Part shown: piece after piece, positions 1-38,405 of the stretch | How the letters are laid out: each line of letters begins with the position of its first letter | Numbering within the stretch: position 1 is the first letter of the stretch | From: Candidatus Woesearchaeota archaeon | GTDB lineage: Archaea > Nanobdellota > Nanobdellia > Pacearchaeales > GW2011-AR1 | Direction: 5' to 3' | Assembly (NCBI GenBank): GCA_964513665.1 | Contig: CAZEOE010000002.1 | Coordinates: 1-38,405, forward strand | Length of the DNA: 38,405 nt | Notes under the pieces: generated by a model | The model's database searches: none | Told to the model about the DNA's origin: nothing | Seen by the model: the letters and a program-made list of their open reading frames with translations, nothing else | Position numbers and translations under genes: made by a program

Positions 1-184
1 TGCCTCTGGAAATGTTTATATCCACCATACGGATTGCTTCGTTGGCATCCCATAACCCGTCTTCGTCCCAGTCAACAACAAAGCCCCAGCGGAGGGTTTC
101 TAAAAATCCGCTTGCGCCCTCTCCGTACTGCGAATCGCCGTATTTGAACCATCCATATTGATTGTTGGGTTGCATTTCCGCCAT
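1..184 (-). CDS. tail-tip/fibre protein, N-terminal 61 codons (same ORF as 37636-38405 if the molecule is circular)
   Basis: ATG at 184-182 overlaps the TAA of the tape-measure ORF (TAATG). The frame stays open to position 1. The split codon is completed in frame by 38405-38404 (A|TT). 184 + 770 nt = 318 codons with no stop. Confidence 0.55.
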   Translation of the reverse strand, partial: MAEMQPNNQYGWFKYGDSQYGEGASGFLETLRWGFVVDWDEDGLWDANEAIRMVDINISRG

Positions 185-1959
185 TAGTTCATCACCCCTT
201 TGATTGTGCCGCGTATCTCCATTTCACGCATTGCACCCTCCAGCATGGGGATTAATACATTCTGCGTCTTTTCCTCATCCATGACGGTGACGGGGGAGTT
301 TACCTGTAATACCACGCTATAACTATTCCCGCCCACACCACCGCCTACGGGTTGTGCGTTCTGCCCCTGCGGGATGACGGCAAATCGTTCGCCGCTTGTC
401 AGCATGATTGGATAAGTGTCATTGGGGTATCCGGGCGGCACTTGCTCCCATCCCTCAGTGCCCTTGGAATAACGATTACCGCCGCCGATGGTATCAGGCG
501 CGACAAAATCCCAATTCCCCGTTTTCAGGAGATTGGCGGTGATGGTGATGTTTTTATCTTTCAGGTCGTTGACGGTGTCACGCAGTTCCGCGACTTTTTT
601 AGCGTATTCTTCCGCAGATATTTTCCCATCGTCGTACTCTTTTTTCAGTGCCTGCGTGGCAAGGGCGACGTTATAGGATTCTTCATCCAATATCCCCATC
701 GCCCGTGCAAGTTCCAACTGTGCGGCGGCGTCCAATCCGGCGGACGCCTGTTGGAATATCATTTTATCAATCGCCGTTTGCATCGCGGCGGCGGCGTCAA
801 GTTGCGCCTGTTCGTTGTCTTTGAGTTTCTGCGTTACGTCTAGGATTTTGTCGGATGTGGGTTGCCAGCCCTGCCGTTGGAGTGTTTCAAGTTCGCGTGT
901 TAGATCGGCGTGTTTCACCTGCAAACTTGCCAAAGACGAATCATATTTGTCTGTGGCGTCTTTGATTGTTCCTTGAATGCCCGCCTTGACAGCCTCCATT
1001 GATACGGCGATTTCCTCTGTCGCCGCGCTGAGTTCTTTGGATGCGCCCGCCTGTTGTTGTAATGCCCGCTCCCATGCCAGCCCGTATTGTTCCGCCCGCT
1101 GGTACTCGTCAACCAGTCTTTCCATGTCGGCGCGGTACATATTGTGTTGGGCGCGGGTAAGTACGACCTGCCCCTGAAAACGCGCCAGCAACTCCAAGCC
1201 TAGTTGTAATTCGTCATGATAATCCAATTGCGCGGATAACAACGGGGTGACAGCATCCGCCGCTAAAACCTTGAATGCGTCCGATGCGTTCTTGACGGAC
1301 GATTCCAGCCTCATGAATATACCGATGTTTGAATCGGCGGCATGTCCAACCTTATTTAGTTGTTGCTCTGCCTGTTGTAAAAATGCTTCCTTGAATGCGG
1401 CGTCGGCATCGTATCCAGCCGCCTCCAACGCTTTGACCTTATCCTTGAATCCGTCCACACTTACGCCGAGAGCGTCAAACCTCATGGTTGTCATGTTGGT
1501 CAACGTAAGCACCAACTGATTCATGTTCATGTTCAGACCAGCAGACACCGCTGCAAGGCGCACCGCTTCATCATGGCTTTTTGCCAATCCAAGACTCATA
1601 AAATCAGTCGCGGCGGTCATTAACTCCGTATCCGAATATAGCCCGCGTGTCGCTTTTCGCAGGTCACTTAATAGGGCTTCGGATGTTGTACCAATGGATT
1701 TTGTCAGGTTGTCAAAACGGTCTTCGACAAGTTGCAATTCTGCGCCAGCGCGGGCAACCTCATAGATTTGTTTTGCAACTTCCCACGCTTTTTCCGCGAT
1801 TTGAATCCATGCGTTGAGGGATACCCCCGCCATGCTGGTGGTAGCGGCGGTGGTTTCCTCTGTCGCGGCGGTTATTTCCTCTGTCGCTTTCGCAACTTGT
1901 TTTATAGCCGGACTGGCTTCATCTTTTGCGGTAATGACAACTTCGATTTTACTCGCCAT
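184..1959 (-). CDS. tail tape measure protein
   Basis: 591-aa Ala/Glu/Gln/Leu-rich ORF that looks largely helical. It lies directly after a frameshift-linked chaperone pair and before tail-tip genes. Confidence 0.7.
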   Translation of the reverse strand: MASKIEVVITAKDEASPAIKQVAKATEEITAATEETTAATTSMAGVSLNAWIQIAEKAWEVAKQIYEVARAGAELQLVEDRFDNLTKSIGTTSEALLSDLRKATRGLYSDTELMTAATDFMSLGLAKSHDEAVRLAAVSAGLNMNMNQLVLTLTNMTTMRFDALGVSVDGFKDKVKALEAAGYDADAAFKEAFLQQAEQQLNKVGHAADSNIGIFMRLESSVKNASDAFKVLAADAVTPLLSAQLDYHDELQLGLELLARFQGQVVLTRAQHNMYRADMERLVDEYQRAEQYGLAWERALQQQAGASKELSAATEEIAVSMEAVKAGIQGTIKDATDKYDSSLASLQVKHADLTRELETLQRQGWQPTSDKILDVTQKLKDNEQAQLDAAAAMQTAIDKMIFQQASAGLDAAAQLELARAMGILDEESYNVALATQALKKEYDDGKISAEEYAKKVAELRDTVNDLKDKNITITANLLKTGNWDFVAPDTIGGGNRYSKGTEGWEQVPPGYPNDTYPIMLTSGERFAVIPQGQNAQPVGGGVGGNSYSVVLQVNSPVTVMDEEKTQNVLIPMLEGAMREMEIRGTIKGVMN

Positions 1960-2218
1960 GTTTACTCGCCTTTTTCACGATGTCTAAAACGTCCTGATTG
2001 CGTTTCATCCATTCGCTGTACTGTTTTGGTTTGGTGGGTCTGTGTTTCCACGCCATCAATGCGTCGTAAAACATAAGTGCCAATTTCATGCGCTTATATA
2101 GTCTCAGTGGTTGGTCTTTGAGTCCGCCACTGGCATACGGGACGCCGAGTACCCGCCAATCAATACCGATAACCAACTCAGGCGGCGGGGGTTGTTTTTT
2201 GTTGACACAATCCCACAC
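1949..2218 (-). CDS. tail assembly chaperone, -1 frameshift extension (GT-like C-terminal part)
   Basis: Lies in the -1 frame relative to 2227-2508, and that frame is open from 2272. The slippery CCCAAAC sits just before the upstream stop. Position is between the major tail and tape measure genes. Confidence 0.6.
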   Translation of the reverse strand: MWDCVNKKQPPPPELVIGIDWRVLGVPYASGGLKDQPLRLYKRMKLALMFYDALMAWKHRPTKPKQYSEWMKRNQDVLDIVKKASKHGE

Positions 2219-2226
2219 CGCCCTGA

Positions 2227-2508
2227 TTAGTTTGGGTCGTCGTCGGGGATGGATGTTATCTCTACGACATGCTCATGGATTTTTTTGGTGATCCACAGTA
2301 CTGCTTTGGGTTGCATGTCCCCGACGTCTTTAATGCCCTTCAAAAATCCCGCATCCAGCGCGGCTTTTACCACCGCGCCAGATGCTACCGCGACGCTTGG
2401 ACTATTCCCAGCGTACTCAATCAGTTTGGAGTGATATATCTCAAACTGCGATTGGCTGAAATCAGTCAATTCCGCTTGTACATTCAATTTACTATGCTTT
2501 ATCAGCAT
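2227..2508 (-). CDS. tail assembly chaperone (G-like)
   Basis: 93-aa ORF immediately upstream of the -1 frame ORF and the tape measure gene, which is the canonical G/GT arrangement. Confidence 0.6.
   Translation of the reverse strand: MLIKHSKLNVQAELTDFSQSQFEIYHSKLIEYAGNSPSVAVASGAVVKAALDAGFLKGIKDVGDMQPKAVLWITKKIHEHVVEITSIPDDDPN
2230..2236 (-). promoter_or_regulatory. candidate -1 programmed ribosomal frameshift site C CCA AAC
   Basis: Minus-strand codons read gaC CCA AAC TAA in the zero frame. X XXY YYZ heptamer, 0 nt before the stop. The -1 frame continues into ORF 1949-2218. Confidence 0.55.
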
Positions 2509-2519
2509 GTGTAACCTTT

Positions 2520-3536
2520 CTACGGCATCGCCGCCAATTCATTAACTACAATCAGGTCGAGTTTCTTCGCCGCTTGTGTGTACGCGATGCGGAGCGTTCC
2601 AGTCACGATGTCGTTCCCGTCCTGCTCACCCAACGAGTCGAAACTTTCCCACTTACCGTAGGCGTCAATGATGAACGTTTTGTAGGTGTACGCCCCGGCG
2701 GTGGTCAATGCGCTGCCCTCAAACACAATCCGCACGCGGGTTTCTTCCTGATCTCTCCATACCTCTTTCATCAAACTGGCGCTTGCGTTGTGTTCAAATG
2801 TGATCTGCAATGTACCAGAATCGGCGGCGCGTTTGATGAACGAGAAATCCAAACGACCATCAGCGGTACGAACTGCCTGCCATCCGGTTGTCACGTCAAG
2901 ATTCATCGCCAGTACAGTGTTTGACATGGCAACAAGGTCAGTCGTTGCGACAGTTGCGGCGTCAATGTAAACCGTCGCCTTGCTGAAAAGGATTGTTTCG
3001 ACGGTGGGGATTGCCACGCCTGCGGTGTAAGTGTAATCTCCTTCAACTTCGCGCCCTTCAAACTGCGCGGACACCTGCAATGCCTCTCCCGCTCCGCCGG
3101 AAAGGGAGAACTGCCGGACAAAACAATACCGCATGATCTCTGCTTCGTTGTTGTCTCCGCCTTCGATGACGTAGGTTTGCAAATCAGTGATTTCGATGGG
3201 GTCAGTGGACGCCGCCTGCATGTTATAGGAATAGATATACCCACTCCCATCAACATCAGTTGTCGGGGTCGCTTTGTAAATGCCAGCGTTGAAAATGTGG
3301 GGGAGTTGCTCGAATGTAGCGTCACCCTCCAGCGCGATTTCTCCGCCCGTCATGGCAACGTATGAGCGGGATGTGCCGCCCAAAATGCCGATGTCCTCAA
3401 CTGGGAAGGTCGTTTCCCGATTGTCTACGATTACGCCCGTGCCACGCCACACGGTAGAGGCGATGTCAGTACTACCGCCAGCGGACACCTCTTGCCCTAA
3501 CTGGATGCGGCGCAATGCCTTTACTCCGTTTGTCAT
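2520..3536 (-). CDS. putative major tail (tube) protein
   Basis: 338-aa ORF placed directly upstream of the chaperone pair. Strong SD (GGTGGAGGAAATATAAAATG). The call rests on gene order only. Confidence 0.5.
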   Translation of the reverse strand: MTNGVKALRRIQLGQEVSAGGSTDIASTVWRGTGVIVDNRETTFPVEDIGILGGTSRSYVAMTGGEIALEGDATFEQLPHIFNAGIYKATPTTDVDGSGYIYSYNMQAASTDPIEITDLQTYVIEGGDNNEAEIMRYCFVRQFSLSGGAGEALQVSAQFEGREVEGDYTYTAGVAIPTVETILFSKATVYIDAATVATTDLVAMSNTVLAMNLDVTTGWQAVRTADGRLDFSFIKRAADSGTLQITFEHNASASLMKEVWRDQEETRVRIVFEGSALTTAGAYTYKTFIIDAYGKWESFDSLGEQDGNDIVTGTLRIAYTQAAKKLDLIVVNELAAMP

Positions 3537-3668
3537 TTTATATTTCCTCCACCTTTACGGTTTCCAAACGTTTGGATTTTACAGAGACATACAGACCGCT
3601 TTTTATCAGTCTTTGCCTGCCGTATTTCTCCGCTTCTTTATCGGTCAAATCCCGTGCGGGGACGCCGA

Positions 3669-4523
3669 TTAAAAAACCTTTGCCGATGTATCTAAGCATT
3701 TATCCACCTCCTGCCTCAACTCGTCGTCTATCACATTCCCCATGTGCCTTGTCAGTCGGTCAACGGTTGCCAGTCGCAGACCCAACGTATCAAGGTTTTT
3801 GTCAAACGGTTTTTCGTCCCCCATTGCGACGGCGTCGAATTTATGCGCCTTTGCAATTGTTCCAGCATACCCTATAAACTGGCAATGATGGGCGGTTGCA
3901 TATGCTCTGCGCCCGTTGTATTCGATAAGATAATCCAAGTCGTCTTTTGTGTACCCTGTATGCCATTCGGGGTCTCGCCCAATTGATACGGCAAAATCCC
4001 TTTCCCACTTGTCAGGTATAAATCTCCCTGCCGACATTTTACCACAACTATTACCCCATCTTTTTGTGTTCTCCACGCCCCATCTAAACTGTGTCCTGAC
4101 GGGGTATCCGGTCACGCAAGCGACGTTTGGGAAGTTGTATAACAGGTCTAATTGCGGTTGCAACCAGTTTGGATAATACAGTATATCGTCATCCCCGTAA
4201 CAAAAAACTTTATCTTTTGGTAGCATGCTTGCCAGTGTGTGACGCCCCAGGGTCTTGCCCATGTTCTCGCTTCTGACAAACACGTCAGGTCTGTATTCCT
4301 GCTGTACCCACTCCCGAAACTCATCACATGAACCATTGTCCCAAACGATAACTGTATAATCCCCGCCTGAGTTATCCCGCATTGTCAACAGACTGGTTTG
4401 CACCACTTCCAACCGCTTAGCGTGGTATCCGGTCAGCGTCGGCAGGTGGGTCAGCGCACACAACACAATATTTGTGTACTGGTCTGCGCCCTTGTCCCTG
4501 TTGGGATTGCTGCCGACTCTCAT
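3669..4523 (-). CDS. family-2-like (GT-A fold) glycosyltransferase
   Basis: TVIVWDNGSCDEF near the N-terminus and a YGDDDILYY DxD motif. ATGA-coupled to the upstream ORF. Confidence 0.7.
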   Translation of the reverse strand: MRVGSNPNRDKGADQYTNIVLCALTHLPTLTGYHAKRLEVVQTSLLTMRDNSGGDYTVIVWDNGSCDEFREWVQQEYRPDVFVRSENMGKTLGRHTLASMLPKDKVFCYGDDDILYYPNWLQPQLDLLYNFPNVACVTGYPVRTQFRWGVENTKRWGNSCGKMSAGRFIPDKWERDFAVSIGRDPEWHTGYTKDDLDYLIEYNGRRAYATAHHCQFIGYAGTIAKAHKFDAVAMGDEKPFDKNLDTLGLRLATVDRLTRHMGNVIDDELRQEVDKCLDTSAKVF

Positions 4524-4744
4524 AGCTTTATAACTTTCTTTGTCGGTGGCGGAGTTGGATGCAGTGCCGCGTTTTTTGACAAAAAATCAAGCACAAGAGA
4601 TACAGCCTCTTCTTCGGTCTGTGCGGTTTTATAAACTACACTTACGCCCTGCTCACCTGCGGGAATATGGGCATAATAATTACTGCCAGTTTTTCCAGTA
4701 AATATATTGAACTTCTTTTTTGCTTCTTCTATGTCTATTTTCAT
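4520..4744 (-). CDS. hypothetical protein
   Basis: ATG at 4744 with GGAG 7 nt upstream and an ATGA overlap with the preceding stop. The tool start at 4756 is a TTG. Confidence 0.5.
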   Translation of the reverse strand: MKIDIEEAKKKFNIFTGKTGSNYYAHIPAGEQGVSVVYKTAQTEEEAVSLVLDFLSKNAALHPTPPPTKKVIKL

Positions 4745-5229
4745 TTCATACTCCAAAACTCTGTGACAAGATATTTTGTATGCTCATCATTGCGCTCGAA
4801 CGCTTCGACCAGTTCAAATCTTTTCTTCAATCTCTCCCGTGCGTCGGCAAATTCGGGACGGTTGGCATTGTCCAGCACGATCCATTTCCATGTCAATAGT
4901 GGAGCATGGTCTATCCACACTCCCCGTAGTTCTATCGGTTCGCCGTCAATAAAAAGCAGGTCGCACTCTTCCGCGAAGTATGGCAGGTTGGCAAACATGA
5001 CCTGCACATTATCGGGTTTCTTCTGCATCAGGATTTCATACCAATGCGGGTCTGTCTCGAACGTCAGAACCTTCCGCGCCCGCTCTGCAAACCACAGCGT
5101 TGACCCGCCGCCGCCGAATTCCACAATTGACATGTCGGGAAACACAATACCGGACATGTACTCTATTACGTCCTTGTGTAAATAGGGTATCGGTTTGATG
5201 TTCTTTGGACGTGATTTACTGTGCCACAT
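4741..5229 (-). CDS. class I SAM-dependent methyltransferase-like protein
   Basis: VEFGGGGSTLWF (motif I-like) and DLLFIDGEP. ATG at 5229 preceded by GGAGG; the tool start at 5283 overlaps the upstream gene more deeply. Confidence 0.55.
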   Translation of the reverse strand: MWHSKSRPKNIKPIPYLHKDVIEYMSGIVFPDMSIVEFGGGGSTLWFAERARKVLTFETDPHWYEILMQKKPDNVQVMFANLPYFAEECDLLFIDGEPIELRGVWIDHAPLLTWKWIVLDNANRPEFADARERLKKRFELVEAFERNDEHTKYLVTEFWSMK

Positions 5230-6355
5230 GTAATATCGCCTCCTCAGATTTAGCACCACCCGCCGCCCTGATACCGTCGTCAAGGCGTACCATGTAACGA
5301 TTATTCTCGTTCATTGCGCCCATGTATATTCCAAGTTTATTATTTCCAGCGATGAACCGTGACAACATGCCTTTATACCCTGCCAGTAGTTTGTCACGTT
5401 TGGGACTTTCCTTTGCCGCTTTCAGGACGCTATCATGGTAGATGTCCAACTGTCCTTTGAGTGCTTGTAATTCGTTCTTGATTTTTTCCGTCTCTTGCTG
5501 CAGTCCGGCGGAGTAGTATTCAAACTCCTGACGGGAAAAAACAAAATCATCCGACTGCGCTTTCATGGCGTCCGCTTTTTGGATGTATTTTTTATTTTCC
5601 TGTATCGCACCGTCTACCGCGCCAAGTCTCACAGCGGCGATAATGGTTGAGTTCACCCCTTCCAAAACCGCCTTAGTGTTATCCATGTGGCGCAGTTTGT
5701 CCACTTCGATTTCAAGTTTTTTCATCTCGCTGATAAACTCGGTTTCGTCCCGCTTTTCTTCCAGTTCCGTCACTCTTGCGCCGAATTCGTCGTAAGGTAC
5801 GAACACCTCACCCTCATACCCGTATAGTGGAGCGTTGAACATGTCCGAATGCAAGTCGACATCAATCCCCCTGCCAACTGCCACGCCCAACCAGTATTTG
5901 AAATTTGCCTGCTGGTAATGGTACTCTGTATTGCTTGCCAATTCCACGCCGTAAATCTCAATGCGTTTGTATCCGAGATAGATCGCATATGCCAACGCCC
6001 AAGCGGGGGAGCAGGACACCTCACGAATCAATTCGCCGTTCTGCCGTGCGTTTGGCAACATGGATAAAATCTCATCCTTCGGGAATTGTACCGAATTTGG
6101 TACGTCGTCATATTTTTCCTGCATGAATACAGGCGGGGTGTTTCCAGACTTCAACCATTCGTAATGCTTCGGGTCGTTTCTGTTGTTGGGGTTTCTCCAT
6201 ATGGTCGGGATGTGGAGTTGGAATACACCGTCTGCGCGCTTCGCCCAAGATTGTGACATTGCTTCGTTGAATATCCACACATCAACATCACGATTAAAAT
6301 CGAATAACCCGCGCGTGCGGGGGTGACTGCCCATTATTACCAATGTATCTTTCAT
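5216..6355 (-). CDS. hypothetical protein (Rossmann-like N-terminal part, C-terminal coiled coil) within the glycosylation island
   Basis: 379-aa uninterrupted ORF co-oriented and tightly packed with the glycosyltransferase and methyltransferase genes. No family recognised with certainty. Confidence 0.55.
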   Translation of the reverse strand: MKDTLVIMGSHPRTRGLFDFNRDVDVWIFNEAMSQSWAKRADGVFQLHIPTIWRNPNNRNDPKHYEWLKSGNTPPVFMQEKYDDVPNSVQFPKDEILSMLPNARQNGELIREVSCSPAWALAYAIYLGYKRIEIYGVELASNTEYHYQQANFKYWLGVAVGRGIDVDLHSDMFNAPLYGYEGEVFVPYDEFGARVTELEEKRDETEFISEMKKLEIEVDKLRHMDNTKAVLEGVNSTIIAAVRLGAVDGAIQENKKYIQKADAMKAQSDDFVFSRQEFEYYSAGLQQETEKIKNELQALKGQLDIYHDSVLKAAKESPKRDKLLAGYKGMLSRFIAGNNKLGIYMGAMNENNRYMVRLDDGIRAAGGAKSEEAILHVAQ

Positions 6356-6374
6356 GCGGGGGATCGCTTTCTGC

Positions 6375-6791
6375 CTATGATAAAGGCGACGTTAATTCCT
6401 TGAATTGGACAACAAAACTAAGCATTTGAGTTTCGACACTGTCCCACTGAGCAGGGGAAACTGTAAACGTGACGGGGAAGATAATCGTATCAACCGCACC
6501 GCCAAGCGTCGGGTCGTTTGCCAGTCGGCGGAGATACTCAACCGCAAACAGGTCTATCTTTTGATATGCGTCTTTGATGGACACTCTGGAAAAATGCACG
6601 TCCACATTTGCGGTGACAAGCAACCTTACATCTGTGGCGGTATCCGCCTGTCCTGACCCTTCCGTAAGATGGGCGATGGACAAAGGCAACATACTCGCGT
6701 CACTGATTGGATGGTCGGGCGCGAGTCTTATCACTACGGATGTACACGCTTTCGCGATGGTCTGCAATCGTGCCAATGCGTTATCTATCAT
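6375..6791 (-). CDS. hypothetical head-tail joining protein
   Basis: 138-aa ORF, ATGA-coupled to 6788-7414. Call rests on position in the connector region. Confidence 0.45.
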   Translation of the reverse strand: MIDNALARLQTIAKACTSVVIRLAPDHPISDASMLPLSIAHLTEGSGQADTATDVRLLVTANVDVHFSRVSIKDAYQKIDLFAVEYLRRLANDPTLGGAVDTIIFPVTFTVSPAQWDSVETQMLSFVVQFKELTSPLS

Positions 6792-7414
6792 AGATTTTCC
6801 ATGACGTATTTTTTGAGCAGTGTTTTTATATCGGGGTCAAGTTCCTGAACGTAAAACAACTGCCCGATTTCGGGATTAGCGCCTGCGTCAGCATAGGCGG
6901 ATTTCGCCCGTTGCATGTGACGTAGGGTCATCACGATACACGCCTGTTTTACGTCGGCAGGCGGGGTCAGTGAGTACCCGAATATTCCCGTCACCCTGAC
7001 CGCTTTGTGGAAGTTCGGGAACGCCAGTCTGTCCCCGTTCAACATGTCCACGACTATCTTTTTGTATGGTTTGCCTTTTGTTGCGGCGTTGTAGGGGTGA
7101 TAATAATAATCCGATGAACTCCAGACGACGTAACCCGTTGAAGACACCTGCCCGTCTTCTGATACTGCCAATTCGGTAACAGATAGGAAGTCATCTATGG
7201 ATAACTCAAAGTCGTTGTTCCCGTCGTAGTATCGAATTACGGGGTCTGTACTGGGATAAAAATAATTGTCCTGTTGCCCCAAGTACCCATCAACAGCACG
7301 ACTGGCAGATGTAATCAAAGTGCCTATGAGGGCGTCATAGGTTGAGTCCGTGCTACTGCCTAGCGATTCGGGCAGATTGGATTTTACTTCCGCGAGTGTA
7401 CAGTAATCAGCCAT
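6788..7414 (-). CDS. head-tail connector/adaptor-like protein
   Basis: The N-terminus MADYCTLAEVKSNLPE resembles gp6-type head-tail adaptors. Position is after the capsid genes. Confidence 0.5.
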   Translation of the reverse strand: MADYCTLAEVKSNLPESLGSSTDSTYDALIGTLITSASRAVDGYLGQQDNYFYPSTDPVIRYYDGNNDFELSIDDFLSVTELAVSEDGQVSSTGYVVWSSSDYYYHPYNAATKGKPYKKIVVDMLNGDRLAFPNFHKAVRVTGIFGYSLTPPADVKQACIVMTLRHMQRAKSAYADAGANPEIGQLFYVQELDPDIKTLLKKYVMENL

Positions 7415-7422
7415 AAGAGTTG

Positions 7423-7446
7423 GGGCGGGTTGTTACGCCCGCCCCG
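7423..7446 (-). terminator. GC-rich stem-loop between structural genes (possible partial terminator or RNA stabiliser)
   Basis: GGGGCGGG (7423-7430) pairs with CCCGCCCC (7439-7446) across an 8-nt loop. It lies in the 38-nt gap after the 7453 stop. The U-tract is weak on the minus strand. Confidence 0.35.
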
Positions 7447-7452
7447 ATTTTG

Positions 7453-7956
7453 TTACGAACTGGACGGTTGAGCGTTGCCAGCATAGCGCGGGGTAAAGCG
7501 TGCTACCGCGCCAAAGACGGTTGAGGTGATCTCCGCCGTCGGGGTGACAACACCGCGAACGTACTTGTACCCATCATTCGCAAGGTCGGACGGGTCAACA
7601 TACGCCAGCAGAGTGACATTATCCACCGTGTTGACGATGGTTGCGCCCGCTGTGGTTGCGGCGGTGATCGCGCCCATTGTGTCCGTGCCAACAGCACCGG
7701 ACAGGCGATAACGGAAAGCGATTGCCGCTTCGGAACTATCCGAAGATGACGTATCATTGACCGCGTTTGCCTCAATGGTGACAACCACTTCGCCCGTTGA
7801 GTCAGTGGACGTAATCAAACCGAAATTGAATTCGAGTTCGAGCAGTCCCGCCACGTCTTTGAGGGCGACGTAGTTTGTAGCGGTTGCGGTTGCAACGATG
7901 TCGGCAGAACCCATAAGCGGGACTACCTTGATTTGTTCAGCAAAGTTAATCATCAT
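7453..7956 (-). CDS. virion structural protein (head decoration or similar)
   Basis: 167-aa Thr/Ala/Val-rich ORF 7 nt downstream of the capsid gene and followed by a stem-loop. Confidence 0.45.
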   Translation of the reverse strand: MMINFAEQIKVVPLMGSADIVATATATNYVALKDVAGLLELEFNFGLITSTDSTGEVVVTIEANAVNDTSSSDSSEAAIAFRYRLSGAVGTDTMGAITAATTAGATIVNTVDNVTLLAYVDPSDLANDGYKYVRGVVTPTAEITSTVFGAVARFTPRYAGNAQPSSS

Positions 7957-7963
7957 ATCCTCC

Positions 7964-9760
7964 TTAGGTGGTCGCCAGTAATGCGACGTAAGGCGACTGC
8001 GTGTTAGTACCCTTGTAGGGGGTCAACGCGGAGTGGGTAGCGGGAGTGCCGTCCACGCGGTACGTGAACTTGAACGCCTGTTCGCTGGTCAACCACTGAA
8101 TCCAGGGGTTGACGCTGGATTGCACGCCGCCCTTTTCCCACATGAGATAGTCGCGCATGTTGGCAAGCAGGATGTCACCGGGTGAGCCAAGTCCTGCGTT
8201 GAACTCGGTCACAAACACGGGGCGACCCTTGACGCGCATGATGCCGTCGCTGCCGTAGGTGACGTAGCGCGGTTCGAGTGCTTCGGTCAAAACCAACTGG
8301 TCGAGTTGGGGTTCTGCTTCGCTGTTGACGAACCACGCGGACGTGGCGCGATGAGCAGGATGCAATCTCTGCCACATGTTGAGGATGTCGGCGTTGGAAA
8401 TTGAACTGGTCGCGGCGCGGGAGATTGAAATCAGCGCAGGCGATACCATGATGCCCTTTGGTTTTCCAACGCCGTCACCGTTTAAGATGGCATCGTTGAC
8501 CTTGAAGTTAATCGCCTCAGCCGCGCTTTCACGAGCGATTGCGGCGGTCATGGGGGCGTCCTGCAACTGTTCGTCGGTGATGTACATCAACGCTTCAAGT
8601 GCATTCAGTTCCCAATTGACGCGGCGGAATTTCGGTTTGGTAGCGGTCACGCTCCCAGCCTCAGCACGCCAATATGCCTGCACACCACCCCAGCGGCTAC
8701 CGTTGGCGCGGCTGGTTTCGTCAATGCCGTTAATCCAACCGCTGTTGGAGTTACTGCCAACGGGCAGGTAGCGAGCCATGCGGGAAAAGACACCTTCCTC
8801 ATGGATGGGCTTCAAAAATTCCGCGCTCACGGTGGGGGCAAGCAAAAATCCACCTTGCGAAGGCACGCCCTCATTCATGCCGAGCGGGGCTTTGATGGCA
8901 AGGGGTTTGAGTCGGGGGTCTGCGGTCTGCCCGAATGATTCGGCGTACGACTTCACAGCCCACAACTGGTCAGCGAGACTTTCAAAGGGGCGGTCTGCTT
9001 CATCAACAACAACCTCAATTTTCGCCTCGGTCTTGAATCCGGTTTTGACTTCCGGCATTTCGTCAGCCAATTTCTTTACCGCATCTTCTGCGGCTTTCGC
9101 GGAGGCGTTTGCAACGATTTCCGCGAGTTCTTCTTTAGTGAGTTCCATTTTGGTTTCCTCCGTAATTGGAATCGTTTTGGTTTCTTCCTCAGCAACCTCA
9201 CGCGCTCCCGCGCCCTGCTCGGTTGGAATCAGTGCCTTCAATGGTGTTACTGTGTTTCTCGGTTCTGCCGGGGTGGGGGTCAATGACGCTTCAGCGCAGT
9301 ACCATTGTGTGATGTGCCACGCCTTGCCGGTCTTTTCGCGGTCAACAACGTGAGTCGCCGCGCCGGATGACCATCCCAACTTTCCGCTTTTGGCAAGTTG
9401 AAAAATCTTTTCTTCGTACTCGTCACGCAGGGATAATTGCGCTTCCGCCCACAGACCAACGTCATCCGGTTTGACCGTCGCGCTTCCGATCTTGCGTTTG
9501 CCGATGGTCTTGTCAAATCCGTGATGATACAAAACGGGCAGTTTCTCCACGTCGCCAAAGTCGGTTGACTTCGTAAAATAATCCCCCGTCAGGTCGGGGT
9601 CGTTCTCAGTCGAGAAGCGCACAAGATACCCGCCGACTTTCCCGGTTTCATCAAGTGCCTTGATTTCGCCGCCGCCGAACGTCAGTATCTCTTGGTCAAG
9701 GATGGGGAATTCCCCGTTGTCATCCTTGACCTGCGTATCCCCCAAGTTTGTATCAGTCAT
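7964..9760 (-). CDS. prohead protease - major capsid protein fusion (HK97 type)
   Basis: N-terminal ~190 aa carry a protease-like pattern (GGYLVRFSTENDPDLTGDYF, YHHGFD). A Glu/Lys/Ala-rich linker follows. The C-terminal ~330 aa resemble HK97-fold capsid proteins. Confidence 0.8.
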   Translation of the reverse strand: MTDTNLGDTQVKDDNGEFPILDQEILTFGGGEIKALDETGKVGGYLVRFSTENDPDLTGDYFTKSTDFGDVEKLPVLYHHGFDKTIGKRKIGSATVKPDDVGLWAEAQLSLRDEYEEKIFQLAKSGKLGWSSGAATHVVDREKTGKAWHITQWYCAEASLTPTPAEPRNTVTPLKALIPTEQGAGAREVAEEETKTIPITEETKMELTKEELAEIVANASAKAAEDAVKKLADEMPEVKTGFKTEAKIEVVVDEADRPFESLADQLWAVKSYAESFGQTADPRLKPLAIKAPLGMNEGVPSQGGFLLAPTVSAEFLKPIHEEGVFSRMARYLPVGSNSNSGWINGIDETSRANGSRWGGVQAYWRAEAGSVTATKPKFRRVNWELNALEALMYITDEQLQDAPMTAAIARESAAEAINFKVNDAILNGDGVGKPKGIMVSPALISISRAATSSISNADILNMWQRLHPAHRATSAWFVNSEAEPQLDQLVLTEALEPRYVTYGSDGIMRVKGRPVFVTEFNAGLGSPGDILLANMRDYLMWEKGGVQSSVNPWIQWLTSEQAFKFTYRVDGTPATHSALTPYKGTNTQSPYVALLATT

Positions 9761-9870
9761 ATTGTCCTCCCAAACAAAAACAGTCCAAGCGTCACCGTTT
9801 CCAGTTCGCTTAGACCGTCTATGCTCTAGGTCGTGCCCGCCGCGTTACGCCAGCGGGTTAGGTTGTCTAT

Positions 9871-9899
9871 CTTATACCATAAAAAACAATTATTAGGTA
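9871..9899 (-). promoter_or_regulatory. candidate extended -10 promoter upstream of the capsid gene
   Basis: The minus strand reads TGGTATAAG (TGn + TATAAG) inside the AT-rich core of the 340-nt noncoding gap 9761-10102. The -35 is poor. Confidence 0.25.
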
Positions 9900-10102
9900 G
9901 TAATTATTTATCCGAGCAACCACTGCGACCAATCAAAACCGTCGCTTTTGACTATGTTTACACATACCCAATCACACGCCCCATAGGCAACATCCCTATA
10001 TTCCATCAACAGGCATGAGTCATGTTCGTGTAATACCGCCCGTGTTCCGAGATTGTTCTTAATTGCCACTCTTGTTATAAAAATAGTATTCATTGCGTTC
10101 CT

Positions 10103-10381
10103 TTACAAATCTATTTCTTCAATCTTAAACCCATCTGATAAAACGGAAGTTTTCCCCTTTGAAAATAAAGGGGTTGATATTTTGCCAGTCGCAATTTTCA
10201 CCCGCAGTTTTGTAAACTTTTTTTCTTTTACATCCCAAACAGCCGAATCAATTACACCATCAACCATAAAATGTGATGTTATAGTCGTTGCGGTACTTTG
10301 TAAATCAAGCATGCGTTTTTCCATGTCACCGCGTACTAACTCAAAACAGTTTTTTATATATTCTTCCATTTCGGGACTCAT
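10103..10381 (-). CDS. hypothetical protein
   Basis: 92-aa ORF co-oriented in the head module. Confidence 0.45.
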   Translation of the reverse strand: MSPEMEEYIKNCFELVRGDMEKRMLDLQSTATTITSHFMVDGVIDSAVWDVKEKKFTKLRVKIATGKISTPLFSKGKTSVLSDGFKIEEIDL

Positions 10382-10411
10382 GTTGTACCTTTCTGCTCAG
10401 CGCCCATTATA

Positions 10412-10882
10412 TCACTTTTTCCTATTTTTTATCCATGCGTCAACCGCCTGTTGCATCGCTTGTATCATGCCTTTCATATTGTCCTCAATGACCTTGCCAA
10501 CCTGGCGCCACTTGTCGGCGGCGTGTCCGCGTTGCTGGTCATCGCCAACGACGTATTTAGCATACGGGACAGAGTTGACGACCTTGCTGTTTACTCCGTC
10601 CTCTATCTGCGCCCATCCGTCCGCAAGTCTGTTTTTTCGCGTGTACGGTATCCCCTCTCCAAATCCTTTTGTGGCAAAATACGCCCTGCGCTGTTTCTCG
10701 CTCTGCCACTGGTACGGGTTGTTTTCGCCGTGCTGTACCCGTTTTGGATAATGCTTCAACCCGCGCCTATCATTGCCAATGAGATACTTACCGCCTGCCT
10801 TCGTCGCTTCGCCGCGTGCGTTGCGGGGCAGGGATGATATGAATTCCTTGAACTCCTCAAGGTACCTGACTTTGATTTGCAT
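10412..10882 (-). CDS. hypothetical protein (head module)
   Basis: 156-aa ORF whose start abuts the stop of 10882-11556. Confidence 0.5.
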   Translation of the reverse strand: MQIKVRYLEEFKEFISSLPRNARGEATKAGGKYLIGNDRRGLKHYPKRVQHGENNPYQWQSEKQRRAYFATKGFGEGIPYTRKNRLADGWAQIEDGVNSKVVNSVPYAKYVVGDDQQRGHAADKWRQVGKVIEDNMKGMIQAMQQAVDAWIKNRKK

Positions 10883-11556
10883 TAGTACCCCAACCGTGAT
10901 AATCCGCCGCGCGTCCTGCGCTCTGTCGTTGACGTGAGAGAGCAGTCACATTTCCACCCGCCACAGGTGAGCAAATTATTTGGGGCAGACTGGGGTCGTA
11001 ATCCCGCCCGCTCCCATTCGGACGCATAATCCACTACGTTGTTTAGTTTGGAGCATGTGTCACAGTGTTGTTCTGTCGCGCCGAGTTGCCACTTCAACTT
11101 CCCGCCGTTCTGTTTTGTTATCAATGCGATGGCGTTATTATATGCTTCGTTGTACCTGTTCGCCCATAGTTCAGCGCGCTTTAACAGCGGTTCGAGCGGG
11201 GTTTTATCAATCCGCGCATCCACAATGTCGCGGTAATACTGGTCAACATACGCATACTGTGAGACTATCGCGCTATTGGCGGCGGTCTCCAGATAGGCGG
11301 GCATCGGCGGGTCGAATCCTTCGTCAGTCCATGCTTGCAGATACGCCCTGCTTATCTGCCCCTGTACCAGGTTCGCCATGATGTCCACGAAGGAGCCTCC
11401 AAGATTTCCCATGTATACGTTAGTCACCATACGTCCTAGAGTCGTTAGGAAAAAGTCGTATGACTTCCACCCAAACAGATATTCCCGCGCCTGTGGTGAT
11501 AAGTGCGGGATGACGGCAGGGTATTTTTCTACTGCAACATTCAGATCAACTTTCAT
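10882..11556 (-). CDS. minor head protein, Mu F / SPP1 gp7-like
   Basis: Directly follows the portal gene. C-terminal Cys cluster CDTC...CGGWKCDC, as seen in F-like head morphogenesis proteins. Confidence 0.6.
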   Translation of the reverse strand: MKVDLNVAVEKYPAVIPHLSPQAREYLFGWKSYDFFLTTLGRMVTNVYMGNLGGSFVDIMANLVQGQISRAYLQAWTDEGFDPPMPAYLETAANSAIVSQYAYVDQYYRDIVDARIDKTPLEPLLKRAELWANRYNEAYNNAIALITKQNGGKLKWQLGATEQHCDTCSKLNNVVDYASEWERAGLRPQSAPNNLLTCGGWKCDCSLTSTTERRTRGGLSRLGY

Positions 11557-13033
11557 TGACTGCCCTGTTTATGGCGTCCGCTAAAATCAGGATGTCATTG
11601 GGTTCTTCGGTAATCTCGAACGCAGATTTTACTTCGTCAGGCGTGGCGGCGTACTGTAATCGCTTGCGGATGATCTCGGCGTGGCGCTCGTCCATGTGTT
11701 CCGTCTTGAATTCAAACGTGACGGGTTTGCCGCGCTTTGCCAGTCGTACCGCCTTACGCCTCCAATTGTCCATCTCCTCCCATGCTTTCGCGGGCATTTC
11801 GTCATCATCTTCATCAAGAACTGCCTCGGCGTCACCCTGCGGTTTGGCGATGGTCGGTTGTTCGTCCGGTTTGATTACGTTTTTATCCAAGTCTGCATAC
11901 TCCATTCCCTGCGGTAAATCAATGCCAAGAATTTGAGCGGCAACACTTGGCAACATGCCGCTGATAACGTATTGATGATACGCCTGTGACCTGTGCATTT
12001 CTTCATCTTGTGACGGTTCTGCCGCCTCAGGGCGAAACTCGAATCTGTACCCTCTCGGTACAAATATCTCGTCGTTCATGACTTCCTGCATCCAATACGC
12101 CCAAGGGGTGATACTGTCCCGAAACCATGATGCGTATTCCGTTTGCGCTGTGGCATAACTGGCAGAGTTGGACAGGAGCAGGGATAACGGCATCCCCGCC
12201 GCCATTGCGATATTCTCAATCGCCTGCCGATAAACGGGACTGTCTTTTATATCGCCCAATCCGTCGCCGATCTGCTTCACGTCCATCGTCTCTGCGTTGA
12301 TAACCTTTGCCAGTTCGGAAAGACGTGTACCAAGTGAGCGCACAAACCGAGACCAACTGGACTGCAATTCATCCTTCTTATCGTTGATGACCATGCCCTT
12401 GACCGCCAGTACAGTAGGGCGTACCGCGCCGCGCTCAAAGTAGTTTTTTGTCCACCAGTCGGCGGCATAGATTATCCCCGCCGCTTGCGACATCGCTTGA
12501 AACTCCGTATTGTCAGACGGCAGTAATTCTGTGGTGTGGTCATGCCGCCAAAACTTGATAAGGTTCTTGTCGTCCGGTTTGTAGGTCTGTACGACAATCC
12601 CGTCTATCTCACGGTTGAATTGTTTTATCGAACCCGTCACGGGGTCGGTGATTACTTTTATCGTGTCCGGCACAACGTAGAATATTTCTCTTTTGACGGG
12701 GTTTGTTTTTGCCACCCGTCCATACGCGGAATTGGTCATGAACAGGGACAACCGCCACAACCGAATTAACTCTTTCGGTTTCGGCATTATTCCGATGGTG
12801 TTTTTCCAGTCGGCGGACGTGTCTATTTCCTGACTGCCTTTGAGTACGGCAAACGGGATTGACGCGGTTGCGTCCGCTGTCAAGTTCATGGCACGATACA
12901 CCGCCGATACTTTCGCGGCAACGTCCCCGCCCTCCATTTTTTTGAGTGCTTCCACAAAGTCCCAACTGTCGCGGATGGGGTTCGAGAAGTCCACCGCTTT
13001 TGTGTTTTTGCCGTTCGTGACAATGTATCTCAT
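11546..13033 (-). CDS. portal protein
   Basis: 495-aa ORF immediately downstream of terL. Size, position and the acidic C-terminal region fit a portal protein. Confidence 0.75.
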   Translation of the reverse strand: MRYIVTNGKNTKAVDFSNPIRDSWDFVEALKKMEGGDVAAKVSAVYRAMNLTADATASIPFAVLKGSQEIDTSADWKNTIGIMPKPKELIRLWRLSLFMTNSAYGRVAKTNPVKREIFYVVPDTIKVITDPVTGSIKQFNREIDGIVVQTYKPDDKNLIKFWRHDHTTELLPSDNTEFQAMSQAAGIIYAADWWTKNYFERGAVRPTVLAVKGMVINDKKDELQSSWSRFVRSLGTRLSELAKVINAETMDVKQIGDGLGDIKDSPVYRQAIENIAMAAGMPLSLLLSNSASYATAQTEYASWFRDSITPWAYWMQEVMNDEIFVPRGYRFEFRPEAAEPSQDEEMHRSQAYHQYVISGMLPSVAAQILGIDLPQGMEYADLDKNVIKPDEQPTIAKPQGDAEAVLDEDDDEMPAKAWEEMDNWRRKAVRLAKRGKPVTFEFKTEHMDERHAEIIRKRLQYAATPDEVKSAFEITEEPNDILILADAINRAVNES

Positions 13034-13040
13034 AATCCCT

Positions 13041-14237
13041 CTATATCATGTACCAGTCGTTCGAGTTTGCCCCACTCCACGCCAACGCCAACGCCATGAC
13101 GGTATCATCGTGCATCCCATCCGGCGCGGAATATCTGACCAGCCCTGTTGTTGAGCGTATCGCCTCATACGCCATAAGTTCCACCTTTTGAGTAGCATCG
13201 TCAAGTAGTTGGAGATCTTCATTCTCGAATGCCAGTTCGAGACTTTGGATAATCTCCGCCTTGCTTGCGTTGGTGGTCGTAAATCCCCTGACGTTCAACC
13301 CCAGCATTTGCAACGCTTCCACGTTGGGCGCGCCCATGCTGTTTAGTTCTGCAAGGATGCTTGCGCTATTATACCTGTCTGCGAGTGATTTTAGGCGCAA
13401 TCTCTGACTGGCATAATCCGTGTTCGTCATCCTGTCAAGGTACACCTGTCTTTTGTTTTCCAAGTCCAGCACGCTAAAAACCGTCGCGTCGTTTGTCCGC
13501 CCCCAGTCCACGCCGATAACGTATTGACTCCCTTCCTGCGGTTCTTGCGGTTGCAACGTGGATAATTTTGTAATGTTCCTGAATATCGAACCATCGTCTA
13601 CAAATTCGGCGTTCCATTCCTGCTTGAATGTCCGTTCCGGTACCCGTGTTTTTGCCAGGTCATACGCTTTTTTTATCTGCGGCATCGGGTTTGCACTGCT
13701 GGGGGCAGTCCATGACGCATACCCATCACCGCCGCTTTGACCACGTATAAACTCGTAATAAAACCAGTTCTTTCCCTTTGGCGTGCTGATTAGTATTTCG
13801 TCGCCGTCCGCATCTGCCAAAGTGGGTCTGACTGCGTCCTGCCATCCTTCCTCTGAGATACGCGCCGCTTCATCACCTACCACAAGGTTGAACGCTTCTG
13901 ATCGGATGCTGTCTATGTTCTCGGCGGAGTAAATCCCAAAAAATCCACCGCCGTGCGTGGTAATTACTCGTTCCGATTTGCTGATACTCATGTATCCCGC
14001 TTGCGCTAGGGGGGCGCATACCCCCGCCGCGTATCTCCACAGACTGCGCCCGTTTTTGTAGGCTGGTACTATCCATGCCGCGCGTCCGTGTTGCCTGAGT
14101 ACGTTCATGGTCACCACGCCGCCCATTACCGTCTTTCCCCACCTGCGCCCCATAGATAGTATTTTTATCTTGGACGGGTCGGCAACTATGGCGGATTGGT
14201 CACTCCTCAGTTTTGGTAAGTCCAGAGCGATAGTCAA
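13041..14237 (-). CDS. terL: terminase large subunit
   Basis: Walker A GRRWGKT, Walker B LVVGDEA, and a C-terminal nuclease-like region (VIGVDWGRTNDATV). Confidence 0.9.
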   Translation of the reverse strand: MTIALDLPKLRSDQSAIVADPSKIKILSMGRRWGKTVMGGVVTMNVLRQHGRAAWIVPAYKNGRSLWRYAAGVCAPLAQAGYMSISKSERVITTHGGGFFGIYSAENIDSIRSEAFNLVVGDEAARISEEGWQDAVRPTLADADGDEILISTPKGKNWFYYEFIRGQSGGDGYASWTAPSSANPMPQIKKAYDLAKTRVPERTFKQEWNAEFVDDGSIFRNITKLSTLQPQEPQEGSQYVIGVDWGRTNDATVFSVLDLENKRQVYLDRMTNTDYASQRLRLKSLADRYNSASILAELNSMGAPNVEALQMLGLNVRGFTTTNASKAEIIQSLELAFENEDLQLLDDATQKVELMAYEAIRSTTGLVRYSAPDGMHDDTVMALALAWSGANSNDWYMI

Positions 14238-14595
14238 CTGGGTTTATTCCTATCTCAAGCGTTTTACCGCCGCTGGTCACGTCAACGTTATCACCCCATT
14301 CGTTACGGCGGCGGCGTTTCAGCCATTCCAGCGCGGCTTTCCAGTCACCCTTTGCGGCGGCGGATTGGATGACACGTACCATGTTTACTTCACATTGCGC
14401 GTTTGCCGTCTCCAGAGCCTCGGAAAACTCCCTGTAAATACCGCTCTTTGCTTCTCTGCCCTTCTTCATCCACTCGTTGAAGGTGTCATAATGGATACCA
14501 CCAGAACGGGCTGCGGATTGGTACGATGCGCCGTGAAGTACGGCATTGGATACCAATTCGATGATTTCAGGGGTAATTTTGCTAGGGCGTGCCAT
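14200..14595 (-). CDS. terS: terminase small subunit (HTH)
   Basis: MARPSKITPEIIELVSNAVLHGASYQSAARSGGIHYDTFNEWMKKG is an HTH N-terminus typical of small terminases. It overlaps the terL start. ATG 14595 is preferred to the TTG at 14631. Confidence 0.6.
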   Translation of the reverse strand: MARPSKITPEIIELVSNAVLHGASYQSAARSGGIHYDTFNEWMKKGREAKSGIYREFSEALETANAQCEVNMVRVIQSAAAKGDWKAALEWLKRRRRNEWGDNVDVTSGGKTLEIGINPVDYRSGLTKTEE

Positions 14596-15808
14596 TTTCC
14601 ACCAGTTCGGGCTGTATTCCTGTGGCGTCAAACCATCTTTGCAGGATGACAGCCCCGTAATTGGGACTTATCTCCATTGCGTAACAGCGGCGGTTTAGGT
14701 TGTGGGCGGCAATGATGGTTGTGCCACTGCCACAAAACCAATCCGCCACAATGTCACCCGATAACGAAAAAGTCTCTACTGCCATTGTCAACAGTCCAAC
14801 GGGCTTCTGTGTAGCGTGTTCATAGTCAGCCGCCGCGTCTTTATTCACGCCCCACACAGACCCGATGCGCTTTCCTTTTATAGTTTCGCCACGTCCATAA
14901 GCCAGAATTATCTCATAGTCCGTCAACAGACTATGAGATAAGTCGCCCATTCCACCTCCGCCCTTGTCCCATATAATCATATTGTCTAGAGTTCCCAATC
15001 CAGAGCAAATTTCAATCCACTCTCTAACCACTTTCCAAGACGTACACACTAAAGCCCATCCATCAGAAAATAATTTCATGTTAGGTATAAAATCTATAAA
15101 CTTATCGTCATTCTCTAGTACTTCAAACTTCTTACTTTTCGTTCTCATATTACTTTGGTATTCGTAACCATAAGGCGGGTCACTAAAGTTTAGTTGCGCC
15201 CTCTCCCCGCCCATCAAACGTTCCACGTTCTCCCGCACGGTACAGTCACCGATTAGCAAGCGATGCTCCCCAAGCCTCCAAAGTTGACCTGTGCTAGTCT
15301 GCCATTTCTCCGCCAACTCTGCGGCGCGGTCTATCTGTGGTTCGGCGTCCACTTTCTCGGCGTTCTCACTATTCAGTAACTCTTTCAGGTTGGTAACATC
15401 ATTTGACCAACCGGACAATGTTTCTTTGTCCATCCCCCACTCTCGCAAATCCGCCGCGCTCCACGATGACAGCGCATCCCATGACCATGAACCTGTGGCG
15501 GTGTGCAGGAGTACGGATACCTTTTTGCGCTCATCGTCTGTAAGCATACGGTTAGATTGCAGAGCAGTAACTTCATACGACGGGTCTTTTATCGTCATCC
15601 ACGCCGATACTCTCTGATGACCGTCATATAAGTGGACGCGACTATCGTCTGTGAATGGGGATACTGCCAGCGTTTGGATTTGTCCTAATTCCCGCTCGGA
15701 CTTGATAAGTCTTTGCGCTTGTGCCTTTGTGGACATGCGCGGGTTGTCTTGCCATGCAATAATCTGTCCCAATCTTATCTTGACAGGCGTCCACACTAAA
15801 TCACTCAT
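14582..15808 (-). CDS. ParB-like nuclease domain / DNA (N6-Ade or N4-Cyt) methyltransferase fusion
   Basis: LYDGHQR ParB-type motif, NFSDPPYGY catalytic motif and FCGSGTT AdoMet motif. ATG 15808 has GGGAG upstream and is preferred to the tool start at 15922. Confidence 0.85.
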   Translation of the reverse strand: MSDLVWTPVKIRLGQIIAWQDNPRMSTKAQAQRLIKSERELGQIQTLAVSPFTDDSRVHLYDGHQRVSAWMTIKDPSYEVTALQSNRMLTDDERKKVSVLLHTATGSWSWDALSSWSAADLREWGMDKETLSGWSNDVTNLKELLNSENAEKVDAEPQIDRAAELAEKWQTSTGQLWRLGEHRLLIGDCTVRENVERLMGGERAQLNFSDPPYGYEYQSNMRTKSKKFEVLENDDKFIDFIPNMKLFSDGWALVCTSWKVVREWIEICSGLGTLDNMIIWDKGGGGMGDLSHSLLTDYEIILAYGRGETIKGKRIGSVWGVNKDAAADYEHATQKPVGLLTMAVETFSLSGDIVADWFCGSGTTIIAAHNLNRRCYAMEISPNYGAVILQRWFDATGIQPELVENGTP

Positions 15809-16019
15809 ACCCGCGCTCCCAAAATTCGGGGTCTTCAAAATCGTGCGCCGTTTTGATGGGACTGCCCTCATCCCGTTCGGCGTACACTTTGGCGGCAAAT
15901 CCGTCACTGAGACAGACGCCAAATAGACCGTCCGCGTCTGCCTGCCAAAAGCGGCAGAAGTTGCATTGTTTAGGTGTGGGGATTATTCCCGCGTAGGTTT
16001 CCGGTATCATTGGGGGCAT
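15801..16019 (-). CDS. hypothetical small protein
   Basis: 72-aa ORF that overlaps the methyltransferase start by 8 nt. Confidence 0.4.
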   Translation of the reverse strand: MPPMIPETYAGIIPTPKQCNFCRFWQADADGLFGVCLSDGFAAKVYAERDEGSPIKTAHDFEDPEFWERGYE

Positions 16020-16080
16020 TGTATCATAAAATTCAACGACTGAATTTTGCTTTTTCGGGGAATAACTGTCTGCCTTTCTA

Positions 16081-16094
16081 CCGATACGTATCGG
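16081..16094. promoter_or_regulatory. palindromic motif CCGATACGTATCGG, copy 1
   Basis: Perfect 14-bp palindrome in the intergenic gap 16020-16094. The identical 14-mer recurs at 22699 and 29137, with one-mismatch variants at 27355 and 31008. Confidence 0.6.
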
Positions 16095-16988
16095 TTACAA
16101 CTCCATCACCATTGCAGGGTGGATGCGAATATCGCCGGACGCGGATACCTCAAAGAATGACAGACCAATATCATTTCGCTGAAATGGCGCGACGCGATAG
16201 GCGTACCGCGTTTTGACCTGCCACGACGGTAAAATCATGCCGTGTAATGTATGCCAGTCCTGTACATAGGTTTGATAGATTGGTTTGTGGACGTGGGCAG
16301 AAACGATCATGTCGGGTACTTTCGCGCCCCTTTTGATTCTGTTCCAATACAGGCGTTTTAACCAGTTGCGATACCCATCCCCCTCCGTCGCTCCGTCTCC
16401 GGCGTTTGCGCCGTGATGCGTAAACCAGAGTTCCCGCCCGTTGACCGTTATACAAAGTTCGTGGTAGGCGTAATAATTCTTCCCGTTTTGGGTCGTGGCA
16501 ATCTCCGCGCCGAGTTCGTCCGCTATGAAGTTTTCAATCGTCAGTGTGTGCGATTCTGTACCTTCCACATAGTACAGTTTGTCCCCTGCTCGTTTGGAAA
16601 ATCCCACGTCTTTCAACATGCCACGCATCAACTCAAGATGGATTTCGGCATGGTCTTCGATGGACGGCGACATGACCTGAGTTATGTTGTGATGCAGGTT
16701 TTCGGTTGCGTCTCCGTCATTGACGATTATCAACCGTTTGCCTTTTCTAGCGCCGGCGATTGCTTTTATGCAGGTCTGCCAATGGTCATGTATTTTGGTT
16801 TGTAGATCTGACGGTACTGCTTTTATTTCGGATTTCGGAAGATACATTGCTTTGTCTGGAAACAGGGCGCGGGATGAACCGCTGTGCATGTCGCTTAGGG
16901 CGACGATAAGAGTATCTTTATCCAAGAGATTTTCCCTTCTTTTGTTGGGTCTTTGGTTTCGCCATTGCGTTGATCTTCTGTATCGCAA
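16095..16988 (-). CDS. calcineurin-like metallophosphoesterase
   Basis: Motifs SDMHSGS, NDGDATEN, GTESH, HHGAN and SAHVH occur in the canonical order. An alternative TTG start at 16925 would remove the 71-nt overlap with the upstream ORF. Confidence 0.75.
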   Translation of the reverse strand: MRYRRSTQWRNQRPNKRRENLLDKDTLIVALSDMHSGSSRALFPDKAMYLPKSEIKAVPSDLQTKIHDHWQTCIKAIAGARKGKRLIIVNDGDATENLHHNITQVMSPSIEDHAEIHLELMRGMLKDVGFSKRAGDKLYYVEGTESHTLTIENFIADELGAEIATTQNGKNYYAYHELCITVNGRELWFTHHGANAGDGATEGDGYRNWLKRLYWNRIKRGAKVPDMIVSAHVHKPIYQTYVQDWHTLHGMILPSWQVKTRYAYRVAPFQRNDIGLSFFEVSASGDIRIHPAMVMEL

Positions 16989-17427
16989 TCCGCCCGCCCT
17001 TGAAATAGTCCGCCTGTTCTGATTTTATCGCGCTGATTTCCCTGCTCATGATGCCGATCTGGAGCGTCATGGTAGAAAGTCCGTCTGCAATGCGTTCGAT
17101 GTATTTGTTCATCGCCTCCAGTGCCATTGCGTTGCGGTTGTCTATGATGGTGTCGCGTTCGGCAAGTTCGCGTTTGAGTTGGATTTCCCGCTCGGCAATC
17201 TCGCGTTTGAATTCAAACTCGCGCTTTTCCACCTCACGACGATATGCGCTTTCCTCCGCCCGCACCTGATCGGCGGTTTTTCTGCGCTCCACCTTTTCAC
17301 CATAAAACGACGGGAATACTATTTTCATCAACCAGGGGAGACCTTCTCGAAATAAAAAAACAATTGCTACCACCAATAGGTCTCTTGTTGTTATCGCTTC
17401 CATAAACCTCCATTTTGCCCGCCCCAC
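16918..17427 (-). CDS. membrane-anchored coiled-coil protein
   Basis: N-terminal hydrophobic helix (LLVVAIVFLF) followed by a charged heptad-like region. Confidence 0.5.
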   Translation of the reverse strand: MGRAKWRFMEAITTRDLLVVAIVFLFREGLPWLMKIVFPSFYGEKVERRKTADQVRAEESAYRREVEKREFEFKREIAEREIQLKRELAERDTIIDNRNAMALEAMNKYIERIADGLSTMTLQIGIMSREISAIKSEQADYFKGGRIAIQKINAMAKPKTQQKKGKSLG

Positions 17428-17493
17428 GCGCTGTACCTAGCGTTCACATTGCGCGGAGCATTTCGGGGGCGGGCAGGGATACGGTTAGTCCGT

Positions 17494-17793
17494 TTATCCT
17501 TTCGCGGAACCTTTGCCGACGAAGTTATCGTACACGCCGAACGCGGCGAGCAGGACGACCACGAGTCGCAAAACCGAGTTCGCAACGGCGGCAAATTCAA
17601 CAGGGACATTACTCAGTGCGGCATTTGCAAACACCAGCACCGCCGCCACTACGGACGCCGTGACCTGCGCGGCAAATCCTTCGAGCGGGTAATTCAGCAT
17701 TTCGCCCAGCGACTTCAACACCTGGGTGATGATGACGGTCAGGAACACTGACAGAAGGGCGATCAACTCTTGGGGGATTTCGATATATTCCAT
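17494..17793 (-). CDS. small multi-pass membrane protein (holin-like)
   Basis: 99 aa with about three hydrophobic segments. AAGGAGAA SD upstream. Function is not proven. Confidence 0.5.
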   Translation of the reverse strand: MEYIEIPQELIALLSVFLTVIITQVLKSLGEMLNYPLEGFAAQVTASVVAAVLVFANAALSNVPVEFAAVANSVLRLVVVLLAAFGVYDNFVGKGSAKG

Positions 17794-17820
17794 TTTTGTT
17801 CTCCTTGTAACTTCTTATAC

Positions 17821-17953
17821 CACAAATTACGGTTTGCGTTAGCGGCGTGTGCCGCAATGAGCACAAAGGCTCCACACAGAACCCTGATAAAACTCATGCT
17901 TGCCGTCAGACGATCCTGGGCACACGTCCGACTGCACGCATTTGTTAGCCTTC
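17821..17953 (-). repeat. attC-like imperfect palindrome of the minus-strand solo cassette
   Basis: Minus strand reads GAAGGCTAAC-aaa-TGCGT-gc-AGtCGG-ac-GTGTGCC...GGCACAC-g-CCGCT-a-ACGC-aaacc-GTAATTTG. R'' is the reverse complement of GTTAGCCTTC at 18452-18443. Confidence 0.75.
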
Positions 17954-18438
17954 GCCACGACTTCACGAGACACAGGCGGGTTGAGAACCTTTATCCATCG
18001 CTGTTTAGTGTTTTCTGGTTGGTCATCTCTGCGACCAGTCCTACTATGCCAACCGTGACCACCGCCAGCAGATTTGTTTTCACAAACCCAACCGCTTGCC
18101 AGCAAAGAAATTCCCGTTTCTGTATCCAGAATATAAGTTTGTATCTTTTCGTAACCTAGTTCTTTTGCTACTCTGGCAGATGCCGCATATAAAATGCTAC
18201 AAGCGTTTTTAGTACCATCACTGACAAGTCGTACAACTTCAACCGTAGTGCGCCAATTTACCAAACGAGCTACAGGACGCCCTACAATAGCCGCGCCCAC
18301 CAACTCGTGTTTCTTGGTATCGTAAACACCAATGGAAAAACGATGTCCTTGCGCTTCTTTGTGGTGACGATGCCACCGCTTTACAAGGGTGTTTGCTTCA
18401 GATAATTCTACGGGAACAATGATTAGGCTCATGGGCAA
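17839..18438 (-). CDS. GNAT-fold (XF1762-like) protein with Cys-rich tail; cassette-borne
   Basis: The pattern VELSEANTLVKRWHRHHKEAQGHRFSIGVYD recalls the phage-associated GNAT-like family. The C-terminal C...CAHC is encoded inside the variable part of the attC-like site. Confidence 0.55.
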   Translation of the reverse strand: MPMSLIIVPVELSEANTLVKRWHRHHKEAQGHRFSIGVYDTKKHELVGAAIVGRPVARLVNWRTTVEVVRLVSDGTKNACSILYAASARVAKELGYEKIQTYILDTETGISLLASGWVCENKSAGGGHGWHSRTGRRDDQPENTKQRWIKVLNPPVSREVVAKANKCVQSDVCPGSSDGKHEFYQGSVWSLCAHCGTRR

Positions 18439-18442
18439 GTAA

Positions 18443-18521
18443 GAAGGCTAACGGTTTGCGTATCAAACACTACGCCGACCGGCGCTTTGCAAGCATAAAA
18501 CATTACGCTTTGCAGCGGCGG
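18443..18521 (-). repeat. decayed attC-like site forming the upstream junction of the solo cassette
   Basis: Minus strand reads CCGCCGCTGC-aaa-GCGT...gat-ACGC-aaacc-GTTAGCCTTC. The 3' arm and R' are intact. The 5' arm has TGC instead of AAC and the inner pairing is lost. Confidence 0.5.
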
Positions 18522-18647
18522 GGCGATGTAAACGTCTCAGCATCAAAAAACCAATGACCGGAACGCCAACCACGAGTAATCCAAAGCAGGGCAATCACAC
18601 ACGCATTGTAAACGAGTTGCAAACCGCGAGCATTGACGAACAAAAGA

Positions 18648-18680
18648 TTATCTTTCATGCTTATCTTTCATGCTTATCTT
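18648..18680. repeat. 13-bp tandem duplication TTATCTTTCATGC x2.5
   Basis: Identical units at 18648-18660 and 18661-18673, plus a partial third unit that contains the stop codon of 18674-18988. Confidence 0.8.
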
Positions 18681-18988
18681 CCTTTCTCGCACAAATATCT
18701 TGCGCTGACATACCCCTGCTCAATCTCCGCCCACGACTGACCGAAACTGTCAGGCATATAACCGAAAACTTCCACCACGTCCCCGTCCTGCAATCCGCCG
18801 ATGATAGGGTATTCAATCCCCGCACCTTCGCGGACGTTCAACCCGTACGAACCGCAGACGGTCATCACGAGCGAAGGCACGGGCGCGGCAAGCGCGGCGG
18901 GCATGGTGTTAATATGGGGCGGCATATCAACAGTACAGGCGGAAAGTGTGAATACAAGGATAATGATAATTATCAGTTTATTTTTCAT
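18674..18988 (-). CDS. SH3b-domain lipoprotein
   Basis: Lipobox LVFTLSAC followed by an SH3b-like pattern: YGLNVREGAGIEYPIIGGLQDGDVVEV...WAEIEQGYVSARYL. Confidence 0.7.
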   Translation of the reverse strand: MKNKLIIIIILVFTLSACTVDMPPHINTMPAALAAPVPSLVMTVCGSYGLNVREGAGIEYPIIGGLQDGDVVEVFGYMPDSFGQSWAEIEQGYVSARYLCEKGR

Positions 18989-19211
18989 GTGATTTCCTGT
19001 GATGGTACTGGCATAGCGTCTGCATCTTGCTTACCGTGTCGGGGATTAGAAGGTTCCACCAACGATACCCCTTGTAATTCACATGATGCAAATGTAATCC
19101 AGTCTGCGCCCCGCACTGTTGGCACTTATCCCGCTTTCGTAACCAGCGGGTCAACTTCCACGCGGGGGATTTTAGATAGATATTCCTGTAATACCAGCGG
19201 CGGAAATTCAT
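18978..19211 (-). CDS. HNH endonuclease-like protein
   Basis: CQQCG...HLHHVNY...LCQYHHRKSH (CxxC, HNH core, CxxH). Confidence 0.6.
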   Translation of the reverse strand: MNFRRWYYRNIYLKSPAWKLTRWLRKRDKCQQCGAQTGLHLHHVNYKGYRWWNLLIPDTVSKMQTLCQYHHRKSHEK

Positions 19212-19627
19212 TCTTTTACCTCTGCCACTACATCCAATTCCAGACCGTCTTCCGTCTGGACTGCCACTACATTCGCGCCGATGACAATCAATCCGATTTT
19301 TATGGCGTAGTATTCCGCGCCGGATGCAAGGTTATACTTTTGTCGCCTGACTGCCACTATGCCGCCCGCTGTTTGAAAGTCCGCCAATGCCCCTGCCACT
19401 ATGCCAGCTTTCGACCTCAATTCCTGCAATTTTGCACTCGTCAAGGTCTTTTGTGAAGCGTTCGACGTAGTGGCAGTTGTGGTTTCGGACAAATTCACGG
19501 ACGCGACGGGCGGCGTACTCTCCGAGTGCGGTGACTTTTTCGAGACGCCCGATGTATTCAACTCGGACGCGCTTTCCTTTTTCATACGTTGACCATTTGC
19601 CATAGTGTATTCCTGACTGACAGGCAA
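19208..19627 (-). CDS. hypothetical protein (only the C-terminal ~80 aa look protein-like)
   Basis: 139-aa ORF. The N-terminal half is Ser/Thr-rich low complexity and overlaps 19332-19718 in another frame. The C-terminal part carries four in-frame (V/I)VA repeats encoded by the GCCACTA motif. Confidence 0.4.
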   Translation of the reverse strand: MPVSQEYTMANGQRMKKESASELNTSGVSKKSPHSESTPPVASVNLSETTTATTSNASQKTLTSAKLQELRSKAGIVAGALADFQTAGGIVAVRRQKYNLASGAEYYAIKIGLIVIGANVVAVQTEDGLELDVVAEVKE

Positions 19628-19726
19628 ATTCTATCCATCGCTTCCTGAATTTGACACTGCCACTACCTAATACCGCCTGTTGAATAAAATCGTCATCCCC
19701 GCCACTATGTAGTGGCATAGTGGCGG
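19222..19726. repeat. iteron-like cluster: 9 copies of (C/T)GCCACTA(C/T)
   Basis: Direct copies at 19222, 19261, 19351, 19393, 19657 and 19699. Inverted copies at 19467, 19709 and 19717. The last three form CCGCCACTAT-N8-ATAGTGGCGG (19699-19726). Confidence 0.7.
19332..19718 (-). CDS. hypothetical protein (only the N-terminal ~95 aa look protein-like)
   Basis: 128-aa ORF. The start codon is embedded in the 19699-19726 palindrome. The C-terminal Gly/Ser-rich tail overlaps 19208-19627. Confidence 0.4.
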   Translation of the reverse strand: MPLHSGGDDDFIQQAVLGSGSVKFRKRWIEFACQSGIHYGKWSTYEKGKRVRVEYIGRLEKVTALGEYAARRVREFVRNHNCHYVERFTKDLDECKIAGIEVESWHSGRGIGGLSNSGRHSGSQATKV

Positions 19727-19744
19727 TCTGTTCCTGCGGGGTCG

Positions 19745-20593
19745 CTACTCCTGCCGCTTCCCCGCCTTTGAAAAATCCTTTACACCGTCCGTGTCACCCC
19801 CAAACCGTTGAACGGGTTTGAATTCCGGTTCGACCTGCGGGCGCTGCTTCTGTCCGCCCTGTACTGGCGTCTTTCCGTCTGTTGGCAGGACAATTCCGAG
19901 AGCATTCGCCACAACACGGACAGCGGTGGGGTTATAGTCCGAATCAAGTTTATTCAGTTCGTCAAGCACACCGCGCAGGGTCTGCAATTTCGTTCTCAGG
20001 ATGCTCATTTCGTCCGCCTGATCTGCCGCCTCAGCGTGTGCTTCCTCAATCTTCGCCTCTGACTCAATGTGCTTATCAATTGACCACCACCAACCAATGG
20101 CGACGCCCTGAGCGATAGTCAACACGATAACCGAACCCCATAGAATGTTAGACCACATCGGAGAGAATGAATTGCCAGTACCAACAATGTAATCAGCAAA
20201 CGCCAGCACGCCCGAAAGACCGATTGCAAGGGTTGTAAAAACCAGCGCAATCCATTTTTGTGTGTCGTTCTTATGGCGGCGGGAATGGGGGTAAAGCACA
20301 TCAAACCAATACAGGGCAAGACCTCCCGAAATCAGGACGGTGACAGACGCCAGCAACCAAGAACCCGTCATTAACCAAACTGCCTGTAATGCGCGAATGT
20401 CCAGAGACAAAAAAATAACATTCGCAATAATAAGAGCGGAGCGGGGAACCCAAATCTTGCGGCGTTCTTCTGCCTCTCGGCGTTTCTTCTCGTTTCGTTC
20501 CTTTTCCTTGCGTTCCCGTTCCTGTGCAAGTGTAGTGAGATTATCCATTTTATTTTTATCCTTTCTTATCCAATAGGGGGTTGAATTTCCCAT
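19745..20593 (-). CDS. multi-pass membrane protein with N-terminal Lys/Glu/Arg-rich region
   Basis: 282-aa ORF with at least four long hydrophobic segments. Confidence 0.6.
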   Translation of the reverse strand: MGNSTPYWIRKDKNKMDNLTTLAQERERKEKERNEKKRREAEERRKIWVPRSALIIANVIFLSLDIRALQAVWLMTGSWLLASVTVLISGGLALYWFDVLYPHSRRHKNDTQKWIALVFTTLAIGLSGVLAFADYIVGTGNSFSPMWSNILWGSVIVLTIAQGVAIGWWWSIDKHIESEAKIEEAHAEAADQADEMSILRTKLQTLRGVLDELNKLDSDYNPTAVRVVANALGIVLPTDGKTPVQGGQKQRPQVEPEFKPVQRFGGDTDGVKDFSKAGKRQE

Positions 20594-20754
20594 TCATAAA
20601 TCCAATCATACCGCAGGCGTAGAACGCTACCATCCGTGAATGTAAATTGAAGGATATTATCTTGTCCCTCGTCAATAACTTGACAACTAAAAACCACCTT
20701 CCCGGCAATTTCTTTCGTTATGGGCGTGCCACTTTTCAAATCAAAATCCTTCAT
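20566..20754 (-). CDS. hypothetical small protein
   Basis: ATG 20754 is preceded by AGGAAAGGAAG. The tool start at 20826 lacks an SD. Confidence 0.45.
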   Translation of the reverse strand: MKDFDLKSGTPITKEIAGKVVFSCQVIDEGQDNILQFTFTDGSVLRLRYDWIYEWEIQPPIG

Positions 20755-20768
20755 ACCATCTTCCTTTC

Positions 20769-20852
20769 CTACCAAATGGGGGATACGAATACACTCAGCA
20801 CAACAAATGCGAGTGCGACCAGACAAAGAATCAATGCTATTAGTTTTTTCAT
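20769..20852 (-). CDS. 27-aa hydrophobic peptide (MKKLIALILCLVALAFVVLSVFVSPIW)
   Basis: ATGA overlap with the stop of 20849-21127. Signal/lipobox-like LILC. Below the ORF-track size cut-off. Confidence 0.3.
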   Translation of the reverse strand: MKKLIALILCLVALAFVVLSVFVSPIW

Positions 20853-21127
20853 TTCTTCCACTCTTTCAGTTTTTTCATAACCCGCTCGGTAATATCCTCA
20901 GCGGGGCGGTTGAAGAAAGTCTCCATGACCAACGCCATGACAGGCGGCACTACTATCAGGTAGACCGCAAAACAATACAAGGCGATTATCCACTCTGCGG
21001 GGGATGCGTGCCAATAAAACTCTTTGGCATAATCCCAAGAAAAAACCAGACCGATTGGCACGGACACAACCGCCATGATGTAGTACCTGACAACATGGTC
21101 AATCAGGGCGGCAATGTCGTCTTTCAT
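20849..21127 (-). CDS. small membrane protein
   Basis: 92 aa with two hydrophobic helices. ATGA-coupled to the upstream mini-ORF. Confidence 0.5.
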   Translation of the reverse strand: MKDDIAALIDHVVRYYIMAVVSVPIGLVFSWDYAKEFYWHASPAEWIIALYCFAVYLIVVPPVMALVMETFFNRPAEDITERVMKKLKEWKK

Positions 21128-21258
21128 CGTGTCACCATGTACGCAATCGTTCCCACCGCGATTGTGGCAAACGCCAGCGCGGCGAGAATTCCGCTGATAG
21201 CGGCGGATTTGTACAGCGCAATCATTTTGCGGTAGTGTTCTCTTTCGTGATCGTCCAT
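21124..21258 (-). CDS. 44-aa single-pass membrane peptide
   Basis: MDDHEREHYRKMIALYKSAAISGILAALAFATIAVGTIAYMVTR. Overlapping start/stop coupling at both ends. Confidence 0.3.
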   Translation of the reverse strand: MDDHEREHYRKMIALYKSAAISGILAALAFATIAVGTIAYMVTR

Positions 21259-21380
21259 CACATCACCGCCACAATCAGCGCGGCGACAAGTCCGCACGCA
21301 ATGAGCAATGACAGGGCAAAAACAACTGCCACAATGGGGGAGGGAGCGGGGTTATCGGGGTCTTCGTAGGTTTCATTCAT
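21258..21380 (-). CDS. 40-aa single-pass membrane peptide
   Basis: MNETYEDPDNPAPSPIVAVVFALSLLIACGLVAALIVAVM. The ATG overlaps the TGA of the NinG-like gene. Confidence 0.3.
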   Translation of the reverse strand: MNETYEDPDNPAPSPIVAVVFALSLLIACGLVAALIVAVM

Positions 21381-21883
21381 CAGAAATATCCTTGAAAATC
21401 TATGCGTCCTAATTTGCCATTATTGCGGAGTTCCCGCATCAATTCATACTGCGCTTTGTAGTGCCGTGCGATTTCCTGCTTTTGTTGCCGTGCCTGCTTT
21501 CCGAGCATAAGGTCGTTGGATTTCTCGATCAAAATGTCGTACAGTGTTCCACCTAACTGCTCGTACTTCCACACCATAAAATTATGCGGGTTGCCTTCAA
21601 ACTTCGCATGGCATCCGTAGCAGTGGGCGTCTACATTGTGCTTGTCAAACCGTACTGCATAATTTGCACGTCCGATGTAATGGGAGCAATGTAGTCCTGG
21701 ATTGGCAGGGTAACCGTTTTTTCCGCTCCAGGGGACATACTTTTTTCCGCACGCCTGACAAGTCCAATCGGCACGTTCGCGGACGCAAAGCGAAAAGAAG
21801 TAATCGGGGTCAAGTTTCGGTTCCTTCTTTGCAACAGGTTTCTTCGCCTGCTTGACTGGTTTAGGTTTCGATATGATTGCCAT
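21380..21883 (-). CDS. ninG: NinG/Rap-like recombination-associated protein
   Basis: FSLCVRERADWTCQACG...LHCSHYIGRANYAVRFDKHNVDAHCYGCHAKFEGNPHNF matches the lambda NinG family pattern. Start set at MAIISKPKP (21883). Confidence 0.75.
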   Translation of the reverse strand: MAIISKPKPVKQAKKPVAKKEPKLDPDYFFSLCVRERADWTCQACGKKYVPWSGKNGYPANPGLHCSHYIGRANYAVRFDKHNVDAHCYGCHAKFEGNPHNFMVWKYEQLGGTLYDILIEKSNDLMLGKQARQQKQEIARHYKAQYELMRELRNNGKLGRIDFQGYF

Positions 21884-22055
21884 TACATTATGCCATTCTG
21901 CGGCGCGTCTAATATCCATCCGTCTCCACATTTCCGCGCCCGCCCGCTGACCGTCTCGCCCGTGTAAATTACGTCCATCGTGACGATGCTTGCGATACGC
22001 CCGCGCAGGGTACAGCGCAACCAAAGGGTGGGGGCGGGTTTGTACCAGTACATGA

Positions 22056-22379
22056 CTAAATAAACAACTTGACAATCCAACCAATGAACAGCACTAAAAG
22101 AGGTGAAAGGATTGCATATGAAACAGCCTCAATAATTATATCGCTCAACTCTTTTTTTTCACTTGACGATTTTCTCTGCCTTACAAGGATGTCAACAACA
22201 AGCGATAAACCAATCGCGGTTCCAACCGACAAATGAGGAACACTAAAAACCGGGACAATAAACCACCCCCACAAAACGGAAAGAACCCATCCGGTCATGA
22301 CCGCACTAACAACAACAGAAATAACCGCCACAAAAAACAAACCAAGACATGCTAATGTATTATTTCCCTTCATGTTCAT
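22056..22379 (-). CDS. multi-pass small membrane protein
   Basis: 107 aa with three or four hydrophobic helices. ATGA-coupled to 22376-22975. Confidence 0.5.
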   Translation of the reverse strand: MNMKGNNTLACLGLFFVAVISVVVSAVMTGWVLSVLWGWFIVPVFSVPHLSVGTAIGLSLVVDILVRQRKSSSEKKELSDIIIEAVSYAILSPLLVLFIGWIVKLFI

Positions 22380-22975
22380 ACTCCTATAATCTCGCCCGCT
22401 TCGTCGGCAACGATCATACCCTCAAGCGTCTGCAATAACTCCAAAAGATTTTCGGCGGCGGGGCGTACCTGTTTGGCGGCGAAGTCCTGCGCTTGCGAAC
22501 TGCCTACCGCCATTGGGGTATTGATAAGGTCGCGGTCAAGATGTTTGATGTAACGCCTGACAGTCTCGACGTATTCCGGTTCGATGATAAGTTGCTGGTC
22601 AACGCGGATTTTCGCGTCCAACTTCCGCACAGACAACCGCTCCCAAATCGCCTCTATCAAGTATTCCGTCCCCTGCCCTACCGTCAGAATGCCCGCTACC
22701 GATACGTATCGGTAAATCAGTGCAAGATGGGAGTACGTGAGTTCGCGCCTGATATCGCACGCTAAATCTTCGTCATTCTCCAGCAGGGCGCGGTATTGTT
22801 TTCCCGCCTGTACCATCTTGCCGACGGTGTCGGTGTCCAGTCCTGAGCGGTTGGCAAATTCGGCGGTTGAGCAGTTATTGGCGACCAACGTATAACAGGC
22901 GTCTATCCTGCTTGCTTCGCCATTGCGCCATTGGATAATTGCATCTTCAATCGGGTCGGTGAATGGGATGGTCAT
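22376..22975 (-). CDS. HTH-containing hypothetical protein
   Basis: 199 aa with an HTH-like segment, STAEFANRSGLDTDTVGKMVQAG. Contains palindrome copy 2. Confidence 0.55.
   Translation of the reverse strand: MTIPFTDPIEDAIIQWRNGEASRIDACYTLVANNCSTAEFANRSGLDTDTVGKMVQAGKQYRALLENDEDLACDIRRELTYSHLALIYRYVSVAGILTVGQGTEYLIEAIWERLSVRKLDAKIRVDQQLIIEPEYVETVRRYIKHLDRDLINTPMAVGSSQAQDFAAKQVRPAAENLLELLQTLEGMIVADEAGEIIGV
22697..22714. promoter_or_regulatory. palindromic motif, copy 2 (TACCGATACGTATCGGTA)
   Basis: Perfect 18-bp palindrome. It lies inside the CDS 22376-22975 and encodes YRYVSV. Confidence 0.55.
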
Positions 22976-23199
22976 TCGTCGCCTTTCTGCTTGTGTCGCC
23001 GAATCCAGCGGCGGTGTTTGCCTTCCTCCGCCGTGTAATTCAGGTCATTCAGTATCCGCCGCACTTGCTCACGGTGGACGGGTATCCCTAATATTTTTCC
23101 CGCTCGTTGGGCGATCTCCGCCACTGACAACGGCAGGGCGGCGGACGCTTTCGCGCGTTCAATCTCTTTTTCAACAATGCTATGCAGGGTGTGTGTCAT
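22972..23199 (-). CDS. small HTH protein
   Basis: 75 aa with the HTH-like segment LSVAEIAQRAGKILGIPVHREQVRRIL. Confidence 0.5.
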   Translation of the reverse strand: MTHTLHSIVEKEIERAKASAALPLSVAEIAQRAGKILGIPVHREQVRRILNDLNYTAEEGKHRRWIRRHKQKGDE

Positions 23200-23202
23200 T
23201 TG

Positions 23203-23481
23203 TTACAGTTTACCTTTTTTATTTGCCGTTGTCAACCCCCAATCGCTGACATCCGCCACGCTGTACCGCTCCACCATGCCGCTAGTCACGTTGTACATGA
23301 CCAGTCTGTCACGTGCCATCTTCGCCACCAATGACCGGACGGTATTCCATGACAGTCCGGTCTTGGCAGGTAAGTCTTTCCGTCGGCAGGGGAGCGCGGA
23401 TAGGATTTTAGCGGCGGTCATAGGGTTTGTATTAACGGCGCGGGTGGTCAGAACCTGTCCGATTGTAACCACCCGCTTCAA
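23203..23481 (-). CDS. winged-helix-like DNA-binding protein
   Basis: 92 aa. PMTAAKILSALPCRRKDLPAKTGLSWNTVRSLVAKMARDRLV resembles MarR/wHTH proteins. Confidence 0.5.
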   Translation of the reverse strand: MKRVVTIGQVLTTRAVNTNPMTAAKILSALPCRRKDLPAKTGLSWNTVRSLVAKMARDRLVMYNVTSGMVERYSVADVSDWGLTTANKKGKL

Positions 23482-23503
23482 TCACGCTTTGTTAGTCCAC
23501 CTC

Positions 23504-23728
23504 TTAGTGCGCGGCGGAGAAAGCGGCGTCAACGTGCGGCTGACCGTCTTCGCTTACCCAGATAGTTCCGCCTTCGGCAACAACTTCTTGCCAGGTCAAG
23601 CCGATTTCGTACCCATGCTCATTTGTTGCTGGATTACTGGCGGCTTCCAGATTGTGACCATTACAAACGACCTGACCATTTTCAATATTTGCTGTAAACA
23701 TTTCATTTTCCTTTTCTCTCCGATACAA
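23504..23728 (-). CDS. hypothetical small protein
   Basis: 74-aa ORF with GAGAGAAAAGGAAA upstream of the ATG. Preceded by the decayed attC-like 3' arm. Confidence 0.45.
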   Translation of the reverse strand: MYRREKENEMFTANIENGQVVCNGHNLEAASNPATNEHGYEIGLTWQEVVAEGGTIWVSEDGQPHVDAAFSAAH

Positions 23729-23742
23729 AGCCTGCGGGAGCG

Positions 23743-23795
23743 GGCATAAAGGTTTGCGTTACTGGCGGGCTTTCTTCTTCGGACGCCCGCCCAAC
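23743..23795 (-). repeat. relic attC-like 3' half-site
   Basis: Minus strand reads GTTGGGCGGGC-gtccgaagaagaaa-GCCCGCC-AG-TAACGCAAACC-TTTATGCC. Same 3' arm as the array (compare CAGGTAACGCAAACCGTTATGCC at 32933), but with GTT changed to TTT. Confidence 0.4.
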
Positions 23796-24016
23796 TTGCC
23801 ATTTTCGCGAGACGAAGTTGCTTTTGCTTCGCTGGTATGAGAGCCGATTATTTTGGCAGCAATCATACGATTTAGGCTTTCGTATTCTTCCATTTGATTG
23901 CTATCGTAGGCGACAAGCGCCGCCCTTTGCAATTGATCTATTCGGCATTCATGACCACGCGGCTCTTGGAGAGCATCATATTCGGAGCCACAAGTAGAGC
24001 AATAGCGCATGTCCAT
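23759..24016 (-). CDS. small zinc-ribbon-like protein with basic tail
   Basis: Start set at MDMRYCSTCGSEY (24016), adjacent to the upstream stop. CSTC...HEC motif. The stop TAA lies inside the TAACGCAAACC motif. Confidence 0.5.
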   Translation of the reverse strand: MDMRYCSTCGSEYDALQEPRGHECRIDQLQRAALVAYDSNQMEEYESLNRMIAAKIIGSHTSEAKATSSRENGKLGGRPKKKARQ

Positions 24017-24017
24017 T

Positions 24018-24305
24018 CTAGCTCCTTGCCATTTTCTCAAGATGTTCGCGGAGGGCTGCATCTTCTTCGGGAGTGCGTTCAGATTGAAAAGACGCACCTT
24101 TTGATTCGACTGCTCCGCGCCACATGCCATTATTGGGTAGGCATTCAAAGCCGAGAGAGATCAGGATTTCCTTCGCCACTTTCCAATCTTTCGCAAGATG
24201 GAACCCATTGGCTTCAACTTGATTGCGGCGCTCATCGAGATAAAATTCAATTCCTTTGAGCTCATCTTTTTTGCTTACAATCTGCATCATTTCTTGTGCG
24301 TTCAT
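24018..24305 (-). CDS. hypothetical protein
   Basis: 95 aa. AAAGGAGAACCG-ATG. Sits directly downstream of the 24331-24359 promoter. Confidence 0.5.
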   Translation of the reverse strand: MNAQEMMQIVSKKDELKGIEFYLDERRNQVEANGFHLAKDWKVAKEILISLGFECLPNNGMWRGAVESKGASFQSERTPEEDAALREHLEKMARS

Positions 24306-24444
24306 CGGTTCTCCTTTTCTGTATGCCCTGATAATATCCTATCAGATAGGTTTTGTCAAGGGTTTTAGGAGACCAATTTTCGGTATGCAAATCCATCAAC
24401 GGGATGCGGATTGCGTCCTGCATCTGTTCCAGTGTGACGGTCAT
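24262..24444 (-). CDS. doubtful 60-aa ORF
   Basis: Starts 2 nt after the dnaB stop, but it contains a consensus promoter and overlaps the next gene by 44 nt. Confidence 0.25.
   Translation of the reverse strand: MTVTLEQMQDAIRIPLMDLHTENWSPKTLDKTYLIGYYQGIQKRRTDERTRNDADCKQKR
24331..24359 (-). promoter_or_regulatory. sigma70-type promoter with embedded palindromic operator
   Basis: Minus strand reads TTGACA (24359-24354), a 17-nt spacer, then TATTAT (24336-24331). The spacer contains the perfect palindrome CCTATC-A-GATAGG (24338-24350). Confidence 0.55.
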
Positions 24445-24445
24445 T

Positions 24446-25828
24446 TTATAACTGCCTCATCGTACCGCTTTCAAAGCGGGTGATTGACTTCTTGAATATT
24501 GCCAGTACGTCACCGACTTTTCCGCTTCGGTTTTTCGATACAATAAGTTCACACGCCCGATCTACCGATGTCCTGTCATCCTCATCTTTATCATAGATAA
24601 AAATAACAACATCAGAATCCTGCTCTAAAGAACCAGACTCGCGCAAGTCGGCAAGGATGGGGCGTTTGTTGGTTCGCTGCTCTACGGCACGACTCAACTG
24701 CGCGGCGGCGATAATCGGGATGTCCTGCTCTTTTGCAAGTGCCTTTAATCCGCGCGATACCTGTCCCACCTCTAGGTGACGTTCCTTTTTCTTGTCGTCA
24801 CCGTCTGCAAGTTGAATGTAATCCAGCATAACAGCGCGGTACTTTTTCTTTGCCATTTCACGGCGTACCAGTTGGCGAATGTTCCCGATCTTCACTGTCG
24901 GTAAGTCAATGATGGTAAGTAAATCGCGCATGGCGGCGAGTTCATCCACCGCATTAGTGTATAAACCCCATTCGTGTTCCTGTAATTTCCCTGATTGAAT
25001 ACGCCCAACATCTACGCCCGACATTTGCGCTAAAAGTCTGTGCGCGATTTCGCGGGATGTCATTTCGAGTGAGAATAAAAGTACCGCCTGTCCATTTCGC
25101 ATCATGTTTAGTGCCATTGTCAAAAGCAGGGCGGTTTTACCCTGTCCGGGTCTACCGGCGACAATCGCCAATTGTCCGCCTGTAAGTCCTGTATTGAGCA
25201 TTGCATCCAATAAAGGCAACCCAGTCTGTGTTCGGCGTATCATGCCCCTGCTTGCCGCGTCTGTCTCATCGTAGGCGAGACTTACCGCTTGGGATATATC
25301 CATGATGTAATCCTGCGCCCCGCTGGAATACAGGGAAATTCCATTGAACTCAGCGTTTACATCGTTCATGATGTCGGCGGCACGGCGTCCGTTTGCAGAC
25401 CACACAACCATTTTTTTTCCCAACTCTTCCAACTGCTTTTTGACATGATAATCCTGGATATTTTCTGCATAACTTTCTACGTTGCGCGGGTCGCCTTCAT
25501 TACGCAAATCAGAGAGTAACGCCCTGCCCAATCTCGCGCCGTTCGATACTGCGTCCAGTTTGTACGCGCGCTCCAACTCATCCCCTACGGTAATGGTATC
25601 AATGGACAATCCGCGCTCGTATAGTTTTTCGATTGAATTCCAGATTTCGCCATAAGAGACGTTCCCGAACATTTCGGGTTTTAGTATCTCCCTGACGCGC
25701 TGGTATACTGCCAGTCCGCCACGAAGCACGCCGCCAATAACGGCTTCCTCATTGTCACGGACTATGACGCGCTTGCCGTTGAAGTCCAGTTCTGCTACCT
25801 GCCTGTCTAGTTGGTTATTTAAGTCCAT
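24446..25828 (-). CDS. dnaB: replicative DNA helicase (DnaB family)
   Basis: 460 aa. Walker A GRPGQGKT, MLDYIQL Walker B region, IIAAAQLSR and DSDVVIFIY motifs, and an N-terminal DnaB-like domain. Confidence 0.9.
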   Translation of the reverse strand: MDLNNQLDRQVAELDFNGKRVIVRDNEEAVIGGVLRGGLAVYQRVREILKPEMFGNVSYGEIWNSIEKLYERGLSIDTITVGDELERAYKLDAVSNGARLGRALLSDLRNEGDPRNVESYAENIQDYHVKKQLEELGKKMVVWSANGRRAADIMNDVNAEFNGISLYSSGAQDYIMDISQAVSLAYDETDAASRGMIRRTQTGLPLLDAMLNTGLTGGQLAIVAGRPGQGKTALLLTMALNMMRNGQAVLLFSLEMTSREIAHRLLAQMSGVDVGRIQSGKLQEHEWGLYTNAVDELAAMRDLLTIIDLPTVKIGNIRQLVRREMAKKKYRAVMLDYIQLADGDDKKKERHLEVGQVSRGLKALAKEQDIPIIAAAQLSRAVEQRTNKRPILADLRESGSLEQDSDVVIFIYDKDEDDRTSVDRACELIVSKNRSGKVGDVLAIFKKSITRFESGTMRQL

Positions 25829-26081
25829 TTGTCAAAAACTCCGCTACCTGATCTATATTCTGAAATCGCACAGCCTGACCGTTTACTTTTATGGTAACGG
25901 TATCGTCCCACTCCATTTGTCCGTTGAATATTTTTTCTTCTAACGCCTCCCAGTGGTCTATATATAATTGCATGGTTTCCAGTCCGAGCGCGATTTCCCT
26001 CTGACTGGCTAATCCCTTTTCGGCACGGTCAAATATTCTTTGTGCGGCGGCGTAAACTGCCTTATCAATAAAGAATGTCAT
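25815..26081 (-). CDS. hypothetical protein
   Basis: 88-aa ORF that overlaps the dnaB start and is ATGA-coupled upstream. Confidence 0.5.
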   Translation of the reverse strand: MTFFIDKAVYAAAQRIFDRAEKGLASQREIALGLETMQLYIDHWEALEEKIFNGQMEWDDTVTIKVNGQAVRFQNIDQVAEFLTNGLK

Positions 26082-26581
26082 TTTGTCCTCGGGTTTGGTA
26101 CGAATTGGGAATCATCTTCGGGCTGGTAATAGTTGGAAGTATGTTCGACTGGCGGCGCGGCATCCATAAGCATCTGCCACTTTTCAAATATTCCTTTGAG
26201 ACTCGGAACCTGCCAGTTGAACGCCTTGTCGCTGCGCCACGTTTCGGCGGCGGTCTTGATCTGCTCGGCGGTGATCCCCTGCTCCACCGCCCATTCCATC
26301 CACTGGCGGTTGTATTTCGTCTCCCAGTTGGTGTTGAGGCGGAAGTACTCATGCACCGCCTGACGGATAGACATTGCAGGGAGTTTCGATAATTCAAAAT
26401 CTACAAGGTCGGGTTTATATTCGCCTTTCACTTCGTCGGTCTTGCGTTCCGTCCTGCTTTCGGCGGCGTCAAGAAGTTTTGATAACAGGCGTTCTCTATC
26501 TTCCTGAGAGGTTGAATAAATCTTTTCCTCTAGCAGGATTTTTTCAAACTGTTGCTTTCTTTGCCTTCGTAATGTTTGCAT
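26078..26581 (-). CDS. hypothetical protein (replication module)
   Basis: 167 aa. AAGGAGAAAAAC-ATG. First gene after the 352-nt noncoding gap, upstream of dnaB. Confidence 0.55.
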   Translation of the reverse strand: MQTLRRQRKQQFEKILLEEKIYSTSQEDRERLLSKLLDAAESRTERKTDEVKGEYKPDLVDFELSKLPAMSIRQAVHEYFRLNTNWETKYNRQWMEWAVEQGITAEQIKTAAETWRSDKAFNWQVPSLKGIFEKWQMLMDAAPPVEHTSNYYQPEDDSQFVPNPRTK

Positions 26582-26642
26582 GTTTTTCTCCTTGTTAGGG
26601 ACTTAAGATTTTGATCTTGCTTTAAAAAAAGGCGCAATAATC

Positions 26643-26693
26643 CTAGTGCGGCACTAGCGACTTATCTTTACTCAAAGAATAAAGCAATAAGTC
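26643..26693. promoter_or_regulatory. palindrome CTAGTGC-G-GCACTAG plus adjacent AT-rich hairpin
   Basis: 15-bp palindrome at 26643-26657. GACTTATCTTTA...TAAAG..ATAAGTC inverted repeat at 26659-26693. Both lie in the noncoding gap upstream of the replication genes. Confidence 0.35.
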
Positions 26694-26933
26694 GGACACA
26701 TTTATGGATTGCGAGTCCTCTCACCTTTCGCTTGTTCGGTTAGAACCATCGCGCCGCTGCTGTTCTCTGCTTTGTCCAGCGGTTGCCCTTTCGGGATTGG
26801 GAGGTGTCCAGTCGGTCTCTGACGGGTAACAGTTGTGATCCTCTTTCGCCTGTCGGCATGTTCGCCGCGCTTGTACTATTTAGGTTTTCTCCCGTCGGAT
26901 CGCTGGGGGTACTTCCCGTTGCCGTTGGGTGTG

Positions 26934-27323
26934 CTATTCCGCCATGTACTTTTTGAACACGGACGGAAGCTTCTTGTATTCTCTTTCCAGACGGGCTACT
27001 GCTTTTTTGTGGGTTTCGATGTTTTTGAAACTGTCAGAATAGAAAGTTCCCTTTATCGTCTTGTCTTTCTCGTACTTCTTTCCACATTCAACAGCGGTTT
27101 TCTCGTACCTCAACTGCTCATGAATGCCATACCAACGGATGATTTCGTCGCGACTGTAATCTTCCATCATTTCATACAACATGGACAGTTTCGCAATTTG
27201 TTCATTGAGGTTCTTCAACAGCCCTTTCACGTCCTCGATTGATGCGGATTCAGTCATTGAACAACAAGAGCATCCTTCGTGATACCCCTCAATGTCGCCT
27301 TCTGTCAGGTATATTCTTATCAT
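26934..27323 (-). CDS. hypothetical protein
   Basis: 129 aa. AAAGGAATTGAGAC-ATG. CSCC motif near the N-terminus. Confidence 0.5.
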   Translation of the reverse strand: MIRIYLTEGDIEGYHEGCSCCSMTESASIEDVKGLLKNLNEQIAKLSMLYEMMEDYSRDEIIRWYGIHEQLRYEKTAVECGKKYEKDKTIKGTFYSDSFKNIETHKKAVARLEREYKKLPSVFKKYMAE

Positions 27324-27352
27324 GTCTCAATTCCTTTCTTTGTCGTTGGGGT

Positions 27353-27370
27353 TACCGCTACGTATCGGTA
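27353..27370. promoter_or_regulatory. palindromic motif, copy 3 (TACCGCTACGTATCGGTA)
   Basis: One-mismatch variant. Its 17-mer ACCGCTACGTATCGGTA is identical to copy 5. It overlaps the stop of 27358-27567, upstream of 27323. Confidence 0.55.
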
Positions 27371-27567
27371 GCGACGCTCAGACTGTCATTGTTGAGTACC
27401 TGCTGAACCGCCCAAATGCCGCTCTCCAGCCCAAACCGTACCATTGCAAAGTTTCTTTTGGGTAACGCCTTTTTGAGTTTCCGCATCGCCCACAATTCAG
27501 AGGCATAAGCGGATCGGAGCGTTCGGGAGGTGATGTAGGGGTGTGTCATGATAATATCTTTCGACAT
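27358..27567 (-). CDS. hypothetical small protein
   Basis: 69-aa ORF with no clear SD. Confidence 0.4.
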   Translation of the reverse strand: MSKDIIMTHPYITSRTLRSAYASELWAMRKLKKALPKRNFAMVRFGLESGIWAVQQVLNNDSLSVATDT

Positions 27568-27600
27568 AACAAAAATGCCTAAGCAGGAAAACGTCCGCGC

Positions 27601-27804
27601 TCAGGCTGTCAACTCACGGATTCGATTTGGGTCTGTAATCTCGATGAATGTGTAATCGTTCTCAGGTGCTTCTAGTCTGCTTTCGCTTTCAAACCACACC
27701 CGCCCATCTGCTGTTTGATAAATGGTATTGCAAACGCAGGGGTCGGAGTACCTTTGTAATATTTTTGCTGTTTCAATCATGGGTTTGGCTTCTTGGTATT
27801 TCAT
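27601..27804 (-). CDS. hypothetical small protein
   Basis: 67 aa. AGAAAGGAATAAGCA-ATG. First ORF downstream of the 27996-28024 promoter, after a leader of about 190 nt. Confidence 0.5.
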   Translation of the reverse strand: MKYQEAKPMIETAKILQRYSDPCVCNTIYQTADGRVWFESESRLEAPENDYTFIEITDPNRIRELTA

Positions 27805-27995
27805 TGCTTATTCCTTTCTGTGGATAAAAAAAACTCCTCTACTTTCGGGCGATCTGCGATCTGCGGCAAGTACCAGTGACAAGATAGGTAAAAGATGCAG
27901 ACCACCCGAAAATGGGGGAGTCAGTCTTGTCTCATTTCCACCTGCCACAGTGGCGCGCGTTTTCTTGGTGCGCTTGCCATTCAATTGATAACTCC

Positions 27996-28024
27996 ATATT
28001 ACAACACAATCCCGCGGCTGTCAA
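27996..28024 (-). promoter_or_regulatory. consensus sigma70-type promoter
   Basis: Minus strand reads CTATTGACA, a 17-nt spacer, then TAATAT. The flanks (CTATTGACA ... GTTGTAATAT) are shared with the promoter at 29878-29906. Confidence 0.65.
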
Positions 28025-28201
28025 TAGCGAGTTTCAGCATCCTCTTTTGAAAACTCCCCGCCGCTCCGCAAGATCGCGCAGGATTTAGTCTGGCATCTTT
28101 AGCCAGCATACGGCGGGGAGTGTGAACGGGCGGGAGCGAGTTGCAATTTCGAGTTGCTCTTTGAATGTCTACTCAGCGGGGATACCGCCGCCCGTAATCA
28201 C

Positions 28202-28804
28202 CTATATACCCATGTATTTATACAATATCTTTTTAGCCGCAGCCCAAGCCGCATCCCTAGCCGCAGCCCGAGCCGCAACCCAAGCCGCAGCCCAAGCTGC
28301 ATCCCCAGCCGCAGCCCCAGCCGCAGCCCAAGCCGCATCCCTAGCCGCAGCCCAAGCCGCATCCCTAGCCGCAGCCAACTCTTCTTTTGTCGCTTTCCCA
28401 TGTGCGAATCGTCGTGCGGTATCTATCGCGTTTTGAGGTCGTTTGTCGTCTGGATAATGTTTGTTCCAGATTGGCATAACAGTTTCGGCAATATCACACG
28501 CGGCGAGGCGTGCATTTTTATCATTCCATTTATTGATTTTCTTGACGAATCGCATCTGTTGAGAAACGTCTTTTTCGTCACCCTCAAAAATATCACCCCT
28601 TAGTTCCACCTCGAACATTTGAGCGTTCATCCATTCAATAACGTGTTCCTTTTTGCAGGCGTGATACCCTGATACACAGAGTTCAATGGCGTCAACTTTC
28701 GGCAACCATTTTCCAGGCTTGCCATTTTTGGGTAGATATTCTGTAAAATCAAATCCAGAATACTCACCCTTGTTGTCCTCATCCAAAAACTTATAGCGTT
28801 TCAT
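28202..28804 (-). CDS. Ala/Trp tetrapeptide-repeat protein
   Basis: 200 aa. Globular N-terminal ~140 aa followed by AAARDAAWAAARDAAWAAAGAAAGDAAWAAAWVAARAAARDAAWAAA, which is encoded by the 12-nt tandem repeat. Confidence 0.65.
   Translation of the reverse strand: MKRYKFLDEDNKGEYSGFDFTEYLPKNGKPGKWLPKVDAIELCVSGYHACKKEHVIEWMNAQMFEVELRGDIFEGDEKDVSQQMRFVKKINKWNDKNARLAACDIAETVMPIWNKHYPDDKRPQNAIDTARRFAHGKATKEELAAARDAAWAAARDAAWAAAGAAAGDAAWAAAWVAARAAARDAAWAAAKKILYKYMGI
28236..28376. repeat. 12-nt tandem repeat, about 11.75 units (GCCGCAGCCCAA / GCCGCATCCCTA types)
   Basis: Read directly from the sequence: contiguous 12-nt units with 1-3 substitutions each, in frame within CDS 28202-28804. Confidence 0.85.
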
Positions 28805-28831
28805 TCATTACTTCTTTCTGCCTCTCGGCGG

Positions 28832-29083
28832 TTATCCTTCCGGCACAACCCACGCAATATAGGTCATGCCGCGTTGTTGGAAAATCCAGCACTCGCTAAT
28901 TCCCTGCGCTTCCAGTGTGCGGATGAACTTCTGCCCGCTGGTAAGGCGGACAAAATTATAATCAGAACCCGTAACTGGCGGGTCGCTGTGGTGGATAATA
29001 ATGTCTACCGGGGTTCGGGGTTCGCTTCTGCGCTCGTGCATGTCGTCTCTCAGTCTGCCCGTCCGCCGTTGTGTTTCTTCCAC
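28832..29083 (-). CDS. hypothetical small protein
   Basis: 83-aa ORF with a GTG start. An alternative ATG at 29041 has GAGAG upstream. Confidence 0.4.
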   Translation of the reverse strand: MEETQRRTGRLRDDMHERRSEPRTPVDIIIHHSDPPVTGSDYNFVRLTSGQKFIRTLEAQGISECWIFQQRGMTYIAWVVPEG

Positions 29084-29135
29084 GAAACCGAAAGCATACT
29101 CCTTTCGTTTACAGCGGACGGGCTTGGGATGTGCA

Positions 29136-29151
29136 ACCGATACGTATCGGT
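29136..29151. promoter_or_regulatory. palindromic motif, copy 4 (ACCGATACGTATCGGT)
   Basis: Perfect 16-bp palindrome between the tRNA and the next minus-strand ORF. Confidence 0.6.
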
Positions 29152-29171
29152 GGTTGCCTGTTCAAAAACAG

Positions 29172-29244
29172 AGCCGAGAGCGGGAATTGAACCCGCAACC
29201 TCCTGAGTACGAAACAGGTGCACTGCCAATTGTGCTACCTCGGC
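29172..29244 (-). tRNA. tRNA-Thr (anticodon CGU), no encoded CCA
   Basis: Minus strand reads GCCGAGG-TA-GCAC-AATTGGCA-GTGC-A-CCTGT-TTCGTAC-TCAGG-AGGTT-GCGGG-TTCAATT-CCCGC-TCTCGGC-T. All four arms fold, with one G-U in the acceptor stem and a U31-U39 mismatch. Confidence 0.85.
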
Positions 29245-29870
29245 AAACTCGCCCGCCCCTAAAAAGGCGCTACCTTTCTGTAGGTAACGGGCTACTAAAA
29301 CAGACCGCTTCACTAGCAAGGTATGCGCTTCTGCTTTTTCTAATTCACACCCCGCCGCTTATCGCCCTCTCTAAGTCAGCACCGTAAAAACGGGTTTCCG
29401 CGCATCACGGCGGGGGGTCTTGCTACGGGCTACGCTTGAATCCACCACGGAGTTTTACCGTCTCTAGCAAAGCCGCGCCCGTATCCACTGAAGAGTGGAG
29501 TTGACAAGAGGTAGTCAGGTCGCTCGTCTGTGCGCTGGTATTGCGTCCACTGACTCCCGCGCCGTTGGGTGTGTCTAGAACACCACCTACTTTACGTCTT
29601 AGTGACGGGACGCCCTCGCTGTACCTCTTGTCAATTCCACCATCCAAAGGATAATGTTTTTTTGTTGTCAATGTGCTTCCTCCTCCGCCCCGCCGCTCGG
29701 TTCATTTCACCACCTATTCTGTGACCGATATTTGAAGGACACGGCGGTTTGGACTCAGGAGGAGATCGGTACGGGCGGCGCATCGTTCCTACACTCTGGC
29801 GTCCCAGTTCGCAACCGAAGATGCTAGTGGTTTTGCGCCGTACGTCTATCGGCATTCACCGCGCCCGTAT
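29245..29870 (-). ncRNA. candidate large structured noncoding RNA / long structured tRNA leader
   Basis: About 620 nt with no credible ORF, between a consensus promoter and the tRNA. A 13-bp helix TTGACAAGAGGTA/TACCTCTTGTCAA (29634-29622 with 29512-29500) encloses about 109 nt that contain several local hairpins. A GGCAT/ATGCC hairpin lies at 29851-29873. Confidence 0.35.
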
Positions 29871-29877
29871 GCCAAAG

Positions 29878-29906
29878 ATATTACAACGCCAGCGGGCGGA
29901 TGTCAA
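29878..29906 (-). promoter_or_regulatory. consensus sigma70-type promoter (leftward)
   Basis: Minus strand reads TTGACA (29906-29901), a 17-nt spacer, then TAATAT (29883-29878). Confidence 0.65.
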
Positions 29907-29916
29907 TAGAAAACGG

Positions 29917-29932
29917 TAGTACTTAAGTACTA
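29917..29932. promoter_or_regulatory. 16-bp perfect palindrome TAGTACTTAAGTACTA (candidate operator)
   Basis: Lies between the two divergent -35 boxes and abuts the rightward -35. Confidence 0.55.
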
Positions 29933-29960
29933 TTGATAAAAATTGCTTTATGGATATACT
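29933..29960 (+). promoter_or_regulatory. sigma70-type promoter (rightward)
   Basis: TTGATA (29933-29938), a 16-nt spacer, then TATACT (29955-29960), upstream of the plus-strand arm. Confidence 0.45.
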
Positions 29961-30028
29961 TGAATAGTATCGCTTTGGTCACGCCCGAAAGGAATGTTTC
30001 CGGAGCGGTACTTTATAAAGGATGTCTT

Positions 30029-30460
30029 ATGCAATTACAAATATGGATGGTCACTTTTTCGACTGATTACATTACCGAGATAACTGGAATAAACCCCAAA
30101 ACAGTCAACGACTGGAAAAGGTTTATGAGTGGAGAGAAAGAAGATTTAACCAAAAGAGAGAATACCAAACCAGAGGCAATATTACAAGAAAGGTTTGTAA
30201 AGTCTCTAACAAGTGATTATGAAGAATATGTAAGGACTCCAACTGGCATAATAGACGTGCTAACGGAAAAAGAAATTTTTGAAATAAAGGTTTCCGTGTC
30301 GAACTCTACAATATACAAACCATTTGGGCAACTCATTATTTATTCAAAAAATTACCCAAGAAGAAAAAAGGTGATAGTCGCTAAAAAAGTGAGTCTGTCA
30401 AAAGAAATAATGGCAATACTAAGGGAAAACCAAATTGATGTGATCCATTTTGATAATTAG
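30029..30460 (+). CDS. HTH + PD-(D/E)xK nuclease-like protein (AT-rich moron)
   Basis: AAGGA SD then ATG 30029; the tool start at 29933 lies in the promoter. N-terminal HTH-like STDYITEITGINPKTVNDWKRF. GIIDVL...EIFEIK matches the D...ExK motif. GC content is clearly lower than the flanking sequence. Confidence 0.6.
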   Translation: MQLQIWMVTFSTDYITEITGINPKTVNDWKRFMSGEKEDLTKRENTKPEAILQERFVKSLTSDYEEYVRTPTGIIDVLTEKEIFEIKVSVSNSTIYKPFGQLIIYSKNYPRRKKVIVAKKVSLSKEIMAILRENQIDVIHFDN

Positions 30461-30492
30461 AACAAAATAGAACAAAGGGCAACTATCTTGCA

Positions 30493-30690
30493 ATGTTTCT
30501 ACTGGACTTTTTGATGTATCATATAGGCATGACCGAAAAAGACTTTGACCCGAACACAATGACACGCGCAACCCGTGAGGATATTTGCAGGATGTACTTG
30601 CGTCTATGGGGTTGGTATATCGTAGTCCCGTCAATGTACAAAGTCGAAAACGGCGAATATCTTGACCTGACACAATCAATAGGAGAATGA
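30493..30690 (+). CDS. hypothetical small protein
   Basis: 65-aa ORF with a weak SD. The start is uncertain. Confidence 0.35.
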   Translation: MFLLDFLMYHIGMTEKDFDPNTMTRATREDICRMYLRLWGWYIVVPSMYKVENGEYLDLTQSIGE

Positions 30691-30692
30691 CC

Positions 30693-30962
30693 ATGACCAC
30701 ATTTACGGAGCATGACCTGAGACTCGGCAATCATCTATATTTTGAACGCGGCGAACTGCTGGACGATCTGACAACCGCCACGCTGAACGAACGCCCGTTT
30801 TACCGCCATGATAGTTTGGCGGAAATCAGAGAGCAAATCCGCCTGATCGAAACCATCACGCCTGAGGCGCAAGCAGAATACTTCGACCCCCGCACTCCCG
30901 AACAGCGCGACCTTGACGAGTGGCAACAGGACTGGCAGGATACATACGCCAGCGCAAGGTAA
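30693..30962 (+). CDS. hypothetical acidic protein
   Basis: AGGAGA lies 6 nt before ATG 30693. The first ATG at 30687 abuts the SD. Confidence 0.5.
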   Translation: MTTFTEHDLRLGNHLYFERGELLDDLTTATLNERPFYRHDSLAEIREQIRLIETITPEAQAEYFDPRTPEQRDLDEWQQDWQDTYASAR

Positions 30963-31006
30963 ACTTTACCTTTGGAGGACACCCCCGCGTAAAGGACTCG
31001 CAATCC

Positions 31007-31023
31007 ACCGCTACGTATCGGTA
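31007..31023. promoter_or_regulatory. palindromic motif, copy 5 (ACCGCTACGTATCGGTA)
   Basis: Located 40 nt upstream of the erf start. Identical 17-mer to copy 3. Confidence 0.55.
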
Positions 31024-31063
31024 AACCAATTTGATACCGCGCTGAGGCGCGGGAAAGGAAAAA

Positions 31064-31654
31064 ATGAACAAGTCAGAAAACATCACCGAACTCGCACAGG
31101 CACTTGCCAAAACGCAGGCAGAAATGCCACACGTCCCAATGAATGCCGTCAATCCGTTTTTGAAAAACAAATTCGCGGACCTGGGCGCAGTCATCACCAC
31201 CATCAAACCGATCATTGCAAGGCACGGTCTGTCCTACTCGCAACTCCCCGTCTCCGACGGCAACCGAGTCGGCATCACTACCGTCGTCATGCACGCATCC
31301 GGTCAATGGATTGAGTCAACCGTCATGCTGGAACTGGCAGACGAGAAGGGCAAATCCGCCGCGCAAGTTGCAGGAAGCGTCATTACCTACCTGCGCCGCT
31401 ACTCGCTGTCGTCTGCGTTTGGTCTGTATGCCGACGAAGACACGGACGGAAATCCCGCCGCGAAACAGGCAGTAAAAGCGTCGGCAAAACAGACCGTGCG
31501 CGACCGCTATTCGGAACTGCTGAAAGAGGCGGTAGAACTCGGCGCGGTGAAAGAGTCCGATTGGGGACTCAACGACAAAATGACCGACGCGGAAATCACC
31601 GAACTCGGAAAGCAACTCCGCGCCATAGTTGAAAAAGCAAAGGTAGGTAAATAA
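31064..31654 (+). CDS. erf: ERF-family single-strand annealing protein
   Basis: NPFLKNKFADLGAV ... ITYLRRYSLSSAFGLYADEDTDG matches the ERF superfamily pattern. Confidence 0.85.
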   Translation: MNKSENITELAQALAKTQAEMPHVPMNAVNPFLKNKFADLGAVITTIKPIIARHGLSYSQLPVSDGNRVGITTVVMHASGQWIESTVMLELADEKGKSAAQVAGSVITYLRRYSLSSAFGLYADEDTDGNPAAKQAVKASAKQTVRDRYSELLKEAVELGAVKESDWGLNDKMTDAEITELGKQLRAIVEKAKVGK

Positions 31655-32049
31655 TGGGATGGTACTCGCACGATGAAACGCTGGTTGTCGGCAAGGTTGG
31701 CAAGGACGCGGAAATGAAATATCTGAATAACGGCAACGCCGTGACCAACTTCTCAATCGCTGTTGATCGCTCCTACAAGGACAGAGACGGCGAACTCCAC
31801 AAGCGGACTATCTGGTATCGCATCACCTGTTACGGCAAACTCGCTGAGGTTGTGAAGGATGTCAAGAAGGGCGATACCATTTTGGCAGGCGGTAATCTCG
31901 AAGCAGACTGGCAGACTGGTTCTCCGCGTATCTGGACCAAGCAGGACGGCTCCGCCGGTTCATCCTTTGAACTCAACGCGCAGACGATCAAGTTCCTTAG
32001 CAAGCGCGAGCAGACGGAAACCCCTGTCGAAGACGACGCGCCGTTCTAA
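31654..32049 (+). CDS. ssb: single-stranded DNA-binding protein
   Basis: OB-fold pattern (VVGKVGKDAEMKYLNNGNAVTNFSIAV...TIWYRITCYGKLAE) and an acidic C-terminal tip, EDDAPF. Confidence 0.9.
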   Translation: MGWYSHDETLVVGKVGKDAEMKYLNNGNAVTNFSIAVDRSYKDRDGELHKRTIWYRITCYGKLAEVVKDVKKGDTILAGGNLEADWQTGSPRIWTKQDGSAGSSFELNAQTIKFLSKREQTETPVEDDAPF

Positions 32050-32057
32050 CCACCAGC

Positions 32058-32082
32058 GCGGGGCGTGTGTGATGCGCCCCGC
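32058..32082 (+). terminator. GC hairpin after ssb (weak terminator candidate, no U-tract)
   Basis: GCGGGGCG (32058-65) pairs with CGCCCCGC (32075-82) across a 9-nt loop. Followed by CAACCAAAAA. Confidence 0.3.
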
Positions 32083-32141
32083 CAACCAAAAATGGCGTGC
32101 TGGTCGGTATGCCCTTGCAGGATAAACAATAGTTGGGCGGC
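32081..32141 (+). repeat. array-proximal junction site (short, degenerate attC/attI-like)
   Basis: GCCAAC-caaaaatg-GCGTGCTGG...GCAGGATAAACAATA-GTTGGGCGGC. The 3' half parallels GCAGGTAACGCAAACC-GTT. Its GTTGGGCGGC (32132-41) is the partner of R'' of cassette A. Confidence 0.45.
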
Positions 32142-32168
32142 TCTCGCTCAACAGCGTAAGGAGCAAAA

Positions 32169-32354
32169 ATGAAAGATTACGAATTGCCACAATGCGAAAA
32201 TTGTAAATGGTCATTAGGAATAGAGCAGGTTAGAAAGTCTCTGGTAATTGGCAATAAATTGTTTTGTGACAAGTGCCGCCCAACAAAGCGTGCACCCGAC
32301 GTGAAGCCACGTCGCGCCGTGAAAGCAAAAACCCGCAAGGCTTCACGCGGGTAA
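32169..32354 (+). CDS. cassette A: 61-aa zinc-ribbon mini-protein
   Basis: AAGGAG SD. CENC...CDKC. The stop TAA lies in the 3' arm GGGTAACGC of its attC-like site. Confidence 0.6.
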   Translation: MKDYELPQCENCKWSLGIEQVRKSLVIGNKLFCDKCRPTKRAPDVKPRRAVKAKTRKASRG

Positions 32355-32372
32355 CGCAAACCGTTCGGCGGC
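32275..32372 (+). repeat. attC-like site 1
   Basis: GCCGCCCAAC-aaa-GCGT-gc-ACCCG-ac-GTGAAGCC...GGCTTCAC-g-CGGGT-a-ACGC-aaacc-GTTCGGCGGC. Confidence 0.8.
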
Positions 32373-32392
32373 TCGTCCGCAAAGGAGAAATC

Positions 32393-32626
32393 ATGTTGAT
32401 AAAGGCTAAGGCGCGTTTAGGTTTTCGCAATATCGTTGTTGATGATTGCCCGTATTGCCATCGCACGCACTACCACAATCCGCCCATTGCGGAAGGTGTC
32501 CGCATGGCTGATTGCTTCAAGGGTGAATACCTGCTCGATTTTGAAGCCGCCGAACATTGTTTGCACACCGACCCGCCTTCGGCTCTTGAAGTCGCGGCGG
32601 AATCTCAAGAAACGGCGGGCGGGTGA
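32393..32626 (+). CDS. cassette B: 77-aa Cys/His mini-protein
   Basis: AAAGGAGA then 4 nt then ATG 32393. CPYCHRTHYH. The stop TGA lies in the 3' arm CGGGTGAAAC. Confidence 0.55.
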   Translation: MLIKAKARLGFRNIVVDDCPYCHRTHYHNPPIAEGVRMADCFKGEYLLDFEAAEHCLHTDPPSALEVAAESQETAGG

Positions 32627-32643
32627 AACTCGCCGTTAGGTGC
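32546..32643 (+). repeat. attC-like site 2
   Basis: GCCGCCGAAC-att-GTTT-gc-ACaCCG-ac-CCGCC...GGCGG-g-CGGGT-g-AAAC-tcgcc-GTTAGGTGC. GTTT/AAAC covaries with GCGT/ACGC. Confidence 0.75.
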
Positions 32644-32647
32644 TAAT

Positions 32648-32848
32648 ATGCTACAAATTTTGTCTTGTGGTTGTGAAGTGAAACTAAAGCGCGATAAGAT
32701 GCGCTGCTCAAAATGTGGTGAGCTATTTTGCCCGAAACATATCTATCAACGTGTTGATGAAAGTAATAGGGCTATCACTGTAAATGCTCCGTTGCTGTGT
32801 GCGGTATGCGCCAATCCAGAGAACGCACCTAACACAGCGTCCACCTGA
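32648..32848 (+). CDS. cassette C: 66-aa multi-CxxC mini-protein
   Basis: CGC, CSKC, CPKH and CAVC motifs. The stop lies inside the ACCTGAC arm. Confidence 0.5.
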   Translation: MLQILSCGCEVKLKRDKMRCSKCGELFCPKHIYQRVDESNRAITVNAPLLCAVCANPENAPNTAST

Positions 32849-32958
32849 CGTGCGCTCCGCTCGCCGCGTTCCGTGTACCTGTGGTATGGATGATGGCTTG
32901 CATGAATGGGATTGCGCCATAAGCCGCGCACGCAGGTAACGCAAACCGTTATGCCGCC
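32825..32958 (+). repeat. attC-like site 3
   Basis: GCACCTAAC-aca-GCGT-cc-ACCTG-ac-GTGCGC...GCGCAC-g-CAGGT-a-ACGC-aaacc-GTTATGCCGCC. Confidence 0.8.
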
Positions 32959-32988
32959 CACGGGCTGACAGTGGGAGAAAGGTCTACG

Positions 32989-33246
32989 ATGAACGTTTGG
33001 GATATTGAGTTACAGAAACACTATGCAGATATGGAAGAGGATAATTGGGACGCCGATCTCACCAGCTATTACCGTGTGGTTGCGCCTGATTATGAGAGCG
33101 CCTTAGCCACGGCAGAGTCGCTCGCTTTGTCCGAAACCTTCGAGGATGACGAATCCGACAAAGTTGTGCCAGTTGATCGGGTGCGCCTGGTTTCGATCAA
33201 GAAGGGCATTTCCGTTGACGCTATCGCAACCGTAAAGGCGGCATAA
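32989..33246 (+). CDS. cassette D: 85-aa acidic protein
   Basis: GGGAGA SD, ATG 32989. No Cys residues. The stop TAA lies within R'' GGCGGCATAAC. Confidence 0.55.
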   Translation: MNVWDIELQKHYADMEEDNWDADLTSYYRVVAPDYESALATAESLALSETFEDDESDKVVPVDRVRLVSIKKGISVDAIATVKAA

Positions 33247-33335
33247 CCCTGGCTTGCACGTTGACGGCGGCGGGCGTGGCAAAAACCGGACAGTCACAAA
33301 CGTCGCCGCAAGTGAAGCCAAACCCGTTGGGCGGC
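33237..33335 (+). repeat. attC-like site 4
   Basis: GGCGGCATAAC-cct-GGCTT-gc-ACgTTG-ac-GGCGGCG...CGTCGCC-g-CAAGT-g-AAGCC-aaaccc-GTTGGGCGGC. Confidence 0.75.
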
Positions 33336-33355
33336 TTTGCCCAAAAGGAAATAAC

Positions 33356-33679
33356 ATGAGCAACGGAAGATATTGTGATAATTGTGAAACTCACTTGAAT
33401 GATGAAGATTACGTGTCCTATGGTTCATGGTCTTACACTTGCCATGATTGCGGTTTTTCATATCGTCATGGTTCTGCTGGCGCAGGTGAGCAGGTTAAAA
33501 GATTCAACAGCCGCCCAACAAAGCGTGCAGCGGACAAAAGCGGGATTTTGCAAGAGTCGCCAAAGCCAGATAATATTATTTTGACGGTGAGACTTCGGAG
33601 CCAGTGTCCAGCCCGCTTTTGTCCGCTAAAGCCAGCCGTTCGGCGGCTTCGTGGCTGTCGAAAAAGTGAGAAGAAATGA
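33356..33679 (+). CDS. cassette E: 107-aa zinc-ribbon protein
   Basis: AAAAGGAA SD, ATG 33356. CDNC...CHDC. Reads through its own attC-like site and ends in an ATGA overlap with the next ORF. Confidence 0.5.
   Translation: MSNGRYCDNCETHLNDEDYVSYGSWSYTCHDCGFSYRHGSAGAGEQVKRFNSRPTKRAADKSGILQESPKPDNIILTVRLRSQCPARFCPLKPAVRRLRGCRKSEKK
33510..33647 (+). repeat. attC-like site 5
   Basis: GCCGCCCAAC-aaa-GCGT-gc-AGCGGACAAAAGCGGG...CCCGCTTTTGTCCGCT-a-AAGC-cagcc-GTTCGGCGGC, with a 16-bp perfect inner helix. Confidence 0.8.
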
Positions 33680-34038
33680 ACCTTTTACAATCAAGTAATT
33701 CGGTAAACGTAAAGGAAGATAATCCAGGTTTATTTGAGTTGTCGTTTTCTCAGCAAGCCTTTGCGGTTGGCGATATTGTTACTCGTTCTGGCAATGATGA
33801 GCAAGTGATAACTAGCATAGATTTTGATTGGGGAACGCTCGATGTATTGTGCATAAAGCCTGCGTACTGGATAGGCTTTGGCGAAAGCGAAGGCAATCTA
33901 ATAAGGCGGTATGAGTTTGTCAGAAGTGCCGCCGAACACAGCGTGTACCTGACCGCCTTCGGCGCGGGTATGCAGTTGCGCCTTGCTAAGTTTGTAAATT
34001 TTATTCGAGAGTTACTTGCCAAATACGGCGGCAGGTAA
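33676..34038 (+). CDS. cassette F: 120-aa hypothetical protein
   Basis: ATGA-coupled start. The stop TAA lies in the 3' arm CAGGTAACGC. Confidence 0.55.
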   Translation: MNLLQSSNSVNVKEDNPGLFELSFSQQAFAVGDIVTRSGNDEQVITSIDFDWGTLDVLCIKPAYWIGFGESEGNLIRRYEFVRSAAEHSVYLTAFGAGMQLRLAKFVNFIRELLAKYGGR

Positions 34039-34056
34039 CGCAAACCGTTAGCCCGC
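33928..34056 (+). repeat. attC-like site 6
   Basis: GCCGCCGAAC-aca-GCGT-gt-ACCTG-ac-CGCC...GGCG-g-CAGGT-a-ACGC-aaacc-GTTAGCCCGC. Confidence 0.8.
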
Positions 34057-34086
34057 ACTTGGCGCAATGTGCAGAAAGGCAAAATA

Positions 34087-34359
34087 ATGTCATTCAAATC
34101 AGATTTTGGTCGCGATCCAATTCCAGGCGAAGATTATTCATTAGATGATGCAATGTCTCAGGATGAATACGAATACCTTACAGGAACGGGCGCGTATTTG
34201 CCACGCAATCACGGTAAAAGTCAGCATTACGAGATTGTAAAAAAAGTCTTTGCTAAATTATTTAGCGGGCTAACAAAGCGTGCACCTGACGTGTGCAACG
34301 CGTCGGATTGCAAAGAGGCTGCCGTCAATGCGGGTTTATGTGAGAAGCATTCGTTCTAA
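34087..34359 (+). CDS. cassette G: 90-aa protein with C-terminal Cys/His knuckle
   Basis: AGAAAGG SD, ATG 34087. CNASDC...CEKH is encoded inside the variable part of site 7. Confidence 0.55.
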   Translation: MSFKSDFGRDPIPGEDYSLDDAMSQDEYEYLTGTGAYLPRNHGKSQHYEIVKKVFAKLFSGLTKRAPDVCNASDCKEAAVNAGLCEKHSF

Positions 34360-34395
34360 TCCTGCACACGCAGGTAACGCAAGCCGTTAGAAGGC
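34265..34395 (+). repeat. attC-like site 7
   Basis: GCGGGCTAAC-aaa-GCGT-gc-ACCTG-ac-GTGTGC...GCACAC-g-CAGGT-a-ACGC-aagcc-GTTAGAAGGC. Confidence 0.8.
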
Positions 34396-34399
34396 TAAT

Positions 34400-34603
34400 A
34401 TGCAAACGTCAATAATACTAACATGCTCGTCTTGCCACGAAAAACTAAATTTCTACATGAAGGTAATTGATAGCAATGTAGTTTTGCGCGTGTATAAGTG
34501 CGAAAATTGTAAGAAAACTGGTATTTGTTCTGTTTGCGGCGAAGGTGTTGTGTACAAAAAAGGTGTGTGCCAAAGTTGTTACGAATATGAGGCGCAGAAA
34601 TGA
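34400..34603 (+). CDS. cassette H/I, ORF 1: 67-aa double zinc-ribbon protein
   Basis: CSSC...CENC...CSVC...CQSC. Confidence 0.55.
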   Translation: MQTSIILTCSSCHEKLNFYMKVIDSNVVLRVYKCENCKKTGICSVCGEGVVYKKGVCQSCYEYEAQK

Positions 34604-34863
34604 AACATTATTTTATGACCTTGCCCAATGTTTTCTTTCCTGAAAACAGGTTTTGTGCCAAGTGTGGCGAATACTTCACACACCCGAATCACCTACATGG
34701 TAGAGATTGCCAATGCGAAACTTGCCAGCAAGAACGCCTTCTAACACAGCGTGCAGTTGACGTGGGGCAGGCTGGGCAATTTTTTGGACGGTCGGTTATG
34801 CCCCACGCAACTAACGCGAGCCGTTCGGCGGCAAAGGAGATAACATGGCTCGATTTTCAATAA
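34600..34863 (+). CDS. cassette H/I, ORF 2: 87-aa Cys/His protein
   Basis: ATGA overlap with ORF 1. CAKCG...H..H...CQCETC. Reads through site 8 and overlaps the next start. Confidence 0.5.
   Translation: MKHYFMTLPNVFFPENRFCAKCGEYFTHPNHLHGRDCQCETCQQERLLTQRAVDVGQAGQFFGRSVMPHATNASRSAAKEITWLDFQ
34736..34832 (+). repeat. attC-like site 8
   Basis: GCCTTCTAAC-aca-GCGT-gc-AGTTG-ac-GTGGGGC...GCCCCAC-g-CAACT-a-ACGC-gagcc-GTTCGGCGGC. Confidence 0.8.
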
Positions 34864-35159
34864 GTGGATACGATAACGATAGCAAGTGTAAAATATGCGG
34901 TTCTCACGCCAGCGAAATACACCGCGAAGGTTGTGAGCTTGGCGCGGTGTATGCCGAAAGAAAAGAGATGCGCTTAGTGATTGAGCAGTTTCTAAAATTG
35001 CTCGGTGTCGAAACTATCACCTCGGCGTTTTCAAAGATTGCCGCCGAACAAAACGCGCACCTGACGGGGCTACACTGTCCCGCCTGCATGTGCCGTAATG
35101 AAGAAATTGTAACTTGCGCCCGCTGTGGTACTTTGAAAGCCGCCCCGCAGGTAGCGTAA
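34845..35159 (+). CDS. cassette J: 104-aa zinc-ribbon protein
   Basis: AAAGGAGA SD. CKICG near the N-terminus. CPAC...CARC is encoded in the variable part of site 9. The stop TAA lies in the 3' arm GTAGCGTAAGCC. Confidence 0.55.
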   Translation: MARFSISGYDNDSKCKICGSHASEIHREGCELGAVYAERKEMRLVIEQFLKLLGVETITSAFSKIAAEQNAHLTGLHCPACMCRNEEIVTCARCGTLKAAPQVA

Positions 35160-35172
35160 GCCGTTCGGCGGC
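35040..35172 (+). repeat. attC-like site 9
   Basis: GCCGCCGAAC-aaa-ACGC-gc-ACCTG-ac-GGGGC...GCCCC-g-CAGGT-a-GCGT-aagcc-GTTCGGCGGC. ACGC/GCGT is the swapped version of GCGT/ACGC. Confidence 0.8.
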
Positions 35173-35183
35173 AAAGGAGAAAA

Positions 35184-35558
35184 ATGAACATTCGGCAATT
35201 TAGCGAAAAAATAATCAATGGTCCTGGCGGCTTGCACGCTTACGAGTATCACGAAATGGCTGAGCCAGTTGGTGATCGTGATGTGGCGGTGGCTGTCTGG
35301 GTAATCAAGTGTCTGTCTAATCCGAAGTGTGAAGGCTCGGAAGTGGCTATCCAAGCAATCTTGGAAAGGCGTAATAAACTTGCCGCCGAACAATACATGC
35401 ACCCGACTGGCGGTACGTGCCCCGTGTGCGAGAATGATCGCCTAAATGGGTATCCGTGTCCTAATCTAGACGTTGCTCCTCAGTGGCGTTGCAAGTGTGG
35501 CTGGGCAAATTTTGAAAATGTAAGACTGTGTTCTGCGTGTGGTACGCAACGCAGGTAA
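35184..35558 (+). CDS. cassette K: 124-aa protein with CPVC and a RanBP2-like zinc finger
   Basis: AAAGGAGA SD. WRCKCGWANFENVRLCSAC fits W-x-C-x-C-x3-N-x6-C-x2-C. The stop TAA lies in CAGGTAACGC. Confidence 0.55.
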   Translation: MNIRQFSEKIINGPGGLHAYEYHEMAEPVGDRDVAVAVWVIKCLSNPKCEGSEVAIQAILERRNKLAAEQYMHPTGGTCPVCENDRLNGYPCPNLDVAPQWRCKCGWANFENVRLCSACGTQRR

Positions 35559-35576
35559 CGCAAACCGTTACGACCC
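35382..35576 (+). repeat. attC-like site 10 (terminal, long, partly degenerate 5' arm)
   Basis: GCCGCCGAAC-aat-ACAT-gc-ACCCG-ac...g-CAGGT-a-ACGC-aaacc-GTTACGACCC. R'' and the 3' arm are intact, but the inner 5' arm no longer pairs perfectly. Confidence 0.6.
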
Positions 35577-35587
35577 CACCGGAACAG

Positions 35588-36265
35588 TCATGCAGGCTTG
35601 ACCACCGTGGTTTCAAAGAACAACTGACCATCCTTGTACACGCTCCCGTCGCGGAACGTGTAATAATCTTCCGGCAAAAATACCAATTTACTTTTCTCAA
35701 TCCAGCATCCGTCCACACCGTTCAACGGCTCGTTGCGGATGCGCGGAATGTACACATCCACCGGCTGTCCCTTGCGGTGGACATTGATAACCCGCCCGTC
35801 GGCATTCACCGCGCACGCTTTCCAAAATCTGTGCGGCTTCAGGAACCAATTGTCATAACGCGGGTCTAATGTATCCGCGTCAAAATTGTTCGGGTAGTCC
35901 ACTCGCCGAACATGGGTGGGAGTTTCCATATCCCACTCGATAAAATTCCCCCCGCAATCTATGCTTTCCGCCCGTCCTGTGGAGTAGGGGATTTCGTTGT
36001 CATAGTGAATGTTTATCCACATGGCATCAATAGAACGCGCATACTCATACCCAAGCGGATTGTTAATCCGCTCGATATACCGCCACCATCGCGCTCTGAT
36101 GGGTATCGTCCTGCCTTTTATCGTGCCCTGTCCCCGGTCTTGCATCGTGCAGGTATCCGGGTAGAACTCCAACGGAAAACCGCTGCGTATCGGTTGGTGT
36201 TTGATGTACGCCAGTTTCAACTTCTGCGGCTCCGGCGGCGGATGATAGGTGATCTTCAGTTTCAT
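35588..36265 (-). CDS. hypothetical tail-associated protein
   Basis: 225-aa ORF, ATGA-coupled to 36262-36597. Last gene of the tail-fibre operon and convergent with the cassette array. Confidence 0.5.
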   Translation of the reverse strand: MKLKITYHPPPEPQKLKLAYIKHQPIRSGFPLEFYPDTCTMQDRGQGTIKGRTIPIRARWWRYIERINNPLGYEYARSIDAMWINIHYDNEIPYSTGRAESIDCGGNFIEWDMETPTHVRRVDYPNNFDADTLDPRYDNWFLKPHRFWKACAVNADGRVINVHRKGQPVDVYIPRIRNEPLNGVDGCWIEKSKLVFLPEDYYTFRDGSVYKDGQLFFETTVVKPA

Positions 36266-36597
36266 TTCGGATGCAGCGTCACGGTCTGCGGATGGTGGTA
36301 TTCGGTCTCGATGGTTATGGTCAACGGCAAAACGTCGGGCGGCGGCAATGGCGGGTCGGGGTCAATCTCTTGTACTTTGACAAAGACTTTCACACCACCA
36401 ACCGTATTCGGATAGGATGCCGCAGTCCAATTGCCAGAGGGCGTTTTTACCCACATCCCCAAACCATTATTATCTGCCGTGCGATACTCAGTAGCAATCC
36501 ACGTCATGCCCGGCGTCAACACAACGCCAGTTTTCGCGCCGTTGATATGCGGCGTTTTTCGTTCGTCTGTATTCAATATCACTGTACACTGAAACAT
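36262..36597 (-). CDS. hypothetical protein
   Basis: ATG 36597 with GAGG 7 nt upstream. The tool start at 36636 overlaps the upstream gene. Confidence 0.5.
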   Translation of the reverse strand: MFQCTVILNTDERKTPHINGAKTGVVLTPGMTWIATEYRTADNNGLGMWVKTPSGNWTAASYPNTVGGVKVFVKVQEIDPDPPLPPPDVLPLTITIETEYHHPQTVTLHPK

Positions 36598-36604
36598 AAT
36601 CGCC

Positions 36605-37639
36605 TCACTTGTTGCACAACCACAAATCAAAATCAACGCCGGAATAAATCAACTCGCACCCGTCAAGCGTTGGCGTCACACTCGGCGGGATGCTGGTCTG
36701 CGTCCGCGTTGCAGTAGGTGTCCGCGTCACAGTCGGCACAATGCCAGTAGATGTCGGCGTCCTGCTCGGTGGTGGCGGCGCAGGTGTCACCGTTGGCACT
36801 CCATCCGGTGGGGGGGTACCTGCCACGTTGCCAGAGACTAAAACAGATGACGGTAACGAAATCCACGGTTGCGTGGTGTTGCTGAAATAATTGTTCACCA
36901 CCCGCACATTACTACCAGCGGGGATTGTCATCCCGTTTTCACCATAGAATCGGATGCCCCTGTAACAGTTATAGATATAGTTGCCTTCCACCAACACGTC
37001 GTGAAACTGATTACCCCATCCGCTGTAATTCTCCGTGCCTAAAAGGATACACTGCGCGGGGTTTCCGTTTCGGTAGAAACTGGTCTTTCCCGTATTCGTC
37101 ACGCGGTTGTTGCGTGCGGTCGTGTTGGGCGAATTATCCAGGTACAAATTTACGCTGTAATTGTCATGTACTAAGTTTCCTTCAATCAACACATTCCTAC
37201 CACGAGTCGCCGCGATCCCCTCCCCGTGATTTTCATACACCCAATTCCCGCGAATGGTGATGTTCTCACCGCCGAGTTGGACTTTCACACCGCTCCCCCA
37301 GCCCCCCGAGCGGTCCACATTCTCCCGCACGGTATCGAAGACGACACTATCTTGAAAAACAATATCCTTGCCGGTGATCAATACCCCGTGCGAATTGCAC
37401 CCGCTTACCACAAAGTCTCGCGCCACAATATGCCTGCCTGTCAATCTCAAGCACTGCACCCGCGCACCATTGCCCCACACCACCACCGGATCCGCCTCCG
37501 TGCCGCTCATGGAATAGGTCAGCGTCCCGTAGGTTCTCGACCCATCCAGCACAATATCGTTCGCGTTCGGCTGCGCCAGCAAAATGCCAGCCGCGATCAC
37601 CGCCGCGCCGATAATCCCTGCAATAGTTTTTCTGTTCAT
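36605..37639 (-). CDS. right-handed beta-helix (pectate-lyase-fold) protein with N-terminal anchor and Pro/Thr linker; candidate depolymerase or tail spike
   Basis: Start MNRKTIAGIIGAAVIAAGILLA (ATGA overlap at 37639). Repeated GN..-.N... rungs (IRGNWVYENHGEGI, IEGNLVHDNYSVNL, ARNNRVTN, VEGNYIYNCYRGI). PT-rich tract near the C-terminus. Confidence 0.65.
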   Translation of the reverse strand: MNRKTIAGIIGAAVIAAGILLAQPNANDIVLDGSRTYGTLTYSMSGTEADPVVVWGNGARVQCLRLTGRHIVARDFVVSGCNSHGVLITGKDIVFQDSVVFDTVRENVDRSGGWGSGVKVQLGGENITIRGNWVYENHGEGIAATRGRNVLIEGNLVHDNYSVNLYLDNSPNTTARNNRVTNTGKTSFYRNGNPAQCILLGTENYSGWGNQFHDVLVEGNYIYNCYRGIRFYGENGMTIPAGSNVRVVNNYFSNTTQPWISLPSSVLVSGNVAGTPPPDGVPTVTPAPPPPSRTPTSTGIVPTVTRTPTATRTQTSIPPSVTPTLDGCELIYSGVDFDLWLCNK

Positions 37640-38405
37640 GCCTCTACTCCATAAATGTATTCCCACACGATGACCAGACCCGGCGCACCGTTCCCGCCTG
37701 CGCGGTTGTTGGCGTCATTGCTGGAGCGCGCTCCTGTCCCGCCGCCGCCCCAATTTTTGCCCGTAGTCCCCGCCTCGTCTGCTCCGATAACCCCGGTCGA
37801 GCGGGTATTCCCAGCCCAAAATGACGCCCCGCCAACCGATGGAGACACTTGCGTAACAGCCCAGCACGCGCCGGGGATGGACTCGGCGCCGGGGATATGG
37901 AGATCACCGCCCGTCCCGCCCGTACCGCCAGCCCCACCACCCACCGCGCCGGAACGTGGCACGGTTGCGCTTGCCGCTTCGCCATTGCCCCCTTTCCCCC
38001 CTACAACGTTGAAATGACTGCCAAATGAGCAGTTACCACCATCACCACCATTATTGTTCCCAGCCGTCGCACCTGTACCCACCGCGCCGATGGTCACAGT
38101 CTCGCTCGACCCCAACGCGGATGCAAGTATCTTTTTCTTGGCATACTCCCCACCGCCGCCGGCATTGGCACATGCCGCCTGACTGGATGCGCCTGTCACA
38201 CCTCCGCCGCCGCCGCCAGGGGCAATAGCCTCAACAATAATATAAGCAAGGTTGCTCGGTTTGTCCCAACCGCCTGAGGATGTGTACACTCTCGGACTTG
38301 CCGCCGATAGTTTTACGGGCGAGTCCGCGCTTAACAAATAGGTTTCAATCGCGGTGATTTCATCCGCCCGCTCGTTTTGATGCAACGCCAAAACGTCATC
38401 AACAA
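37636..38405 (-). CDS. glycine-rich tail fibre protein, C-terminal part (5' end runs off the window and joins 1-184 if circular)
   Basis: The frame is open to 38405; the tool start at 38391 is a TTG. Poly-Gly blocks (GGGGGGVTG, GGDGGN, GGGAGGTGGTGG) are typical of phage fibre Gly-rich domains. Confidence 0.6.
   Translation of the reverse strand, partial: VDDVLALHQNERADEITAIETYLLSADSPVKLSAASPRVYTSSGGWDKPSNLAYIIVEAIAPGGGGGGVTGASSQAACANAGGGGEYAKKKILASALGSSETVTIGAVGTGATAGNNNGGDGGNCSFGSHFNVVGGKGGNGEAASATVPRSGAVGGGAGGTGGTGGDLHIPGAESIPGACWAVTQVSPSVGGASFWAGNTRSTGVIGADEAGTTGKNWGGGGTGARSSNDANNRAGGNGAPGLVIVWEYIYGVEA

Follow-up and report, generated by a model that had tools for sequence, protein, structure and literature searches.

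The locus and its cargo gene

The stretch of DNA analysed here (the window, 38,405 nt) carries on its minus strand, at 17830..18451, a 622-nt unit with the structure of a mobile gene cassette: a 5' tail (TTAGCCTTC), a gene of the Mom-like/XF1762 family, and an attC site that extends to the crossover G. All of the sequences that an earlier note on this DNA had quoted are present at the positions it gave.

The cargo gene (17839..18432, minus strand) encodes 197 amino acids, with a conserved core at residues 5-146 (about 17995-18420). Its open reading frame starts at 18438 or 18432 and ends at 17839 with a TAA stop codon inside the L' box, the last ~50 amino acids being read-through of the attC site. 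The protein matches NCBIfam family NF045478 (162.9 bits, cutoff 50) and the Mom-like family phrog_1384 (E 3e-31), and also Pfam Mom (E 2e-5) with a score of 24.7 that is below the gathering cutoff of 27.1. Sequence searches of the PDB, with the single sequence and with a profile, gave only a spurious match to a designed protein and no usable alignment with Mom. The AlphaFold model (pLDDT 90.3) has as its best PDB match the Mom protein of phage Mu (8bv8_B; E 9e-8, TMq 0.74), with GNAT acetyltransferases as the next matches, and the predicted fold is that of a GNAT protein with Mom as the nearest relative. Thus the GNAT fold attributed to this gene in the earlier note is borne out by the model, but its description there as classic integron cargo is not, for the protein is Mom-like and not a classic resistance acetyltransferase. 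Mu Mom carries out a Gly-tRNA-dependent modification of adenine, with catalytic residues R111 and S124 (PMC13219725, PMC7261163). The cargo protein resembles it in fold, in its matches to the PHROG and Pfam Mom families and in being phage-borne, but differs in having only about 15% sequence identity and in consisting of a short core of 146 residues (XF1762 family) to which the attC site adds a tail. By analogy with the activity described for Mom (PMC13219725, PMC7261163), the cargo protein would most likely hypermodify adenine in phage DNA and so protect it from host restriction.

The attC site

The attC site of the cassette (17830..17953, minus strand) consists of R'' (GAAGGCTAAC, 17953-17944), the spacer AAAT, L'' (GCGT.GCA.GtCGG.AC.GTGTGCC), an interior, L' (GGCACACG.CCGC.TA.ACGC, 17853-17836), the spacer AAACC and the crossover G at 17830. 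It was scored with a covariance model (model R1) built from 57 bacterial attC sites only, all in arrays, mostly of Anaerolineales/Chloroflexota and some adjoining true integron integrases. This minus-strand scan, which the earlier note had proposed, matched the site (17819-17953) with 31.4 bits and an E value of 7e-7, and the same model matches ten plus-strand sites in the array at 32.3-35.2 kb. The arms had been described as covarying versions of the array consensus, in agreement with which the inner arms pair (CGTGTGCC/GGCACACG, at 17919-17926/17846-17853) and all 18 modelled pairs are formed.

R'' ends in ...CTAAC, and at the upstream junction the sequence is G|TT; the triplet of the present downstream R' is GTA rather than GTT, as already noted and as read here both in the sequence and in alignment, because the downstream sequence is phage backbone. 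A copy of the cassette in another phage contig (L155) continues instead as G|TTAGCCCGC; its R' contains GTT and forms six base pairs with R'', and the bottom strand of this copy folds into the canonical attC hairpin, in which the R''-L'' arm is bulged. With the GTA R', the R box of the window cassette cannot form well in place, and this cassette may now be immobile.

Only one credible attC site is present at 17.8-18.5 kb, and in the window this locus falls outside the CALIN definition of at least two attC sites within 4 kb. The stretch at 18443-18521, which had been read as a decayed full attC site, scored 11.4 bits (E 0.11 window-wide) and matches only CAAAGCGT ... ACGCAAACCGTT. It is a composite, of which the right 54 nt are conserved backbone that is present in relatives with an empty site, and the left part (CCGCCGCTGCAAAGC) belongs to a segment that is specific to the window and is not part of this backbone. 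A third candidate at 23741-23812 on the minus strand (ACGCAAACCTT) scored 7 bits (E 1.6) with model R1 and was rejected.

Cassette boundaries and copies in other phages

At the left junction (18443..18452, minus strand) the crossover G (18452), which belongs to the backbone, is followed by the cassette's 5' tail, an exact reverse complement of its own R''. The resulting 10-nt inverted repeat between GTTAGCCTTC (18452-18443) and GAAGGCTAAC (17953-17944), as reported earlier, is perfect. By estimate, roughly 0.8 inverted repeats of this length are expected somewhere in 1.2 kb, and hence it is not rare alone; its placement is non-random, abutting an L'-spacer-G on one side and an AAC-spacer-L'' on the other. 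The tail matches its own R'' at 10 of 10 positions including GTT/AAC, and at all seven beyond that triplet, versus only 2/7 for the downstream R' in place. Tail and R'' follow the same rule in the main array, with 7/7 matches in seven of eight consecutive site pairs and 6/7 in the eighth. As judged from the sequence, such complementarity would be explained only by a circular, site-specifically recombined intermediate. The cassette is also flanked by an exact repeat, ACGCAAACCGT, at 18461-18451 and 17839-17829 on the minus strand; with at most one mismatch this sequence has 8 matches in the window against 1.26 expected, a number reached in none of 100 shuffles.

Copies of the cassette in other phage contigs have 86-92% nucleotide identity. 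The whole unit is reproduced as the first cassette of the L155 array, where positions 128-751 align with window positions 18452-17829 at 90.4% identity over 624 nt. In every copy the homology begins at 18461-18452; it extends to R'' or close to it, and in L155 as far as the crossover G. Nine different left neighbours in other phage arrays are all joined at G|TTAGCCTTC, and some of them are attI-like (...AAAACATAG|) and have no similarity to the window's flank. The expectation of cassette-precise boundaries is thus borne out, and the unit is shown to be mobile.

Backbone target and empty sites

Relatives of the phage were reached solely through members of 90%-identity clusters: blastn of the 14.5-22 kb region against INPHARED phages yielded no relative and one irrelevant 249-nt match, and searches of IMG/VR with two flanking proteins gave no matches. 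Close relatives (L157 and L159/L160) have the empty site ...GATACACAAACCG|TAATTTGTGG, also given for L157 and L160 as ...ACACAAACCG|TAATTTGTGG, with the segment absent. The empty site predicted for relatives lacking the 17.8-18.45 kb segment therefore exists, with one base different. In L157, which encodes a neighbouring 297-aa protein with 98% identity, the site is ...GTAGTGTTTGATACACAAACCG|TAATTTGTGGTATAA; that of L160 reads the same, with one base different in the backbone spacer and an identical right flank. Model R1 had no attC match in the empty relative.

Two entry points for cassettes, G|TAATG and G|TAATTTG, lie 54 nt apart and are filled differently among the relatives. Between them is a backbone spacer (TAATGTTTTATG...GTAGTGTTTGATACGCAAACCG; 18452..18505, minus strand), the 3' end of which mimics the L'-spacer-G of an attC site. 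It aligns with L160:375-428 with a single difference, ACGC in the window versus ACAC in L160, and is contained in a 56-nt BLAST match (window 18506-18451) of 77% identity to L157; at the left junction, both empty relatives have ACAC. To the right of the crossover, the backbone (TAATTTGTGGTATAA; 17815..17829, minus strand) is identical in L157, L160 and L142 and runs into the upstream region of a gene for a 99-aa membrane protein (17793-17494). This part of the backbone sits between an SH3-domain gene and the small membrane-protein gene.

At the first entry point (G18506|T18505) the window has a specific segment of 167 nt (18507..18673, minus strand) that ends in ...CCGCTGCAAAGCG|TAATG, holds a possible 51-aa open reading frame and is absent from L157; it has no homologue in the loci that were retrieved. 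Its part at 18507-18612, considered as a decayed attC ending at this entry point, had no model match and no homologue. The same junction in L160, ...GCATAACCG|TAATGTTTTATG, is the end of a true attC site (31.1 bits). Other cassettes, with two or three attC hits, occupy the locus in L142 and L159/L160, and among the related phages it is variously empty, filled with different cassettes or filled with a small array. It therefore acts as a small platform for cassettes, the second one in addition to the array at 32-35.6 kb. The earlier proposal that the same recombination chemistry placed cargo at a second locus is supported by the attC site, the boundaries and the empty sites; what is revised is the picture of a single stray insertion, since the platform is a recurrent one.

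The target is not recognisable as attC or attI, and its core triplet, GTA, fits neither GTT nor the consensus, GWT, that is reported for genomic sites of IntI1. The target has 10 of 11 bases in common with the 3' end of attC. A promoter scan called no promoters in the filled and empty sites, and therefore the idea that the target overlaps a promoter (TTGATA-19-TGGTATAAG) was dropped. Terminator-like hairpins at these sites occur at chance frequency.

The main array and the bacterial site family

The main cassette array (32091..35576, plus strand) contains ten attC matches between 32275 and 35172 and a further, weak one at 35456-35576, qualifies as a CALIN, and begins with an attI-like sequence, ...GGATAAACAATAG|TTGGGCGGC, with its crossover at 32132|32133. 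Other cargo of the arrays includes predicted DNA methyltransferases and an Acb2/Tad1-like protein, as indicated by precomputed Pfam marks only.

The motif GGTAACGCAARCCGTT is found at no fewer than 120 genome loci, mostly of Anaerolineales/Chloroflexota, many of which are arrays with 0.7-1 kb spacing. The 108 bacterial sites that were extracted include 56 pairs of neighbouring sites, in 44 of which the R' tail is reverse-complementary to the R'' that follows, and compensatory changes are present in nine of 15 stem pairs. Integron integrases (TIGR02249; 443-449 bits, cutoff 265) are encoded at three of the bacterial loci, divergently from the array. By its sequence, the attC type of the cassette is identified as that of the chromosomal integrons of Anaerolineales (Chloroflexota). 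The proteins of the cassette and its flanks had no matches in roughly 120 host loci, and thus this search linked no cassette directly between host and phage.

Proposed mechanism of cassette entry

Searches of the window and of 221 kb of related phage loci gave no integron integrase and no other tyrosine recombinase. In tblastn searches of the window, the best E value was 0.2 with IntI1 as the query, and there was no hit at E≤1 with the IntI of L057. The locus is not a complete integron, in which intI (TIGR02249) is adjacent to attI and an array.

The unit at 18451-17830 on the minus strand is, with high confidence, interpreted as a bona fide integron gene cassette that was inserted as a unit, probably by a host integrase. 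The folded attC site of the cassette would recombine site-specifically with the short backbone site, with the crossover between the G and T of ...CAAACCG|TAATTTG, and the expected circular intermediate would have the junction ...CACGCCGCTAACGCAAACCG|TTAGCCTTCTTACTTGCCC. Since the phage encodes no integrase, the reaction would be catalysed in trans by the bacterial host's IntI while the phage infects the cell. Loss of the cassette from the relatives by the reverse reaction is as consistent with the filled and empty alleles as is insertion.

An improbable alternative is entry directed by homology or microhomology through the CAAACCGT common to a donor array and the backbone, for example by SSB and the single-strand annealing protein Erf of the phage, and with no integron integrase involved. 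Such functions are at hand, as Erf (31064-31654; phrog_2324, E 1e-44) and an SSB-like protein (31654-32049, read from the translation) are encoded directly upstream of the main array, and the bases common to the target and the attC 3' end would supply the microhomology. The ACGC/ACAC difference at the left junction fits a crossover or conversion tract, and cassettes have clearly exchanged attC interiors at breakpoints on the R''/L'' boundary, which resembles homologous exchange between conserved boxes. However, the same G|TT join is made to attI-like sequences (...AAAACATAG|, ...CGCAATAG| and ...TTTCTAG|) that have no homology to the attC 3' end, the complementarity of the tail to the cassette's own R'' is kept, and exchange by annealing at both ends would have only 8-11 nt of common sequence to act on, which is very short. 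All of this argues against such a route.

Even less probable is that the cassette is ancestral, belonging to a piece of an array that a single illegitimate recombination event took from a host chromosome, with subsequent loss or divergence in the relatives. Filled and empty alleles give no direction of the event, the attC-like L'-spacer-G at the end of the backbone site could be the remnant of an older terminal attC, and the other cassettes at this locus in relatives would fit. Nevertheless, a loss that restores exactly ...CAAACCG|TAATTTG is a cassette-precise, site-specific excision, and therefore the chemistry inferred is the same; the roughly 120 host loci, moreover, provided no homologue of the cassette or its flanks. 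That the repeats are regulatory palindromes or terminators of the phage, or a shared C-terminal zinc-ribbon coding module, can be dismissed: several open reading frames do extend across the sites as far as the TAA stop in GGTAACGC, and attC interiors encode Cys/His-rich tails (for example ...SDGKHEFYQGSVWSLCAHCGTRR*), but the conserved boxes are crossed in different frames (TGA in ACCTGAC versus PTKRAPD from the same DNA), the site family occurs in bacterial arrays next to integron integrases, and the filled and empty alleles break exactly at G|T.

A broader reading, put forward tentatively and given slightly less than even weight, is that phages of Anaerolineales/Chloroflexota maintain integrase-less integron platforms, share a phage-specific pool of cassettes, and use the chromosomal integron integrase of the host during infection. 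The platforms would be an attI-like site downstream of erf-ssb and a GTAAT-core site upstream of the small membrane-protein gene.

Comparison with known systems

By the definitions of integron cassettes and attC sites used in IntegronFinder (PMC4889954), the unit resembles the cassettes of sedentary chromosomal integrons in its imperfect palindrome R''-L''...L'-R', with AAC in R'' and a crossover at G|TT on the upstream side, its tail complementary to its own R'', the extra unpaired bases on the R''-L'' arm, a single promoterless open reading frame co-oriented with the site, and an attC type that is homogeneous within a host clade. Unlike those cassettes, it is found in a phage without intI, on the strand opposite to the array and apart from it; downstream it adjoins backbone with GTA instead of the GTT of a next cassette, and its open reading frame crosses the attC site.

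Insertions at attG or secondary sites, for which the IntI1 consensus is GWT (Loot et al., bioRxiv 10.1101/2022.09.11.507474, where aadB in RSF1010 and pRAY are cited as cases), are similar in that a single complete cassette enters a non-att double-stranded target through attC recombination and adjoins resident genes that can drive expression. The present target differs in its GTA triplet, in the 10 bases left of the crossover that mimic an attC L'-spacer, and in its repeated use in a phage lineage.

Phage-borne, integrase-less cassette arrays have already been published, and the present locus is a well-documented further case. In Qi et al. 2023 (PMC9892861), CALINs were surveyed in 10,705 NCBI phage genomes and a few were found, sites were tested with IntI1, methyltransferase cargo was noted, and access to anti-restriction genes was proposed for phages. 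Integrase-less attC sites with cassettes and DNA-modification cargo are common to those phage arrays and to this locus. Filled and empty alleles, and one cassette common to several phages, distinguish it from what sections 2.1 and 3.4 of that paper describe; the Chloroflexota-type sites, the attI-like array starts and the second backbone entry site are further differences.

The locus adds natural population-level evidence that cassettes move in phage genomes: nine neighbours, filled and empty alleles in sister phages, repeated use of a non-canonical target, and cargo of an anti-restriction type. Bacterial integron cassettes have recently been shown to hold many anti-phage defence systems; if the phage-platform reading is true, integrons would also be used by phages to shuffle counter-defences, and, should the pattern prove general, phages would exchange accessory genes by an overlooked route, the integron integrases of their hosts. 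The attC type could also mark the hosts of uncultured phages, and here it indicates Anaerolineales.

Boundaries and recurrence of the Mom cassette

The Mom cassette (18451-17830 on the minus strand, 622 nt) consists of a 5' tail, a gene encoding a Mom-like protein, and an attC site (17953-17830). All sequences quoted for this locus in an earlier note, made from the sequence alone, were found where that note had placed them, including the exact inverted repeat GTTAGCCTTC (18452-18443)/GAAGGCTAAC (17953-17944) and the triplet GTA after the downstream spacer; an inverted-repeat search confirmed that the inner arms of the downstream palindrome pair. The sequence ACGCAAACCGT is present exactly at 18461-18451 and 17839-17829 (minus strand), and with at most one mismatch it has 8 matches in the window versus 1.26 expected (0 of 100 shuffles reached 8), the remainder being located in the plus-strand array at 32.3-35.6 kb except for one weak copy at 23.7 kb. 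The open reading frame of the cassette (minus strand) starts at ATG 18432 or TTG 18438 and its TAA stop (17841-17839) is inside the L' box.

Many relatives of the Mom-like protein are 82-96% identical to it, with similarity that ends near residue 164, at the start of R''. Nucleotide homology between their contigs and the window always starts at 18461-18452, and ends at 17933-17943 or, in locus L155, at 17829. Among the fetched contigs, window included, the cassette has nine different left neighbours: other cassettes' attC 3' ends in four cases (L125, L129, L135, L136), attI-like sequences without resemblance to attC in another four (...TAAAACATAG| in L141 and L155, ...CGCAATAG| in L161, and ...TTTCTAG| in L139), and, as the ninth, the flank in the window itself. 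The junction is G|TTAGCCTTCT in every one of the nine, which bears out the cassette-precise boundaries proposed earlier. The whole unit, with the same attC interior and both of its T bulges, is found in L155 (90.4% identity over 624 nt), where it opens an array of at least six attC sites, and G|TTAGCCCGC comes after it. The boundaries and the recurrence of the Mom cassette are both directly observed and show it to be a discrete mobile unit.

In different phages, at least four different attC interiors are found with the Mom gene (L125:2819-2954, L129:5480-5545, L135:842-977, L137:500-632), and the attC interior of the window accompanies three different genes (identity of 91% to L003 and 87% to L004), with breakpoints at 17933-17943 in the window. 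This reshuffling indicates exchange inside attC sites at the R''/L'' boundary besides recombination at G|TT; a separate process of homologous exchange between conserved boxes has probably taken place.

An attC type of Chloroflexota chromosomal integrons

The whole window was scanned on both strands, with filters off, using a covariance model (R1) built from 57 bacterial attC sites and no phage sequence; its calibration was shortened, so that E-values are rough, the real match being far above noise. R1 matched ten attC sites of the main array (32275-35172, plus strand, E 3e-18 to 0.003) and, on the minus strand, where such a scan had been proposed, the site of the Mom cassette (17819-17953, 31.4 bits, E 7e-7), in which every modelled pair is formed and two single-T insertions are found on the R''-L'' arm. 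There is also a weak minus-strand match at 23741-23812 (7 bits, E 1.6).

The plus-strand repeats of the window are laid out as 7 nt-AAC / AAA or ACA / GCGTGCACCTGAC ... CAGGTAACGC / AAACC / GTT-7 nt. In the main array, the 7 nt that follow GTT are the reverse complement of the tail preceding AAC in the next site (7, 6, 7, 7, 7, 7, 7 and 7 of 7 positions), whereas they match the tail of their own site at only 2-7 of 7, a rule that would follow from units being cut and rejoined between G and TT by way of a circular form. When one genome per bacterial species was scanned for GGTAACGCAARCCGTT, it was found in at least 120 bacterial loci, mostly of Anaerolineales and other Chloroflexota metagenome-assembled genomes, with copies often every 0.7-1 kb. 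The 108 sites of the window layout extracted from these loci keep the tail rule in 44 of 56 consecutive pairs, and have compensatory changes in 9 of 15 predicted stem pairs (e.g., CACCTG/CAGGT versus CAGCGG/CCGCT). Three bacterial loci encode an integron integrase (NCBIfam TIGR02249, 443-449 bits, cutoff 265) divergent from the first cassette, with attI between them (...GTATAAAAAGTAG|TTGGGCTGC). Thus, by its layout, tail rule, covarying stems and adjoining integrase genes, the repeat family is the attC type of chromosomal integrons of Chloroflexota, a phylum already known to have integrons (PMC4889954).

The main array begins with an attI-like motif, ...ATAAA(A/C)A(A/T/G)TAG|TT (32091-32142, plus strand), which closely follows erf (31064-31654) and an SSB-like gene (31654-32049). 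The motif is common to other phage arrays (L004:5727-5778, 96% over 52 nt; L141:2540-2572; L155:100-137) and to the attI beside intI in an Anaerolineales genome (L057:4530-4565).

Probable insertion into the phage backbone

Relatives of the window phage, reached via members of the 90%-identity clusters of two flanking proteins, have both filled and empty alleles of the locus, which has two backbone crossovers 54 nt apart, G|TAATG (G18506|T18505, entry point 1) and G|TAATTTG (entry point 2). Both are empty in L157 (SH3 stop ...GGTCAG|TAATGTTTTATG...GTAGTGTTTGATACACAAACCG|TAATTTGTGGTATAA), of which the 297-aa neighbour and the SH3-domain protein are 98% and 99% identical in amino acids to those of the window. 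L159/L160, from one sample and with a spacer one base different from the window's, have three cassettes (attC matches of 58.7, 22.9 and 31.1 bits), the last ending ...GCATAACCG|TAATGTTTTATG, then the 54-nt spacer and directly ...ACACAAACCG|TAATTTGTGGTATAAGAAGTTACAAGGAG, exactly the window's right flank. The L142 group, 97.6% identical in nucleotides in the terminase region, has four other small genes with attC matches at the locus, and both ...ACGCAAACCG|TAATTTATACC and ...ACATAAACCG|TAATTTGTGG. The empty site predicted in the earlier note, ...ACGCAAACCG|TAATTTGTGG, is therefore present in relatives with one base different: the left junction copy (18452-18461) is ACGCAAACCG in the window versus ACACAAACCG in both empty relatives (L157:4044-4053, L160:418-427), which may reflect a SNP, a conversion tract or a different ancestor.

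When the window was aligned with L160 and L157, 18505-18452 proved to be conserved backbone with G|TAATG at one end and G|TAATTTG at the other; the first of these junctions is where a genuine attC terminates in L160. The sequence CCGCCGCTGCAAAGC, taken as R''-spacer-L'' by the earlier note and by R1, sits left of the first crossover point, in a window-specific segment of 167 nt (18507-18673), which is missing from L157 and without homologues in any fetched locus. Thus, the upstream sequence at 18443-18521, previously read as a decayed full attC, is a composite of backbone and window-specific segment, to which R1 gives only 11.4 bits (18443-18519, minus strand, E 0.11), covering only CAAAGCGT and ACGCAAACCGTT with an interior of 43 nt. 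The segment at 18507-18673 (minus strand), at entry point 1, has two tandem copies of GCATGAAAGATAA and a possible 51-aa hydrophobic open reading frame (MKDNLLF...RRCKA*), and may be a decayed cassette.

Going by these alignments, the target of the Mom cassette is backbone sequence of which the last 10 bases mimic attC L'-spacer-G. In the empty relative it gives no attC match with R1, and it may be either the eroded remnant of a terminal attC or a secondary site that arose by chance. Whether by gain in the window or loss in its relatives, the event is cassette-precise. The attC bottom strand would recombine with the double-stranded backbone site, with the host's IntI as the putative catalyst; no integron integrase is encoded in the window or in 221 kb of related phage loci. 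IntI1 inserts cassettes into non-att targets with the consensus GWT (10.1101/2022.09.11.507474), and recombination of phage-borne attC sites by IntI1 has also been published (PMC9892861). Microhomology-directed exchange by phage Erf/SSB could have made this single junction, because target and attC have 10 of 11 bases in common, and might also account for the ACGC/ACAC difference, but it explains neither the identical G|TT boundary beside unrelated attI-like sequences nor the kept complementarity of tail and R''. Because the cassette points the same way as the minus-strand operon around it, it is presumably transcribed by read-through. The GTA downstream leaves the R box of the cassette poorly paired in place, and re-excision may be inefficient.

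Integron cassettes, integrase-less phage arrays, their methyltransferase cargo and off-site cassette insertion are already published, and nothing closer was found in the literature on phage arrays that carry anti-defence genes or attC types of Chloroflexota; thus, this locus is a further, unusually well-documented example of a known phenomenon. The wider pattern of attI-like array starts in common with hosts, a second platform with a GTAAT core, and cassettes common to unrelated phages is, to our knowledge, undescribed.

Predicted DNA modification genes and other repeats

Residues 5-146 of the cargo protein span the entire NCBIfam XF1762-family profile (162.9 bits, cutoff 50), and it matches PHROG 1384 'Mom-like DNA modification protein' (E 3e-31); Pfam Mom was matched below cutoff. 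The best match of its AlphaFold model (34 homologues, pLDDT 90.3) is Mom of phage Mu (8bv8_B, E 9e-8, TM 0.74), followed by many GNAT acetyltransferases; the GNAT fold assigned earlier is therefore right, but resistance acetyltransferases are not the apt comparison. Mom is a GNAT-superfamily enzyme that hypermodifies adenine using Gly-tRNA and shields phage DNA from restriction (PMC13219725; PMC7261163). A large DNA methyltransferase (14582-15922, minus strand; phrog_498, E 6e-60), ParB-like in its N-terminal part, is encoded 2 kb from the Mom cassette, and thus the phage has at least two predicted DNA-modification functions.

Related arrays encode an Acb2_Tad1_hairpin protein, of the anti-CBASS/Thoeris sponge family, an MTS methyltransferase and an N6_N4 DNA methyltransferase (L125:171-380, L125:1104-2123 and L135:986-1801, precomputed Pfam marks), and an additional open reading frame resembling a methyltransferase is found at L003:541-1080. 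Such gene content suggests that related phage arrays are enriched in counter-defence genes.

The last ~50 residues of the cargo protein are translated attC and differ between contexts. Several cassette open reading frames read through attC and stop at the TAA of conserved GGTAACGC (17839-17990, minus strand; 32263-32354, 33916-34038 and 35370-35558, plus strand; L003:401-513; L004:5981-6093), and attC interiors encode Cys/His-rich, zinc-ribbon-like tails, e.g., SDGKHEFYQGSVW.(I/L)CAHCGTRR*, kept in three phages.

A perfectly palindromic 16-nt core, ACCG(A/C)TACGTATCGGT, was also noted in five copies scattered over the genome (16080-16101, 22698-22719, 27354-27375, 29136-29157, 31007-31028); it may be an operator or other protein-binding site. 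At 28211-28400, inside a 200-aa open reading frame (28202-28804, minus strand), a 12-nt unit (AGCCGCAGCCCA and variants) is repeated in tandem about 14 times and would be translated as a short peptide repeat rich in Gly and Ala.

Follow-up and report, generated by a model that had tools for sequence, protein, structure and literature searches.

Downstream of the early recombination genes of an uncultured tailed phage, small same-strand open reading frames (ORFs) alternate with palindromes, which raises the question of whether these units are gene cassettes of the integron type. We conclude that the region is very probably such a cassette array, lying in the early region of the phage genome and lacking an integrase. 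The window (the whole stretch of DNA analysed, 38,405 nt) encodes no integrase gene, and the array is therefore a CALIN, that is, a cluster of attC sites without an integrase. It is entered from the following features:

31064-31654, plus strand: erf, an early recombination gene upstream of the array (Pfam ERF, E 6.3e-31)
31654-32049, plus strand: ssb, an early recombination gene directly upstream of the array (Pfam SSB, E 5.8e-22)
32074..32141, plus strand: array entry site, which we read from its sequence as a decayed, short attC-like remnant

The array starts 83 nt past the ssb stop codon, with all ten units on the plus strand. The entry site reads CCGCCAAC...GCGTGCTGG...CAGGATAAACAATA|GTTGGGCGGC, with the first G|TT at 32132, and overlaps a hairpin 3' of ssb. 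No attI was recognised in the window, and no conserved attI-like sequence is common to the window and its relatives. Both flanks consist of phage genes, erf/ssb upstream and a beta-helix tail-spike block downstream. An overlap between the window ends was looked for and not found.

The unit boundaries carry the footprint of circular cassettes. An earlier note had claimed that each unit begins with the complement of the 5' edge of its own palindrome. On recomputation, GTT plus 6-9 nt is the exact reverse complement of the stretch ending in AAC in all ten units, over 9-12 nt, and every pair lies where that note had placed it. The palindrome layout it described is equally real: [R'']AAC-aaa-GCGT-gc-ACCTG-ac-...-g-CAGGT-a-ACGC-aaacc-GTT[R']. 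Units have the general form TTRRRY-SD-ORF-attC...G, with a Shine-Dalgarno sequence (SD) of its own in front of each cassette ORF. The attC sites contain the boxes R'' (RYYYAAC) and R' (GTTRRRY), an L box (GCGT/ACGC), an unpaired central spacer (aaa vs aaacc) and a variable terminal loop. The 5' arm of the top strand has asymmetric bulges, which become extrahelical bases once the bottom strand is folded. Conservation acts at the DNA level, the conserved arms being read in different frames by different units, and most hairpins are read through by ORFs.

As a surrogate attC model we used a covariance model, R1, trained on 40 bacterial sites only and on zero phage sequence. It matched nine of the ten array sites as well as a solo site on the minus strand (E 1.6e-18 to 3e-3), all at full length and on the coding strand. 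Negative controls yielded one match in 603 kb and none in 21 ERF-relative loci. Sites 2, 4 and 10 are more degenerate (E 1e-7, 3e-3 and no match at E<=1, respectively), and the entry site also gave no R1 match at E<=1. The cassettes, all on the plus strand and with lengths counted from G to G, are:

32133..32363, plus strand: cassette 1, 231 bp, boundary complementarity 10 nt; ORF 32169-32354 (61 aa, CxxC motifs) runs through attC1 and stops at the TAA of GGGTAACGC; attC1 32275-32372 (R1 72.7 bits, E 1.7e-18; bottom-strand fold z -4.0)
32364..32635, plus strand: cassette 2, 272 bp, complementarity 11 nt; ORF 32393-32626 (77 aa); divergent attC2 32546-32644 (33.4 bits, E 1e-7)
32636..32948, plus strand: cassette 3, 313 bp, complementarity 9 nt; ORFs 32648-32848 (66 aa, zinc-finger-like, with FYVE/AN1 zinc-finger matches under the Pfam cut-off) and 32784-32939; attC3 32824-32957 (57.7 bits, E 2.2e-14)
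32949..33326, plus strand: cassette 4, 378 bp, complementarity 11 nt; ORF 32989-33246 (85 aa, acidic) terminates within R''; divergent attC4 33237-33335 (17.2 bits, E 3e-3)
33327..33638, plus strand: cassette 5, 312 bp, complementarity 11 nt; ORF 33356-33679 (107 aa, zinc-ribbon-like N-terminus) runs through attC5; attC5 33510-33647 (46.8 bits, E 2.2e-11; perfect 16-bp inner stem, fold z -4.4)
33639..34047, plus strand: cassette 6, 409 bp; ORF 33676-34038 (120 aa) runs through attC6 up to the TAA of CAGGTAACGC; attC6 33928-34056 (61 bits, E 2.7e-15)
34048..34386, plus strand: cassette 7, 339 bp, complementarity 10 nt; ORF 34087-34359 (90 aa); attC7 34265-34395 (72.8 bits, E 1.6e-18)
34387..34823, plus strand: cassette 8, 437 bp; overlapping ORF pair 34400-34603 (67 aa, four CxxC motifs) and 34600-34863; attC8 34736-34832 (69.1 bits, E 1.6e-17)
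34824..35163, plus strand: cassette 9, 340 bp, complementarity 12 nt; ORF 34845-35159 (104 aa), its CPxC...CxxC tail encoded by the attC9 loop; attC9 35040-35172 (63.7 bits, E 5e-16)
35164..35576, plus strand: cassette 10, 404 bp up to the G at 35567, complementarity 12 nt; ORF 35184-35558 (124 aa); terminal attC10 35382-35576 (195 nt, ends canonical, stem degenerate, 3' motif AACGCAAACCGTT at 35557), unreported by R1 at E<=1

The stems co-vary, with compensatory changes in 13 of 22 pairs and observed values that none of 500 shuffles reached. Stem pairing is 90.9%, against 27-35% in register-slid controls. Among 136 bacterial cassettes from related arrays, the variable 7 nt after GTT agree with the cassette's own R'' at a mean of 6.35/7 positions and with the adjacent R'' at 3.79/7; the corresponding means for 102 viral cassettes from such arrays are 5.15/7 and 3.36/7. 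Both this coupling and the covariation are beyond chance. In bottom-strand folding, proposed earlier as a check, single sites reached only modest z-scores (-0.3 to -4.4), owing to the lack of structure in the long loops.

The same signature recurs at a second locus, 17800-18550, to which the earlier note had also pointed. Here, a single cassette lies 14 kb away from the array, between phage genes:

17830..18451, minus strand: solo cassette, 622 bp; attC 17821-17953 (R1 32.3 bits, E 2.1e-7)
18443..18498, minus strand: short, degenerate attC remnant upstream of the solo cassette, reading …AAAGCGCCGGTCGGCG…GATACGCAAACC|GTTAGCC (weak R1 match, 12.8 bits, E 0.047)

Its boundary (start GTTAGCCTTC / R'' GAAGGCTAAC) follows the rule of the array, and its 3' junction is non-canonical (ACGCAAACCG|TAATTT). 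The ORF (17839-18438) runs through its own attC, and the product matches PHROG 1384, 'Mom-like DNA modification protein' (E 2.4e-31); its match to Pfam Mom (E 2.2e-5) is under the cut-off. A Mom homologue is likewise carried as a cassette in L035.

The sites belong to an attC family that is also found in bacteria, where it is linked to integron integrases. An 18-mer at the 3' end of the palindrome, CAGGTAACGCAARCC|GTT, occurs in at least 120 GTDB genome stretches, of which ~84 of 120 (about 70%) are named Chloroflexota, as are all sources of dense arrays. The logo of 205 copies, GGTAACGCAARCC|GTT[A/G/C]G[G/A]C, resembles GTTRRRY. Integrases above the TIGR02249 cut-off of 265 bits adjoin arrays of this family in L135 (467 bits), L069 (443 bits) and L112 (268 bits); the L112 gene, which is truncated, is divergent from an array of eight sites. 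Together with the matches to a phage-free model, this linkage supports the proposal that the cassettes are of the integron type and recombined at G|TT. Chromosomal integrons of Anaerolineae (Chloroflexota) have attC sites of the same family as the window, which points to these bacteria as the likely host.

Beyond bacteria, the 18-mer is present in 44 IMG/VR contigs. Two phage contigs, L165 and L167, have co-oriented attC sites together with intI (396 bits) and TerL (E 1e-74 and 1e-87). Three diverged relatives, L031, L005 and L003, likewise have erf, ssb and an array in this order; a search for a near-identical phage found none. Cassettes are shared between contexts. Viral contig L019 contains a cassette with 88% identity to cassette 6; the homology runs from G|TT through R', in agreement with the expectation that it is bounded at G|TT. 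A 7-nt L'-arm remnant (TCCGCTA) precedes this junction in L019, so the breakpoint is imperfectly clean. Two other breakpoints depart from that expectation and lie inside attC after L''. Viral contig L036 has a counterpart of cassette 8 with 92% identity; the two share R''-L'', after which homology stops and the attC loops differ. The Mom cassette shares its attC, together with the loop, at 91% identity with a site in L026 that follows an unrelated ORF. These two breakpoints point to some additional homologous or illegitimate exchange. Cassette ORFs are under purifying selection, with dN/dS of 0.14 for the part of the cassette 6 ORF before attC, and 0.14 and 0.29 for the two ORFs of cassette 8.

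The claim that such arrays were undescribed in tailed phages is contradicted by Qi et al. 2023 (Front Microbiol, PMC9892861), who reported that, of 10,705 phage genomes, 21 carry integrons or CALINs (3 complete integrons, 1 In0 and 17 CALINs). They also showed that attC sites of virulent phages recombine with attI1 under IntI1 (PMC9892861). Cassette arrays in phages are thus already known. What is new is the size of this unusually large, clean example, its half-size cassettes with ORFs running through attC sites, and an uncultured, unstudied phage lineage with cassette arrays downstream of ssb.

For the phage of the window, we infer that recombination may be ongoing, with IntI supplied in trans from a host chromosomal integron or a co-infecting IntI-encoding phage. 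The integrase would bind the folded bottom strands of attC and cut at G|TT. Cassettes would be excised as circles and re-inserted at another attC or a secondary GTT-like site, and the phage would in this way exchange small accessory early genes. The cassettes would be transcribed from the erf-ssb early transcript, each with its own Shine-Dalgarno sequence. Array products are predicted to be small orphan proteins, mostly zinc-ribbon-like, and the solo cassette probably encodes a Mom-like anti-restriction DNA-modification enzyme, a counter-defence gene typical of phages.

PeSL elements of T4-type phages are proposed portable recombination linkers. By analogy, the attC-like repeats could be real, with shuffling in the phage mainly due to homologous or single-strand-annealing recombination (e.g. 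Erf/SSB) between 20-30 nt arms rather than to IntI. The position of erf and ssb directly upstream, the missing intI and the two breakpoints within attC (cassette 8 and Mom) all fit this scenario. We nevertheless consider it unlikely as the main process, since exchange within the arms would break the link between a cassette's own R'' and its first 7-9 nt, whereas all ten remain perfect and the coupling persists across viral arrays. Moreover, the homology of cassette 6 begins at G|TT, and IntI genes are linked to the same attC family in both bacteria and phages. Such arm recombination can accompany IntI-driven exchange as a secondary process. Somewhat less likely still is a passive, dead fragment of a host integron, acquired once by illegitimate recombination and without an ongoing role in the phage. 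Vibrio phages have captured chromosomal integron fragments (Qi et al., PMC9892861), the window lacks intI and a recognised attI, and the entry and terminal sites are degenerate. However, phage cassettes are about half the bacterial size (median 413 vs 812 bp), and none of the ten array ORFs matched cassettes of the sampled bacterial arrays, while for two of them other viral contigs contain matching cassettes. The arrays downstream of ssb in L031, L005 and L003 differ from that of the window, the ORFs are under selection with an SD for each, and a separate second cassette carries the phage-typical Mom gene.

Both remaining alternatives to an integron-type array are highly improbable. The notion that the palindromes are ordinary early-gene regulatory hairpins (terminators, RNA-processing sites or translational couplers) with a coincidental likeness to attC draws on their position between small same-strand ORFs, on some good single-strand folds (z down to -4.4) and on the weak-terminator role suggested for attC sites (PMC9892861). 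It is close to refuted: there is no enrichment of terminator-like sites (9 against an expected 8.0), the plus strand has none at the hairpins, and no T-runs occur 3' of the hairpins. ORFs traverse most hairpins, no Rfam family matched, the boundary footprint has no regulatory explanation, and in bacterial chromosomes arrays of this sequence family are linked to integrases. An assembly or binning chimera joining phage DNA to a bacterial integron array has just as little in its favour. Repeats such as attC do break or mis-join short-read assemblies, and L189, an independent Logan contig, breaks off within attC repeats. Yet phage genes lie on both sides of the array and around the second cassette, the cassettes belong to the phage size class, and the same arrangement recurs in over 40 independent viral contigs. 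L189 itself is identical to the array over 1,734 bp.

The best-supported reading of the ten plus-strand cassettes downstream of ssb (c1 to c10, about 32133-35576) is that they form a CALIN, a cluster of attC sites lacking an integrase, of Anaerolineae-type attC sites, whose cassettes entered by IntI-type recombination and are probably still movable by it. The 38.4-kb window that carries this array is a tailed-phage genome, or most of one, and its gene content includes:

7964-9760, minus strand: head protease/major capsid fusion
11546-13033, minus strand: portal
13041-14237, minus strand: large terminase
24446-25828, minus strand: DnaB helicase
31064-31654, plus strand: erf
31654-32049, plus strand: ssb
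36605-37666, minus strand: beta-helix tail spike

A minor tail protein gene is also among the structural genes. The terminase shares at most ~31% identity with that of any sequenced phage, and neither megablast nor blastn returned a nucleotide match to the window in the INPHARED phage collection or among GenBank phages. Searches for close phage relatives reached no more than 51% identity via ERF in IMG/VR and 53% via SSB in JGI metagenomes, where matches were mostly bacterial. Exact-protein look-ups gave nothing for SSB and ERF, and for c6 only a 1.7-kb fragment identical to the window. The ends of the window do not overlap, and no terminal repeats were found in it. Adjoining the terminase, 14582-15922 (minus strand) encodes a 446-aa protein with a ParB/nuclease-like N-terminal region and a DNA methyltransferase (PHROG 498, E 6e-60), a second DNA-modification function besides the Mom-like one described below. 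The ORF at 28202-28804 (minus strand) pairs DUF7666 with a domain resembling the immunity protein Imm5 (Pfam E 9e-9); such cargo is unusual in phages and may be linked to toxin immunity. A tRNA-Thr gene (anticodon CGT; 29171-29244, minus strand) lies where the block of minus-strand genes gives way to the early genes on the plus strand. The sole Rfam match in the window is a tRNA; Rfam itself holds no attC family.

The earlier note had proposed that each of the ten units begins with the reverse complement of the outer edge of its own palindrome. All ten boundary pairs hold at their positions as exact reverse complements of 9-12 nt, and the second locus that it named is likewise real: a single minus-strand cassette at 17830-18451 with the same footprint (GTTAGCCTTC / GAAGGCTAAC). 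From G to G, the array units measure 231-437 bp. After each ORF, the plus-strand site takes the form ...YAAC ... GTT(A/G/C)G.. in all ten cases, with the attC outer boxes R'' (RYYYAAC) and R' (GTTRRRY); the logo from 205 copies of the family is GTT-R/C-G-R-C. A repeat finder recovered a conserved 5' module, RYYYAAC-AAA-GCGTGCACCTGAC, and a conserved 3' module, GCAGGTAACGCAAACC|GTT.

Folded as DNA, on either strand, most sites look alike. An outer R-box helix is followed by an unpaired spacer of 3 vs 5 nt (aaa vs aaacc), then by two helices, GCGT/ACGC of 4 bp and one of 5 bp, with a 2x1 internal loop between them; past a single bulged base come the innermost helix and a variable terminal loop of 35-150 nt. 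According to Nivina et al. (2016, PMC5027507), an attC site has three unpaired features: its central spacer, extrahelical bases confined to one arm, and a terminal structure that varies. In the window, the bulges (gc vs a, ac vs g) always place the extra base on the 5' arm of the top strand, and minimum free energy folds show a single bulged T and the 2x1 loop on the 3' arm of the bottom strand, the side expected for attC extrahelical bases (PMC5027507). Translation of the conserved arms gives ...TKRAPDV... in units 1 and 7 and ...AAEHSVYLT... in unit 6. The arms are thus read in different frames, and are therefore conserved at the DNA rather than the protein level.

We aligned 40 non-redundant bacterial sites from integrase-linked arrays and built a covariance model, R1, from this alignment only, as a surrogate for the curated attC models (IntegronFinder attc_4, HattCI). 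Compensatory double changes occur in 13 of its 22 pairs (for example ACCTG/CAGGT, ACCCG/CGGGT, AGCGG/CCGCT and ACTTG/CAAGT). Pairing holds in 90.9% of cells, against 27-35% when the register is slid, and none of 500 shuffles reached the observed values. In the window, R1 matched nine of the ten plus-strand sites at full length and in the right orientation (E 1.6e-18 to 3e-3), as well as the minus-strand site 17821-17953 (E 2e-7). Two sites escaped it: the terminal one (35382-35576, 195 nt), with canonical ends and a degenerate stem, and the decayed one at the array entry (32074-32141). Negative controls gave a single match in 603 kb of unrelated loci from metagenomes and none in 21 viral loci from ERF relatives (L168-L188). 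Among 80 metagenome loci fetched via SSB homology, the sole match (L201, 38-197, minus strand; 57.7 bits, E 3.5e-13), in an 18.6-kb contig, is a probable further member of the family.

IntegronFinder defines a CALIN as at least two attC sites with no intI nearby (Cury et al. 2016, PMC4889954). Here, nine R1-supported plus-strand sites lie within 3.0 kb, in 38.4 kb devoid of intI. With filters off, an IntI profile gave a best E of 0.55 across all six frames of the window, phmmer found no integrase, and the window holds no tyrosine recombinase; nor was any attI-like conserved sequence found in it. Lacking both intI and attI, the array is therefore a CALIN rather than a complete integron. The ORF at 18554-19456 (plus strand), which stands beside the solo cassette in a divergent, platform-like layout, was considered as an integrase and rejected: it has no Pfam family, a junk-like composition and runs antisense to minus-strand genes.

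The attC family extends well beyond the window. In IMG/VR, 44 viral contigs contain the 18-mer CAGGTAACGCAARCCGTT, in most cases with 2-11 additional degenerate copies on one strand; among GTDB species-representative genomes it is present in at least 120 stretches, where by our estimate chance would give ~35 matches for a collection so large. By name, ~84 of the 120 listed GTDB records (from that total of at least 120) belong to Chloroflexota lineages, mostly Anaerolineales/Anaerolineae, and among the matches listed all dense arrays come from Chloroflexota-named records. One such bacterial locus, L057, has ten sites in 8 kb, spaced 700-1000 bp apart. The bacterial sites form a homogeneous unit of ~136 nt whose ends are the same as those of the window sites. 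On the viral side, more than 40 uncultured contigs carry the family, in arrays of up to 14 sites (L031). An attC in the viral contig L018 (6668-6804, plus strand) and one in a bacterial MAG (L148, 4573-4709, minus strand) encode, within the loop, an identical 38-aa peptide, RRTQRAPDVCPVCNGKGSIRVGVYSENCEACNGTGKRR*, with two DnaJ-type CxxCxGxG motifs, which means that a phage contig and a contig of a Chloroflexi MAG share this attC.

Integron integrases accompany the family in both bacteria and phages. The fetched loci were searched with an IntI1 sequence that served as a probe only, and every match was confirmed by NCBIfam (TIGR02249, curated cut-off 265 bits):

L135, bacterial: 467 bits
L069, bacterial: 443 bits
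L112, bacterial: 268 bits despite truncation at the edge of the locus; divergently oriented relative to an array of eight sites
L018, viral: 395 bits
L025/L034, viral: 396 bits

The attC sites adjoin these integrases in divergent or co-oriented layouts; an intI divergent from its array, as in L112, is the textbook arrangement. Viral contigs of 37-46 kb combine intI with co-oriented cassettes:

L165: 10001-12662
L167: 10001-12891
L018: 5418-9146
L035: 5832-10520

In L165 (45.7 kb, the L025 contig with more flank) and L167 (40 kb), intI is followed by three or four co-oriented attC sites and, 4-7 kb downstream, by a large terminase (PHROG 38, E 1e-74 and 1e-87) and a head protease. Because these contigs unite intI, co-oriented attC sites and terminase, phages with complete inverted-orientation integrons of this family are real. 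The IntI of L035 and L010 score 203-214 bits, which falls short of the cut-off, and are possibly divergent or in decay. The flanks of L018, L025 and L035 also include genes for FtsK-like, partition and replication-initiator proteins. The upstream array ends of four loci (L156, L071, L145 and L161) were also considered as intI sites and dropped, as an IS110 transposase and housekeeping genes stand there instead. In L156, an IS110-family transposase (2056-3201, minus strand; NF033542, E 2e-67) occupies the very upstream end of the bacterial attC array, where intI would be expected, recalling the IS1111/IS110 elements that target attC sites.

The footprint of circular cassettes, which the earlier note regarded as decisive for the window, generalises across the family. 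In bacterial arrays, the seven variable nucleotides after GTT agree with the R'' of their own cassette at 6.35 of 7 positions (85 of 136 perfect) and with the adjacent R'' at 3.79 (4 perfect); in viral arrays, the corresponding values are 5.15 and 3.36. Just such a pattern is predicted when cassettes leave and enter arrays as circles through a crossover at G|TT. Shared cassettes show mobility directly: cassette 6 (33638-34054) is 88% identical over 417 nt, from G|TTCGGCGGC to R', to a cassette of the viral contig L019 that lies just downstream of dnaB, with flanks that are unrelated save for a 7-nt remnant of the L' arm. Three diverged phages, L031 (ERF 51%, SSB 46%; 14 R1 matches), L005 and L003, also carry arrays downstream of ssb, with a cassette content wholly different from that of the window. 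No conserved attI follows ssb in these three, where the arrays begin at differing distances. None of the 21 ERF relatives L168-L188 has an array. Among ERF-encoding phages, arrays are thus seen only in contigs with this attC family, which fits a shared host clade.

Pfam and PHROG searches assigned no family to the ten ORFs of the array; several show CxxC pairs and sub-threshold zinc-finger matches. Where cassettes are shared, their ORFs are under purifying selection, with dN/dS of 0.14 (c6 before attC), 0.14 (c8a) and 0.29 (c8b). Read-through of the attC is common in viral arrays, as seen in the window (32275-35576) and in the viral loci L001-L044: at 59 of 146 viral sites, an upstream ORF of 30 or more codons continues across the attC as far as the TAA of the conserved GGTAACGC (L' box). 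In bacterial sites this is rare. In the frame that ends at this TAA, the conserved arms encode ...TKRAPD...RR*. Because the attC-encoded tail of c6 has a dN/dS of ~2.7 on 9 differences, with no protein-level constraint, the read-through tails look like tolerated by-products of compaction rather than selected domains. We also dropped, as a main claim, the idea that attC loops generally encode zinc ribbons, given that value and the mere 7 of 146 viral sites that qualify.

Far from the array and on the opposite strand, the solo cassette (17830-18451) encodes a Mom-like DNA-modification protein (PHROG 1384, E 2.4e-31). A Mom homologue is also a cassette in the L035 integron, and methyltransferases occur in cassettes of L018 and L165. 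The 3' junction of the solo cassette is G|TAATTT, not G|TT, and upstream lies only a degenerate attC remnant (18443-18498; weak R1 match, E 0.047). From these junctions, the cassette looks like a secondary-site insertion or a decayed two-site array. Cassettes are known to insert at non-att genomic sites, termed attG, with the sequence 5'-GWT-3' (bioRxiv 10.1101/2022.09.11.507474). Entry without a proper attI, with only site remnants, both for the Mom cassette and for the array, is what secondary-site entry would leave, whereas the G|TA junction of the Mom cassette departs from GWT. Given the upstream remnant, an attC x attC origin followed by decay would be equally possible for the Mom cassette.

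Two cases depart from a pure G|TT model. The homology of cassette 8 to a cassette in L036 (92% identity) runs from the upstream junction to just after the inner box L'', and the attC loops differ; this case is partly off the model. The Mom-cassette attC and its loop share 91% identity with a site in L026 that follows an unrelated ORF. Both cases suggest additional exchange, homologous or illegitimate, between conserved arms; such exchange is plausible because the phage encodes Erf and SSB beside the array. That homologous recombination does most of the shuffling is nevertheless unlikely in our view, and as a secondary process it would be compatible with IntI-type entry. There is a precedent in the promoter-early stem-loops (PeSLs) of T4-type phages, mobile regulatory cassettes of hyperplastic regions that are shuffled by homologous recombination. 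By this description, the window resembles them in its small early ORFs flanked by repeated stem-loops in a variable phage region, and its repeats could aid modular shuffling. Unlike PeSLs, the repeats of the window are attC sites with a G|TT footprint, belong to an integrase-linked family and have no associated promoter motif. Promoter-like sites number 12 against 6.8 +/- 3.0 expected and do not lie at the repeats, although this is a weak test because the sigma-70 consensus may not apply to Chloroflexota.

It is also improbable, slightly more so than a leading role for homologous recombination, that the array is a dead fragment captured from a host array. Homogeneous attC sites are typical of sedentary integrons and are common to the window and the Anaerolineae arrays. 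Unlike the latter, with their conserved 136-nt unit, the phage sites have diverse, often coding loops, and window-type cassettes are half as long (median 413 bp in phages vs 812 bp in bacteria). We give very little credence to the palindromes being regulatory hairpins or terminators. ORFs read through most of them, no T-runs follow the hairpins, and terminator-like sites are not enriched (9 found vs 8.0 +/- 3.3 expected, none on the plus strand at the palindromes). An assembly chimera, in which the array would not belong to the phage at all, seems to us just as improbable as hairpins or terminators.

The earlier note held that cassette arrays were undescribed in tailed phages, a claim overtaken by published work: among 10,705 phage genomes, three complete integrons, one In0 and 17 CALINs were reported, the last including those of Tetrasphaera phage TJE1 and Pseudoalteromonas phage PH101, and, of six virulent-phage attC sites put to the test, five were recombined with attI1 by IntI1 (Qi et al. 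2023, PMC9892861). These CALINs, like the array of the window, are same-strand, attC-bounded cassettes in tailed phages without intI, for which recombination by a host IntI in trans is presumed. DNA modification is a shared theme, the methyltransferase cargo noted there (PMC9892861) being echoed here by Mom and by the methyltransferases of L018 and L165. The two differ in scale and homogeneity: the published cases were counted from a threshold of two attC sites and found in 21 of 10,705 sequenced phage genomes, whereas the window has 10 contiguous cassettes and one solo cassette, with highly homogeneous sites traceable to one host clade.

As a second comparison set, we considered sedentary chromosomal integrons of the Vibrio cholerae superintegron (VCR) type, here those of Anaerolineae (L112, L057, L139 and others). 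They share with the window identical R and L boxes and spacer (…YAAC-AAA-GCGTGCACCTGAC…GCAGGTAACGCAAACC|GTTRGGC), the circular-cassette footprint and one co-oriented ORF per cassette. Unlike them, the window array resides in a phage and has no intI or attI. Integrons with an inverted integrase, in which intI and cassettes lie on the same strand, are a type recognised by IntegronFinder 2 (PMC13323075). Their layout is matched by the relatives L165, L166, L167, L018 and L035, where it is found 6-7 kb away from a terminase gene in phage genomes of 37-46 kb; the window itself lacks intI.

Our literature search found no description of this Chloroflexota-phage attC family. New are the scale (the window has 10+1 cassettes, and arrays of relatives reach 14 sites), the clear link between a phage array and the attC family of one host clade, the small cassette format typical of viral arrays, and related phage contigs with their own IntI. 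Integrons and CALINs being already known in phages, the array is of interest to specialists rather than a new category, and it leaves the known integron mechanism unchanged.

In the mechanism we propose, IntI would act in trans, supplied by a chromosomal integron of the host or by IntI-encoding phages of the same pool, and the cassettes would be expressed from the early erf-ssb transcript, each through its own Shine-Dalgarno sequence. Current recombination, the source of IntI, the host and cassette function are all points that we infer. Tentatively, and at somewhat less than an even chance, a whole lineage of uncultured phages that infect Anaerolineae may have made the integron system into a device of its own for shuffling early and counter-defence genes. 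Its cassette pool would be adapted to phages and largely distinct from that of the host (~0.4 kb, own Shine-Dalgarno sequence, ORFs often running through the attC to the L'-box stop); some members would carry their own inverted IntI by the packaging genes, and others integrase-less arrays after erf-ssb that are serviced in trans. Recent work has shown that chromosomal integrons of bacteria store cassettes for defence against phages. Phage arrays of the same attC family, whose cargo is small early genes plus an anti-restriction gene of the Mom type, would be the other side of this conflict and also a route for cassette traffic between cells. If so, integrons would be a two-sided platform of the arms race, with defence cassettes in bacteria, anti-defence cassettes in phages and one recombination currency.

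The attC family alone allows a host, Anaerolineae, to be predicted for an uncultured phage lineage, and its natural sites with coding loops and arms offer a test of how much sequence freedom attC tolerates. Surveys limited to sequenced isolates (21 of 10,705 phages) miss lineages in which large arrays are common. Arrays like this one will also often be fragmented and under-counted in metagenome assemblies. An independent short-read contig of 1734 bp (L189, Logan SRR15237813) is an exact copy of window positions 32344-34077, part of the array, and breaks at both ends within attC repeats.

Follow-up and report, generated by a model that had tools for sequence, protein, structure and literature searches.

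Chromosomal integrons typically carry long recombination sites of ~120-135 nt that are homogeneous within a lineage, and the VCR array of Vibrio cholerae is the classic example. In integrons of the Treponema denticola type, the integrase gene, intI, is transcribed towards the cassettes. In phages, PeSLs (promoter-early stem-loops) pair an early promoter with a stem-loop and work via homologous recombination; they are said to have been described by Arbiol et al. in 2010 as mobile regulatory cassettes of T4-type phages. Integrons and CALINs (attC clusters without an integrase) have been reported in phage genomes, some of them virulent, and bacterial IntI1 can recombine phage attC sites; the survey counted 21 positives among 10,705 phage genomes at a CALIN threshold of at least two sites, and its illustrated example has three (Qi et al. 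2023, PMC9892861). A preprint describes the insertion of cassettes by the integrase at non-att genomic GTT sites, termed 'attG' (Loot et al., bioRxiv 10.1101/2022.09.11.507474).

The window considered here, that is, the whole stretch of 38,405 nucleotides, is a tailed-phage genome with capsid, portal, terminase, DnaB, ERF and SSB genes around an array of repeated elements. No terminal repeat is present in the window, which was absent from the collections searched, and the genome may be incomplete. The array, at 32105-35576, is of the integron type and lacks an integrase: an attI-like site is followed by ten co-oriented, promoterless mini-cassettes of 231-437 bp, which together span 32133-35567. 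It occupies the distal end of the phage's rightward early operon, with the ERF and SSB genes directly upstream, while one further cassette (Mom-like) and decayed sites are found in the leftward early region. The repeats are very probably attC recombination sites of integron gene cassettes. The evidence for this reading, drawn from sequence comparison, goes beyond resemblance to attC and comprises a cassette-junction signature, homology to sites that adjoin integrases, and an attI homologue at the start of the array.

Each cassette is closed by an imperfect hairpin with a variable loop, and the span from AAC to GTT is 84-181 nt in the window. The consensus boxes are R'' GCCTAAC (RYYYAAC) and R' GTTAGGC (GTTRRRY), and the L box reads GCGT-GC-A-CCTG / CAGG-T-A-ACGC. 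The spacer is asymmetric, with 3 nt in one arm and 5 nt in the other, the extra bases lying on the L'' (5') arm. The same features define attC in Nivina et al. 2016 (PMC5027507). A first-pass annotation had placed this repeated element at 32275-35172 and spoken of 11 full sites. The element is indeed there beyond chance: the 3' arm GGTAACGCAAACCGTT, with up to 3 mismatches, occurs nine times in the window against 0.5 expected, and the 5' arm AACAAAGCGTGCACCTGAC seven times against 0 expected. A covariance model (R1) built from eight sites, with the divergent sites 2, 10 and 4 held out, recovered these three at E = 7.5e-6, 1e-3 and 2e-3 and had no match among unrelated phage loci totalling 389 kb. 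The number of sites is correct for the window, but only nine lie within the interval given; the tenth is at 35382-35576 and the eleventh is on the minus strand (17821-17953).

The array, read on the plus strand throughout, begins with the attI-like site (site 0; 32105-32134, GGATAAACAATA|GTTGGGCGGC), which forms its left boundary, has its crossover GTT at 32132-32134 and carries post-GTT bases complementary to the R'' flank of site 1. Site 1 (32275-32372; AAC 32282, GTT 32363; 86.2 bits with R1) ends cassette 1 (32133-32363, 231 bp) and forms a clean hairpin in the DNA fold; the ORF (32169-32354) crosses it in frame 1 as far as the TAA of L', its stop codon. The divergent site 2 (32546-32644; AAC 32553, GTT 32635), held out and recovered at E = 7.5e-6, ends cassette 2 (32364-32635; ORF 32393-32626), is read in frame 2 and has the helices GTTT/AAAC and CCGCC/GGCGG. 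In site 3 (32824-32957; AAC 32831, GTT 32948; 102 bits), which ends cassette 3 (32636-32948; ORF 32648-32848), reading is in frame 0 and the stop is the TGA within CCTGAC. Site 4 (33238-33335; AAC 33245, GTT 33326), likewise divergent and held out (E = 0.0018), folds into a hairpin and ends cassette 4 (32949-33326; ORF 32989-33246); its R'' flank GGCGGCAT matches the post-GTT flank of site 3 at 8/8 positions, and the stop of the ORF is a TAA that overlaps the AAC. Site 5 (33510-33647; AAC 33517, GTT 33638; 86.3 bits) ends cassette 5 (33327-33638; ORF starting at 33356) and has a perfect 15-bp stem, GCGGACAAAAGCGGG/CCCGCTTTTGTCCGC.

Cassette 6 (33639-34047; ORF 33676-34038) ends with site 6 (33928-34056; AAC 33935, GTT 34047; 95.5 bits), and cassette 7 (34048-34386; ORF 34087-34359) with site 7 (34265-34395; AAC 34272, GTT 34386; 113.9 bits), whose R'' GCGGGCTAAC is complementary to GTTAGCCCGC of site 6. 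Two ORFs (34400-34603 and 34600-34863) belong to cassette 8 (34387-34823); the R'' of its site 8 (34736-34832; AAC 34743, GTT 34823; 85.1 bits), GCCTTCTAAC, is complementary to GTTAGAAGGC of site 7. Site 9 (35040-35172; AAC 35047, GTT 35163; 105.2 bits) gives a clean hairpin on both strands and ends cassette 9 (34824-35163), the ORF of which (34845-35159) stops at the TAG of L'. The array closes with site 10 (35382-35576; AAC 35389, GTT 35567; held out, E = 0.0011), which ends cassette 10 (35164-35567); the 181-nt span of this site contains a long coding loop with CxxC motifs, and the ORF (35184-35558) crosses the loop to the TAA of L'.

The claim that helices are kept by compensatory changes is well borne out. 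The second-arm helices ACCTG/CAGGT, ACCCG/CGGGT, AGTTG/CAACT and AGCGGA/TCCGCT are present in the sequence, as are the first-arm helices GCGT/ACGC, GTTT/AAAC, GGCTT/AAGCC and, in site 9, the swapped ACGC/GCGT. All inner helices exist as listed, although they are not always fully complementary, since site 4 has one G-T pair. Covariation was scored on a structural alignment of the 11 sites (A6), in which the L box and inner stem are 91.9% paired and 13 of 16 pairs show changes on both sides; the whole 26-pair structure has 36 double-change cells against 12.8 in shuffled alignments, and 0/500 shuffles reach 36. Among 149 distinct viral homologues, 97.8% of the L-box and inner-stem cells are paired and 15/16 pairs change on both sides, and the complete structure holds 595 double-change cells, compared with 171 after shuffling. 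The 129 bacterial-genome sites are 91% paired overall. When the structure is slid by 1-3 columns, pairing falls to 31-39% in the window alignment and to 26-39% across all alignments. These alignments were fitted to the model and are biased towards the structure, to which the shuffled and slid controls are a partial answer; in addition, related loci were retrieved by searching for an exact pattern from the 3' arm, which by construction accounts for part of the conservation of that arm. The unpaired bases, which had been likened to the asymmetric bulges of attC, are the most conserved positions in 150 viral sites: the bulged A is found in 149/150, the G in 132/150, the C in 134/150, and the spacer A and CC in 149-150/150. 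In the window, site 5 lacks the bulged A.

Co-oriented hairpins at gene ends could also act as RNA signals in the polycistronic early transcript, serving as a terminator or attenuator, in RNase III-type processing or in translational coupling, for which the T7 early region offers a parallel. Folding predicts stable hairpins with internal loops, and the Shine-Dalgarno sequence AAAGGAG lies 7-20 nt after each array site. However, the L box and inner stem of the viral sites comprise 2290 Watson-Crick cells, 15 G-T cells on the top strand, 11 C-A cells (equivalent to G-T on the bottom strand) and 42 other mismatches, and G-T wobble is therefore no commoner than any other mismatch on either strand. 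RNA helices are usually not so poor in G-U-type pairs. The near-absence of such pairs on both strands favours a DNA rather than an RNA structure for this element, a choice that the first-pass annotation had left open. Furthermore, no T-run follows the stems, terminator-like matches are not above those in shuffled sequence, and an Rfam search with the element returned no family at E up to 1. An RNA hairpin also fails to explain why the post-GTT bases pair with the next site and not with their own, and it leaves the association with an integrase and attI unaccounted for. An RNA signal as the basis of the repeats is thus highly improbable, although the hairpins may have a secondary effect at the RNA level. 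Comparison of the two strands did not discriminate, the mean folding energy being equal for top and bottom at ~-24.8 kcal/mol (DNA parameters). Neither an excess of bottom-strand stability nor an excess of G-T was seen in the sites examined; both bottom-strand properties have been reported for mobile-integron attC sites (Nivina et al. 2016, PMC5027507).

The first-pass annotation had further argued that selection acts on nucleic acid and not on a peptide, because all three frames of the 5' arm are used for translation in different cassettes. This is confirmed, both by the strong covariation and by the frames themselves: frame 1 (TKRAPDV) is used at sites 1, 5, 7 and 8, frame 2 (AAEH/AAEQ) at sites 2, 6, 9 and 10, and frame 0 with a stop (PNTAST*) at site 3. 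Across viral sites, the three frames account for 108, 43 and 38 cases. An ORF reads through 189/268 sites of phage arrays, and in 102 of these 189 the stop is the shared TAA/TAG of L'; CxxC motifs are encoded in some loops. Such read-through would suit a conserved C-terminal peptide module of paralogous small proteins, and repetition as such would suit a dispersed REP/MITE-like repeat with no role in recombination. Against both, paired positions covary while unpaired ones are fixed, the sites are strictly co-oriented and bound cassettes in a manner unlike a dispersed repeat, and no ORF enters 83/108 homologous sites in bacterial arrays (read-through in 25/108). A peptide module as the primary constraint is ruled out by the frame analysis, and the joint alternative of peptide module or dispersed repeat has next to no probability. 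In phage arrays, the attC site nevertheless also encodes a C-terminal tail, because the ORF usually continues across the hairpin as far as the TAA of L'.

The cassette junctions carry a signature of their own. In the window, the flank preceding AAC matches the post-GTT flank of the previous site at 74/80 positions against 46/80 for its own site. For a 7-nt flank, the mean match is 5.48 to the previous site and 3.44 to the own site in viral arrays (n=176), 6.38 and 4.05 in genome arrays (n=60), and 3.4 for a random site. Whole cassettes also recur elsewhere: cassette 6 is 88% identical to positions 5637-6053(-) of viral contig L063, with homology running from the GTT of the preceding site to ~7 nt past its own GTT and unrelated flanks, and cassette 8 is ~92% identical to L104 747-1139(-). 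The limits of the cassette 6 homology mark the cassette as what is exchanged. Sites derived from attC might now provide only linker homology, with ERF/SSB or general homologous recombination swapping modules between co-infecting phages without an integrase, a parallel to the modules flanked by PeSLs in T4-type phages. The ERF and SSB genes directly upstream, the lack of an integrase in the window and arms offering 15-20 nt of near-identical sequence agree with this, and exchange inside the conserved 3' arm would preserve an existing junction signature. Homologous exchange cannot, however, create complementarity of a cassette start to its own R'' flank, nor does it explain why pairing of the variable inner stem is selected for or why the bulged bases are invariant, and related phages have kept intact integron integrases beside attI. 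As a sole explanation, linker homology is very unlikely, but site-specific and homologous exchange may coexist.

Integron integrases (TIGR02249, 307-449 bits against a cut-off of 265 bits) adjoin arrays of the same family in the viral contigs L058, L074, L089 and L110, and the same holds for the Anaerolineales contigs L131, L193 and L232. Contig L110 also has terminase, portal and head protease genes, and diverged phage-borne IntI clades are found beside some arrays. The motif TATAAAC(A)ATA|GTT stands at the first boundary of 26 arrays (site 0 and 25 others) and also forms the attI nearest to the integrase in L131, L193 and L232, the Anaerolineales integrons. At least 86 viral contigs carry the attC family in multi-copy arrays; the covariance model has 129 bacterial-genome matches, of at most 84 bits, at 55 genome loci.

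Sedentary chromosomal integrons of Anaerolineales/Chloroflexota (L162, L169, L144, L148, L131, L193 and L232) have the same R/L layout, bulges, spacer and variable loop, share the G|TT junction signature, attI motif and covariance-model family with the phage array, and resemble the phage family in their long sites, of ~120-135 nt and homogeneous within a lineage. The window array differs in lying in a phage genome without intI. Its cassettes, of 231-437 bp, are much shorter, as are viral cassettes overall (median 514 bp, against 836 bp in genomes), and viral sites vary in length (82-122 nt), whereas genome sites are uniform (121-122 nt). As in the Treponema denticola type, intI and cassettes are co-directional in L058, L074, L089 and L110, unlike the classical divergent arrangement of the Anaerolineales integrons; a difference from the Treponema denticola type is that the intI stop codon of L058 and L110 is followed within 0-7 nt by the crossover GTT of attI. 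The window itself has no intI, and this comparison is limited to its relatives. Repeated stem-loops beside small variable early genes, with presumed module shuffling, recall the hyperplastic regions of PeSL phages; unlike PeSLs, the attC sites contain no consistent promoter, and the junction signature and integrase association of the family point to site-specific recombination. Phage CALINs likewise combine co-oriented cassettes and attC in functional phage genomes and carry DNA-modification cargo, methyltransferases there (PMC9892861) and a Mom-like cassette here, but the window phage has 10 to 11 sites and an attI homologue.

The solitary Mom-like cassette lies on the opposite strand at 17821-18452(-), with its left boundary GTT at 18452-18450 and an ORF at 18438-17839 that matches phrog_1384 (Mom-like DNA modification protein) at 2.4e-31 and has homologues that are cassettes in L101, L021, L113 and L076. 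Its attC, M1 (17953-17821, minus strand; 91.4 bits), has an R' decayed to GTA, and the cassette start GTTAGCCTTC is complementary to GAAGGCTAAC at this attC. At the left boundary, a degenerate attC-like site (18447-18516, minus strand; a weak match of 10.2 bits, E = 0.61) keeps the 3' arm in ...GATACGCAAACCGTT. A fossil cassette (23414-23790, minus strand) consists of a decayed 3' arm, AGTAACGCAAACCTTT at ~23763-23748, which matches the 3' arm with 2 mismatches and has TTT for GTT, followed by a decayed attC at 23500-23414 with CTA for GTT (13.3 bits, E = 0.085). Insertion at attG is a possible route for both. The Mom-like cassette may instead be the remnant of a small array, because its left boundary still resembles a decayed attC 3' arm.

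The mechanism proposed for the array follows the established integron mechanism; what the phage itself shows are the sequence signatures. In single-stranded DNA, each site would fold into a hairpin whose R box (AAC/GTT) and L box would bind the integron integrase (IntI), while the invariant bulged bases and the asymmetric spacer would mark the strand used. Cleavage at the AAC/GTT triplet would then allow a cassette to be excised as a circle or inserted at attI or another attC. Since no integrase gene is encoded anywhere in the 38.4 kb, activity in this phage would depend on IntI acting in trans, the candidate sources being the host and a co-infecting related phage with its own intI; for the same reason, the array may be no more than a frozen relic. 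The host is probably a member of the Anaerolineales, whose chromosomal integrons share the attC and attI type. Published phage attC clusters have been described as rare and small, whereas this array is a large one from a widespread, phage-adapted variant. This phage and many of its relatives thus seem to reshuffle their accessory genes by means of the system that bacteria use to collect resistance genes.

The repeated element was located as ten full sites on the plus strand of the window and one on the minus strand (17953-17821). On the plus strand, the first bases of the outer AAC and GTT triplets lie at 32282 and 32363 in site 1, 32553 and 32635 in site 2, 32831 and 32948 in site 3, 33245 and 33326 in site 4, 33517 and 33638 in site 5, 33935 and 34047 in site 6, 34272 and 34386 in site 7, 34743 and 34823 in site 8, 35047 and 35163 in site 9, and 35389 and 35567 in site 10. 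The 3' arm is matched nine times in the window against 0.5 expected, and the 5' arm seven times against none expected. The repeated element described in the first-pass annotation was thus confirmed in the sequence, while its site count and the details of sites 4 and 5 were corrected. A covariance model of the element (R1) was seeded from eight window sites, with the helices of that annotation as its structure. It recovered the three divergent sites kept out of the seed (E = 7.5e-6 to 2e-3) and gave no match in 389 kb of unrelated ERF-phage loci, which served as a negative control. Relatives of the ERF protein in viral and metagenome contigs are at most 65% identical and lie on short contigs, none of them with sites. 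A MAFFT alignment of the 11 sites misplaced the divergent sites 2, 4, 5, 6 and 10, and the covariance-model alignment based on the eight-site seed was used instead.

Relatives were fetched with an exact 3'-arm pattern, which yielded at least 120 viral and at least 120 genome stretches and which predetermines part of the 3' arm of one or more sites in each locus. Lone matches to this pattern occur at chance level; arrays do not. The R1 model matched at least 362 sites in at least 86 viral loci, drawn from IMG/VR contigs that may include prophage or host DNA, and at least 129 sites in at least 55 genome loci, overwhelmingly Anaerolineales/Chloroflexota metagenome-assembled genomes, where as many as ten sites fall within 8 kb.

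The helices are kept by compensatory changes, as had been proposed from the window sequence. In the alignment of the 11 window sites, which like the others was fitted to the covariance model, pairing in the L box and inner stem reaches 91.9%, and 13 of the 16 pairs vary at both bases. The whole structure contains 36 double-change cells, compared with 12.8 in shuffles (0 of 500 reach 36), and structures slid by 1-3 columns are only 31-39% paired. Among the viral relatives, 15 of the 16 L-box and inner-stem pairs change on both sides, above shuffled and slid controls, and covariation is very strong in the viral and bacterial-genome sets alike.

The defining features of an attC site are the R and L boxes, an L'' arm with extrahelical bases, an unpaired central spacer that differs between the arms and a variable terminal structure (Nivina et al. 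2016, PMC5027507). All of these features, including the L'' bulges, are found in the window sites. Read on the gene strand, the consensus begins with an R'' outer box GCC(T/C/G)AAC, which fits RYYYAAC, followed by a spacer A(A/C)A, typically AAA, and by the L'' arm GCGT-GC-A-CCTG-A-C, bulged bases included. After a variable inner stem and loop come the L' arm G-CAGG-T-A-ACGC, the spacer AA(A/G)CC and the R' outer box GTT(A/G/C)G.., which fits GTTRRRY. The two L arms pair as GCGT-(GC)-A-CCTG-(A)-C with G-CAGG-T-(A)-ACGC, where parentheses mark unpaired bases, and the extra bases lie on the top-strand 5' (L'') arm, which faces the AAC of the bottom strand. The central spacer reads AAA in one arm, as against AAACC or AAGCC in the other. 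Both AAC and GTT are present in all ten plus-strand sites, and the distance from AAC to GTT across the window sites is 84-181 nt. Site 5 is without the bulged A.

The same positions stand out in 150 viral homologues, whose R-box consensus is GCCTAAC / GTTAGGC. AAC and G-T are invariant, with T as the third base of GTT in 147. Paired positions covary, and the most conserved positions are the unpaired bases: the bulged A occurs in 149 of the 150 sites, G in 132 and C in 134, the single unpaired A of the 3' arm is kept in 145, and the A and CC of the spacer in 149-150. The likeness to attC seen in the asymmetric unpaired bases is therefore upheld by the extra bases on the L'' arm, the spacer of 3 versus 5 nt and their strong conservation in these homologues. 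One difference concerns the bulge spacing, which is 7 nt in attCaadA7 (G16, T23; PMC5027507) but 6 nt here. The comparison with Rfam that had been proposed was run and matched no family to the array at E up to 1; at gathering thresholds, the whole window yielded only one tRNA.

For most sites, the minimum-energy structure computed with DNA parameters is the expected hairpin. The proposed comparison of the top and bottom strands did not tell them apart, as mean folding energy is -24.8 kcal/mol for either strand (DNA parameters, 11 sites). In mobile-integron attCs, a more stable bottom strand and more G-T pairs are typical but not defining (Nivina et al. 2016, PMC5027507). This strand bias is absent here in folding energy (11 sites) and in G-T count (149 viral sites). 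In the L box and inner stem of those 149 viral sites there are 2290 Watson-Crick cells and 42 other mismatches, together with 15 G-T cells on the top strand and 11 C-A cells, the latter corresponding to G-T on the bottom strand. Since wobble pairs are as rare as any mismatch on both strands, this scarcity argues for a constraint at the DNA level and against an RNA element.

An intrinsic terminator is marked by a T/U tract after the stem, and an RNA helix by tolerance of G-U pairs. No terminator-like site was found at the elements on the plus strand, and the total number of such sites is not above that in shuffled sequence. A terminator or RNase III-type RNA hairpin was consequently rejected, because the elements have no T/U tract and G-T is no commoner in them than other mismatches. 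In the PeSL cassettes of T4-like phages, an early promoter is embedded beside each stem-loop. A sigma-70-type scan found no recurrent promoter at the sites, and the PeSL-like reading was rejected on this basis, with the qualification that the promoter type of the host may differ from the consensus used.

Across the ten plus-strand sites, the 5' arm is translated in all three frames, in agreement with the earlier observation: in frame 1 at sites 1, 5, 7 and 8, in frame 2 at sites 2, 6, 9 and 10, and in frame 0 with a stop at site 3. At site 4, the ORF ends at AAC. A dispersed repeat was rejected because the array sites share one orientation and bound cassettes, and a protein motif given these three frames and a junction signature that a peptide repeat leaves unexplained.

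That signature concerns the bases flanking the outer boxes. In an integron array, recombination between the G and the TT of GTT produces chimeric attC sites, in which the sequence that follows GTT comes from the next cassette and is complementary to that cassette's own R'' flank. Complementarity between the start of a cassette and its own R'' flank is the trace of a circular intermediate. When the 8 nt before AAC of each window site are compared with the reverse complement of the 8 nt after GTT, 74 of 80 positions agree with the preceding site and only 46 of 80 with the same site. Examples are GTTATGCCGCC with GGCGGCATAAC, GTTAGCCCGC with GCGGGCTAAC, and GTTAGAAGGC with GCCTTCTAAC; the signature is also present at the boundary 5' of site 1 (GTTGGGCGGC at 32132). 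With a 7-nt flank, viral junctions (n=176) average 5.48 matches with the previous site versus 3.44 with their own, and bacterial junctions (n=60) 6.38 versus 4.05, a random site giving 3.4. This pattern is predicted by neither an RNA hairpin nor a peptide repeat. Homology between loci follows the same boundaries. Cassette 6 (33639-34047) is 88% identical to a stretch of the viral locus L063, from the GTT of the preceding site to about 7 nt past its own GTT, and the flanks are unrelated. Cassette 8 recurs in another viral locus, L104. The cassette-bounded homology and this recurrence indicate that the cassette is the unit of exchange. On comparative grounds, the element is best described as a true attC, and the sites together as a true cassette array.

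Proteins matching TIGR02249, the integron-integrase model with a cut-off of 265 bits, adjoin R1-matched arrays with scores of 307-449 bits in the viral loci L058, L074/L096, L089 and L110 and in the Anaerolineales loci L131, L193 and L232. L110 also encodes terminase, portal and head protease, so real phage contigs of the group do include complete integrons. Within the window, no intI adjoins the array. No tyrosine recombinase was found by Pfam and PHROG scans of 24 of the larger ORFs or by a motif scan of all six frames, and no IntI was found by tblastn with a related IntI as query (best E-value 6). The left boundary of the array (site 0, 32105-32134), in its short form ATAAACAATA and its fuller form GGATAAACAATA, each directly before GTT, shares its motif with the starts of 25 other arrays. 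In these 26 arrays, the window included, the first cassette is preceded by ..C.GT(A/T)TAAAC(A)ATA ending at GTT, which is also the integrase-proximal attI motif of L131, L193 and L232. Site 0 therefore probably functions as attI. With an attI homologue and ten cassettes but no intI in the window, the array would be classed as a CALIN-type element (an attC cluster without integrase, in IntegronFinder terminology), provided that no intI lies beyond the window.

The window represents all or most of a tailed-phage genome. Its minus-strand late genes encode a tail tube protein, a fused prohead protease-major capsid protein, a portal, a terminase nuclease domain and a DNA methylase, and its early genes encode DnaB, a NinG/Rap-like nuclease, ERF and SSB. 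The array lies directly 3' of ERF (31064-31654) and SSB (31654-32049) on the same strand. A megablast search of 25000-38405 against deposited phage genomes returned no near match, and no terminal repeat was found in the window. Between the SSB stop codon and the attI-like site, a G+C-rich hairpin, GCGGGGCG-tgtgtgat-GCGCCCCGC, occupies 32058-32083 with no T-run after it. Promoter-like sites stand back to back at 29628-29960, with 10/12 matches each and both strands represented; this is probably a divergent early control region, from which a rightward ERF-SSB-array operon would start. A tRNA-Thr gene with anticodon CGT (29171-29244, minus strand) lies between the leftward early genes and this region. 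Within ORF 28202-28804 (minus strand), whose product matches Imm5-like and DUF7666 families, a 12-nt unit resembling AGCCGCAGCCCA is repeated in tandem about 11 times or more at 28211-28400; being inside a coding gene, these repeats encode a short repeated Gly/Cys-rich peptide.

Further traces of cassettes were observed among the leftward early genes. A solitary cassette for a Mom-like DNA modification protein (17821-18516, minus strand) is bounded by its own attC, the minus-strand site M1, in which R' is mutated to GTA, and on the left by a decayed attC-like site. Homologues of this protein are cassettes in other viral arrays. At 23414-23790 (minus strand), a 3' arm with TTT for GTT is followed about 330 nt on by a degenerate attC with CTA for GTT, apparently a fossil cassette, suggesting that old insertions have become fixed. 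The decayed sites at 18447-18516, 23414-23500 and 23748-23790 (all minus strand), together with the GTA of M1, show that the sites of this genome are subject to decay. A homologue of the N6/N4 DNA methylase (L025, 1142-1908) ends 20 nt 5' of an attC and so appears to be a cassette in that viral locus; the methylase gene of the window (14582-15922, minus strand) is without flanking attC.

The ten plus-strand cassettes of the array are co-oriented. Nine contain one ORF and one contains two, each with its own Shine-Dalgarno sequence; promoter-like matches are sparse in the array and do not amount to one per cassette. The cassettes depart from the classical form in that their ORFs overlap attC. 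Searches of the window cassette proteins against Pfam and PHROGs gave no significant family, only sub-threshold zinc-finger matches. Translated attC loops form zinc-ribbon-like tails of CxxC/CxxH type at 32849-32939, 34290-34359, 35065-35159 (site 9, CPACMCRNEEIVTCARCG) and 35407-35558. Across viral contigs, CxxC-type motifs occur in 27 of 119 read-through tails, about a quarter. Cassette 3 (32648-32939) looks frameshifted, as its main ORF ends at a TGA within the 5' arm; a different frame (32784-32939) stays open across the loop as far as the TAA usually found in L' and encodes a CxC...H...C peptide.

The phage and Anaerolineales versions were compared in limited samples, which nevertheless differ consistently. 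Median cassette length is 514 bp in viral loci versus 836 bp in Anaerolineales, with 231-437 bp in the window; the miniaturised phage cassettes measure about 230-500 bp. Counting ORFs open for at least 40 codons that read into the site, 189 of 268 viral attC sites are entered, in all three frames, compared with 25 of 108 in Anaerolineales (83 without). Of the viral read-through ORFs, 102 stop at the TAA/TAG of L'. Translation continues through the hairpin to a stop codon that forms part of L', which gives the recombination site a second role as coding sequence, in some cases for zinc-ribbon tails. The attC span from AAC to GTT is 82-122 nt in viral sites versus 121-122 nt in Anaerolineales. 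The integrase gene is co-directional with the cassettes in all four viral contigs and divergent in all three Anaerolineales loci, and in L058 and L110 the GTT of the attI crossover lies 0-7 nt past the intI stop codon. Viral IntI proteins are 40-52% identical to bacterial IntI, whereas those of Anaerolineales are 73-77% identical among themselves.

By analogy with the established integron mechanism, the bottom strand would fold when single-stranded, IntI would bind under the guidance of the bulges and spacer, and cleavage would take place within the AAC/GTT triplet. Cassettes would be excised as circles and inserted at attI, with resolution by replication. From the context, a host of the Anaerolineales or a co-infecting phage may provide IntI in trans, and transcription reading through from the early promoter region near 29900 may express the cassettes. 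The array of the window could also be a frozen relic.

Integrons are generally seen as bacterial devices. It has been reported that Chloroflexi carry integrons (Cury et al. 2016, PMC4889954) and that integrons and CALINs occur in phages, where 21 of 10,705 genomes were positive (Qi et al. 2023, PMC9892861). In the latter study, recombination by IntI1 was shown for phage attCs, and CALINs were called from a threshold of two or more sites, the illustrated example having three (PMC9892861). In that survey, the only one of phages that the literature search found, integrons are reported as rare and small (PMC9892861), whereas the window combines ten cassettes with an attI homologue in the early region, and at least 86 viral contigs contain arrays of its attC family, in some cases alongside a diverged integron integrase of their own. 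The search of the published literature turned up no description of large phage arrays, this attC family or the phage-specific integron features. ORFs that run through the attC hairpin bear on the open question of how attC sites and genes associate, as well as on the coding constraint that an attC can tolerate. From a practical standpoint, ten natural variants with compensatory changes and one without the bulge are substrates for studying attC rules with non-proteobacterial integrases.

A tentative reading, to which slightly less than even weight is given, is that phages of one lineage, with filamentous Anaerolineales as their probable hosts, have made the integron their own platform for shuffling accessory genes, beyond carrying captured bacterial fragments. 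If this is true, integrase-less phages such as that of the window would keep attI and the array and depend on IntI in trans, and their early-gene cargo could pass from phage to phage and perhaps to and from hosts. Should the phage arrays be active, their attC type may serve as a host-prediction marker for uncultivated Chloroflexota phages. Active arrays would also allow site-specific swapping of single small early genes, candidate host-takeover or anti-defence factors, through a recombination "currency" common to phage and host.
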